Below, piece after piece: positions 1 through 64,000 of a stretch of DNA of 64,000 bases. The notes beneath the pieces were generated by a model that was not told where the DNA came from, made no database searches, and saw only the letters and a program-made list of their open reading frames with translations. A program made the translations under genes and the position numbers. The stretch's first letter is position 1. Each line of letters opens with the position of its first letter. Source of the stretch: Macrostomum lignano (taxonomy: Eukaryota); the NCBI GenBank assembly GCA_002269645.1, contig NIVC01000126.1, positions 62,001-126,000 of the forward strand, given 5' to 3'.

Positions 1-420
1 CAAAGTGCGCTCTTGTTTTGATGCGCACAAAATCGAGTTGTTTCGGTTGAAGACATGGCTTAACTTATTGTGAAATTTGAGAACATTTATTGTAAAAGCA
101 ACAGACAAAAAATCCAATTTTCCGTGCGCCAATGCTGTAGACTATAAATCGGTCTACGTTGAGAAAGAGAACTTAATGTACAATTGCAAAAACTTAATAT
201 AATAGTAATGTACTTTTTAGCCATTACTGACTTTTGTGGAGCTCTGTCTTTGTGTAATTATTATTTCGTACTATTGATTGTATTGATCGTTTTTAGAATA
301 TATTGTTGCTTGCAGTGAAATACATGTATATGAAGCTAGCTGTAACGGTCGTACTTATGCATGGAGAACAAATCTGGCCCTGTGAGTAAAATGTTACAGT
401 TCCAGTACAGTTGTAATGTT

Positions 421-1200
421 ACTCCCTACCTCCCTCCGCTCCCTACCTCCCTCCGCTCCCTACCTCCCTCCGCTCCCTACCTCCCTCCGCTCCCTACCTT
501 CCTCCGCTCCCTACCTCCCTCCGCTCCCTACCTTCCTCCGCTCCCTACCTCCCTCCGCTCCCTACCTCCCTCCGCTCCCTACCTCCCTCCGCTCCCTACC
601 TCCCTCCGCTCCCTACCTCCCTCCATTCCCTACCTCCCTCAGCTCCCTACCACTCCGCTCCCTACCACCCTTTGTTCCCTACCTCCCTCAGCTCCCTACC
701 ACTCCGCTCCCTACCACCCTTTGTTCCCTACCTCCCTTTGTTCCCTACCTCCCTCCGCTCCCTCCATTCCCTACCTCCCTCAGCTCCCTACCACTCCGCT
801 CCCTACCTCCCTTTGTTCCCTACCTCCCTTTGTTCCCTACCTCCCTCCGCTCCCTACCTCCCTCCGCTCCCTACCTCCCTCCGCTCCCTACCTCCCTCCG
901 CTCCCTACCACTCCGCTCCCTACCTCCCTCCGCTCCCTACCTCCCTCCGCTCCCTACCTCCCTCCGCTCCCTACCACTCCGCTCCCTACCTCCCTCCGCT
1001 CCCTACCTCCCTCCGCTCCCTACCTCCCTCCGCTCCCAACCTCTCTCAGCTCCCAAACCTCCCTCCGCTCCCTACCTCCCTCCGCTCCCTCCATTCCCTA
1101 CCTCCCTCTGCTCCCTACCTCTCTCAGCTCCCAAACCTCCCTCAGCTCTCATACCTCCCTCAAGATCCCATACCTTCCTCACCTCCCATACCTCCCTCCA
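421..1200. repeat. 17-bp CT-rich minisatellite (CTCCCTACCTCCCTCCG)n
   Basis: Tandem unit read directly; accounts for ORFs 361-1236, 416-1219 and 672-1262. Confidence 0.95.
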
Positions 1201-1576
1201 GTTCCATTATTCCCGATAACAGAATGCGCAGATTGATACTAAGACGTCAGACTTTGTTTTGAATAGTTTTAAATCGCAATTTCCCTCCTATTGGTCATCC
1301 AGCCCGTTAGCCAATGGATTTGCAAGCGCTTGACTATATGACAGTTTCTGGGAAGTCTGCCCGTGGTTTGTTGAAGCTCTTCCAGAGGTAGAATGGCATA
1401 GCCAATAGTTGATGGGACTGATTGTGATAAACGTTTGAAATTGTAGTCCTATATAGAAACAGTTAAAACTTGAATCCCCAGGCTTACTGTACTGTATTGA
1501 AGTTAAACGAACTGACTTTCCAAACGATTTAACAACAGTTCTTTTTCGCATGAATTCATTTGACACATAAAAAGCC

Positions 1577-5668
<4,092 letters not shown>

Positions 5669-8600
5669 TAATGAAAAAATATAAAAGAAACGAATCAGCA
5701 ACGAGAAGTATAGTTATATGTATATATATGTATATGAATATTAATATATGATTTGACGCCTATAGGGATTGGCGTCGGCTTAAAATGGACGAATTTTTAT
5801 GACTTCTCAAGTTAGAGAGTGAGAAGAGGGTGAGAAGGCGGCACCATCGGCACAGCTGAGATAATGATGAGGAAGGTTTCCCCGGCCGCATATAAGACAC
5901 GGAGAGCTTAAGAGATCGCTTGGCTAGATAAAAGTCTTCAGGCCAGCACTGTGCATTGTTGACACTGGCGGATCGCAGCTATTTGAACTGCTCTAGCCGT
6001 GCAGCCTCGCGCTCCGCTGGGAGCACGCGTTTCTCGAGTTCATGCAATACCGCACCAAGTTGCTTCGTTGGGACTCGGGAGTCTGAGAGGAAATTAGAGG
6101 AACGACGAGATGGGGCGAGAGTGGACCGGACCTGTTTTGCATCGGGTTGTCCAGGCAGTTCATGGCGATCCAAGCCCTAGAATACTGGAATGGAAACTAT
6201 GCGCAGTGTTTTATTTAATATGAAGAATCGTGGAGTTCGTTTCGGACGAATTTCATCCATCCAATAAGTGTTCTTAATTTATCCTTAACTCAATTTCCCA
6301 CCCAACGAATTTTCCAAGTCAAGAATCTGAGTAGGGTTAGGAAATTTCTAGGATTTCAATTTTAGACTCCTTCGAAACCATAGAAATGACCGGCGCAACG
6401 TCCGCTGCCAGTCCAGATAAAAAATCTAGAAGTCCTTGGTATATCAGCTCAGAGCAATAAATATAAAAGTGAATTGTAGACCCTACCTAACACTTGGATT
6501 GGAAACTGTCGCCATTACAAACTTCATGGACGTGAAAGACGTGAAAGAAACCATGGATGACTGAATTAGAAGTAGTTCAAGTGTAGGTTTGAAGCATTAA
6601 AACTGGCTAGTTAAAATTAGCTAATATGGTGTTTTGAAATTATAAAGTTTCGTGTTTATGAAAATTCGAATTTATGAAGTTTCGAGCATGTGAATTCTTG
6701 AAATCATGAAGCTTCCAACTTGTGAAGTTTCGAATTTATGAAGTTTCGAGCTTGTAAAATTTTGCAAGACTTCCACTGTTTTCGAATTATACAAGCATAT
6801 GAAAGCGGCCATTTCAATTTCGCTAGCAGGAAAATGCACATTTTAAATCCGCCAGTTCAGGCCATATTCCCTAAACTATATCGAGTTCATAACCTCTTTA
6901 GCCACTTAAAATTGCTTCTGAAAAGTTCCGTCAGCTTCTATCCAGATCCGCGAGCTCTAGTGCTCCACTAAACAGTCTGGCTCAGCTTCTCTCTTCATCA
7001 CTGTCGCTTTCTCTCTCTCTCTTGTTCTCTCCGCCCTTTCCAAGGCAATTTCTCCTCAAAAGCGTCCCGCCCCTTCCCTGTTGTGTGTGTGGGGCCCTGC
7101 TCTCGCTCATCTCTTTTGCTCAGCCACGCGGTAAAAAAACTGTGCAGCAGAATCATCATCATCTTCATCATTCGCAGGCAGGCGGGCGGGCAGGGTGCGC
7201 GCGCATGCCGTTGCGTGCCTGTGCGCCACCTCCTTTAACCACCCCCCTCTCTCCCCTCATCCATCCTCAACTATAGCTAGGCGACTAAGGAGGGGTGGTA
7301 GGGTATTAGGGCAAGATGAAGTGCTTTAGCAAATTCGCGCGAATGATATACGGCAGATTGAGACGAGAAGAGAGAGGCAAAGTCTGAAGTTCGAAGCTAG
7401 AGATAGGAGAAGGCACAGACTAGCAGGCCCAGGTATGTGTAATGTAGCCTTTGGCTCGTCCTTAGTATACTCCGCAGTATGCATATATTTATTTATTTGA
7501 CCGTCGCCTTTGCCCCTCCCCAGTCTTTGTCGAGCACAAAGGAATCTTGAAGCAGACGTTTTTGCGTGTGTGCGTGTGGATCGGGGGTTTCCTTTTAGCA
7601 GCAAGTCATTGATGAGGCGGACAGGCAGTCGCCTGGTCTGTGTAACAAAGGAAAACTTGCTACCACACAATGTTAGTTAGAAAAAAGGTCGTCAATCAGA
7701 GGGGATTAATTAAGCGAGCAGTTTCCCTTTGTCCCGAGGTCATTATTTTATTCAACCGTTAACCGATAGACCTGCAATTCCCATGGCCAGTTCCTCCACT
7801 GTTTCGCCTTCAATTACTGATTAACAGACAATTTATTAGTACAGCTAAAACTGTAACTTTTGCATTTAGAAGGTATACAGCGGACCCTTGTAGCAATTAC
7901 CGACTTGACTATAAACGCAATCAATGATTGATGCTTAGTCAAAAGTATATAAAATAATAGAAATTGAGCTAATGGTACAGAAAGAACATTAGTAGATTAA
8001 CTCATTGTAGTTAAACTGTGGAAAATAAAAGTACAAATCAACTTCAAGTAGAAAAAAAATCGAAAATAAGAAACCAAATTGAACCATATAGTATAAGTAA
8101 CATAGTATAGTTAAATATAGTATAAGTAATAGTATAAGTAATAGTAGCAGATAACTTAGATAAAGAGAATAATCAATAAGTCAGTGTACTTAAACAAAGA
8201 AATAATTACAATTCCGAGCTTTATTCTGGTGATCATAGAGTTATTTCTAATAGCTTATTTATTTGGGAAAAAATAGGACACAGAACTTTGGCGGTTCAAC
8301 AATAAGTTCTTCATATATTTTAAAAGTGAATTATTCCAATTTTCTTACAATTACTGCGCGGAACAATAAGCAATTATTATAGAATTATATATCGAAAAAT
8401 TCCAGAATTCTATTTACAAAATAACCGATTAATTACGACAAAAACGAAATTTATTTAAATTAATTCGTTTGCCAAAGCGAAATCAACCATGATACTAGTA
8501 TTTAGTTATTAATTCATTGAAAAAAAAATTTGATGCGGTTTTTTGTTATAATATTGATTAATTTTTCCGCTAGCTACATCCGAATTTCCGAATAAAGGTT

Positions 8601-9094
8601 TAATAATAAATTTCTGCGAAGCGAAATAAACAGAAAAAAAGATGTCTGTGTAGCTGAGATGACGGAGAATTCTCTCACCCGAATGAAGCGATATTCATTC
8701 TTAGCTAAGCAGCCATCCAGCGTGTGGGAAATTTATTAGTGACAAGATTATTCTCAAAGCAACGTCACCTGCCTGTTAGATATTTGATAATTACATTGGC
8801 TTAGCGCCCTTGTCTAATCCTCCTGTATAGGTAGGTGGCGAGGTGAGAATGCAAGACTAGCTACAGGTACCTGATTAGAGACAAATAACACCGAGCTGAT
8901 TAGCAGTCGGATTTAGACAGGACAATCCTCGCGGCCTCTGGCTGCTATGGAATAGCGCCGATGATTCGTGCACGAGTTTCCAAGAATTCCAGTTCCAATT
9001 TAACGAAATTGTCGGCTCAAATAAGATGAAAACTCGAAGATCATCACCTTAATGTGAAAAATTAGTTAATTAGTCTCTGTAGATTTTAATTGCG

Positions 9095-9277
9095 TAGATT
9101 AGCAATCCATTCTATTCCTTCATTGGTGATGTTGGCTAGATTAGCAATCCATTCTATTCCTTCATTGCTGATGTTGGCTAGATTAACAATCCATTCTATT
9201 CCTTCATTGGTGATGTTGGCTAGATTAGCAATCCATTCTATTCCTTCATTTGAGATTTGGCTAGATTAGCAATCCAT
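9095..9277 (-). repeat. About 4 copies of a 42-bp unit, inverted relative to the 10835-12546 array
   Basis: TAGATTAGCAATCCATTCTATTCCTTCATTGGTGATGTTGGC is the reverse complement of the downstream array unit. Confidence 0.92.
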
Positions 9278-9849
9278 CAGCATTATGGTCCTCTTTCTCC
9301 CTCACCAGTCATCGCCAAAGCATTTGTCACACGCAGCATCCTGAGCGGCTTGAGTTTAATTCATTTTAAAAGAGAATGAAATCGAACGACAAGTGACGGC
9401 TCTGAGTGCCTGAGTAGGCGGGAGGGCCTCAGAGGCAGCAGCAGTTCAGGTGAAAGTGAACACCTTTCTAGCTACTTAATCCACTAGCGCCTGCGAGACC
9501 CCTCGGGCTCAATGCCTCGCATTGAAATCCCCCCTCCCCACGAAGCTGAAACCTCACGCTTTGCTTTTTTCCTCCTCAACCCCTTTGCCAAGCCAGCTTT
9601 GACAAGCCTCCCACACACACGTTTCCAATCCAGCCGCAAAAAGTCTCAACCCCCCACCCCCACCCCAGATCCCTTCTCCGCCCAGCCGGGCTTCCGGTTC
9701 AGAGAGGCGAGAAGAGCCACTCTGAGAATTTGCTTCTTCTCTCTGCTCTGCTCTCCCTCTAATGCCACTCGTCACCATTCAGCCACAGCCAGCCAGCCGT
9801 GAAGAAGACAATTTAGAAAGTGCGAACCTATTTTTCAGAACTCGTCTGG

Positions 9850-10030
9850 ATTTACGAGCCCACGGGGGGCTGACATGAGGGTCCAAACTCAATAAGGCAC
9901 CGAGTGTGTGCATACCTGACGATTAGAAAGTCAGGGTCGTTGTACACCCGGTGTGAGTTCGTGCCTACGTACACTATTGCGGAATGGGCAGACAGAATAT
10001 GCTTCAGCGCTTGGTTGTGGAACAGTGTCA
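9850..10030 (+). repeat. Interspersed repeat fragment, also at ~20385-20940 and ~13105-13230
   Basis: GATTAGAAAGTCA...TGTACACC...GTGCCT.CGTACA.TATTG...AATGGGCAGA is shared between ~9921 and ~20806; GGGCCAACC...CACAGAGAGTGCA is shared between ~13120 and ~20390. Confidence 0.6.
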
Positions 10031-10047
10031 CCGAAAGCTTTGTTCCT

Positions 10048-10425
10048 GGGTGTACATGCTCATACAGGGTGTACACGCGCTCATACAGGGTGTACAAACT
10101 CATACATGGTGTACACGCTCATACAGGGTGTACACGCGCTCATACAGGGTGTACACGCGCTCATACAGGGTGTACACGCGCTCATACAGGGTGTACACGC
10201 TCATAAAGGGTGTACACGCTAATACAGGGTGTACACGCTCATACAGGGTGTACACGCTCATAAAGGGTGTACACGCTAATACAGGGTGTACACGCTCATA
10301 CAGGGTGTACATGCTCATAAAGGGTGTACACGCTAATACAGGGTGTACACGCTCATACAGGGTGTACACGCGCTCATACAGGGTGTACACGCTCATACAG
10401 GGTGTACACGCACATACAGGATGTA
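10048..10425. repeat. 20-22-bp minisatellite (TACAGGGTGTACACGC[GC]TCA)n with a GTGTACAC palindrome
   Basis: Read directly; accounts for the overlapping ORFs at 9852-10597. Confidence 0.93.
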
Positions 10426-10644
10426 CAGGGGCCAGCTGTTTTCTTAATATCCGTCTTAGGTAGTTTACACTCCCTGCATTTAAGTAGTTTGTCAATCTTT
10501 TAGAAGCAAATTTTTCTTGTGGAATCGAACCTAGGGCCATCTGGACTGAGCAACTCTGACCTTCACTAACCAGTTCACTCACAATCCCCTGTCGCACAGG
10601 AGGCCAGCTATCGCAGAGCTAGCGCAGCCTTCGCCCTTGGTGCA

Positions 10645-13600
10645 ATGGCGGATAATGTTGGGTTTCAACTGCAGCTGCAGCAGCAACATCAGGCGCTTCA
10701 TCAGCCCAGCAGTCGGCAGCAGCAGCAGCAGCGGATGCTGTCACACTGGCAGCTGCAGCAGCCGCAGCCGTACAGTCTGCCCTCCAGTCCGCTGCTTGGA
10801 GTTGGCGACGGTCGAAGAAGAAGAGTGAGTTTAGATGGATTGCTAATCTAGCCAACATCACAGATGAAGGAATAGAATGGATTGCTAATCTAGCCAACAT
10901 CACAGATGAAGGAATAGAATGGATTGCTAATCTAGCCAACATCACCAATAAAGGAATAGAATGGATTGCTAATCTAGCCAACATCACAGATGAAGGAATA
11001 GAATGGATTGCTAATCTAGCCAACATCACAGATGAAGGAATAGAATGGATTGCTGATCTAGCCAGCATCACCAATGAAGGAGTAGAATGGATTGCTAATC
11101 TAGCCAACACCACAGATGAAGGAATAGAATGGATTGCTAATCTAGCCAACACCACGGAGATGAAGGAGTAGAATGGATTGCTAATCTAGCCAACACCACG
11201 GAGATGAAGGAGTAGAATGGATTGCTAATCTAGCCAACACCACGGAGATGAAGGAGTAGAATGGATTGCTAATCTAGCCAACACCACGGAGTTGAAGGAG
11301 TAGAATGGATTGCTAATCTAGCCAACACCACAGAGATGAAGGAATAGAATGGATCGCTAATCTAGCCAACACCACGGAGATGAAGGAGTAGAATGGATTG
11401 CTAATCTAGCCAACACCACGGAGATGAAGGAATAGAATGGATTGCTAATCTAGCCAACATCACAGATGAAGGAATAGAATGGATTGCTAATCTAGCCAAC
11501 ATCACAGAGATGAAGGAGTAGAATGGATTGCTAATCTAGCCAACACCACGGAGATGAAGGAGTAGAATGGATTGCTAATCTAGCCAACACCACGGAGATG
11601 AAGGAGTAGAATGGATTGCTAATCTAGCCAACACCACGGAGTTGAAGGAGTAGAATGGATTGCTAATCTAGCCAACACCACAGAGATGAAGGAATAGAAT
11701 GGATCGCTAATCTAGCCAACATCACCAATGAAGGAATAGAATGGATTGCTAATCTGCCAACACCACGGAGATGAAGGAGTAGAATGGATTGCTACTCTAG
11801 CCAACACCACGGAGATGAAGGAGTAGAATGGATTGCTACTCTAGCCAACACCACGGAGATGAAGGAGTAGAATGGATTGCTAATCTAGCCAACACCACGG
11901 AGATGAAGGAGTAGAATGGATTGCTAATCTAGCCAACACCACGGAGTTGAAGGAGTAGAATGGATTGCTAATCTAGCCAACACCACGGAGATGAAGGAGT
12001 AGAATGGATTGCTAATCTAGCCAACACCACAGATGAAGGAATAGAATGGATCGCTAATCTAGCCAACATCACGGAGATGAAGGAATAGAATGGATTGCTA
12101 ATCTAGCCAACACCACGGAGATGAAGGAATAGAATGGATTGCTAATCTAGCCAACACCACGGAGATGAAGGAGTAGAATGGATTGCTAATCTAGCCAACA
12201 CCACGGAGATGAAGGAGTAGAATGGATTGCTAATCTAGCCAACACCACGGAGATGAAGGAATAGAATGGATTGCTAATCTAGCCAACACCACGGAGATGA
12301 AGGAATAGAATGGATTGCTAATCTAGCCAACACCACGGAGATGAAGGAGTAGAATGGATTGCTAATCTAGCCAACACCACGGAGATGAAGGAGTAGAATG
12401 GATTGCTAATCTAGCCAACACCACGGAGATGAAGGAGTAGAATGGATTGCTAATCTAGCCAACACCACAGAGATGAAGGAATAGAATGGATTGCTAATCT
12501 AGCCAACACCACGGAGATGAAGGAGTAGAATGGATTGCTAATCTAGACAACATCCCCCTGATACTGCAGCAGCAGTCTGGCAGCCAGCTGGACTCAGCCT
12601 CCAGCTTCCAGCAGCACCAGAGCTCCCTGAGCGGCGCCACCCGACCGCAGTTCGGCAGTCTGGGCAACGTGGCCAACCTTGGCGCCCAGGAAGCCGCGTC
12701 GAGAGCGTCTACGTCCTCATCGAAGAACTCGGAGTCCGGCGGCAAGCGGGCCTCAGGCTTGCAGGGCCTGTTCACTCTGCGTCGGATTCGCAGCTCCAAG
12801 TCGGTCTCGACAGGTGAACTTGGTGATAATTTGTCTCTTCATCAGCAGTTGCAACTCATCTCAGCGTCGACCAGTTGTAGCCTAGTGATTAGAGCGTCGA
12901 ACTCACCACTAGAAGGTCGGGGATTGGATTCTCGACACACTCGAAACAACACACTCTTGTGCGCTTCAGTTCACCCAGCTGTAAAATGGGTGCCAGCATT
13001 AGCTGGGGTAATTGAGGGTGTGTGGCGACCCCCCAGTCCTTGGACTGAACATCCGTAAGCAGCCTTCAGATGCGCCGCGCAATAGCTGTACACATCTGCC
13101 TATTAGGGCTGTCTTTATCAGGGCCAACCCCAAGGCACAGAGAGTGCAGTGTACACCACGCCTGAGGCGATTAAAACGCCAGGTTTACCATGTACTAGCT
13201 GTACACTCTGGCAACGGACTTACTAACTAACTGACAGCTGCCCCATCAGGCATTTCCTTCCGTCTGCAGAGTCTCTCTCAAACAATCCCCGCAGCAGGAC
13301 CGGCATTTTTAATTTTTCGCGACCAAGTTCGTCGGGTGCAACTACCAGCCAAGATCAACTCGCTGGACACGGTCAAGGAGATGTTTGTGCAGGCATTCTC
13401 CCAGTGGATTTCGGCTGAGTGGTTCGCCGATAATCCGCAGAGAAGGATTTACGTGCAGGATAAAACTTGCAGGCAGCTGTTCTACGAGCTGGAGGATGTG
13501 AGGTACTGCATGACTGACTGACTGACTGACTGACTGCCTGACTGACTGCCTGACTGACTGCCTGTCTGCCTGACTGCCTGACTGACTGACTGACTGACTG

Positions 13601-16600
13601 ACTGACTGCCTGACTGCCTGACTGACTGACTGACTGACTGACTGACTGCCTGACTGACTGACTGACTGACTGCCTGACTGACTGACTGACTGACTGACTG
13701 CCTGACTGACTGACTGACTGACTGACTGACTGACTGCCTGACTGACTGACTGCCTGACTGACTGACTGACTGACTGCCTGACTGACTGACTGACTGCCTG
13801 ACTGACTGACTGACTGACTGCCTGACTGACTGACTGACTGACTGACTGACTGACTGACTGACTGACTGACTGACTGACTGACTGCCTGACTGACTGACTG
13901 ACTGCCTGACTGACTGACTTCCTGACTGACTGACTGACTGACTGCCTGACTGACTGCCTGACTGACTGACTGACTGCCTGACTGACTGACTTCCTGACTG
14001 ACTGACTGACTGACTGACTGACTGACTGACTGACTAACTTACTACTTACTTACTAACTAAAGAAATAATTAACTAAATAAATAAATAACTAACGAACTAA
14101 TTAACTAACTCTGTGCTCCCACAGAGACGTGAGGCCCAACTGCCTACTAAAAATCCAGGAGCCCCAGCAGCAGAAAAGAAGTACAGCAGCAGCCCCTAGC
14201 AAGTACTGCATCGGCAGCAGTCAAATCCCCCTTGGCAACAACACGCATGGCAACCAAACGCCGGCCATGTTGCACAGTTTGCACCAGAAGCAGCTGCTTT
14301 TGCAGCAACAGCAGCAACAGCTGGAGCAGCAGACTAGACTATTACAGCACCGACAGCACCACCTGAGGCAGTCTTGCACCTGCCAGCTGACCACGGCGCA
14401 TTGCTCCTCCCCAGCTGAATTTTGTAAAAAGAAACTTTTTTATACAGCTTTAATATAAAATTCTAGCGACATGCTTTCTATCGGGACGCAATGCTTTTCC
14501 TACCTACCAGGTGACAAGCAGCTTAGAAGCCCAAGGCAGCAGCAATGTTGTCCATATCATCAGCACCATCACGGTCAGAGTCAGCTGTGGAGCCAGCAGC
14601 ACTCCTGTCCGTATCCTGCAAAGCCAGCCCAGTCGTGTGCGATGCCCAACTGCCTCTGTCATCAGCAGCAGCAGCAGCCTCACATCCAGCAAGCCTCCGA
14701 GCAGCTCCAGACACTGGCTAGACCCCATCGGGGCTGGCCGCCAGTGCTGGACTGTCAGGCGTGGGGTGGAAGGTCCGTTGGCCACGGACACGAAAGCTGG
14801 AATTCCGGCCCCTCTGCTGGGGTTGACCCTGGTGGACCTGGTGGCAGGCTCACCGACATGCCCTCTGCACACTCACGCGGCGACGCGGTGGTGCAAGGCC
14901 CCTGTCCTATGGTGAGCGGGGCATTGACGGCTGGCTGTGCCATGTTGCAGTCAGACCGTTCCCGTAGGCCCATTGACCAGGTGACCCAGCGGGGCCGGCA
15001 TCAACAACAACAACAACAGCAGCAGCAGCAGAAACCAATCACCTGCTGTCAGACGGGTGACGTAGCAACCACGACGCAGCAGCAGCAGAACGATTCTGCT
15101 TTTGAGAAGAAGCATCAACAACAGACGGCTAAGCAAATAAGCAGCGCGCCGCCTAGCGAGACCAGCCAGGATAGCGCATTCTCTAATAAAAGCGGTGAGC
15201 AAAATCTTTTTAGTCTGGATTAGTGACTAGCTTTAAAGAAAAATTATTCACCTGCTCTCTCAAGGTCGTTTGATTGTCCAACTGATCTCTCAAGGTCGTT
15301 TATTTGTCCAACTGAAATCTGAAGGACGGTCAGGTCAATCTTCCAGCTGCTCTCCCAAGTTCATTCAATCATTCAATCGCAAATAATTCCCGTTTTAGCA
15401 GCCTCATCCCCGGCTACTCAAGTGGTGAAGCCGACGCTGTCGCAGCCGGAGCCACAGACACAGGAAGCAATTGAAAATGCCGATACTATGAAGCCTATTG
15501 TAAGTAAAAAGAAATGTACTTAAATGAAACGTCTATGCCTAGCCCTTAGTTGGACGCCTACCTCACTCCGCCGCCTGATTAAACCTCGCAGCACATATCT
15601 TCTCCCCCTACCCCCACTTGGACGCCTACCTCACTCCGCCGCCTGATTAAACCTCGCGGCACAGATCTCTCCCCACCCCCAGTTGGACACCCACCTCACT
15701 CCACCGCCTGTCTGCCTTAAACCTCGCAGTATGCATCTCCCTCTACCCCTAGTTGGACGCCTACCGCGCTCCGCGGCCTGATTAAACCTTGCGGCACAGA
15801 TCTCTCCCTACCCCAGTTAGATGCCCACCCCACTCCCATGCCTGCTACGATAAGCTACAAGCAAACAGTTCAAAGCAGGGTGTTTAGTCAGTCAATAAGA
15901 TTCCTCAACGTGGATTCTGCCAACAGATTGCAGTCGCTAAGTCCTCGGTCGCCTCGGCAGAAGAATCTGAAGGCGACATAAACCGGGAGATGTTAGCCAT
16001 GGATGAGGCCTATCGCGAGTTCTGCAATCGCCAGACAGAAATTGCCGCCCTAATTGCCAGTCTGGAAGCGGCTGTAGCATCGCAGCCAGGTGGAGGTGGA
16101 ACTGACGAAAATACTACGGAATTTGTGAGCAGCGCTGAGCACAGATTGAGCATCCTGCTGGCGCTGCTGGCGGATCAGGAGACTCAGGCGGTGCAACGAA
16201 TCGACCGACCGGTGGCCGAGTCCGTTGCTAAGCGACGAAAGCATATTGAAGAGTGCAACAGGTTTGCTGGCCTGCTGGTAGTCTTTTGTTGTTCTAACAT
16301 GGAATGGTCTTAAGATGTGGCAGCCCTCCGAGGGATATAGAATTGAAATTTTAATTTCTCTAACTGAGATTTTCTACAAATATGCCTTACAGACTCGTGT
16401 CTTCAGTTCGTCAGTCTTTGTCGGAGTCAAAGCGTCGATGCGACGGTTTGGCACGAACAGTGCGACAGCTTGTCGAGTAAGTGGCACCATTGAATGCGAA
16501 ATAACTGCAGTTCAAAATATTAGAAAGCTACAATATCATTTCAGAAGCAAAAATTTACAAGAAGAAAAGCAACAATCGCCTGATGAATCTGACCAAGTAT

Positions 16601-18801
16601 TTCACAGTGGTGACAGCGGTGGAGCAGCTAAAATCGTTTCGCCCCGTAAGCAACCTCAAGAAGAATCATTTAAAGCACCGGAGCTCAAAGAGAACGACTT
16701 GCAGGAGAGCAATGCAGCGAGGCGGACTTTGGTTGGAATACAAGAGAAAAAAGCTGGACCAATTTCGGTGAGGCAAAGGTTTCGCTATTAAAGGTGACAC
16801 TCTCAGAGGTGTCTCTCTCAGAGGTGTCTCTCTCAGAGGTGTCTCTCTCAGAGGTGTCTCTCTCAGAGGTGTCTCTATCAAAGGTGTCTCTCTCAGAGGT
16901 GTCTCTCTCAGAGGTGTCTCTCTCAGAGGTGTCTCTCTCAGAGGTGTCTCTCTCAGAGGTGTCTCTATCAAAGGTGTCTCTCTCAGAGGTGTCTCTCTCA
17001 GAGGTGTCTCTCTCAGAGGTGCCTCTCTCAGAGGTGTCTCTCTCAGAGGTGTCTCTCTCAGAGGTGTCTCTATCAAAGGTGTCTCTCTCAGAGGTGTCTC
17101 TATCAAAGGTGTCTCTCTCAGAGGTGTCTCTCTCAGAGGTGTCTCTCTCAGAGGTGTCTCTCTCAGAGGTGTCTCTCTCAGAGGTGTCTCTCTCAGAGGT
17201 GTCTCTCTCAGAGGTGTCTCTCTCAGAGGTGTCTCTCTCAGAGGTGTCTCTCTCAGAGGTGTCTCTCTCAGAGGTGTCTCTCTCAGAGGTGTCTCTCTCA
17301 GAGGTGTCTCTCTCAGAGGTGTCTCTCTCAGAGGTGTCTCTCTCAGAGGTGTCTCTATCAAAGGTGTCTCTCTCAGAGGTGTCTCTCTCAGAGGTGTCTC
17401 TCTCAGAGGTGTCTCTATCAAAGGTGTCTCTCTCAGAGGTGTCTCTCTCAGAGGTGTCTCTCTCAGAGGTGTCTCTCTCAGAGGTGTCTCTCTCAGAGGT
17501 GTCTCTATCAAAGGTGTCTCTATCAAAGGTGTCTCTCTCAGAGGTGTCTCTCTCAGAGGTGTCTCTTTCAGAGGTGTCTCTCTCAAAGGTGTCTCTCTCA
17601 AAGGTGTCTCTCTCAGGGGTGTCTCTATCAAAGGTGTCTCTCTCAGAGGTGTCTCTCTCAGAGGTGTCTCTCTCAGAGGTGTCTCTATCAAAGGTGTCTC
17701 TCTCAGAGGTGTCTCTCTCAGAGGTGTCTCTCTCAGAGGTGTCTCTCTCAGAGGTGTCTCTCTCAGAGGTGTCTCTATCAAAGGTGTCTCTATCAAAGGT
17801 GTCTCTCTCAGAGGTGTCTCTCTCAGAGGTGTCTCTTTCAGAGGTGTCTCTCTCAAAGGTGTCTCTCTCAAAGGTGTCTCTCTCAGGGGTGTCTCTCTTA
17901 GGGGTGTCTCTCTCAGATATGTCTCTTTTAGGGATGTCTCTCTCAGAGGTGTCTCTCCCAGATGTGTCTCTTTTAGGGGTGTCTTTCTCAGAAGTGTCTC
18001 TCTCAAAGGTGTCTCTCTGAGATGTGTCTCTTTAGAGGTGTCTCTTTTAGAGGTGTCTCGCGACTCAGAGGTGTCTCTCTCAGCGGTGTCTCTCAGGGGT
18101 CTCTCTGTCTCTCTGAGGGGTTTCTCTCTCAGGGAGCCTGTCTGAGGGGTGTCTCTGTCAGGGGTGTCTCTCTCAGGGGAGTCTCTCAGAGAGGTGTCTC
18201 TCTCAGAGCTGTCTCATAAAAGTGTGTCAAAGGGTGCTTTTTCAAAAGTGACGCTTCTTAAGGTGTCGCCTTCAAAATCTTCAGGAAATGCATTCCCAGA
18301 AAGCCACTCATGTTCATCACAGCGCATCCGTTCGCTCCTTAAACCCAGGCGCAGGTGCCAGTCAAGCCAGCGTCACCTGTCAAGACGTCGGTAGCGAGCA
18401 GAAGCGGCGGCGTCTGCGTCGCTAGTCGTCGTCGAAGCAGCAATTCGGCCACGTCTTCTGGAACAGCGACAGACGTTGCAGTGTCGGCAGCGTCGCTAGC
18501 CGAACGGTCGCCAAGCCACAAAGTTGTCTTTAGCGACTTGGTGACGGCGAGCGACGGTACAACGACATCGTCAGGCGCTTCAACGCCAATGTCCTGCGCT
18601 GTACCTGGAGTTTACGGCTGTGCAGCAGCCGCTTGTGGCAGGCGGCAGCATCAGCATCAAAAGCAGCAACAGCAGCCAGAAGAAGTTGTCTGGGAGCGCC
18701 AGAATGCTTTCAACACGCCAGCACTGGCTGCCGCCATTATTAACGAGTACCGGCAGAAGCGATCCACCCAAGCGGTTGGCGGCAAGTTATCCGACGCTTG
18801 A
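10645..18801 (+). CDS. SRCIN1 (p140Cap)/KIAA1217-like protein with AIP3 domain, coiled coil and polyQ, ~936 aa
   Basis: Exons 10645-10824, 12570-12813, 13295-13502, 14125-14423, 14511-15194, 15399-15499, 15927-16261, 16393-16476, 16545-16767, 18349-18801 (2811 nt, all phases match). AFLIFRDQVRRVQLPAKINSLDTVKEMFVQAF...IYVQD...FYELEDVRDVRPNCLLKI matches the AIP3 domain as I recall it from SRCIN1 (FYELEDVRDIQDRSIIKI). The CDS may extend 5' because the frame is open from the acceptor at 10600. Confidence 0.8.
10835..12546 (+). repeat. Intronic 42-44-bp minisatellite (GATGAAGGA[A/G]TAGAATGGATTGCTAATCTAGCCAACACCACGGA)n, about 40 copies
   Basis: Fills the intron between donor 10825 and acceptor 12569. 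Confidence 0.97.
12878..13100 (+). mobile_element. tRNA-headed SINE copy with internal deletion, intronic
   Basis: Reverse complement of the copies at 48298 and 59324; shares CAGTTCACCCAGCTGTAAAATGGGTGCCAGCATTAGCTGGGG and CAGATGCGCCGCGCAATAGCTG. Confidence 0.85.
13511..14108. repeat. (GACT)n/(GCCT) microsatellite grading into (CTAA)n
   Basis: Read directly; intronic. Confidence 0.97.
15548..15845. repeat. About 4.5 copies of a diverged ~67-bp unit (GTTGGACGCCTACCTCACTCCGCCGCCTGATTAAACCTCGC...)
   Basis: Unit starts at ~15549, 15617, 15681, 15752, 15816; intronic. Confidence 0.85.
16793..18215. repeat. 15-bp minisatellite (GAGGTGTCTCTCTCA)n
   Basis: Read directly; intronic; accounts for the RETPL and SEVSL ORFs. 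Confidence 0.97.
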
Positions 18802-19224
18802 GGCAACATGTCTGACGTCTCTCAAGCATTTTTAACTGTGGGTTCGAGTTCAAGCACAAAGGCGCAGAGAGTGGGAGTGCTCAGTGAAGAGTGGGAGGTG
18901 CTCTCGATTATCGCTTTGATTAGCGGCGCTAACTATAACTAACTATAACAAACTGTATTTTAATACTTCTAATAGTTTTTTTTTCACCTGGAAAAGCGCC
19001 ATATTGTAGCACTGTTTGCCTCGAAAAAATTTTGAGTTGGCTTTGTTGTTCTGCAAATTCACCAAATTTGTATTGTACAAAAGCATTCACGACTTTTTAA
19101 TAAGCGCGTTTATCGTTCGTTTAGTACGAGCTATAATGCTTTCAATCTCGCCTGGAAATATTTTCACCTTTGAATGTTTAATAATCACGGAATAATAAAA
19201 ATGATTATATGAATAGCAATGGGT

Positions 19225-19765
19225 CTCACTCTGACTCAATCTCACTCTCCCAGTCTCACTCTCTCAGTCTCACTCTCCCAGTCTCACTCTCTCAGTCTCA
19301 CTCTCCCAGTCTCACTCTCTCAGTCTCATTCTCCCAGTCTCACTCTCTCAGTCTCACTCTGCCAGTCTCACTCTCCCAGTCTCACTCTCCCAGTCTCATT
19401 CTCCCAGTCTCACTCTCTCAGTCTCATTCTCCCAGTCTCACTCTCTCAGTCTCATTCTCCCAGTCTCACTCTCCCAGTCTCATTCTCCCAGTCTCACTCT
19501 CTCAGTCTCATTCTCCCAGTCTCACTCTGCCAGTCTCACTCTCTCAGTCTCACTCTCTCAGTCTCATTCTCTCAGTCTCACTCTCTCAGTCTCATTCTCC
19601 CAGTCTCACTCTCTCAGTCTCACTCTGCCAGTCTCACTCTCTCAGTCTGAGTTTCATTTTCCCAGTCTCACTCTAAATCTCCCTCTCCCAATCTCACTCT
19701 CTCAGTCTCACTCTCCTAGTTTCACTCTTTCAGTCTTACTCTAGCAGTCTCACGCTCGCAGTGTC
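19225..19765. repeat. 14-bp minisatellite (CAGTCTCACTCTC[C/T])n
   Basis: Read directly. Confidence 0.95.
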
Positions 19766-21010
19766 ACCAGCACACCTCCCCCACCAGCTCAGTTATACGC
19801 GCAGAAGCTCATCAGGAACAAAGCTTTAAGCATGTAAATAGCTATAGCATTTGAAAATTCTATACGCCGAAACGGTCGGGACTGTGGTCGCCATCATCAG
19901 AGCCTGTAAACTGCTGCGAATCTCCACATTCAGCCGGACGCCGAGAAGTCGTGGCACAAACTGACCCCCAGTTTCTATAAAAGATCGATATTCCCCTATC
20001 GCCAACTCGGCGGTAAAGTCCGAAATTCAATTTGTTTGCCAGGCCGACCGCAATCAGCTAAAATCGCCTTCCTTCTCTCATGCCATAGAGCGGAACAGGC
20101 CTTAGCTCTAATACGAATATACTGAAGCGCCGTTGCAAATGCGGACTTCAATTCCATTTAGGTAGGTCAAGCATTTCCCGACCTAACGTCTAGAGGCATC
20201 GCTTTTTCTGCCTTCTTTTTTGCTTGACAATTGGTATAAACAATTTGTACTACTGTGGTTTTACTAGGTTTAAAGGCTCTTTAATCCATAGATAATCGAC
20301 CTCATATTCTGTCTATAAGCGTTCTTAAACATCGGCTTTGAAAAATCGGCTTTGCCGGATGACGTGCGAATTAAAGCCATGAGGGCCAACCTAACAGGGC
20401 ACACAGAGAGTGCACATGCCAAGGGGGCCGTAGGCCAGCGGTCTAGCGCAGGCTCTGGTGTGCCAGCGACCCAGGCTCGATTCCAAGTGCAGTCACATTA
20501 ATTTGGGGCTGAATTGGAATCTCGGCTTGGCTCTGCTCGTGCAATTAGCGGCCTTGAGAGCCAACCCCCCCCCCCCAAGGCGCAGTGAAGTGTACATGCC
20601 TAACGATAATATAAAGCTAGGGCCGCTGTACACTCCTGTGTGTGTGTGCGTACGTATCCGCACGCTTGTATGCCTGCTCAGGGGAGTCGGCGGAATGGGC
20701 AGTAATGCCTCTCGCCGGTTGTGCCTATGTCGCTTAAAGTGCGCCAGGGTGCACTTTAACACAACCCCCTGCCTCAAATAAAAAATAGAATGTACATGCC
20801 GAAAGATTAGAAAGTCAAGAGCTGCTGTACACCGTGTATGAGTGCGTGCCTGCGTACAGTATTGTACAGTATTGGCGGGCTTGCACGTACTCAGGAGTTG
20901 GTAGAATGGGCAGAACTGCCTCAGCTCTGGCTGTGAGAGACGTTGCCGCCAACTGCGCACAGTCTTCCTGCATTATTCCTGGTATTCTTATATACCATTT
21001 TGCCAATGCT

Positions 21011-21111
21011 GGACAACATCCGGGTTGACCAGATCAAATGCTACTTCGACCCGAAGACCAGCACTAAAGTGACTGAGAAGCCATATTTGGTTCAGTACGA
21101 GAGCCAGCATT
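21011..21111 (+). pseudogene. 101-bp copy of FAM78 exon 1 sequence (21475-21575)
   Basis: 100/101 identical (TTC vs TAC); reads as a short ORF MLDNIRVDQ...HWHTVLPIQ* with no downstream donor. Confidence 0.85.
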
Positions 21112-21454
21112 GGCATACCGTTTTGCCAATCCAATAAACTACTAAAAATAGCATCCGGTATGCATATTCCGAGCTCTGTGGCTTTGACACACGAAGAGGA
21201 AGTTGCATCTGCTAGATTAGAAGTCAACTAATAGCCAAATAGTTTATGTAAAAAAACCGCTGCCGTATGACAGACATACGCGCTTAAGCTATCGCTGTCG
21301 GTTAGCAGTCAATTTGCCCCGTTCATCCCCGTTCCCTCCCCGACGGAAGACAATGGCGGGATAGCAGATCAGCGCCGCTGTGAGACCAACCAAGCATTAT
21401 TATTAGTCTTCTATACAGTTGAACATCAATTAATAAAAATCAATTAAGCACACA

Positions 21455-23152
21455 ATGTCGCCCAAATTCAATACGGACAACATCCGGGTTGACCAGATCA
21501 AATGCTACTACGACCCGAAGACCAGCACTAAAGTGACTGAGAAGCCATATTTGGTTCAGTACGAGAGCCAGCATTTCAAGTGCAAAGCGCTCGTTGAACT
21601 TGAAGAGTCAATTGCGGACAGTCATTGGACTATAGGGCTGATTCAAGCCTGCGACCGGATGTATTTGGAGAACCGGTACGGGCAATACGGCAGCTCGTTC
21701 TGGGAGTTCCACCCATTGAAAACGAGACAACATCGAATGGTCAATGACAGCGATGGTAGACAGTATCCGTTCTACAGTCTGACCTCGAGCAAGTGCGAAG
21801 TTACTAAAGGTAAATTTACGCTTAATAAATTGACTTTTACTTGCTTATCGGTCGGTTCGATACAATTACAAAATATTCTCAGGGTCACGTGACCAGTTAA
21901 TTCGGCTACGATCCCAATGCCTTGCGACGGGGCAGGTCACGTGACGACTGGTTAAATTAGCTACGATCCTATGCCTTGCAACGGGTCAGGTCACGTGACG
22001 ACTGGTTAAATTAGCTACGATCCTATGCCTTGCAACGGGTCAGGTCACGTGACGACTGGTTAAATTAGCTACGATCCTATGCCTTGCAACGGGTCAGGTC
22101 ACGTGACGACTGGTTAAATTAGCTACGATCCTATGCCTTGCAACGGGTCAGGTCATGTGACCAGCTAAATCAGCTACGATCCAATGCCTTGCGACGGTTT
22201 AGGTCATGTGGTTGAAGATTGCATTGGCTACCATCTAGTGCTTTAAATAACTTTCGGAGTCACGTGACTTGTCAATTTACAATACCAGTTTATCAGCCCA
22301 TAACGTAGACTAACAAAAATTGCTACAAAACTACCACTCGAAATGGAATTTAAAGGTGTCGTCCGGGACAGCGTCATCAAGCTGCAGTACGCCGACCATT
22401 TCTATCCAACCGTGGCCTGGGACCTGCCCTACTGCAACGGCGTAAAACTAACCGACGTTATTCGCCGGCAAAGCTTCTGGATCTGGCTGGTGGCCATCAA
22501 GAGAGCGGCGCTGCACGCCGATACCGACGTGTTTCACCTGGGCGATGATCAGATTCACATACTGAGCAGCATGCACTGGCGCTACTCGTTGCACATGGAA
22601 TTCGACCCGCACGAGCGCATTGGCAGACGATTGCGAACTCTAACAGATACTCAAATGGAAGCGCCGAGAATCCTGCCAGAAGAGGAGGTCAAACCGATGC
22701 CTCTGTCGGCTGTGCATCCGCCGCACTGCAACGCCGCCCAGTCGCTAATCTGGTATCCGAAACAGCCCGGACAACAGCCGGACATCCTGGTGCCGCCAAA
22801 ACAGACTATTGTACCCTGGGAGCGATGGCTCCGCGACATGATGCCGGGCGTGGCGCCGAACCGGGTGCACCGGCCCAAGGATTTACACCTGTGCCCCAGT
22901 TGGCGAAACGATCGCGATATTGGGCGCTACTGTTCCTGGGACGGCGGCGCCAGACTGCGGCGCTACCAATCCAGCCAGGGTGTGCAGCAGCAGCAGCAGG
23001 CGCCAATAGCGTCAAGCAACAAGACCACTAGTCTGCTGGGCCACCGGGAGCATCATCGGCATGGCAGGCGGCTGGCCTGGAGGCAGGACAGCAACGGGGT
23101 AGCCGATGTCGAACTGAAGCGACGATACTCCGAAGTGGATAGGCAGCACTGA
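21455..23152 (+). CDS. FAM78: FAM78 family protein, 383 aa, 2 exons
   Basis: Exons 21455-21809 and 22356-23152 (phase 1). Motifs WTIGLIQAC, YGQYGSSFWE, NDSDGRQYPFY, DHFYPTVAW, RQSFWIWLVA, HWRYSLHMEFDP, PPHCNAAQSLIWYPK, LVPPK are colinear with FAM78A/B. Confidence 0.92.
21883..22200. repeat. Intronic 54-bp minisatellite carrying the GTCACGTGAC palindrome, about 6 copies
   Basis: Period 54 (CTACGA at 21961 and 22015). Confidence 0.92.
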
Positions 23153-23569
23153 GATTTTTCCTCGCCCCCAACCTCCGTTGCACTCCGCTTGCTGTCCTAA
23201 GCCGCCTCATGGAAGTTTCACTTTTTATATTCATTTGTTTATTTGAGATGATGAATGATGCCGTACAAGACGTGTTTATTGGCGCAAATGACAATTTGTT
23301 TTATCCCGAAAAGTCAATTCAGCTTCAAGTTGAAAAGAGCAACGAGCGACCAAAGAGCCCTTTGGGCCTTTTTATCTTTCAATTTTCTGAACAGCCGTAA
23401 TCTTTTTTGTTTGATTTTTTAAGCACCTGCGACCAAGGACGGAATAGAGGATCTAACGGCGAAAAAACTTGAGCTGGGAATTCACGGACATGGATTGTTT
23501 TTTGTCCAATCCAAGGTACCGAAGGAAGGAATCTCACACATAAAATATATGTCCCAAAATCGCACCTTG

Positions 23570-24420
23570 AGACTTTTTTCAGATTCTCATCCTTAAAAAT
23601 GATCTAGAAAACTCATCCCCGAGATTTGATCCAGAAAAATTTCACCACAGAGATTCGATCCCGAAATCTCACCCCCGAGATTCAGTCCCGAAAGATTTCA
23701 CCACTGAGATTCGATCCCGAAATCTCACCCCCGAGATTCAGTCCCGAAAAATTTCACCACTGAGATTCGATCCCGAAATCTCACCACTGAGATTTAATCC
23801 CGAAATCTCACCCCTGAGATTTGATCCCAAAATCTCACCACTGAGATTCAATCCAGAAAACTCATCACTGAGACTTGATTCCGAAATACCATCACTGAGA
23901 TTCGATTCCGAACTCTCTCACCCCTGAGATTCGATCCCGAAATCTCACCACTGAGATTTAATCCCGAAATCTCTCACCCCTGAGATTCGATCCCGAAATC
24001 TCACCACTGAGATTTAATCCCGAAATCTCACCCCTGAGATTTGATCCCAAAATCTCACCACTGAGATTCAATCCAGAAAACTCATCACTGAGACTTGATT
24101 CCGAAATACCATCACTGAGATTCGATTCCGAACTCTCTCACCCCTGAGATTCGATCCCGAAATCTCACCACTGAGATTTAATCCCGAAATCTCTCACCCC
24201 TGAGATTCGATCCCGAAATCTCACCACTGAGATTTAATCCCGAAATCTCTCACCCCTGAGATTCGATCCCAAAATCTCACCCCTGAGATTCGATTCCGAA
24301 ATCTCTCACCCCTGAGATTCGATCCCGAAATCTCTCACCCCTGAGATTGATCTCGAAATCTCACGCCTGAGATTCGATCCCGAAATCTCACCCCTGAGAT
24401 TTGATCCCGAAATTTTACGC
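23570..24420. repeat. Degenerate ~27-29-bp hairpin minisatellite (GAGATTCGATCCCGAAATCTCACC[A/C]CT)n
   Basis: Read directly; GAGATT...AATCTC inverted arms in each unit. Confidence 0.9.
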
Positions 24421-25012
24421 GAGGTTTTATCTCTAATTAAAACTGTAAACGCTTCACCTGATTGTCTTTCCAAAACTTTACCATAAAAGTATGCAATTAA
24501 AACCACAAAAGACAGTGATTTTATAATTTTAGTAGAAAAAAATACATTTGCAAATGCCAAAATATAGGATATAAGCATTAATGTGCAATAATTTATTTTA
24601 ATTAGCAATATGATATTAGTAGAAAAGTGCTAAAATACATTGAGAATAGCTTAAGAAACGTATGACACCTTGCTGCAAAATGCACAGGGGGTAATTAAGA
24701 GCAATATAAATGATTTAATAGTCGTTTAAATCCCTTTGAAAGCTTTTTCACGTTTAAAACTGTCGACACTACTGACTAGTAGGTAGTAAATTTTTAATGG
24801 ATATTAAAACATTGAAATCAAATTTATATAGAAAAAATGAACTACGCTACGTATCGGCAGTCGAATTTAAAATTTAGAAAAGCAAATGAGTAAAAACACG
24901 AAAAACCCTTAGCATACTACTTCTCGTAGTAGGATAGTAAAAATGAATAAAACATTTGATAATTTCTATATATAGAAACTACTACTGTTTATTAATTAAT
25001 CATACAGCCGAA

Positions 25013-28000
25013 TCACCTGCGCTCCAGCAGGTACACTAAGCAGGCGCTATCGCTGTCTAATTTTGGCGCCAACTGCACTGAGCCGGCGGCTACGCCGCAA
25101 AGCTTGCAGCGCAGCCAGGCAACAAAAACTCCGGGACCGTCGGCCTCGGATAGGAAACAATTCAATGGCGGGGCGGAGGCAGCGGTCTCGGCCATAGACA
25201 GCAACGGCTCCAACTGGTCGGGCGAGTAACGACAGTGATAGCTGCGGAGCCGCGTGCCGGCCTCGGACTGGCGACTGTCTAGGGAATGGGAATCAGAGGA
25301 GAAACTTCCTTGCAACGTGGTTTCTAAGGCTGTTGCTACGTGGTTGCTATTTGGTTTCGAGACTGTTGCTACGTTGTTTCTAGGCTTTGCTATGTGGTTT
25401 TTAGACTGTTGCTATGTGGTTGTTATTCGGTTCCTTGACAGTCGCTATGTGGTTGCTGTGTGGTTTCTAGACTGTTGCTACGTGGTTTCTAGGCTGTTGC
25501 TATGTGGTTTCTAGGCTGTTGCTATGTGGTTGCTATTTGGTTTCTAGACAGTCGCTATGTGGTTGCTGTGTGGTTTCTAGACTGTTGCTACGTGGTTTCT
25601 AGGTTGTTGCTATGTGCTTTTTAGACTGTTTCTGTGTTGCTGTTGTTTCTAAACAGTGCTATGTGCTTGCTATAAGTTTCTAGGCTGTTGCTATGTGGTT
25701 TTTAGACTGTTGCTATGTGGTTTCTAGGCTGTTGCACGTGGTTTCTAGGCTGTTGCTACGTGGTTGCTATGCAGTTTTTAGACCGTTGCTACGCGGTTGC
25801 TAGGCTACTAGATACTAGGATGTTGCTATGCAGTATTTTGGTTCCTACATCATATTGCTAAAAAGCAGCTCACCCTCAATAACAGCCGCCGACAGGAGTC
25901 GAGCACAGTAAGCAGGCATCTTCGAATTTTCCAAACGAGGATCATTGTTATCCTCATCCGCGATCAGCTGCCCGTTGCCTATGTACACTCCTTGTTTGCC
26001 GCAGGCGAAGCAGTGTCTTAGACAAGCGCCACTGCTGTTGTTGCTACTACCAATATTGTCATCTGCCGATTCGAGCTTCGGACGTTTAGAATCGCCCTCA
26101 AGTGGATGACAATCGTCAGTCTGATTATCAGAGCCAGCATCATCATCGTCTGTTACAGCATCATCATCGCTGATAAGATTAATTTGCTCAATAACCAGCG
26201 GACTGGCCGACACGGACGATTTTAGCCCGAACAAGCGACGCTTGCCGCTAGGCGTGCCGGCTGAGTCCAGTGGAGCTGGAGACGATGGCAGCGGAGTTGC
26301 TGGGGCAGACCTTGGCGAGTCTAAACCGGAACTAGAAGCTGTTGCTGCTGCAGCTGCCCCTACTGCTGGCGCTTCGATAGAAGCAGCGGCCGCGGCGGCT
26401 GTTCTGGCTGTTACAAACTGAGCGAGTCGGGACTTGACGTCCTGGCGAATGGAGAGCGTTTGCGTTGGCGTTAGGTTTAGAATATAAAGTATGTATTCTG
26501 CTAGTACATGTACGTACTGTAACATGTTTTTCAACTTCCGGTTTCTTTGTGTTACACTAGTAGCTTAGAAATTTACTTTTGGTCTTCGACATTACAGGAA
26601 GATTAGCTACTTTCGGTCTAAAAAATCACAAGAAGTTTAGTTACTTCCGGTCTACGAATTAAAAGGAATTTAATTCAGCTAATAAAGTATGTATTCTGCT
26701 AGTACATGTACGTACTGTAACATGTTTTTCAACTTCCGGTTTCTTTGTGTTACACTAGTAGCTTAGAAATTTACTTTTGGTCTTCGACATTACAGGAAGA
26801 TTAGCTACTTTCGGTCTAAAAAATCACAAGAAGTTCAGCTACTTCCGGTCTACGGGTTTACAGGAAGTCGAGCTACTTCCGGTGTACGGATTTACAAGAA
26901 GTCGAGCTACTTCCGGTGTACGGATTTACAAGAAGTCGAGCTACTTCCGGTGTACGGATTTACAAGAAGTCGAGCTACTTCCGGTGTACGGATTTACAAG
27001 AAGTCGAGCTACTTCCGGTGTACGGATTTACAAGAAGTCGAGCTACTTCCGGTCTACGGATTTACAAGAAGTCGAGCTACTTCCGGTCTACGGATTTACA
27101 AGAAGTTGAGCTACTTCCGGTCTACGGATTTACAAGAAGTCGAGCTACTTCCGGTGTACGGATTTACAAGAAGTCGAGCTACTTCCGGTCTACGGATTTA
27201 CAAGAAGTCGAGCTACTTCCGGTCTACGGATTTACAAGAAGTTGAGCTACTTCCGGTCTACGGATTTACAAGAAGTTGAGCTACTTCCGGTCTACGGATT
27301 TACAAGAAGTTGAGCTACTTCCGGTTCACGGATTTACAAGTTGAGCTACTTCCGGTCTACGGATTTACAAGAAGTTGAGCTACTTCCGGTTCACGGATTT
27401 ACAACAAGTTGAGCTAATTCCGGTTCACGGATTAAAAGGAGGTTGAACGACTTCCGGTTTCCGGATTTTAAGGAAGTGTGGCTATTTAAATAGCAAATTG
27501 AAAGTAACTCAATCACCTGAAAACTATCGCAAGCAGTAGCCCTGTTGCGAACCCACCGGGACAGGCCGGCCAAATACCGGCCAGAACGCTGGGCGAATCG
27601 TTCATCAACAAGCAGCAGGGCGCCCCAGTCGTGCCTGTGCCGTATACACCTGCCCAGGGCTTGGTTCAATGCGCGAAACGCCTGAGTCTCGTACCACTGC
27701 CCACCGTCTAGCAGTGTTCGCTCTTTCGCATGCTGATCATTGTAGCGGCGCTTCAGAGAGACCAGCGTGTCGCGAACGTTGGGAAACGGGATGCCAACGG
27801 TGACGCAGGCGCGGCACTGTTCGTCAGAGAAGTCGATGCCTTCGCTCATCTTGCCGCGGCAGACGGCTAATAATAGAGCCCCGGTACAGCCGTCCCCTTG
27901 TTGCTGATTGGCTGCGGCTGAAATAGGGTAGATTTGATTCTTTCTGACTGGCTGTTGGGTTTTACTTTCATATGCTTCTAGGGGCGACTGTTGGCTGAAT

Positions 28001-30634
28001 CTTATTGGCTTCTGAGGTGGGGTGAAGCGTGACTGAATCTGATTGGCTGCAGAGGTGGGGTGGGCTTGGCAGCTGAGGTAGAGGTGGAACTTGCCTGAAT
28101 CTTATTGGCTGCTGAGATGGGGCGGGGCTTGGGTGAATTTTATTGGCTGCGGAGGTGGGGTGGGCTTGGCTGCTGAGATGGGGTGGGGCTTGGGTGAATC
28201 TTATTGGCTGCGGAGGTGGGGTGGGCTTGGCTGCTGAGGTGGGGGTGGGGCTTGGCTGAATCTTATTGACTGCGGAGGTGGGGTGGGCTTGGCTGCTGAG
28301 GTAGAGGTGGGACTTGCCTGAATCTTATTGGCTGCTGAGATGGGGTGGGGCTTGGGTGAATCTTATTGGCTGCGGAGGTGGGGTGGGCTTGGCTGCTGAG
28401 GTAGAGGTGAGACTTGCGTGAATCAGATTTGCTGCTAAGGTAGGGGTGGGGCATGACTGAATTTGATTGGCTGCTGAAACGGGGTGGAGTTTGGCTGAAT
28501 CTGATCGGCTGCTGGGACGGGGTGGGGCTTGACTGAGTCTGATTGGATGCTGAGACGGAGTGGGACTTGAATATGAAGTTTCAAGCCTAAGAACCACTGC
28601 AAAACAAGAAACCAAACCAAACAAACCTTGCGCCTTGGATGCCTCAATTCTGGCTATAAAAGTTCGCATAGCTTCTTCAAATTCGGCATTGGATCCGCGC
28701 GGCTCAACTACTAGCTCTTTCCGACGCTCCAGCCGCTCCAACAGTCCAGTGTTGGCCCAGCGAGTTCGCATCTTCTCCAAGAACGTGTAGGACGGCATAA
28801 AACAGAGCACGCCATGGGGCACAGTCTCGCACACGCTGGCCAACAGCAGGCCGAGTTCGTCTTGAAATTCGAATCGTTCCGAATTTTGATAATTAGCGCA
28901 CAAAGATCTACCTGTTGGCCCGTTAGCAACGGAACAGACTAGTAGCTGGTCCGGCTTGATCACGTGATTAGCTTCCAATTGCAGGGGGAACGCTTGGCCT
29001 AATTCGCTTTGGAAGCTGGCCATTGGACTCAGAGTGCCGCTAGTGAGAATGACGCAACGAGCAGCAGAGCCGAGGTCGGCAAAAGCAACGGCGGGATTCA
29101 GGCACCAGAAGCTCATGCTCAGAGTCTGCTCAGGGTTGTCCTGCTGGTTCTGACGCTTGGAGAGCCAGCCGGTCTGGTTGAGAGGGTGAAGCACCGCCTT
29201 CACCTGCCAGAGATTGTGTGAGAAAGTGCTACTCTGAATCTTAAAGCCTTACATTGTATGGCGATAGCTTCTATGTGGCTGACGCTGCCTATTTAGGAGG
29301 TATGAGACACTCCATAGAGGTGTGACGTGAGACACTCCATGGAGATGTGAGACACTCCCTAGAGGTGTGACGTGAGACACTCCATAGAGATGTGAGACAC
29401 TCCCTAGAGGTGTGACGTGAAACACTCCATAGAGATGTGAGACACTCCCTAGAGGTGTGACGTAAGACACTCCATAGAGATGTGAGACACTCCATAGAGA
29501 TGTGAGACACTCCCTAGAGGTGTGAGACACTCCCTAGAGGTGTGAGACACTCCCTAGAGGTGTGAGACACTCCCTAGAGGTGTGAGACACTCCCTAGAGG
29601 TGTGACGTGAGACACTCCATAGAGATGTGAGACACTCCCTAGAGGTGTGACGTAAGACACTCCATAGAGATGTGAGACACTCCATAGAGATGTGAGACAC
29701 TCCCTAGAGGTGTGAGACACTCCCTAGAGGTGTGGGACACTCCCTAGAGGTGTGGGACACTCCCTAGAGGTGTGGGACATTCCCTAGAGGTGTGGGACAC
29801 TCCCTAGAGGTGTGGGACACTCCCTAGAGGTGTGAGGCACTCCCTAGAGGTGTGAGGCAGTCCCTAGAGGTGTGTGAGACACTCCATAGAAGTGTGAATC
29901 TCCTTAGATTTGGGTGATACTCCCTAAAAAAAGGTGACAATCCCTTGAGGTGTGAGACACTCTTTAGACTGAATTTGTATCTGATGAACAACAAAAGAAA
30001 ATGGTCGCTCACCTTCTGCAGAGCCACGCGATAATCGTTGGCAAACTTGCAGTTGTCCCTGGTCAGAAAGTGGCAAACCAATAGAAAGGCTTCCAATGCT
30101 TGCACAGTGATCGGATCCAAGGTGACATGGGCGGCCGAGCTGCCTCTAGCAGAGCCGGACTTGTTGCCGCCTTTTCTGCGCACTGCAGTCCAGTTGATGT
30201 CACCGTCAGAGCCGTCAGGATTTCCGCGCTGCGCAGCTGTCCGCTCCTCGATAGTCTGGACAACAGCGCCAAGGTGTTGCGTCAGCGCAACGTGGGAGCC
30301 TTCGGTCAGCTGGATTCCAGCGTAGCGCAGCAGTCCCAGCATCTCCTGGGCGTCCCAGACGTGCTCCATCTGGTTGAAACCGATTGCCCGAAGCTTACTG
30401 GCCGATGTCTGCATCACGTTGAGCAGCTTCTCGACCGTGTCTAATAGGGGAGCCGCGTGCGAGTAGAGCTCCGCGTCTCTGCCTGCGGGATTGCGGCTGA
30501 TTGAGTTCGCTGATGCGGCTCAGGACTTGCTTGGGGCGATGAGAATGCCAGCTAGCTAACTACGAGTACCTAACTCACTAGCTAATTAACTAACTACCTA
30601 ACTACCTAATTAATCAACTAACCAACTAACTAAT

Positions 30635-30670
<36 letters not shown>

Positions 30671-30768
30671 CAACTAACTAACTGACTAACTAACTGACTA
30701 ACAAATTAATCAACTAACCAACTAACTAATTAACTAACTAACTAACTAACTAACCAACTAACTATCAA

Positions 30769-30801
<33 letters not shown>

Positions 30802-33613
30802 GACTAACTAACTAACTAGCCAACCAACTAACTAGCAAGCTAAATAAGCTATAAACTTAACATCTGAAAACCTCTCCCGGAAGCAAGTTTTCAGATGATA
30901 AATCTTACAAATATCGTCCAGGTTCTTCTTGGCGTGCACCAGCTGCTCCTCAGTGATAGTTATCGAAGCGCTCTCCCTGCAGGCGTCTTCGATATTGTGC
31001 GCCTCGTCCAGGATTACAATGTGATTTTTTACGCTAATGCTCATCTGGTAGGGGCGGAGATATTCATAGATTCATTTTTTCTTTATCAAGTCCCAATGCA
31101 TGACAATTATCGGACACCTAAAGATAACTTACATTCTTCCTAATAGTAGGATCAATCAGGTAATTGTAGGGACAAAAGATTAGGTCAGCTTCATCCATAA
31201 GCGCCCTGGCCACGTAGTAAGGACACGGGCTTCTGTCCTTGCGGGCGGTGAGGGCCTGCAGTTGATGATGAGGCAACTGTTTGTTTAACGTTTAAAGACA
31301 CAGACAATTACGACAGACACATTGAGAGAGACTGGAAGACAAACACGACAGACACACTGAGAGAGGCTGGCAGACAAAGACGACAGACACACTGAGAGAG
31401 GCTGGCAGACAAATACGACAGACACACTGAGAGAGGCTGGCAGACAAACATGACAGACACACTGAGAGAGGCTGGCAGACAAATACGACAGACACACTGA
31501 GAGAGGCTGGCAGACAAACATGACAGACACACTGAGAGAGGCTGGCAGACAAACATGACAGACACACTGAGAGAGGCTGGCAGACAAACCTGACAGACAC
31601 ACTGAGAGAGGCTGGCAGACAAACATGACAGACACACTGAGAGAGGCTGGCAGACAAACCTGACAGACACACTGAGAGAGGCTGGCAAACAAACATGACA
31701 GACATACAGAGAAAATGGGTGGATCAAGACATGAAAAGCAAGCACCAGTTAATTGAGCTCACCGTAACAAGATCCTCAATATCCCAGGCAGGTCTGAGTC
31801 CATAATTTTGTCGCACTTTTTGTTGAGTATCGGCGCTAGTCTTTCGAGTATAATAGGCACACGAGGACTCTTTAAGCAGCTCTTTGCAATGCTCGGCTTT
31901 GCTGCGACCGCGATTACCAATGACTGTTGGATGTATGCAGCTGTGCTCGCGACTTGAAAGCACCGTCATGCTGAGTGACGAGTTTTTGGTGGTGACTAAT
32001 TAAAACTTCCTTTGAAAAACTAGCAGTTTTACTAGTAGTAGACTTTATAATACATTGTTGTTACTTTTAAAAAGTTATTTCCCTACATTTCTACTAATAA
32101 GTAGAATACTTAATAAAAGTTCATTATTATTAACTTTGTGCCTGTAGTATACCATTATTTCTACTGTAAGTAGAGTATTAACAAAATCCACCCATTTATA
32201 ATTGCATTTCTGCACTAACAAAAAGTTAAGCCTAAAAACTCACTTAACATCCGCAAAGGCGGTCTTCCTTAATTCTCGAACCAATTGCCCAATCTGCTTG
32301 TGTGTCCTGGAGCCGAAAAATATCTTTGGAATTCTGCGAAGAAGTAAAAAACAAAAATAAAAGTAAAAACTTTTCTTTCAGATTAGTAAAATGAACAAAC
32401 AGTGGGTCAGGCGGATGTACACGACTGACTCTGACTTTTCATAGGGTCAAACAGATCTAAACGACTAAGTCTGACCCTTCTGTGGGTCAGACAGATCTAA
32501 ACGACTAACTCTGACCCTTCTGTGGGTCAGACAGATCTAAACGACTAAGTCTGACCCTTCTGTGGGTCAGACAGATCTAAACGACTAACACTGACCCTTT
32601 TGTGGGTCAGTGGATCAGCGATTGTCAGACATGTACACCTCAACGCCTAGAGGGTTGGCCCGTACAGGCGTGAATCACGTGACAAAGCCTCAAGCCAAAT
32701 TGGTTTACGCACTTCACTTTGTTCGCCGCCTGCTGCTGCCGGTCGGACTCCAGTGCGTCTAGCAGAGCAGCCTGGTGACACACGCAGCCGTTGCACTTGG
32801 CCATTGAAGCTTCGTCTGGCTGCCGCTCCTGCTGTTGACCCGCCTGTACCGCGTGATGACTGCGACAATCTGAGCAGCAATTTTTGTTGTGAATTGATGC
32901 TGCTGCAGTTTGTTTGTCTATCGAAGTCTGATCTTGAGCATCTTCATAATCGGCTTTCGTGTTCGGCTCCTCATCGTTAGTGCCCTGAGACCGATTTTAG
33001 TAAGTGTTATTAATTAATAGGCTTTGTTGAAAGTTGATTCTGTCTTTTAGGTGTCTGTCTTTTAGGTGTCTGTCTTTGGGTTGTCTGTCATGGGTGTCTG
33101 TCTTTCAGGTGTCTGTTTTAGTCTCTCTTTGTCTTTAGGCGTCTGTTTTTGGGTGTCTGTCTCTTGGATGTCTGGCTTTGGGTGTCTGTCTTAGTATTCC
33201 TCTCTGTCTTTGGGTCTCTTTCTTTGGTGTTTGTGTCATTTGGGTGTCTGTATTTTGCCTGTCTTAGTGTTTGTCATTGGGTGAGCAAGGATTCTGTGAG
33301 TGAGCGAGTCTGTGCACCTTGATTAAAATCTTACCGGACTATTTTTATCTTTAAAATGGCGCAACCAAGCCAGACTGGCGCAGAGAAGTGACAGGCTTTT
33401 GCCACTGCCAGTTGGCGATTCAACTAAACAGCATTGGCTGGCTAAGCAGCTCTGCACAACCCGGCTCATCATGCTTAGTTGCGAAGGATACGCGCTGTAA
33501 GGAAATGGCACTTCAACACCCTGCAGACTGTAGATCTTCTGCTGTTTCTGCTCCTGCTGACTGCTGTCTTTGCCAGCCAGCTTGGCAGTTTGACTGCGAA
33601 ACCAGTTTTGAGC
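25013..33613 (-). CDS. BRIP1: Fanconi anemia group J / BRIP1 Fe-S DEAH helicase, >=1129 aa, 11 exons, start codon not found
   Basis: Exons (-) 33613-33335, 32984-32713, 32333-32244, 31970-31763, 31255-31133, 31044-30909, 30482-30013, 29203-28627, 27917-27517, 26441-25874, 25278-25013 (3390 nt, phases match). Motifs [42 protein letters not shown]...HC...[68 protein letters not shown]. Confidence 0.95.
25315..25830. repeat. Degenerate minisatellite (TGTTGCTATGTGGTTTCTAG[A/G]C)n, intronic
   Basis: Read directly. Confidence 0.85.
26484..26854. repeat. Direct duplication of a ~170-bp block, period 198 bp
   Basis: ATAAAGTATGTATTCTGCTAG... starts at 26484 and 26682; nearly identical. Confidence 0.9.
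26830..27470. repeat. 34-bp minisatellite (GAGCTACTTCCGGTGTACGGATTTACAAGAAGTC)n, about 18 copies
   Basis: Read directly; FANCJ intron. Confidence 0.96.
27940..28562. repeat. G-rich degenerate minisatellite (GAATCTTATTGGCTGCGGAGGTGGGGTGGGCTTGGCTGCTGAG...)n
   Basis: Read directly; FANCJ intron 28626-27918. Confidence 0.9.
29300..29960. repeat. 20/25-bp minisatellite (GTGAGACACTCCCTAGAGGT)n
   Basis: Read directly; FANCJ intron. Confidence 0.93.
30555..30835. repeat. (CTAA)n microsatellite
   Basis: Read directly; FANCJ intron. Confidence 0.95.
31300..31705. repeat. 39-bp minisatellite (GACAGACACACTGAGAGAGGCTGGCAGACAAACAT...)n
   Basis: Read directly; FANCJ intron. Confidence 0.93.
32420..32615. 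repeat. 40-bp hairpin minisatellite (TCTGACCCTTCTGTGGGTCAGACAGATCTAAACGACTAA[G/C])n, about 5 copies
   Basis: Period 40; TCTGACCC/GGGTCAGA perfect 8-bp stem. Confidence 0.9.
33045..33280. repeat. Degenerate (GTGTCTGTCTTT)-like low-complexity tract
   Basis: Read directly. Confidence 0.7.
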
Positions 33614-33881
33614 CTGGAGCAAAGTTTTACAGAAACATAAATGCTAAAATTGTATATTTTATTAAACAGGCAACTTGAAGGCAACAGCCAATTAATTACA
33701 TTGGTGTCTGTCTTTCTGTGTCTATCTTGGTACCTATCTTTGCATGCCTGTCTTTAGAAATTTAGACAGTGCTTTTGTGTTCAATAACAAGGTTTCTAAA
33801 AATCGTTTTTGGTAGAGCGGTTTGGGAGTCCATAGCGAAGTAATTTGTACACACACACACACACACACACACACAATCACG

Positions 33882-36800
33882 CACCGGGCACTTGTTGGTA
33901 CGGTATACAATGGTGGGCACTTATTTTGCAATTTTTTTTGACACACGAAAACACACACATACACACAGTGCAATGACCTATTAAGTATTTTTAGCATTTA
34001 AATGATGAAAAAAAGCATACATTGAAATAAAAAAGCACGTCCCATACTAATAGTATGATCTATTGAAAGTGAAGGAATAGCATATCATCGTGTAACTATA
34101 TTGTCCTCAGTCGAGCGAATTCAGCATTACTTGAAATACAAGTCTTCGTTGAAGCCAATCCACATGAAGGAAAAACTAGTTACAAGCAGTCTATTTACCT
34201 TTACCTTTACTAATACGCTATAATGCTGTACGCAATATGCCTGACTAATATGAATAAAAAATTCAATTACACTTGCGCTTAGGAAAAAACCTAAAATTGA
34301 CAGTGAAACTGAAAAACTGAAACGCAAAGATTAGTTAAGCAGATTAAACAAAAAATTCCGGTCGAGCGAGAAAACAGGAGTCTCGTTATTTAGAGCACTC
34401 TGGCATCCAGCATTACGCTTGCAGATTATAAATTAGCTGCTCTCCTGAGTTCGAAGCTGACAGGTCCGTTGCAGTCGGCATCGATTGAGTCGACTGCCAA
34501 TTTAGTCAATGGGTTTCGTTTCTTCTTTTCACTGGAACCTGTGGTGGGATTAGCAAAAGATCGATTTCGCATATCTGTTTAGTGATTTCAAGGACGACAA
34601 AATCATTCTTCTCTGCATGTCAGCTCCAGAAGATGCTAGTTTGCTTGCAGCTTTCTGTAGGAGCATTCTACTTTAGTAAAGTGTACCCATTCTAAAATAA
34701 GCTGTTTTTAATATGTCCCAACAAGTCTCTGTGCAGTGTGTCATCCGTTTGCCCATCAATTTGTTCTGGAGCCCTTTATTAATTGAGTTCTTTAGGTGAC
34801 TTAACAAATGCGGAAAAAACTAGACACACACACACAGTGGCCCAACACTTCGTGTCCCAATAATTGCTAGGAAAAATGCACTGCAGTGTTTAAGCATCTC
34901 CTCTGAGGGGCCCTTGCATGCATAGCTATAGAATCTGCTAAGACCCGATCTGAGAGTTAAAAGTACAAAAAGTTATAACGCTTCTAGACACGAAAACGAA
35001 TGCAGCCACAGCATGAACTAACCTTTTATTGAAGCTTCTGCTTTAAATACTTTGATGCTGTGAAGCATTCTGGCATCTAGCATTACTCTCGTAGACTATT
35101 AGCTGCTCTCCTGAGTTCGAAGCTGACAGGTCCGTTGCAGTCGGCATCGATTGAGTCGACTGCCAATTTAGTCAATGGGTTTCGTTTCTTCTTTTCACTG
35201 GAACCTGTGGTGGGATTAGCAAAAGATCGATTTCGCATATCTGTTTAGTGATTTCAAGGACGACAAAATCATTCTTCTCTGCATGTCAGCTCCAGAAGAT
35301 GCTAGTTTGCTTGCAGCTTTCTGTAGGAGCATTCTACTTTAGTAAAGTGTACCCATTCTAAAATAAGCTGTTTTTAATATGTCCCAACAAGTCTCTGTGC
35401 AGTGTGTCATCCGTTTGCCCATCAATTTGTTCTGGAGCCCTTTATTAATTGAGTTCTTTAGGTGACTTAACAAATGCGGAAAAAACTAGACACACACACA
35501 CAGTGGCCCAACACTTCGTGTCCCAATAATTGCTAGGAAAAATGCACTGCAGTGTTTAAGCATCTCCTCTGAGGGGCCCTTGCATGCATAGCTATAGAAT
35601 CTGCTAAGACCCGATCTGAGAGTTAAAAGTACAAAAAGTTATAACGCTTCTAGACACGAAAACGAATGCAGCCACAGCATGAACTAACCTTTTATTGAAG
35701 CTTCTGCTTTAAAGACTTTGATGCTGTGAAGCATTCTGGCATCTAGCATTACTCTCGTAGACTATTAGCTGCTCTCCTGAGTTCGAAGCTGACAGGTCCG
35801 TTGCAGTCGGCATCGATTGAGTCGACTGCCAATTTAGTCAATGGGTTTCGTTTCTTCTTTTCACTGGAACCTGTGGTGGGATTAGCAAAAGATCGATTTC
35901 GCATATCTGTTTAGTGATTTCAAGGACGACAAAATCATTCTTCTCTGCATGTCAGCTCCAGAAGATGCTAGTTTGTTTGCAGCTTTCTGTAGGAGCATTC
36001 TACTTTAGTAAAGTGTACCCATTCTAAAATAAGCTGTTTTTAATATGTCCCAACAAGTCTCTGTGCAGTGTGTCATCCGTTTGCCCATCAATTTGTTCTG
36101 GAGCCCTTTATTAATTGAGTTCTTTAGGTGACTTAACAAATGCGGAAAAAACTAGACACACACACACAGTGGCCCAACACTTCGTGTCCCAATAATTGCT
36201 AGGAAAAATGCACTGCAGTGTTTAAGCATCTCCTCTGAGGGGCCCTTGCATGCATAGCTATAGAATCTGCTAAGACCCGATCTGAGAGTTAAAAGTACAA
36301 AAAGTTATAACGCTTCTAGACACGAAAACGAATGCAGCCACAGCATGAACTAACCTTTTATTGAAGCTTCTGCTTTAAAGACTTTGATGCTGTGAAGCAT
36401 TCTGGCATCTAGCATTACTCTCGTAGACTATTAGCTGCTCTCCTGAGTTCGAAGCTGACAGGTCAGTTGCAGTCGGCATCGATTGAGTCGACTGCCAATT
36501 TAGTCAATGGGTTTCGTTTCTTCTTTTCACTGGAACCTGTGGTGGGATTAGCAAAAGATCGATTTCGCATATCTGTTTAGTGATTTCAAGGACGACAAAA
36601 TCATTCTTCTCTGCATGTCAGCTCCAGAAGATGCTAGTTTGCTTGCAGCTTTCTGTAGGAGCATTCTACTTTAGTAAAGTGTACCCATTCTAAAATAAGC
36701 TGTTTTTAATATGTCCCAACAAGTCTCTGTGCAGTGTGTCATCCGTTTGCCCATCAATTTGTTCTGGAGCCCTTTATTAATTGAGTTCTTTAGGTGACTT

Positions 36801-39800
36801 AACAAATGCGGAAAAAACTAGACACACACACACAGTGGCCCAACACTTCGTGTCCCAATAATTGCTAGGAAAAATGCACTGCAGTGTTTAAGCATCTCCT
36901 CTGAGGGGCCCTTGCATGCATAGCTATAGAATCTGCTAAGACCCGATCTGAGAGTTAAAAGTACAAAAAGTTATAACGCTTCTAGACACGAAAACGAATG
37001 CAGCCACAGCATGAACTAACCTTTTATTGAAGCTTCTGCTTTAAAGACTTTGATGCTGTGAAGCATTCTGGCATCTAGCATTACTCTCGTAGACTATTAG
37101 CTGCTCTCCTGAGTTCGAAGCTGACAGGTCCGTTGCAGTCGGCATCGATTGAGTCGACTGCCAATTTAGTCAATGGGTTTCGTTTCTTCTTTTCACTGGA
37201 ACCTGTGGTGGGATTAGCAAAAGATCGATTTCGCATATCTGTTTAGTGATTTCAAGGACGACAAAATCATTCTTCTCTGCATGTCAGCTCCAGAAGATGC
37301 TAGTTTGCTTGCAGCTTTCTGTAGGAGCATTCTACTTTAGTAAAGTGTACCCATTCTAAAATAAGCTGTTTTTAATATGTCCCAACAAGTCTCTGTGCAG
37401 TGTGTCATCCGTTTGCCCATCAATTTGTTCTGGAGCCCTTTATTAATTGAGTTCTTTAGGTGACTTAACAAATGCGGAAAAAACTAGACACACACACACA
37501 GTGGCCCAACACTTCGTGTCCCAATAATTGCTAGGAAAAATGCACTGCAGTGTTTAAGCATCTCCTCTGAGGGGCCCTTGCATGCATAGCTATAGAATCT
37601 GCTAAGACCCGATCTGAGAGTTAAAAGTACAAAAAGTTATAACGCTTCTAGACACGAAAACGAATGCAGCCACAGCATGAACTAACCTTTTATTGAAGCT
37701 TCTGCTTTAAATACTTTGATGCTGTGAAGCATTCTGGCATCTAGCATTACTCTCGTAGACTATTAGCTGCTCTCCTGAGTTCGAAGCTGACAGGTCCGTT
37801 GCAGTCGGCATCGATTGAGTCGACTGCCAATTTAGTCAATGGGTTTCGTTTCTTCTTTTCACTGGAACCTGTGGTGGGATTAGCAAAAGATCGATTTCGC
37901 ATATCTGTTTAGTGATTTCAAGGACGACAAAATCATTCTTCTCTGCATGTCAGCTCCAGAAGATGCTAGTTTGCTTGCAGCTTTCTGTAGGAGCATTCTA
38001 CTTTAGTAAAGTGTACCCATTCTAAAATAAGCTGTTTTTAATATGTCCCAACAAGTCTCTGTGCAGTGTGTCATCCGTTTGCCCATCAATTTGTTCTGGA
38101 GCCCTTTATTAATTGAGTTCTTTAGGTGACTTAACAAATGCGGAAAAAACTAGACACACACACACAGTGGCCCAACACTTCGTGTCCCAATAATTGCTAG
38201 GAAAAATGCACTGCAGTGTTTAAGCATCTCCTCTGAGGGGCCCTTGCATGCATAGCTATAGAATCTGCTAAGACCCGATCTGAGAGTTAAAAGTACAAAA
38301 AGTTATAACGCTTCTAGACACGAAAACGAATGCAGCCACAGCATGAACTAACCTTTTATTGAAGCTTCTGCTTTAAAGACTTTGATGCTGTGAAGCATTC
38401 TGGCATCTAGCATTACTCTCGTAGACTATTAGCTGCTCTCCTGAGTTCGAAGCTGACAGGTCCGTTGCAGTCGGCATCGATTGAGTCGACTGCCAATTTA
38501 GTCAATGGGTTTCGTTTCTTCTTTTCACTGGAACCTGTGGTGGGATTAGCAAAAGATCGATTTCGCATATCTGTTTAGTGATTTCAAGGACGACAAAATC
38601 ATTCTTCTCTGCATGTCAGCTCCAGAAGATGCTAGTTTGCTTGCAGCTTTCTGTAGGAGCATTCTACTTTAGTAAAGTGTACCCATTCTAAAATAAGCTG
38701 TTTTTAATATGTCCCAACAAGTCTCTGTGCAGTGTGTCATCCGTTTGCCCATCAATTTGTTCTGGAGCCCTTTATTAATTGAGTTCTTTAGGTGACTTAA
38801 CAAATGCGGAAAAAACTAGACACACACACACAGTGGCCCAACACTTCGTGTCCCAATAATTGCTAGGAAAAATGCACTGCAGTGTTTAAGCATCTCCTCT
38901 GAGGGGCCCTTGCATGCATAGCTATAGAATCTGCTAAGACCCGATCTGAGAGTTAAAAGTACAAAAAGTTATAACGCTTCTAGACACGAAAACGAATGCA
39001 GCCACAGCATGAACTAACCTTTTATTGAAGCTTCTGCTTTAAATACTTTGATGCTGTGAAGCATTCTGGCATCTAGCATTACTCTCGTAGACTATTAGCT
39101 GCTCTCCTGAGTTCGAAGCTGACAGGTCCGTTGCAGTCGGCATCGATTGAGTCGACTGCCAATTTAGTCAATGGGTTTCGTTTCTTCTTTTCACTGGAAC
39201 CTGTGGTGGGATTAGCAAAAGATCGATTTCGCATATCTGTTTAGTGATTTCAAGGACGACAAAATCATTCTTCTCTGCATGTCAGCTCCAGAAGATGCTA
39301 GTTTGCTTGCAGCTTTCTGTAGGAGCATTCTACTTTAGTAAAGTGTACCCATTCTAAAATAAGCTGTTTTTAATATGTCCCAACAAGTCTCTGTGCAGTG
39401 TGTCATCCGTTTGCCCATCAATTTGTTCTGGAGCCCTTTATTAATTGAGTTCTTTAGGTGACTTAACAAATGCGGAAAAAACTAGACACACACACACAGT
39501 GGCCCAACACTTCGTGTCCCAATAATTGCTAGGAAAAATGCACTGCAGTGTTTAAGCATCTCCTCTGAGGGGCCCTTGCATGCATAGCTATAGAATCTGC
39601 TAAGACCCGATCTGAGAGTTAAAAGTACAAAAAGTTATAACGCTTCTAGACACGAAAACGAATGCAGCCACAGCATGAACTAACCTTTTATTGAAGCTTC
39701 TGCTTTAAATACTTTGATGCTGTGAAGCATTCTGGCATCTAGCATTACTCTCGTAGACTATTAGCTGCTCTCCTGAGTTCGAAGCTGACAGGTCCGTTGC

Positions 39801-42158
39801 AGTCGGCATCGATTGAGTCGACTGCCAATTTAGTCAATGGGTTTCGTTTCTTCTTTTCACTGGAACCTGTGGTGGGATTAGCAAAAGATCGATTTCGCAT
39901 ATCTGTTTAGTGATTTCAAGGACGACAAAATCATTCTTCTCTGCATGTCAGCTCCAGAAGATGCTAGTTTGCTTGCAGCTTTCTGTAGGAGCATTCTACT
40001 TTAGTAAAGTGTACCCATTCTAAAATAAGCTGTTTTAATATGTCCCAACAAGTCTCTGTGCAGTGTGTCATCCGTTTGCCCATCAATTTGTTCTGGAGCC
40101 CTTTATTAATTGAGTTCTTTAGGTGACTTAACAAATGCGGAAAAAACTAGACACACACACACAGTGGCCCAACACTTCGTGTCCCAATAATTGCTAGGAA
40201 AAATGCACTGCAGTGTTTAAGCATCTCCTCTGAGGGGCCCTTGCATGCATAGCTATAGAATCTGCTAAGACCCGATCTGAGAGTTAAAAGTACAAAAAGT
40301 TATAACGCTTCTAGACACGAAAACGAATGCAGCCACAGCATGAACTAACCTTTTATTGAAGCTTCTGCTTTAAATACTTTGATGCTGTGAAGCATTCTGG
40401 CATCTAGCATTACTCTCGTAGACTATTAGCTGCTCTCCTGAGTTCGAAGCTGACAGGTCCGTTGCAGTCGGCATCGATTGAGTCGACTGCCAATTTAGTC
40501 AATGGGTTTCGTTTCTTCTTTTCACTGGAACCTGTGGTGGGATTAGCAAAAGATCGATTTCGCATATCTGTTTAGTGATTTCAAGGACGACAAAATCATT
40601 CTTCTCTGCATGTCAGCTCCAGAAGATGCTAGTTTGCTTGCAGCTTTCTGTAGGAGCATTCTACTTTAGTAAAGTGTACCCATTCTAAAATAAGCTGTTT
40701 TTAATATGTCCCAACAAGTCTCTGTGCAGTGTGTCATCCGTTTGCCCATCAATTTGTTCTGGAGCCCTTTATTAATTGAGTTCTTTAGGTGACTTAACAA
40801 ATGCGGAAAAAACTAGACACACACACACAGTGGCCCAACACTTCGTGTCCCAATAATTGCTAGGAAAAATGCACTGCAGTGTTTAAGCATCTCCTCTGAG
40901 GGGCCCTTGCATGCATAGCTATAGAATCTGCTAAGACCCGATCTGAGAGTTAAAAGTACAAAACTTATAATTTTTGTGGTTGGACACGTAGGCTATTGAG
41001 TGTCAATGGATTCAGACGAAATGTCAAGTTTTACTCAAAGCTTTTACAGCTTACTGGTTAAAGTCGACGGATCCTTTGGCAATTGCGCCACATGGCAGTT
41101 GATCAAAGGTGATATACCTGAAGTAAAGGTAGGTACTGCTTAGCAGGAGCAGTATTTTTTATAGCATTTAAATATAAATGCTTCTTGTTTCCGACAAAGT
41201 TTTTTAATACCACTTACATGTTTCTCGCTGTGCCATTCCATGCTGTTCTTTCCATACCATGGTGACTCGGGTGCCATGGCAGAGGCAGAGTTGACCATTG
41301 ATTTCAGCATAGCGAGTACATGCCAATTTAGTTTTACCGTACGTTTGCGGGGTGGCGTCAATAATAGACCAAAATAAAAGTACACTTAACTAGCAAGGGG
41401 ACTCTGGTAAATTGGAGCCATGTACACAGGGGGGTAGGGCTTAGTCCTAACATGTACGGGGTAAGTCCTAATATGAGTGGGCTTTTGTAAACGACACTCT
41501 AGCACACAGTCCCAACAATTTATAGAATATCGAATGCGCGCAGCAGTCAATAGCATGAGTCCTAACAAGAGTGGGCTGTTGTATTCAACACTGCAACACT
41601 GTCCTAACAATTTAGTTCGTGTAGAGTACTGATGCCCATCACAGTCAGAAGTACATGTAAGCCCTTGTCATTTCTTTAGGTTTATCTCCATCCAGAACCA
41701 TCCTTTGACAATAAAATACCCTTAAAAGTGTTTTGCTATGCTTTGCTTTGTATGTATTTTAATGTATGCTATGTATTTACGTCTTGTAACAAAGACTGCA
41801 GCAAATGAATGCGCTTGAAATCTACTATTAGTAAAAATATGAGAAAAAACCAATAAAAATATGCGGGAGCAGATTAGCCATTTCAGTGTCCCAATAGTGA
41901 TTTGGTCGAATTTTGTATCATTTTTCCTTATTGGGACGCCAGTTTTTGCTTAATTATGGACTCAGAAAGTAAAATTATTAAAAATGAGTTGCACCATCAA
42001 AAAGAGGCTGTCGAGCTGAATCCATAGAGTATTTTTTTGAGCTGCTATTGTAAGTTTTTTGGAAGTGTTGGACGGACTTGATGGGACAGTCCCAACATTT
42101 TTTTTGGCCCAACAGTGCGGGTCCCGTTGTACGCGTATGGCCCAACAAATGCCCCGTG
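33882..42158. mobile_element. Possible non-autonomous CMC/EnSpm-like element with CAC...GTG termini, inserted in (CA)n
   Basis: Left CACCGGGCACTTGTTGG vs right (reverse complement) CACGGGGCATTTGTTGG, 15/17; CG on both outer sides; (CA)n on both flanks; clustered CC[C/T]AA[C/T]A motifs at 41440-42150. No transposase seen. Confidence 0.4.
34395..40965. repeat. Tandem array of about 10 near-identical 666-bp units
   Basis: Marker TCTCCTGAG at 34441, 35107, 35773, 36439, 37105, 37771, 38437, 39103, 39769, 40434 (last step 665). Confidence 0.98.
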
Positions 42159-42159
42159 C

Positions 42160-42194
<35 letters not shown>

Positions 42195-43397
42195 TTTTTG
42201 ATTTTTATAGGTAGAGATATTCAAACCATATAAATACATTCCTCAAGTGCAATGCAATGAAGTAATGAAGTATATATTCTGAAAAACTATATAATCTATT
42301 AATCTATATATAAGTAATTTTTCAGAATATATTTATCTATCCTAAGAATATGCTATTTAAAAACAATTTGAAAGACAAGATAGTTTTTTCTTATTTAATA
42401 TTAAATACAAGTGGCTCTGAGAAAAAATTAATAATATATTATGCATTAATTGCTTTTGAGGTTGATTTTTTCATTTTATTATATGATAACTTCAACAAAT
42501 TGACTTCATTAGTCCTAGAATAGCTATTCTTACTGTGGATGGAATATAAGTGGTCAGAAATCTTGGCTCCACTCCATCCTACTAACCAAAAGGCAAAAAC
42601 TTGACTTTATTGACTTTCAAGGCTTTAAAGAGAACTCATTTTTGTAAAGAAATTTCAAGTTGAAAGCAAGCGCTAGGTAGGAATTATCTACACTTGCACA
42701 AAAACTCAGATTAGCTTTATAAGCATTTCTGCTTTTTTCTATAAACACTACCATGTTTTCTGACACATCAGTAGCACAAATTCAAAATTAATTAAAATAT
42801 CTAAAAATAGAGATGAAAAATTATTTTCATTGATATGTGAGGTTGTGTAATATTACCCCTGACCTTTGTGCACATTTCTTGCTGCAGCTACTGAATAAAA
42901 AAGATATCAACATGATTTTAAATTTGTTTTCTTTGTGACAAAATTTCCTTTCATTTGACACCATGGCATAAATTTCATGGCTCCATTGAAGAGCTATGTT
43001 AGACATTTCAGGAACTTTTGGGATACCCTTTATACCAAGAAAGCCATAACTTTAAATGTCTAAATAGATAAAATGTCTAAAATGCCTAGATCTATATTGT
43101 TTACTTATTTTCAATTGGTAGTAATTAAGGAAATAGGTGCTATAAAGATGCACTATAATTATTCCCTTTGTCTTTATTAGCTTTAAGCTTAATAAGTTTA
43201 TTAAGTCTTAATCTATAGTTTATTATTATCAGTTTAGTAGGAAACCATTGCTAGTAGTAATGCTATGCAAAAATTGGAATAAATATGCAAAAATGTATTT
43301 TACTTTGTGCTAGGCCACTTGCTTTGTCTATTAGTGGATAAATATCTATATTATAGGTTAGACTATAATAAAAGCTAATAAAGCCAAAGGCCAAAAG

Positions 43398-44284
43398 CAG
43401 TATTGGGCACCATTAATGAAAATCTTAACTTCCGTTAATAGCAAAAGCATTAGCGTTAAAACAAAAAAATCTTTACTTTTTAACTCCTAATTTCCTTAAG
43501 TTAACTGAAAGTTAACTAATAATTGTTAATAAGCATTAATCCATTAAAGCTAACACAGAAAATACGGAAATCTTGCACGTTTTTTCCAAAACAGACTTCG
43601 TATTGCACGTCTTTGCTATTCCATCTTTTTAGCGAAAAACAGAGGTCACCTAAGTGATTTGAAAGCTAAAAAAGTAATAAATAATCATTTTAAAAACTTG
43701 CATATATAATACTACTAAAAGTAAAGCATATGGTAAAAAAGTAACTTATTTTATTTGAAACTTAAAAGCTAATAATGAGAAATTCATAATTAAATACGCA
43801 TAGGAAGGTTGTTTCAGTACCATTAGCAGGCGCAGCAGAAAGTTGCGAAAGATTGGGACAGAAGTGAATCAAAGCGATCAATGCTCACGCGCAAGAAATA
43901 AAGTTTTACACTATTTTAATTCATTTTTTTAAAGTTTATTTGTAAGAAGTTGTTTATTACATGTACGTCTGTATTATCATTGTCATAAATAAAGAGATTA
44001 TATTTAGGCATTTAGGTAAGCTCAAATACATTTGTAATGTTTAATCTTCTTGTAAGACTTCTATTTTTCGTTCCTTTTTTGCGTCTTTGGTCATTGACAT
44101 AGACACTACCATTAATGATGAATTTATCGTTAATTCACAAAATTTTTAATGCAAATTTGTTAATCTGTTAGTTCAAAAAAATCTTAATGACAGTCCGTTA
44201 ACGACAACATTAATGAAAAATCTTAATGCTTATTTACGCTTATTAATGGATTAACACTTATTAACGGACTGGTGCCCAACACTG
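43398..44284. mobile_element. hAT-superfamily MITE, 887 bp
   Basis: TIRs CAGTATTGGGCACCA / TGGTGCCCAACACTG (14/15); perfect 8-bp TSD GCCAAAAG at 43390-43397 and 44285-44292; no ORF. Confidence 0.88.
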
Positions 44285-45419
44285 GCCAAAAGGAATGATT
44301 ACAGGTCTAATATAATATAATTTAATTATACCATATATTTCCCTAATTACAACCAATAGGAAATGAGTGAAATTTATCAGGCTTATTATTATCTAGGCCT
44401 ATTTAGACATAAACTAGGGCCTAGGCTTAATATAATTTTAAACAAAAAACCTAAGCCTAGGACAACTCTAGTCGTCTAAACCCTAGAAATACTGTACAAA
44501 ACTCTAGGCCTAACTTAATTTGTCATGTCACACTTATATGATAATAGGTATTTATTAAATTGAAATTATACCTGCCATAGGCATAGGCATAGATATTATT
44601 GTGTGTTACACTTGACTACACTTATTTATTGATCGCATACACTCAGAACGAGCCCAACATGATGCTGCATTGTCTCTTCAAGTTTTTGTCTTTTTAAATT
44701 TAATGTCCTTATAATTAAAAGCTATTAGCCTACCTAAGCCTAGCCTAGAACTGAACTAGGACTGGTGGTCGTGGGCGATCACATCAGGCATGTTGCAGCA
44801 AGTTAAAAATTTTACCCTATAAAAACAAATACTTAAATTTTTTATTATATTCGCATGATTACCTTATAGAAGGAATGATTTTTGTTGAGTTACCCGAAAA
44901 ATATATCGGTAAGGACAATCAGAACTTTAAAGTGACTCTAAATATGCTTGGTCAGCTGTAATCATGGCGCAGATTTGAACGCTGATTTGTTATCGTGTTT
45001 ATATAAAAACTAACTTTTTTAGCGATTGGCCCAGTGGATAATAATAATCAATCATCAAATACTGAATAATTTATAATCAGTGGAATCTAAGCTATAAAAA
45101 TTTTTCATCTATGTTATGGCATAGGTGTACACCTACCTACACCAAGTGCTCCTAGGGAAATGTTAAGCCTAAATCATAATATAGGCTTAAATATAGACAA
45201 TGCACTTTGAGTTTGTTCTTCCTAAAAATCTTGCCTATATAGCTTTTTTATTAGGTCATGCAATTTAGTTGTTATTTTTTTGCTTATTATTTTTTGTTTT
45301 TTTTTACAGAAAATTCATTTTTAAACTGTTGAAGTTTTACTATAGATTGATTGAAAGTGATTTAATTTAAATCAATAAATTTAAAGCTACAAAGCTATTT
45401 GTAGTGTTACTTTTTATTA

Positions 45420-46100
45420 TATCTCTTATTCTGATGATCCAAATAATATCATTTTGCACAACTTTATAGCAGCAACTCTCTTCTTCATATTAACTTTAAA
45501 ATTATAAACAGACAATGGAAACAAAGTTATAAACAAAAATTTAGCAGGAACTCAAGTTCCATAGACTTATAGCAGCTTTATAGCAGCAACTCAAACCTAG
45601 TCAACAGTCAACAACCTAGTTGCTAGTTGGTTGTTGCTAGTCAACAACCTAGCAAAAAGTAGTGAAAATACTTTTGATTGCATAGGCCCTAAACTTGGCT
45701 TCTTTATTAGGCTACTATGCAAAGAGATATCTATGGGAAAACTTGGAAAGAAATATGTTTTAAAGCAGCAGAATATTTCCCATTGGGCTTCAGCTTCATT
45801 GCTTTTTGTTTCTTTATTTTGCTGCACCAAAAGTCATGGATGTGCATTCAAGTGTTGCTTAGAGAAGTGTGATTTATACCTTTTGGAGGATTTTGCATAA
45901 TGCAGCCAAGATTAATGTGCAATTTTCATGGGTCTATTGTAGTCATTTACCACAATCATTTTATACATTTATTACAGCCAGTTAACCATTTGTTAGCTAC
46001 CACTTTATAATTTTGCTAATTTCGAACTTGTTGAAACTTGAGAGTTGCTGCAATAAATTTGTACAAAATTATATTGTTTGATTCATTCGAATGAGAGATT
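45420..46100. mobile_element. Old foldback/MITE-like element
   Basis: 45445-45480 (AATATCATTTTGCACAACTTTATAGCAGCAACTCTC) is an inverted match to 46040-46075 at about 32/36, with weaker similarity outward; no TSD found. Confidence 0.4.
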
Positions 46101-46350
46101 TTATGAAAATTAACACTACTTTTGGGATAGCCCTTGTATAAAGAACATTCTTATCTATTAGGTGTATTCTTTATTTCTTTAGTTTTTTTATTTTATTCTA
46201 TATCAATCAAAAATGTCCACTTGACCACAAGGCATACTTGAGCAATATAAGCTATAGCTAATAGCTTCTTTTTAGGTTTAATATTTGCCTTAAAACTCAT
46301 GTAAATGATTTTAATTTACTACCTATACTTTTATTTTTTCATTGCTGATA

Positions 46351-48174
46351 ATGACTAGCTTAACAGCTGCTGAACAATCAAATAGTTTCGGCTCAATGCC
46401 TCTAATGTTGCTTAGCAATGTGTTTCATTATCTGGATCAAGCTGATCTAAGCTCCTGCTGCCAGGTGTCACGCTGGTGGAACCAGGTAGCCTCGCGACCC
46501 AGCACTTGGAAATCACTGATATATACAATGGATAATATGTCAGCTGACCGAGTTAAGCGGTTAGGCCGAAAAATCTGCCAATTCATTGTTAGTCTTACTA
46601 TTGATACATCAGTGTCAGCCATGCAATTGAGAATTTTACTGAAGCGAGCTTGCAACTTACAGAGTTTCACGCAAATTGCATGCCGATTTAGCAAGCATTA
46701 CACGACCATGATTAAGGGAGCAACTAATGCTGAAATTTTGGCCGCCTTAGCAACTAACTGTCCTCGGCTACAAGAGCTTGTTCTTGTTGAGTCCTCCAAT
46801 ATCACTGCAAATGGTTTGAGTGCATTTGCAACAAGTTGTCCGCAAATAAAACGTCTTGACGTTGGCAAGTCGTGCCTTAGCCCAGATTGTTGCATTGTAG
46901 CTTCGCAAAAATGGCCCGGGCTGGTCAGTTTTACGGCTTTCAAGCTGAAAATTTCTCGAAATGCTCAACAGTTAAGCGATGCCAGTTTGCAAGCTTTGGC
47001 CTGCTGTCCACTGCGAGAGCTCATGATTGGCGTGAAGCTTGCCAGCATCGGTTCGGTTTCGCAGGCTATTCTCAAGTGTCCATTGCTTGAAAAGTTTGTG
47101 TGCTTCACTTTTGAGAAAACTGGAAGCGCGCAAGATCAGCTGCTCATCTCCTTGGCTACCGCTTGTCGCGGCCTAAAGACAATCTGCTTGCCGGACATCA
47201 AAATACAAACAACAGAAGCTTTGGAATCATTGCTAGTGAACTGCCCTGCAGTGGAGTCCACTACACTTTTCGCGCTGGACCGGGTGCTGCAGCATTCGCC
47301 TGCAACTTATTGGCAGAAACTGGAAGCAGCTTCGCGAGTTGAATCTAACTGTTGAATTTGAAGTCAGTGCCAACAATTACCTGGCAGACTTGGCACCGGC
47401 TGTTGCCAACTAAAACAATTGCATTTGTCTTTTTTGGCTGAATTTTCGGCAACAGATGGCCTCAGCTGTCTGTTAAAATCGTGCAAGAAATTGATCAATC
47501 TAAAGCTGATATGTCCGCTACCTAAGGACTCTTCACCGGTGCTCACTGCCATTATATCGGCCCAGCCAGCTCAGGTCACCAATCTCTACCTGTCTGTGAA
47601 TAGGAGCGGCATTGATGCTTCTTCTCTAGCTGCACTTTTAGCCGACCAGCTGCCACTACTCCGAATCTAGGAGAATTCACTTTGAGTCGAGCAGATCTCA
47701 GTCCTGAGCTGGTTAACAACTTGGTTAATTCAGCTACGGGCGGCTGTCTCAAGTCACTGCAGCTTGCTAATTGTGTCTGTCTGACAGACGATTGTTTGGC
47801 TTCCCTGGGTTGCCTGCCCTGTCTGATAGAGATTCGCCTGTACAAATTGAAACTCATCACTAACTATGGGGTGCTCTGTCTGAGCCAGACCTAATGCCAA
47901 ACGTCAATTGAAAGTACTAACCTTGCACAATGGCTACCTGGATGACAATCTAACAAACGTCGTGTTCGACTATTTGGCCAGTTTTAGCGGATTGAAGACC
48001 TTAGAATTGCGATTCTGGTCCTGCTTGACTGACGCAGGGATTGCCAAGCTGGCTGGCAGCGAGTGCGCGCACAATCTGACCAGCCTGACCGTGGCCGGAT
48101 CAGCTCTTGTCACTGAGGAGGCCGCCGCGCCTCTAAGACAGCACAGGCAGCTCAGCTTTCAGTACAAATTGTAA
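46351..48174 (+). pseudogene. Intronless F-box/leucine-rich-repeat (FBXL-type) gene, ~607 aa if repaired, with four 1-nt frameshifts (pseudogene or assembly error)
   Basis: F-box FGSMPLMLLSNVFHYLDQADLSSCCQVSRWWNQVASRPSTW; LRRs CPRLQELVL, CPQIKRLDV, CRGLKTICL; the repeats continue in shifted frames (WKQLRELNL, CCQLKQLHL, NLGEFTL, CLKSLQLANC, QLKVLTL, GLKTLELRFW). Confidence 0.75.
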
Positions 48175-48297
48175 GCTGCATGACACAATATCCAGTTATG
48201 CGTGATAAGTTGACACTTTCGTCACCTAATCCTAAGTGTGTTAGCACTAATTTTGTTTAACATTTTGTATATCGATTGACTCTACATTGACCCTACG

Positions 48298-48566
48298 GGC
48301 AGATGTGCAACCGACAGCTCAGCCGCAGCTATTGCGCGGCGCATCTGAAGGCTCCGTACGGCTGTTCAGTCCAAGGACTGGTGGGGGGGGGTCGCCACAC
48401 ACACCCTCAATTACCCCAGCTAATGCTGGCACTCACTTTACAATTGGGTGAACTGAAGCAATGCAGAGTGAAGTGTCATGGTCAAGAACACAAATTATTC
48501 CGAGTGGGATCGGGAATCGAACCTTGACCTTGCAGGCTTGAATCCGAAGCTCCACCACAGGCTACA
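48298..48566 (-). mobile_element. tRNA-headed SINE copy
   Basis: Colinear with 59363-59627; reverse-complement B box GGAATCGAACC at ~48513. Confidence 0.88.
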
Positions 48567-49382
48567 TAAAGCCTCTATAAATTTAGGGAAATTCGCCAAG
48601 TAGAAGAATCAAGTTAAATTTAAGTCAGCTTTTTGTACTGAAATGTGTACATATTCCATGTGTAATTTTGCTAGACTCTACTAGCTATACTCGATTTTTT
48701 ACCAAGTAGCTCAATTTGCGATGTTCTTTCGATTTATACTGCTGTTCAAGATCAGACGCTTGTAAAATAGGAATCTGAATTCAAGCGAAACTTTTGCCGT
48801 TTCATGTAATTATTATTGTGATCTGTCATTTAAGTTGGCTTTTTACTTTTTACCCCAAACGCTTTCTGAACTGTCATAAACCTTTAGGCCTTCGATTGAT
48901 ATTATTATATTCCATGCCTTCTACATCAGTATGTTTCAAAGCGTTTGATTTATTATTGGATATATTGTTGTTTCATATCTTTGTAACTATAGAGCTACAC
49001 AGTAATCGATACGATACCACAGAATATACACAAAATGCTAGCTCACTTCCGCCACATTGACTGCTACAAAGGCTCCATAAAATGCTTTAGCTTGTTCATT
49101 AATTGACGAGCCAAGGCTGTCCGATCTTATAATAAAGATAATTAAGTTTTCATAAATTTTAATAAAGTTAATTCTAAGGAAAGTTCAGTAGGCTGTGTGA
49201 ATTTTAATTCTTTTTGTAGCCTTATCGCTTTCGATCTAAAAATTACCTGCCACTATGACATAAGCAAATAACTGAATTTACTCGATTAAATTAAGGTTTA
49301 TTACGTTTACTTACAGAGCTTAGCTGACTGAATTGTTACTGGAGGAGTCAATTAACAAGTCATCAATTAATCCGACCAAATA

Positions 49383-52300
49383 ATGGCTGGCAAGGGACAG
49401 TTGTCACCCAGTGCAATTATGCTGAGCACGCACGCCAACATAGCGCTGTACTCGCTGGCTTTCTGGATCCAACAGGCCGCTGTGCCGTTTCTATTACAAA
49501 AGTGGGAGGCTTCAAATCTGGCATTTGGCTACTTGCAGACGATGTTTGCCGCTGTTCAACTGCTTGGCGGGCCGCTGTTTGGCCGATTTGGCGATTTGTA
49601 TGGCGCCAGATTGGCGCTCTGTCTGGCGTTTGGCGCCTCAGGAATATCGTGCCTGACTGTGGCCCTAACTGACGGCTTGTTTTGGATGTTTTTGTCCCGG
49701 CTGCCGCTAATGTTGGTGCACGCAATGCAGGGTAAAAAATGGGTGTTGTTTAGGTATTAGTGTTAGTAACCAGTTTGTAGCTAATGTATCTGCATGCACT
49801 ATGTCTATCCACGTGGTATCCGTGTAGTTCAATGCCAAATCACTACACAGCTGTTTACCTCCGATTTTGAACAAAATCCCCTTTTTATTCAAACAAGCAA
49901 AACGTCAATTCATAAAACTGATGTAGACGTAATGGTATTCTTCTTAGTTCAGTCAGAGCCTAAGTGTCAATAAACAATGACTGAATGTTCCTAACCGATT
50001 GAACTTGAAAAAAAAACCCCGTGCTAAGAGAACCCTGTGCTAGACCTTCCATACTAGAAGAAAACCAAAATACCGTTAATCTGGGGCGCAATTGAAAAGA
50101 TAGGAGGAAGTTTGTCTTAATTGAGTTTCTACAAGCCTTGTGAATTATAGACATGCACTTATTAGCATAGTCTATGTTACATATAGACCATGATGCAACT
50201 CTCACAGTGCCCGCAATTTCAAACATTAAGTCTAGTTTTCTTGCTCTTTTTGTCTATGTCTCTGAACTAGCCTTAGTGACCTGAAATTCTGAGAGTTGGT
50301 GTTTCATAGTTATAAGTTACAGGTTAATAATGACAAGCGATCATATATACACAAGATGGGCCAATCATTAACCGCTTACGTGACCATAGAAGCTAATGTA
50401 AAAAAATTGCATCTCGCGACAGCGCGAAAATCAACTACTGAACTCAATTTCGTCAGTAGTCTCTGCAGTGAATTCATCATTGTATCACGCTGGCGCGCGT
50501 TAGATGCACGATTTACTGTGCGTCTAATGTAGGTGTCTATGGCAATTTTCTATCTGAGTAAAGGCAACAAGCGTGCGTCTAACGCGTGCGTGTAATGCAC
50601 GGAAAGTGAGTAGCACCTCTGGAGATTTCCGATCGAAGTAGTCAGACAGCCTCTTCAGATCAACAGGCTCGATCGATTGGAAGTGTCGGGCGCGTCCGCC
50701 TCGGGCAATGAAGATTCTGCCCATTGACTTCAGTGTCGTATTGGAAGCATAGAATGCGTCGTCAGTTAGAATATTGATTCGCCTTGTCGACATGAAATGC
50801 CGGTAGAGCGCAGCTCGGATACAAATCAACGTGGCTGGAGCAAAGTATTCGCCATTCCTCTTGCGAAGTGAGCCATATCGCAATAGACTGTCGATCTCGC
50901 GCGGTGTAGAAGTCGCCAAATCACGCTGAACTGACGGATGGTTCTCCATGAAGCTCTGCAACTTACCGACATAATATTCGGTAGCCTTTGTCACACTTTT
51001 ACTAGCAGCGGTGTCCTCGATTTCGGAAACGAGCTGTTCCAATTCAAGTAGTTCAGCTTCTTCGTCAGGTATCTTCTTGAAAAGTGCCTCCAGAAGATCC
51101 TCCTCTTCTCGATCAATTGCCGACTCCGGTAGATTATCAGGCTCGTTCAGAATGTCGTCAATCTCATTGGTGGACAAGCCGGAAATCATTTCGTTTGGAA
51201 ATTTGCTCAGATTCAGAAGTCTGACTTTAGTTGGTGGCTCAGCCATATTCTCTCACAAGTGATTTTAATTTAACAGCTTCTTATTCCCTTCTTCGCAACA
51301 CTCAATCAACTTGCGTGCCTTTCACGCATTTTTGTCTATGGTTAAGACAAATTAACTGAGCGTGCATCTAACGCGCCATCTAAAGTATTAAGCCAACGTA
51401 ATACAATGCAACTCATACATCGATTTTTTGTGCTTAAATGGTCTATGGCACTCGTGCGCTGCGCGCACTCGTGCATAGACCATTTAAGCACGCAAAATCG
51501 ATGTATGAATCCTACATTCTTAGTTCAATTGAGTAGCTGTTTGATTAATTCACGCGAAGTTTTATTCAATTCTCAAAAGTAGCGTCTATGTCCCTTAAGC
51601 TACTGAACTCAAAATTTAAGCAACCCATGTCGGCTTTTTTCGCACAAGTGACGAAAAACAGCGGTTGCACTTTCCCTATTACCGCCATACAAAGTGGTCT
51701 ATCAAGAGAATATAAGATCTATGCAAGCGACAAGTTAGCAAATTTACCAAGTTCTGCGAAGTTTAGTTGCATAAACTGATTTTTAAATCTAATGGCAAGT
51801 TACAAGCTTTAGTAGTGACTTAGAATGTCTATGGCCAAAGCAACGGGTGCCTCGCTGGCGCAGTCACAGTCAACCCCCAGGGAATTGCTGAAAAATTTCT
51901 TGGGCTACTTGTCCTGAATTGTCCTGAAGCTTGTCGAGAATCAAGTGTTTTTCACTTCCAATAAAGTGATGTCTTATGAGACCAACCGCTTTTGAATAAA
52001 CAATTATCAATACTCGGTTGTCACAATTGTAACTGTGACAGGTGCGCTATGAAACATCCACCCAAATAATAGTTGTCAAAGTAATTACTGAATGATATTA
52101 GTCTTTTAATGAAATACCATAAAAACTTTAAGTGTTATTAACTTTGGTAGTTGTCCCATTAAATACTGTACTAGTAACTCTACGAAAACTCTGGTTTAAT
52201 TAGGTACCACAGTACCGGAACGTACTAAAGCTGCATTCTTGTTTTTTGTGTTTCAGGCGGTCAGATGGTGGTGACGGACCTATCGGACCCGTTAAAACGA

Positions 52301-55300
52301 TCGGATAGTCTAGCCAAGCTCGGCATCTCCTACGGTGTCGGCATGGTGCTCGGCTCCCTATCCAGTGGTTTCATTATCAAGGCGACCAGGTTTGTGTAGT
52401 GCATTGTATGAAAAGTTATTAAACCTTTGCCCAATGAGTTCTTCAAATATATCACAACCAACGAGGCGCCAATGCATTCTTTGCTCGAGAGACTCTCTCC
52501 TGGACTTACATTGAGAGTTGAGAGTCGTTCATTAAGCACCCGAGACTCGCTCCTAGACCACACCGAGAGTGGTTCATTAGGCACCCGAGACTCGCTCCTA
52601 GACCACATTGAGAGTGGTTCATTAAGCACCCGAGACTCGCTCCTAGACCACATTGAGAGTGGTTCATTAAGCACCCGAGACTCGCTCCTAGACCACATTG
52701 AGAGTGGTTCATTAAGCACCCGAGACTCACTCCTAGACCACATTGAGAGTGGTTTATTAAGCACCCGAGACTCACTCCTAGACCACATTGAGAGTGGTTT
52801 ATTAAGCACCCGAGACTCACTCCTAGACCACATTGAGAGTGGTTCATTAAGCACCCGAGACTCACTCCTAGACCACATTGAGAGTGGTTCATTAAGCACC
52901 CGAGACTCACTCCTAGACCACATTGAGAGTGGTTCATTAAGCACCCGAGACTCACTCCTAGACCACATTGAGAGTGGTTCATTAAACACCCGAGACTCAC
53001 TCCTAGATCACACTGAGAGTGGTTCATTAAACACCCGAGACTCGCTCCTAGACCACATTGGGAGTGGTTCATTAAGCACCCGAGACTCGCTGCTAGATCA
53101 CATTGAGAGTGGTCTATTAACTACACTAGACTCGCTCCCCGATCACATTGAGAGTGGTTCATTAAGCACCCGAGACTCGCTCCTAGAGCACATTGAGAGT
53201 GGTTCATTAAACACCCGAGACTCGCTCCTAGATCACATTGAGAGTGGTTCATTAAACACCCGAGACTCGCTGCTAGATCACATTGAGAGTGGTCTATTAA
53301 CTACACTAGACTCGCTCCCCGATCACATTGAGAGTGGTTCATTAAGCACCCGAGACTCGCTCCTAGAGCACATTGAGAGTGGTTCATTAAACACCCGAGA
53401 CTCGCTCCTAGATCACATTGAGAGTGGTTCATTAAACACCCGAGACTCGCTCCTAGATCATATTGAGAGTGGTTCATTAAACACCCGAGACTCGCTTCTA
53501 TACCACATTGAGAGTCGTTTAATAAACACATTGCCACTGGTTTCTGAATCACGTTGACAGTCTTTTAGTTAAAAAATCGAGAATCACTCCTAAGCTACAT
53601 TGAGAGACGTTAAACATTGCCCAAACCTCTACACACTTGTCCACCTCTCTCCGACCTCTCCTCTCAACAGTGAGCATTACGCCTGCTTCATCGCGGCTGT
53701 TCTCTCATTCGGTAGCATGTCAGCCGTTTGGCTAACCATCCCCGCTAATCTGAAGGCTTCCCCTGTTATGTCAAAGTCTTCAACAGCCTCCTCCTCGGCA
53801 GATGACGCCAATGAGGCTGGCTTCAAATCGTCTTCATCAGGCGCTAAGGTATTCGACTTGGCGAAATTCTCCGAGTTCCTAGTGAAGAATCGACGAACTC
53901 GTTGGCTGCTGGCGGTGAAAGTTGTCACAGGAATTCCTATTGGCCTACTGCAGAGCATGATGCCAATCATTTCTGTCAAACAGCTGGGCGCTACGCCTCA
54001 GATTAGCGGAATTATGATGGCGTACGTTGCTGTAGTGTCAATGGCTGTGCAAGGTCTTGGCATCTCTGTGCTGACTAAACGATTTAGCGACAGCCTGTTA
54101 CTGACTGTCGGTTGTGCCATTCTCACAGTGGGATATTTCATGTTGGCAAGTGCTTTGACCATTGAATTATATAGATCGTGATACACATCTTTTCCAGCTA
54201 TTTTCCTTAATGCTGTGAACTCACTTTTACAGGCGTTTCTTGGCACCCAGATCTACTACTTATTCGTGTGCATTCTGCCTCTGGTTATCGGCCTGACACT
54301 TATCAATGTGCTGGTAAGCAGTGCGCTCACCAATGCTGTGTCGCTGGAGGATACCGGTAAGTAATCAAGTCGTGATTTATCTACTTAGAATCGAAAATTT
54401 TATTACCGTTTCAAAAAGGCGGTACATTCCATTAATAAGAGTAATATACTAAATATTCTGCAGACATAAAGTAACACCCTTGAACTCAGCGTGAAAGCAA
54501 GCTGTCAGTAAATCACTGAGTATCGCCCAGAACACACCTTGAGAGTCGTCAGTAGATCATTAGGAATCGCTTCAGAACACACCTTAAAAGTGGTCAGTAA
54601 ATCACTGAGTATCGCCCCAGAACACACCTTTAGAGTCGTCAGTAGATCATTAGGAATCGCTTCAGAACACACCTTGAGAGTCGTCAGTAAATCATTAGGA
54701 ATCGCTTCAGAACACACCTTGAGATTCGTCAGTAAATCACAGAGAATCGCTCCAGAACACACCTTGAGAGTCGTCAGTAAATCATTAGGAATCGCTTCAG
54801 AACACACCTTGAGAGTCGTCAGTAAATCACTGAGAATCACCCAAGAACACACCTTGAGAGTCGTCAGTAAATCATTAGGAATGGCTTCAGAACACACCTT
54901 GAGAGTCGTCAGTAAATCACTGAGAATCGCCCAAGAACACACCTTGAGAGTCGTCAGTAAATCACTGAGAATCGCCCAAGAACACGCTCTGTAAGCCTCT
55001 CTGATGAGGCACTCTCTGAGGGTCACTCGTCACTATAGGACCCAAGAATGAGAGTAGACGCTAATGTACTTTGAAAATCGTTGTAATAGCACAAATTTGA
55101 GTGCAATTCGCCCGTACAAATCATAGCTTGCATCCATCAAAATCCGCAGGCTCTGTACTGGGCATCAACATGTCAATCAATAGCGTTATTCGCATCGCTT
55201 CGCCAACGCTAGGCGGCCTAATGTTGGACAATCTCGGCGTCTGGTCGTTTGGCTTTCTCGGCAGTGTCAACAGCGCCTTGGTTGCCGCCTATATATTGAG

Positions 55301-55322
55301 GGCGCATTTGAAACGAGTTTAA
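49383..55322 (+). CDS. SLC22A18: MFS transporter, SLC22A18-like, 417 aa, 5 exons
   Basis: Exons 49383-49731, 52257-52389, 53671-54145, 54233-54356, 55150-55322 (1254 nt). Motifs FGYLQTMFAAVQLLGGPLFGRFGDLYGAR, SRLP, QMVVTDLS...LAKLGISYGVGMVLG, AVSLEDTGSVLG, RIASPTLGG. Confidence 0.88.
50524..51246 (-). mobile_element. Truncated Crypton-type (DUF3504/tyrosine-recombinase related) ORF in MFS intron 1; element roughly 50140-51835
   Basis: LRKRNGEYFAPATLICIRAALYRHF...NILTDDAFYASNTTL...GGRARHFQSIEPVDLKRL resembles the CryptonA/DUF3504 N-terminal region; it stops before the catalytic domain; flanks carry repeated GTCTATGG motifs and inverted repeats. Confidence 0.65.
52530..53515. repeat. 45-bp minisatellite (GACCACATTGAGAGTGGTTCATTAAGCACCCGAGACTCGCTCCTA)n, about 22 copies
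   Basis: Read directly; MFS intron 2; accounts for ORFs 52330-53557. Confidence 0.96.
54505..54990. repeat. 45-bp minisatellite (GAGAGTCGTCAGTAAATCATTAGGAATCGCTTCAGAACACACCTT)n, about 10 copies
   Basis: Read directly; MFS intron 4. Confidence 0.95.
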
Positions 55323-56214
55323 ATGACCTTTTCTGTTATAAATTTGGTTTCACTTTTCGCTTGATTGCGCAACTGTGATTCTTTTGCGATCGTATCGATT
55401 GTTAACTAATAAAAAAGGCAATAATTTTTCATTTTTTATGCCATGTTTTCTTCTCATCATGGCTTTTCGAGTATTCTGGGCCAATACTACTGTAATACGA
55501 GTAGTATCATTGTTGTTATGTATTGATTATTGACTACTAGATTAGCTATATTATAGATCGGATAGCGTAATATTAATTTTGCGTTTGTTTTCTAATCTGG
55601 ATTGAAATTAAATATTTTTTGCGTGATTTAGCATTTTATTGTTTCTTTTAGTGTACCGTCTTAATTTTTGTACTGTTGCCAAGAACTGCCGATTATTTTA
55701 ATTTATAAATTAGTTTGCTGGTGCTTTAATTAACTCCTATATACAGGCTATTTGATATTCATTGTTTTTTGGAAAACAATTTATTATTGGTGATGGTTAT
55801 TGTAAATAGGAAAGACTCCACCTGGTTTATTTAATTGTTTTTATTCATGACGAATGATTTTTTATTTTGATAGAATAAATTTATCTGAAATATAGACGCG
55901 TTATGCTTTGCAAATGTGAATTTGTTTTTATTATTAGTTTGGATTAAAAACAGAAACTCCTAGCTTTTGGTTGAGAATTTCGTCCAACAATTTTGTCTTT
56001 TGTCGGTAGAAAATTTGGGGCTAAAAGCTAGATTAGCAGATACATGTATATAAAAATATACGGATGTTTCTGACCATTCTCGGCAGTCTCACCAATAGAC
56101 TGCATGTAAAATGTATCAGCTGCTGCACTGCATGCTGACTATCTAGTGTTTAAAGTTTAATGTCTAAAGTTACAATAGAAATATCCATTAAAATCTAAAA
56201 TTCAACTTCGCAGT

Positions 56215-57774
56215 TCAGAGTCGCACAAAGTCCAGCCGGTTCTCCCCCGCGTCGCGGGCCAGGCCGCACACTCCGCGCAGAATATCGTCCACTTTAGTCT
56301 CGTAGTCGCGCGAGAATCTCACCCGATAGCGCTGCATGATGGCCGTGAAGGTGAGGAAAATCTCCAACTTGGCCAAACTCTCGCCCGGACAGGCCCGCTT
56401 GCCGACGCAGAACGGTTCCAACATCTTTGATGGAGCGTAGCGGCTGTCCTCGGTCAGGAAGTGACCCGGATAAAATGTATGCGGTCTCTTCCAGTACTTT
56501 GAGTTTCGATGCAGTCCGTACAGGAATGGCACAATGGCTGCGTCGGCCGGAATGAGATAGCCTCGGAAGTACGTGTCTTTTATAGCTCTGTGAGATATCG
56601 CATTTGGAGCCAGAGATGCGAACCGCATGCTCTCATCGATGACAGCCTGCGTGTAGTGCAGCTGCGCTTTGTCCGACAGCTGCGGCTGTCTCTCCGTTCC
56701 AGCAACTCGGTGAATCTCCTCCTGGACATTGTCCTGCGCCTCCGGGAACGCGGCCATGTGGATCATGAGCCACTCCAGCGTCTTTGCCGTGGTATCGGTG
56801 CCAGCAACGAACAGTTCCATGCTAACCCTGACTAGCTGGAATTTTTTGAACGTCTCAAAGTCACCCTTGGCTTCAGCATTTCGGCGCTCTATAATGTAGG
56901 CATCGCACAGGCAAGTTCCTTCGGCATCAGCATCGGTAGAGATCAGAGCCTCTCGCTTAGTAATCTCTTCCTCGATAAACGTTTGAATGTCTTGGACAGT
57001 TTTAACGATTTTTCTAGTCATTGGCAGAAGACTGAGCAACTTGGACAGGTAGGGAAAGAGAAACGGTAGTGCACTCAGTAATCCTACGTCGAAGAGAAAC
57101 TTTGAATTCTCTAAGAATTTTTCGTATCTTTTGTCTTCGTTGGCGTAGCGCCTACCGAACACGAGCATAGCAATGACGCTGTTAGTCAGGGCATTAAAAT
57201 GATCGATCACCTTGACCTCAGTCGGTTGCTGCTCCAGTTTTTCCATCAGGATGCGAATCTCTTCATTGATAAACTCCACAGATTCCGTGCGAGCAAAGCC
57301 AAAGTCTCTCAGGACCCGTAGAGACACTCTTCGTTGCTCAGACCAGACTCGACCTTCGACAAAGAGTATTCCGCAGCCTTGAGCTGTCCGCTGAGCGGCT
57401 GGGGGCAACTGCCTGCCGGAAAAGACGTCTTCGCTGAGCATCTCTTTGAGCAGCTCATAGGAGGACACAACTATCATCAGGCGGCTGCCCATTCGGTACG
57501 AATAGATACCACCGTATTGATGTCGCATCTTCTCCTGACTCTCTTCCAAGTGTTTCAGGTCGAGCCAGGGCAACCTGCCAAGAATAGGCAAGCCCAAAGG
57601 TCCTGGTGGCAGTCTATAAACCCGATAGTAAGCTCTGGCCGCGTACAGCAGCGCCACCGCGGCTCCAGTGGCTGCAGCCAGGCTTTTACCATTGGCGAGG
57701 CAAAAATCTTTGGCACTATCTAGAGCTTCGGCGCTAACTAGCTTGCTGACAAATTGGCGCACGTTCTCGGACAT
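56215..57774 (-). CDS. Cytochrome P450, clan 2-like, intronless, 519 aa
   Basis: N-terminal anchor then PPGPLGLPILG, WxxxR (WSEQR), I-helix ELFVAGTDTT, ExxR (ESMR), heme motif FCVGKRACPG. Confidence 0.96.
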   Translation of the reverse strand: MSENVRQFVSKLVSAEALDSAKDFCLANGKSLAAATGAAVALLYAARAYYRVYRLPPGPLGLPILGRLPWLDLKHLEESQEKMRHQYGGIYSYRMGSRLMIVVSSYELLKEMLSEDVFSGRQLPPAAQRTAQGCGILFVEGRVWSEQRRVSLRVLRDFGFARTESVEFINEEIRILMEKLEQQPTEVKVIDHFNALTNSVIAMLVFGRRYANEDKRYEKFLENSKFLFDVGLLSALPFLFPYLSKLLSLLPMTRKIVKTVQDIQTFIEEEITKREALISTDADAEGTCLCDAYIIERRNAEAKGDFETFKKFQLVRVSMELFVAGTDTTAKTLEWLMIHMAAFPEAQDNVQEEIHRVAGTERQPQLSDKAQLHYTQAVIDESMRFASLAPNAISHRAIKDTYFRGYLIPADAAIVPFLYGLHRNSKYWKRPHTFYPGHFLTEDSRYAPSKMLEPFCVGKRACPGESLAKLEIFLTFTAIMQRYRVRFSRDYETKVDDILRGVCGLARDAGENRLDFVRL

Positions 57775-58533
57775 TTTCAGGCACCTGAATGCTGTTGCTT
57801 TACGTTTTCCTTGTTACTAGAATGTTGAATGTTTCTTGCTGGTCACGAAGCTCCAGTGGCTGGGTTTTTAATCCACGAATTGTGTCTAAAAAACGCCTGG
57901 CCTTTAACTATAGCAGCTAGCCCGTAATTTATGTCAGACGCAAGCAATACGCTCGTATTTCAATTTGTTTATTTTAAGCTCGTGGCTTTCTTTATAACTG
58001 TTGTCTCAACAATTGGTCTTGCTTTTGAGTACATTAGTTGCATGGACTGGGTGAAGTGAAACGAAATCGCTGTTAGCAAGAGGGTAGGAGAAATCAACCG
58101 ACACGCGCGTGATGTGTGAACAAGCATCCAGCCTTGGCAGCAACTCCCCAGATGCACAAGATCTGCATGCCTAAAAATAGCCCTGATGATCGGCGAGCGA
58201 GAAGCCCAGCCATGCGACCCTCGCGTGATGCATGAATCTCCTCTGGCCGACGGCTCCTATTGGGCCTCCCCATTCCACTTTCTTCCCCTATTCCTCCTTG
58301 CAGTACAGTGTAGTGTGTTAGCTTATAAAATATACTGATTGAAAAGGAAAGATCCTCGCCCTGAAGTTTGAGAATGTGACTCTAGAGATCACACAGAGAA
58401 AGTACCATCGAGTCCATTGTTCGTTGTCTTCCTGAACTTGGCAGAAGGAAACGATTATATGGGAAAACCCGTATAAATTGTCGTTTCATGGGCAAAAATG
58501 CAAACTGAAGGCTGTTGCGGGTCACCTCCCCCC

Positions 58534-58570
58534 GCAGCCAATCTTGCAGCCAATCTCCATGCAGCCAATC
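58534..58570 (+). promoter_or_regulatory. Three tandem CCAAT boxes (GCAGCCAATC x3) between the divergent CYP and KH-like genes
   Basis: Motifs read directly; function inferred. Confidence 0.35.
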
Positions 58571-59323
58571 TTGGCACGAAATTGGCGGAATGCAACGGCC
58601 AAAGTCTAATAAAGAGGCTTATCTATAAGTTTTATTTCACGGTCAGGGTGTGCTTCTGCTGTGAAGCTGCTTGTAAGCACTGAAAAAACAACGACCTCTA
58701 CTCGTCTCGACCACAACTATGTATCCAAACAGACCAGCTCTAGACTAGCCGACCTCAATGGCCAAAAGACAAAAGCGAAGCTGAGATTTGGGGGCCAAGC
58801 CAGCAGCCTGCGAACGAGTGACACAGAAGACTCACAGCCAATGCTTTGGGGAGTTTGGTGGTTGCCTGTGAGAGAGAAGCTACTTGAGCGCTGACCCTAC
58901 CCCGCTCAAACCATTCTTTGATTTGCATTGCGCCTATGTGCCTCGAATAGTGCCTCGAATAATATTCGGTTCGGCGAGTTAGAGATGTGAGCCCTAGCAC
59001 TCATATAGGGCCTTTAGAGGCCAGTGTGTTTGAAAGTATTTCTATCATTTAAGCAGAAGATATATACAGGAAAATAAAACCTGTTACTGCTCTTGGTGGC
59101 TTATTTACTAAAAATTGAGTTACTTTTGTGATCCAGCTAATTTTTATATCATTAGGTATGATTACTATATAGTGTCCTGATAATTACAGTGGGGAGTTTT
59201 GCAGGTTGTGTCAATCGTGTCAAAATTAAATACTTTCTAAGTAAGGTTAAATTTAATTTGCTCCTTCTGCTTTACTAAGCCTGTAGCTATCCATGCGAGC
59301 ACGACTTAGGTATCGTTTAAGTA

Positions 59324-59630
59324 ATAAGAATAATGATAATAAGTGATAACACCAGCTCTAGTGGGCAGATGTGCAACCGACAGCTCAGCCGCAGCTATTG
59401 CGCGGCGCATCTGAAGGCTGCGTACGGCTGTTCAGTCCAAGGACTGGGGGGTCGCCACACCCCTCAATTACCCCCCAGCTAATGCTGGCACCCATTTTAC
59501 AGCTGGGTGAACTGAAGCAATGCAGAGTGAAGTGTCTTGGTCAAGAACACAAATTGTACCGAGTGGGATCAGGAATCGAACCCCCGACCTTCCAGAGTGA
59601 GTCCGACGCTCTAACCACTAGACTACCCCC
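59324..59630 (-). mobile_element. Full-length tRNA-derived SINE with 13-bp TSD
   Basis: Minus-strand head GGTAGTCTAGTGGTTAGAGCG...GGTTCGATTCC (A and B boxes); CORE-like CAGCTGTAAAATGGG body; (TTA)-rich tail; TSD TATCGTTTAAGTA at 59311-59323 and 59631-59643. Confidence 0.92.
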
Positions 59631-60321
59631 TATCGTTTAAGTACTTTTCAAGCAGTCCTTGTATCCAAGACCAAGCTTCGTGATGAATCAGCCCTCTGTT
59701 CTGATCAGGCTAATAAACAGAGGATGTATTCCCCATGTTGCAACCTGTGCCTCTTGCAAATGTGTACTGCATCTGGTCCTGGAGGTCTGCTGCCTTCATG
59801 ATAATTAAGCCCTTAATCAACTGTCGAAATGGTATAGTGCTGTCAGGTTTTTTTGAACGAACTTTTCCGGCATCGATAAATAATCGTCGGTTGAAACTGC
59901 GGATACGGCGCTCGTAAAGTATACTTTTTATTAGCAGTGCAGTTTTGATGAGGTCTAACAGCAAAAACAAGTACTTGATAAAGCAGAGAATCACTTCCGT
60001 AGCGGAAAGTAGGCCATTGATCGGAATTAAGCGGAGGTATCGCTTTTTGTTTAAAGTTGTATAAGCATTGTACGTTTGAGTTAATTTTTTTTACCGGAAA
60101 ACAAAATTCCAAAACAAAATATTTCACTAGCCAAAGCATATCCTTCAGCAGTAGTATAAGCGCTATACGACAAAGATGTCTATGGACAAAGATATTTCCA
60201 GACTTTATTAAAACACTTTGCGAGCCCGTACCTGTTAAAGCAAGTTTTAAAGTAAGTCCTACGTAGCTCAGTGCCTTAGCAAACAAAGGTGTTAGACGAA
60301 TTGAATAGTTACAAGCCGCAA

Positions 60322-62820
60322 ATGGGCAACGGCTTCTCTTCACCGTCGCGTACAAACAAAGACAAAAAGTCCACCAGAGCATCTTTTAACCTCAACTCTC
60401 AAGTGCAAAGCGTTCGTCGAAGCAAGTCAAACAAGCTCAAGCAGCAGCGACAGCAAACTCAGCGGCCGAAAGATGGCCGGAGGCAAAGCCAGACTGTCCG
60501 ATGCGCTTGCGAAGAGTTTGACAAAGCCTACTCTGGCAGCAACAGCAGCAGCAGCAGCGGCGATGCACTTTGCAGCGAAGATTCATCACAGCCAAACGAT
60601 TGCTGCTTTACTGAGACCGAGAGCTCGTTGACTGCTACAGCTGAGCTTGAAGCACGTGAGCAGCAACAGCAACAACAACACCAACAACAACAGAAGCAGC
60701 AGCAGCAGCAGCAACAACAACAACAACAACAACAGCCTGGTCAACAAGGTGCACTCTTTTGTGGCAACGATGCAGAGATCGACGACAATGATGAATGCTG
60801 GCTTACTAGCAATACCGCCGTGAGTTCGTCTGTAGCTTCCTCTTTTGAATTCTCTCTTCTCTCTTTCTGTTCTCTTCTACAGACACTCGTACTGCTCATA
60901 ATTCCCAGTGGCCTGAAGTATATCTGTCTGTACGTCTGTTATACGTCAGAGTATGTCTGTACGTCTCTACCTGACGATTCATTCTCAACATCTGCGGTTA
61001 GACTGTCGCCTTTTAGTACGAGCATAGCATCCGTGTGTAGAATAAATTTCTAACACTTCTTATAACAAACCATGGAAATTCATGAAACCGTTCAACCTGC
61101 AGATTCCGACATCTAAAGTGGATCAGTGTCACGAGCCCCTTGCTAGAAATGATCAGACGCTGAAGCAGCAACTGATGCAGCAAATTAGCATCAGTCAACT
61201 TGAGCATTCCAAGCAACAAAGTCAAAGCTGCTTTAGTGAAAAGAAGATTCCTGATCCAACAGAAAACTTGTTTGACAATCTTCAGCAACAGTTTAGTTGT
61301 CAGCATCAGATGCAGCAAAGCTACAATTTTGCTGTACCAGCCTCCAATGCATGCAATAGCAGCATGCAGTATCAGCAGCAGCAGCAGCAGCCACATTCTC
61401 AACAGATTTACAATGTACCAGATTCTTCGTGTATCACCTCGGCAATTCCTGCAGCACCAGTAGTCGTTGGCCCTATTGTAGCAAACACCATGCCTATTAA
61501 AGAGCCTACTGCCAATGCATCCACTGGTTCTGCTTTTGGCGAAAAGCAGTCCGCTGTTGAGGTTTGATTTTATTCTATGAAGCAGCTTTTTTTAAAGTGA
61601 AAACTGTTTCTTAAGCAGTCAGATCAGATTAAGGCAGATCAAGGCATCGACATTCTAGACAAGCTTTAAAATTAATCGAAGCTAGCTATAGCTATTAATT
61701 GAACTTCCGCTCATATACTATATAGACAAAGTCACCTACTTTCCAAGAAAATAATTTGCATTATTATCGAGCTTTTCAACTCCTCACAGCCAGAAACTAC
61801 GGTTCGTCGTACAGTTTACGTTCCCCAAAACTGGACAAGCGTCATCAGCTTCGTGCACGGAAACGACATGGAGGCCGTCATGCGGCAGTGCCAAGTGGAC
61901 ATAACCGTATCCTGCTGCTCGGTGGAATGCAGCAAACGGGAGAAGGACACCCTGGGCACCGCGCGCAAACGGGCTGTTCATTTCTGCGCCAAGCGGAGTA
62001 AAGACATTACAGCAGCGATTAACGAGCTCATGGTGTCTATGCCTGTGCTGATGAGTCAGCCCGACTTGCCTGAGCGATCTTGGCTGAGTAGTGCTGCTCC
62101 AGACACAACGTCCGACCGGGATCAAGAGCCGTCTAATCCGCAGCCAACCCAGCCATTGATGTCGTCCCAAAATGTCGGGCCTGAAGCGTCTGCTGCTAGC
62201 GGTGACTTCTGTGGCATTGATGGCGCCGTGGAAAACTCTGCCGAGTCAATGAGTAAGGATTCTTTGACGAGTCTCTCAAACTATTTCAAAAATTTTTCTG
62301 GATGCTTTCGTCTAATTCAGTGTGGACATGACGGGCCGTTTCTAACAAGAGTTCTCATAGGCTTGTGTTGCAGGACAATCGAATACAACTGATAGCAATT
62401 ACGACTCAATCATGCTGCACCCGCTCTCCCGCAGCCGCTGAGCAGCCCTATGCAACTGACAGCTTTGGCGGCAGCGCTATGAGTCGTCGGCAATTAAACG
62501 AAGCTCGCCCCCTGACACTGGAGGTTGACGTCGAGAACAGCTCGTCGGGCTTGCTGCCATTTTTTCCTGGCAGCTGCGATCGCCGCGGTGCGGTAGTCTC
62601 CGCCCGCAGCGGCTGTAGCATAGAGATAACCGACCGCATCAGGCGCCGTCCGAATGGCGAGGAGAGGCGCGTCATCCGAGTCCAGGCGCCAAACATGTCG
62701 GCATTGGAGAAGTGCGCTCAGCTTCTAGACTTGCACTTTCCTAGCATGGGCGCTAGAGCTCGGTTCCGGGAATGGCGAGAGCGAACTGACTTGCAGGCAA
62801 AACAGCTTAGGTTTGGATGA
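60322..62820 (+). CDS. Uncharacterised polyQ protein with two degenerate KH-like domains, ~601 aa
   Basis: Exons 60322-60819, 61103-61561, 61790-62252, 62435-62820 (1806 nt, phases match). Beta-alpha-alpha-beta-beta-alpha patterns RRTVYVPQNW...VDITV...RAVHFC...DITAAINEL and LEVDVENS...SIEI...RVIRVQAPNMSALEKCAQLL. Confidence 0.65.
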
Positions 62821-64000
62821 AATTTATAGATTATTTTTGTTTCCAAATGGTTTAAACAAACTGTCTGTTAGAGATACTTTCTGCCTAAAAAGTTATGATT
62901 AGCTATAGCCTTGATACCTTTGAGAGTGTGTCAAGCTGCTTTCCAGCTTATAGTTAGTATCGTAATATACATGTACATGTATTCTGGATAGAATAAATAT
63001 ATATAGAAGGTATCCGTCTCGCACATTATCAGCACTGATCAGCAGGGTGCAGCTGCAGTTTCGATTATTGTTTTCTGTGATAGCTGTGTAGTTTTTTGCA
63101 AAATTTTGTATTTTAGAAACCACATCAACACTACCAATTAACTTGGTCATTTCGATTCACAGATAGAGCCGTAAAGCTTTATTTCACAGGCTTTTCTGAA
63201 ATTTTTTAGTATAGTACATGTAAATATAGGCTTCCAGAAGATTTTGATGTAAAAGAATTTTATTTTAAATATACTAGTAGCTATGTAATAAAGGTAAAAT
63301 TTCATTACTAAACTAAGAAAACTTACTAAAATGCAGCAAAAGTGTATGTTGTTTAGTTTCTTGACTCCGCGACAATTAATAATGAATTTCAGCAAAGAAT
63401 AGAAAGTCATGCATTGATGTATTATAAGAACCTGTATTATTCCATGAATAGCATGTGCAGTTTTGCATGATGTCAAAGCCGGTCCGTTGGGATCCGCTTT
63501 CTCGGCCGCTATAGCCAGCTTTTTCGCTATACCGCTTTGACTTTTATGGCTCCTAGCTGCGTTCAATTAATCGGTCTGGCAAGAATAGCTCGTACATGAC
63601 TACGTAATGTGCAGATTGTTGTCGATTTTCAGAATTCTGACGCAAAAAACGCAAATTATACTACTATCTGAAAATGAAGTAAGTAGTATACAAAAACGCT
63701 ATCCTAAGCGTGATGTGGCAATATGTAGTCGTAATAATCCATGTGCTCATATATGTACATTAATTCCATGTTCAATAATCCCTATCTATCTCAAATTGGA
63801 TATGTACATTAATTCCATGTACATTAATCCATATCTCAAATTGTCTATCCCCAATTCTATATGTACACTCACATTAATCTACAGTGTCATCCCCAGACGG
63901 TCTGAGCGCGCACCAAAATTACATGTACAATACTACATGTACGCAGAGGCGAGAATTACTAATCTCATCTACTACCAAATGAGTCAACTAACAGTGTAGC

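Follow-up and report, generated by a model that had tools for sequence, protein, structure and literature searches.

A Macrostomum lignano FANCJ gene whose start codon may be supplied by the trans-spliced leader

The DNA analysed here (the window, a stretch of 64,000 nucleotides) is 100% identical to scaffold NIVC01000126.1 of the Macrostomum lignano assembly Mlig_3_7 (GCA_002269645.1), so that the flatworm host on which the original prediction depended is indeed the host; window position plus 62,000 gives scaffold position. The product of an intronless P450 gene in the window matches an M. lignano protein at 99% identity. On the minus strand, tblastn of homologues and exon joining placed a FANCJ gene at 27517..33613, the nine exons of which (33613-33335, 32984-32713, 32333-32244, 31970-31763, 31255-31133, 31044-30909, 30482-30013, 29203-28627 and 27917-27517) join in frame and free of stops into an intact product of 852 aa, the model covering exons 1–9, with the C-terminal exons below 27517. 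All nine acceptors are CAG and the splice sites are canonical. The product contains the Pfam domains DEAD_2 (PF06733, 169 bits, residues 190–359) and Helicase_C_2 (PF13307, 166 bits, residues 648–843), and scores 415 bits against the NCBIfam model TIGR00604 (rad3). Its best relative of solved structure is human FANCJ (9ej9_A; E 1.2e-199, 669 bits), with CHL1 and XPD at about 1e-47, these two being the sister helicases compared, and its named database relatives, those of Schistosoma included, are called 'Fanconi anemia group J protein'. The Schistosoma FANCJ models are fragments that lack N-termini and are uninformative on the start. All four cysteines of the Fe-S cluster domain align (HSCIH, EHCKELL, SSCAYY and SPCPYY, against HTCVH, EKCMELL, KSCYFY and KACPYY in human FANCJ), as do the Q motif (YPSQ) and Walker A (ESPTGSGKS), which align to residues 7–72 of the human protein. 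Judged by its sequence, the locus is an intact orthologue of FANCJ/BRIP1, an XPD-family Fe-S DNA helicase, with all helicase motifs present.

The first recognisable coding exon (33335..33613, minus strand; 93 codons, phase 0 at both ends, donor CCG/GTAAGA) holds a 26-codon N-terminal extension followed by the Q motif and Walker A. On the minus strand its opening reads ...tttctgtaaaactttgctCCAG/GCT CAA AAC TGG TTT CGC..., with AG at 33615-33614 and the first base at 33613 (the boundary 33613/33614 corresponds to 95,613/95,614 of NIVC01000126.1), which confirms that the exon opens in phase 0 with GCT CAA AAC TGG at the CAG acceptor 33616-33614, as had been predicted. Across the 2343 homologues found for this exon, conservation begins at residue 25–30. 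The Q-motif block, 19 residues encoded by 33479..33535 (minus strand) and kept in all relatives, lies upstream of the first genomic Met, since the first in-frame ATG ATG (M48 and M49; 33467..33472, minus strand) comes past Q45 of that motif. Between the acceptor and M48, ATG is absent in all frames, and initiation at M48 would remove the Q motif. An intact gene of 852 aa that has kept every helicase motif needs a start upstream of M48. There, however, the frame is closed by an in-frame TAG (33644..33646, minus strand), and the earlier claim that the 5'-most conserved exon has no genomic start codon is thus upheld; the TAG had been put about 40 nt upstream of the exon, whereas the distance is 31–33 nt. 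The AG of this TAG is itself a possible alternative acceptor (ttttAG/CAT), which is also in phase 0. A run of 58 codons without ATG is unremarkable by chance (p ~0.4), and the telling point is the conserved N-terminus ahead of the first Met rather than the absence of ATG itself.

The sequence preceding the exon carries a splice acceptor, CTCCAG (33614..33619, minus strand), that fits the published M. lignano trans-splice acceptor motif [T/C]TNCAG (PMC8629364) and is the proposed leader-joining site. Between 33739 and 33536 there are 22 AGs, among which CTCCAG is the sole match to this motif and has the top pyrimidine content (12/18); a [T/C]TNCAG in phase 0 would be expected by chance 0.1 times in the 36 open codons. 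The 26 codons from the acceptor to the conserved block (33536..33613, minus strand) have a frame-0 codon-usage log-likelihood of 19.2 bits, a value typical of true coding chunks and reached by none of 3693 same-length stop-free non-coding chunks, with the reservation that the score was trained on just ~2000 codons and may be flattered by a Q/K-rich N-terminus. By the same score the 10 codons between the TAG and the CAG acceptor are non-coding; the coding signal turns on at the acceptor, at 33613.

M. lignano has a single spliced leader of 35 nt, CGGTCTCTTACTGCGAAGACTCAATTTATTGCATG, the 3' end of which (...TTGCATG) is an ATG (PMC8629364), so that the AUG-ended leader that the original prediction needed in the host does exist. 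The likely use of this final ATG as a start codon has already been noted by Macrostomum workers (PMC10468722). Trans-splicing affects 30–39% of M. lignano genes, 45% of those conserved in human, 85% of neoblast (stem-cell) genes and 96.8% of conserved neoblast genes. For FANCD2 of M. lignano the PMC5816591 supplement gives the flags TRANSSPLICED and Neoblast; BRIP1/FANCJ was not found in the portions covered of the M. lignano, S. mansoni and parasitic-flatworm supplementary tables.

Our working hypothesis is that the FANCJ pre-mRNA is trans-spliced, the 35-nt AUG-ended leader being joined to the CAG acceptor 33616-33614. Removal of the outron would take away the in-frame TAG as well as an out-of-frame AUG (ATG TTT CTG TAA; 33636..33638, minus strand) that lies upstream of the acceptor. 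The mature mRNA would read ...UUGCAUG/GCUCAA (junction TTTATTGCATG/GCTCAAAACTGGTTTCGC), in which the leader-terminal AUG would stand directly in frame with GCU CAA AAC and be the sole AUG upstream of the Q motif. Translation from it would give M-A-Q-N-W-F..., and full-length FANCJ would depend on trans-splicing. When the leader is joined in silico at 33613, MAQNWF... results and the frame stays open through exon 1 and on through exons 1–9; the –3 position of the leader AUG, a U, is a poor one. We infer, for the joining of the leader and for the use of its AUG alike, that the start codon of FANCJ is most likely that of the leader. Sequence and literature agree with what the original prediction of leader-AUG initiation presupposed, but a candidate cis exon with an ATG, in the right phase, exists upstream.

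This exon bears on the view that FANCJ is cis-spliced, a short upstream ATG exon being joined to 33613 over a long intron that holds a repeat array. The best candidate (41218..41310, minus strand; MLKSMVNSASAMAPESPWYGKNSMEWHSEKH) lies 7.6 kb upstream, beyond the array, and offers an open phase-0 frame that begins with ATG and runs to a CAT/GTAAGT donor, so that the product would read ...MEWHSEKH/AQNWF.... The claim that there is no phase-0 ATG exon nearby therefore stands for the first 7.6 kb, and fails beyond it. The codon score of the candidate is mildly coding-like at 9.6 bits, a value matched by just 2% of stop-free non-coding chunks, yet it is at the 17th percentile of coding chunks and the frame-specific score is weak. 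An ATG frame is met by chance at about 1 in 4 donor-like sites and simulated sequence yields ~5 candidates per 12.7 kb, so that a single candidate is no evidence; moreover, it is situated inside a block marked by a strand-specific 9-mer common to the array, and its peptide is unlike any FANCJ N-terminus compared. Without the young array the cis intron would measure ~1 kb, little short of the mean intron of the species (1.1–1.4 kb), and 55% of human-conserved M. lignano genes are not trans-spliced, both of which favour a cis exon. Phase 0 at 33613, on the other hand, would be a coincidence with a 1-in-3 chance if a cis exon were used, whereas initiation at the leader AUG requires it, and this counts for the leader AUG. 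By the rule of Conrad 1993, as quoted in later work, a trans-spliced gene has no cis donor further upstream in its transcript. At FANCJ, GT[AG]AG is absent from the 7.6 kb upstream of the acceptor (the proximal 813 bp and the array), one good donor occurs at 41217, and 4 such donors are observed against 22 expected in 12.7 kb upstream, although GT[AG]AG misses 35% of the cis donors of M. lignano, so that weaker donors closer to the exon may have escaped it. Taking these points together, we consider a cis-spliced first exon unlikely.

The repeat itself, described in the original prediction as an 8-kb element just upstream, is a block of about that extent (~7.8 kb), made up not of one element but of a tandem array and a motif-sharing zone that reaches 42.15 kb. 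The array (34429..~40980, ~6.6 kb) has 9.8 copies of a 666-bp unit, 99.2–99.5% identical, and starts 813 bp upstream of the acceptor. The zone (41444..42147, minus strand) has 7 copies of the 9-mer TGTTRGGMC, which is found elsewhere in the window only in the array units, twice in each; its 27 matches, against 1.5 expected, are all on the minus strand and all within 34715-42147. Two further identities for the block were considered and not adopted. It is not an array of spliced-leader RNA genes, as the window has no match to the leader at <=3 mismatches and no Rfam family, and there is no ground to call it a transposon with terminal inverted repeats, as its flanks have in common just (AC)n microsatellites.

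Alternatively, this copy of FANCJ might be defective or decaying, its start lost by point mutation (for example of an ancestral ATG to the present AAG at 33540-33538, which precedes the conserved Tyr by two codons) or its 5' end disrupted by the repeat block, with a paralogue supplying the function. The M. lignano genome is highly duplicated (79% of BUSCO genes) and this copy could be damaged, a point against initiation at the leader AUG; a paralogous scaffold exists that is 95–98% identical, the array is young (units 99.3% identical), no FANCJ protein is annotated for M. lignano, and many FANCJ orthologues start just 1–10 residues ahead of the conserved block. Against such decay stand the nine intact exons, with 852 codons and canonical splice sites, and the frame-0 coding score of the 26 codons ahead of the conserved block, which is unexpected of a former 5' UTR. 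The protein set contains neither FANCJ paralogue, and the gap in annotation is therefore not peculiar to the copy on NIVC01000126.1. For these reasons we regard a defective copy as improbable. The paralogous scaffold, reached through the P450 gene, ends at window-equivalent 45.5 kb, and look-ups with the contiguous ORFs of the F-box and FAM78-like genes gave no paralogous 5' region. The paralogous locus is on NIVC01000892.1.

A start at a non-AUG codon of an mRNA that is not trans-spliced would be another way to preserve the Q motif. In-frame near-cognate codons are present between the TAG and the Q motif (e.g. CTG at 33580-33578 or TTG at 33622-33620) and non-canonical starts are documented in spliced-leader organisms, but no supporting context was found around these codons, ribosomes scanning an unspliced leader would be intercepted by the upstream out-of-frame AUG (33638), and this is a far rarer route than either splicing route. 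We judge it very improbable indeed.

No M. lignano FANCJ protein was found in a set of 5.8 billion proteins in which the P450 of the same scaffold is present; neither searches of that set nor an exhaustive search of the representatives gave anything closer than 55–60% identity. The absence would be consistent with annotation in which the leader is trimmed off and the start codon lost with it. A metagenome scan with the first 26 nt of the FANCJ exon gave 0 matches. Logan transcript contigs of P450 relatives (SRR28338164/5) were considered as M. lignano transcripts and rejected, being without the leader and from another organism.

Initiation at the leader AUG is not new: it has been known in flatworms since 2006 and is documented for schistosomes and tapeworms. 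Leader-AUG initiation in schistosomes was described by Cheng, Cohen, Ndegwa and Davis (J Biol Chem 2006), as quoted in PMC9851317 and PMC12582326, and the figures for S. mansoni, quoted in PMC9851317, are 28% of trans-spliced mRNAs with the leader AUG in frame and >40 cDNAs that need it. Like the schistosome mRNAs, the proposed FANCJ mRNA would have an AUG-ended leader, in frame and stop-free, and has no genomic AUG that preserves the conserved N-terminus; unlike theirs, which is built on cDNAs and translation assays, the case for M. lignano FANCJ is built on genomic sequence. Schistosomes are parasitic, whereas M. lignano is a free-living macrostomorph, and FANCJ was not found among the schistosome leader-AUG examples in the portions of the literature located. 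Of 187 Echinococcus granulosus clusters that bear the leader, 143 are full-length when the leader ATG is taken as the start (PMC3510090), and some of the clusters agree with the N-termini of their orthologues only if the leader AUG is used, which is the argument made here for FANCJ. The E. granulosus study is transcript-based, whereas the case of FANCJ is drawn from the genome, and an alternative ATG is often within 5 codons in E. granulosus, whereas the next ATG of M. lignano FANCJ is 47 codons downstream.

A further comparison is with those conserved genes and neoblast genes of M. lignano itself that are trans-spliced (Ustyantsev and Berezikov 2021, PMC8629364; Wudarski 2017, PMC5730564), with which FANCJ would share species, leader and acceptor motif, although those papers do not deal with initiation at the leader AUG. 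FANCJ belongs to the conserved genome-maintenance class, which is overwhelmingly trans-spliced in M. lignano, FANCD2 (PMC5816591 supplement) being an example. The slORFs reported with slORFfinder (PMC9851317) embody the same general idea, that a leader supplies the start codon, but the ribosome footprints that demonstrate them come from nematodes, Oikopleura and trypanosomes, with non-AUG codons as most of the starts, and flatworm ribosome profiling was not included.

If initiation at the leader AUG is correct, full-length FANCJ in the regeneration model M. lignano would be made from trans-spliced mRNA only, and the gene would provide, beyond the parasitic flatworms, a clean, conserved and functionally constrained case in which initiation at the leader AUG is obligate; knowledge of the mechanism itself would be unchanged. 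Wherever the leader is disregarded or trimmed, gene finders and transcript pipelines would miss or truncate such genes, and in knock-in, reporter and rescue constructs for them an ATG must be supplied or the acceptor kept. It is tempting to speculate, and we do so with more doubt than conviction, that M. lignano harbours a hidden class of conserved genes, FANCJ among them, without any genomic start codon, which would yield proteins only after trans-splicing, tie stem-cell genome maintenance to leader supply and be silently dropped or truncated by leader-trimming pipelines. The existence of such a class would explain why FANCJ is missing from public protein sets despite an intact gene on an annotated scaffold.

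The FANCJ coding blocks, located by tblastn with database relatives, lie on the minus strand between 33.6 and 27.5 kb of the window. Joined in frame, nine exons give an uninterrupted reading frame of 852 residues; each exon is preceded by a CAG acceptor, and most donors read GTAAG or GTGAG. The product contains DEAD_2 and Helicase_C_2 domains, also matches the rad3 subfamily model, and has human FANCJ (9ej9_A) as its best solved relative (E 1.2e-199, with CHL1 and XPD at ~1e-47); in this alignment residue 27 of the Macrostomum lignano protein pairs with residue 7 of the human one, and the four Fe-S cysteines likewise match. Judged by its sequence the gene looks functional, and a start codon is therefore needed upstream of 33535. 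Exon 1 (33613–33335, minus strand) encodes 93 residues and ends at a GTAAGA donor. Upstream its frame is closed by an in-frame TAG (33646–33644, minus strand), no ATG occurs in any frame from the acceptor to M48, and the first in-frame ATGs, M48 and M49 (33472–33467, minus strand), come directly after the Q-motif glutamine; an out-of-frame ATG lies upstream of the acceptor at 33638 (minus strand). The original prediction described this exon correctly as to its acceptor, the closed frame upstream and a first methionine only past the Q motif, except that the TAG lies about 30 nt upstream and not about 40. When exon 1 was searched exhaustively, 2343 relatives emerged, in which similarity starts at exon residue 25–30; because the relatives' own N-termini reach 2–45 residues past the start of similarity, an N-terminal extension of 26 residues is normal, whereas starting past the Q motif is not. 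The window belongs to assembly Mlig_3_7 (GCA_002269645.1): DNA of its scaffold NIVC01000126.1 is 100% identical to window 46215–64000, and record coordinates there are window positions plus 62,000. A paralogous scaffold, NIVC01000892.1, shows 95–98% identity, and we regard it as improbable that the FANCJ described here is a damaged duplicate copy.

Across the acceptor the minus strand reads aattttAGcatttatgtttctgtaaaactttgctCCAG followed by GCT CAA AAC TGG TTT CGC. The acceptor, CTCCAG at 33619–33614, fits [T/C]TNCAG, the motif that ranks first among trans-splice acceptors of M. lignano (PMC8629364). All AGs from ~140 nt upstream of it to the conserved block were compared, and among the 22 with full upstream context it had the most pyrimidine-rich tract (12/18) and was the sole motif match; by chance, about 0.1 phase-0 matches would fall within the 36 open codons. 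Phase 0 is obligatory if the spliced leader supplies the AUG, whereas it has a one-in-three chance if a cis exon does so. The original prediction presupposed a flatworm host with an AUG-ended leader, and the host is M. lignano, whose single leader, the 35-nt CGGTCTCTTACTGCGAAGACTCAATTTATTGCATG, has AUG at its 3′ end (PMC8629364). Joined at 33613, this leader would give ...UUGCAUG GCU CAA... and a product beginning MAQNWF, in frame and open through exon 1. A codon-usage score trained on about 2000 codons from four genes in the window gives 19.2 bits for the 26 codons that follow the acceptor, a value typical of true coding chunks and attained by none of 3693 equal-length stop-free non-coding chunks, to be read with the small training set and the Gln- and Lys-rich composition of the scored stretch in mind; the 10 codons from the TAG to the acceptor score as non-coding. 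The coding signal thus begins at the acceptor, which counts against a lost start codon close to the conserved block and speaks for 33619–33614 over the alternative ttttAG at 33644, likewise in phase 0. On balance, we consider it probable that the leader AUG initiates FANCJ translation; initiation at a non-AUG codon is very improbable, and some further explanation takes up the little that remains.

Upstream of FANCJ, 9.8 copies of a 666-bp unit, 99.2–99.5% identical, form a young tandem array from 34429 to about 40980, beginning 813 bp from the acceptor. The window has 27 copies of the 9-mer TGTTRGGMC where 1.5 are expected, all on the minus strand and within 34715–42147, with two per 666-bp unit and seven at 41444–42147; as this 9-mer is common to both, the array seems to form a single block of ~7.8 kb with the 1.2 kb beyond it. 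The 8-kb repeat noted originally was thus close in size and incompletely described, being a 666-bp tandem array with an adjoining zone. The block (34429–40980, 41444–42147) contains no ORFs, no Rfam matches and almost no GT[AG]AG donors, and candidate identities are a satellite, a composite mobile element or a regulatory array. An array of leader-RNA genes was rejected, as the window has no match to the leader with up to 3 mismatches and no Rfam family. (AC)13 microsatellites lie at both outer edges of the block (33849–33875 and 42164–42192). Between the block and an F-box gene, the region 42000–46000 is AT-rich (GC 0.30 vs 0.40–0.50 elsewhere) and has no ORF of at least 90 aa.

There is no same-strand gene upstream of FANCJ, the next gene being the divergent F-box gene at 46351; on this arrangement FANCJ would be trans-spliced as a monocistronic gene and not as a downstream operon member. 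It seems unlikely that an upstream cis exon supplies the ATG. The minus strand of 33617–46341 has four GT[AG]AG donors against 22 expected, none of them in the array or in the 813 bp between it and the acceptor. One of the four, CAT/GTAAGT at 41217, ends a candidate phase-0 ATG exon at 41310–41218 (minus strand; MLKSMVNSASAMAPESPWYGKNSMEWHSEKH), to which the intron would be of ordinary length were the young array absent. In simulated sequence about five candidates of this kind turn up in 12.7 kb, so finding one does not speak for it; the candidate exon has an ambiguous coding score and sits within the repeat block.

Initiation at the leader AUG has precedent. Every flatworm leader reported so far has ATG at its 3′ end (PMC12582326). 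In S. mansoni 28% of trans-spliced mRNAs carry the leader AUG in frame, and more than 40 cDNAs depend on it (Cheng et al. 2006, as quoted in PMC9851317). Of 187 leader-bearing clusters in E. granulosus, 143 are full-length when read from the leader ATG, a trait conserved among parasitic flatworms (PMC3510090), and the Macrostomum genome authors have already named the leader's final ATG a likely translation start (PMC10468722). We found no report naming FANCJ as such a case, nor any study of how M. lignano uses the leader AUG. The idea is sound, and FANCJ would add one more case to this known class, the mechanism being established already. In M. lignano 30–39% of genes are trans-spliced, and the share rises to 45% among human-conserved genes, 85% among neoblast genes and 96.8% among those neoblast genes that are conserved; FANCD2 carries the flags TRANSSPLICED and Neoblast in a published table.

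No M. lignano FANCJ protein was found in a collection of 5.8 billion proteins, although the P450 of the same annotated scaffold is on record, nor a transcript in the collections searched, and BRIP1 did not appear in the examined parts of the published tables; joining at 33613 is for this reason one that we infer from sequence. The missing protein may reflect a gap in annotation that arises when trimming of the leader leaves a gene without its ATG. An intact conserved gene without a public protein, on an annotated scaffold, may signal a systematic gap for borrowed start codons, and this incidental finding may matter more than the FANCJ case itself.

The P450, CYP2-like, intronless and 519 aa long (56215–57774, minus strand; Pfam p450, 332 bits), exactly matches an annotated gene on NIVC01000126.1 and shares 99% identity with an M. 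lignano protein and with the copy carried by the paralogous scaffold. Gene annotation differs between the two scaffold copies at the F-box locus: the F-box-like gene (46351–47355, plus strand) has no gene call on NIVC01000126.1, where the called neighbour is a 417-aa MFS_1 product (window ~49383–55322), and its counterpart on the paralogous scaffold is called as a 610-aa gene (17753–20770 of L001, the stretch fetched from it). Convergent with FANCJ is a two-exon gene of 383 aa (21455–21809 and 22356–23152, plus strand), which has no Pfam match, which we take to resemble vertebrate FAM78, and whose intron carries a ~60-nt tandem repeat. The 400-aa ORFs on both strands of 16666–18020 come from a 15-nt tandem repeat and match Pentapeptide and Extensin Pfam models; these were rejected as genes, being repeat artefacts. 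Minisatellites with periods of about 15, 40, 35 and 4–8 nt, and longer, occupy almost every FANCJ intron (33039–33255, 32402–32610, 31231–31782, 30539–30884, ~29250–29800 and ~27970–28620), and several yield long spurious ORFs, such as the amino-acid repeats that extend the frame of exon 8.
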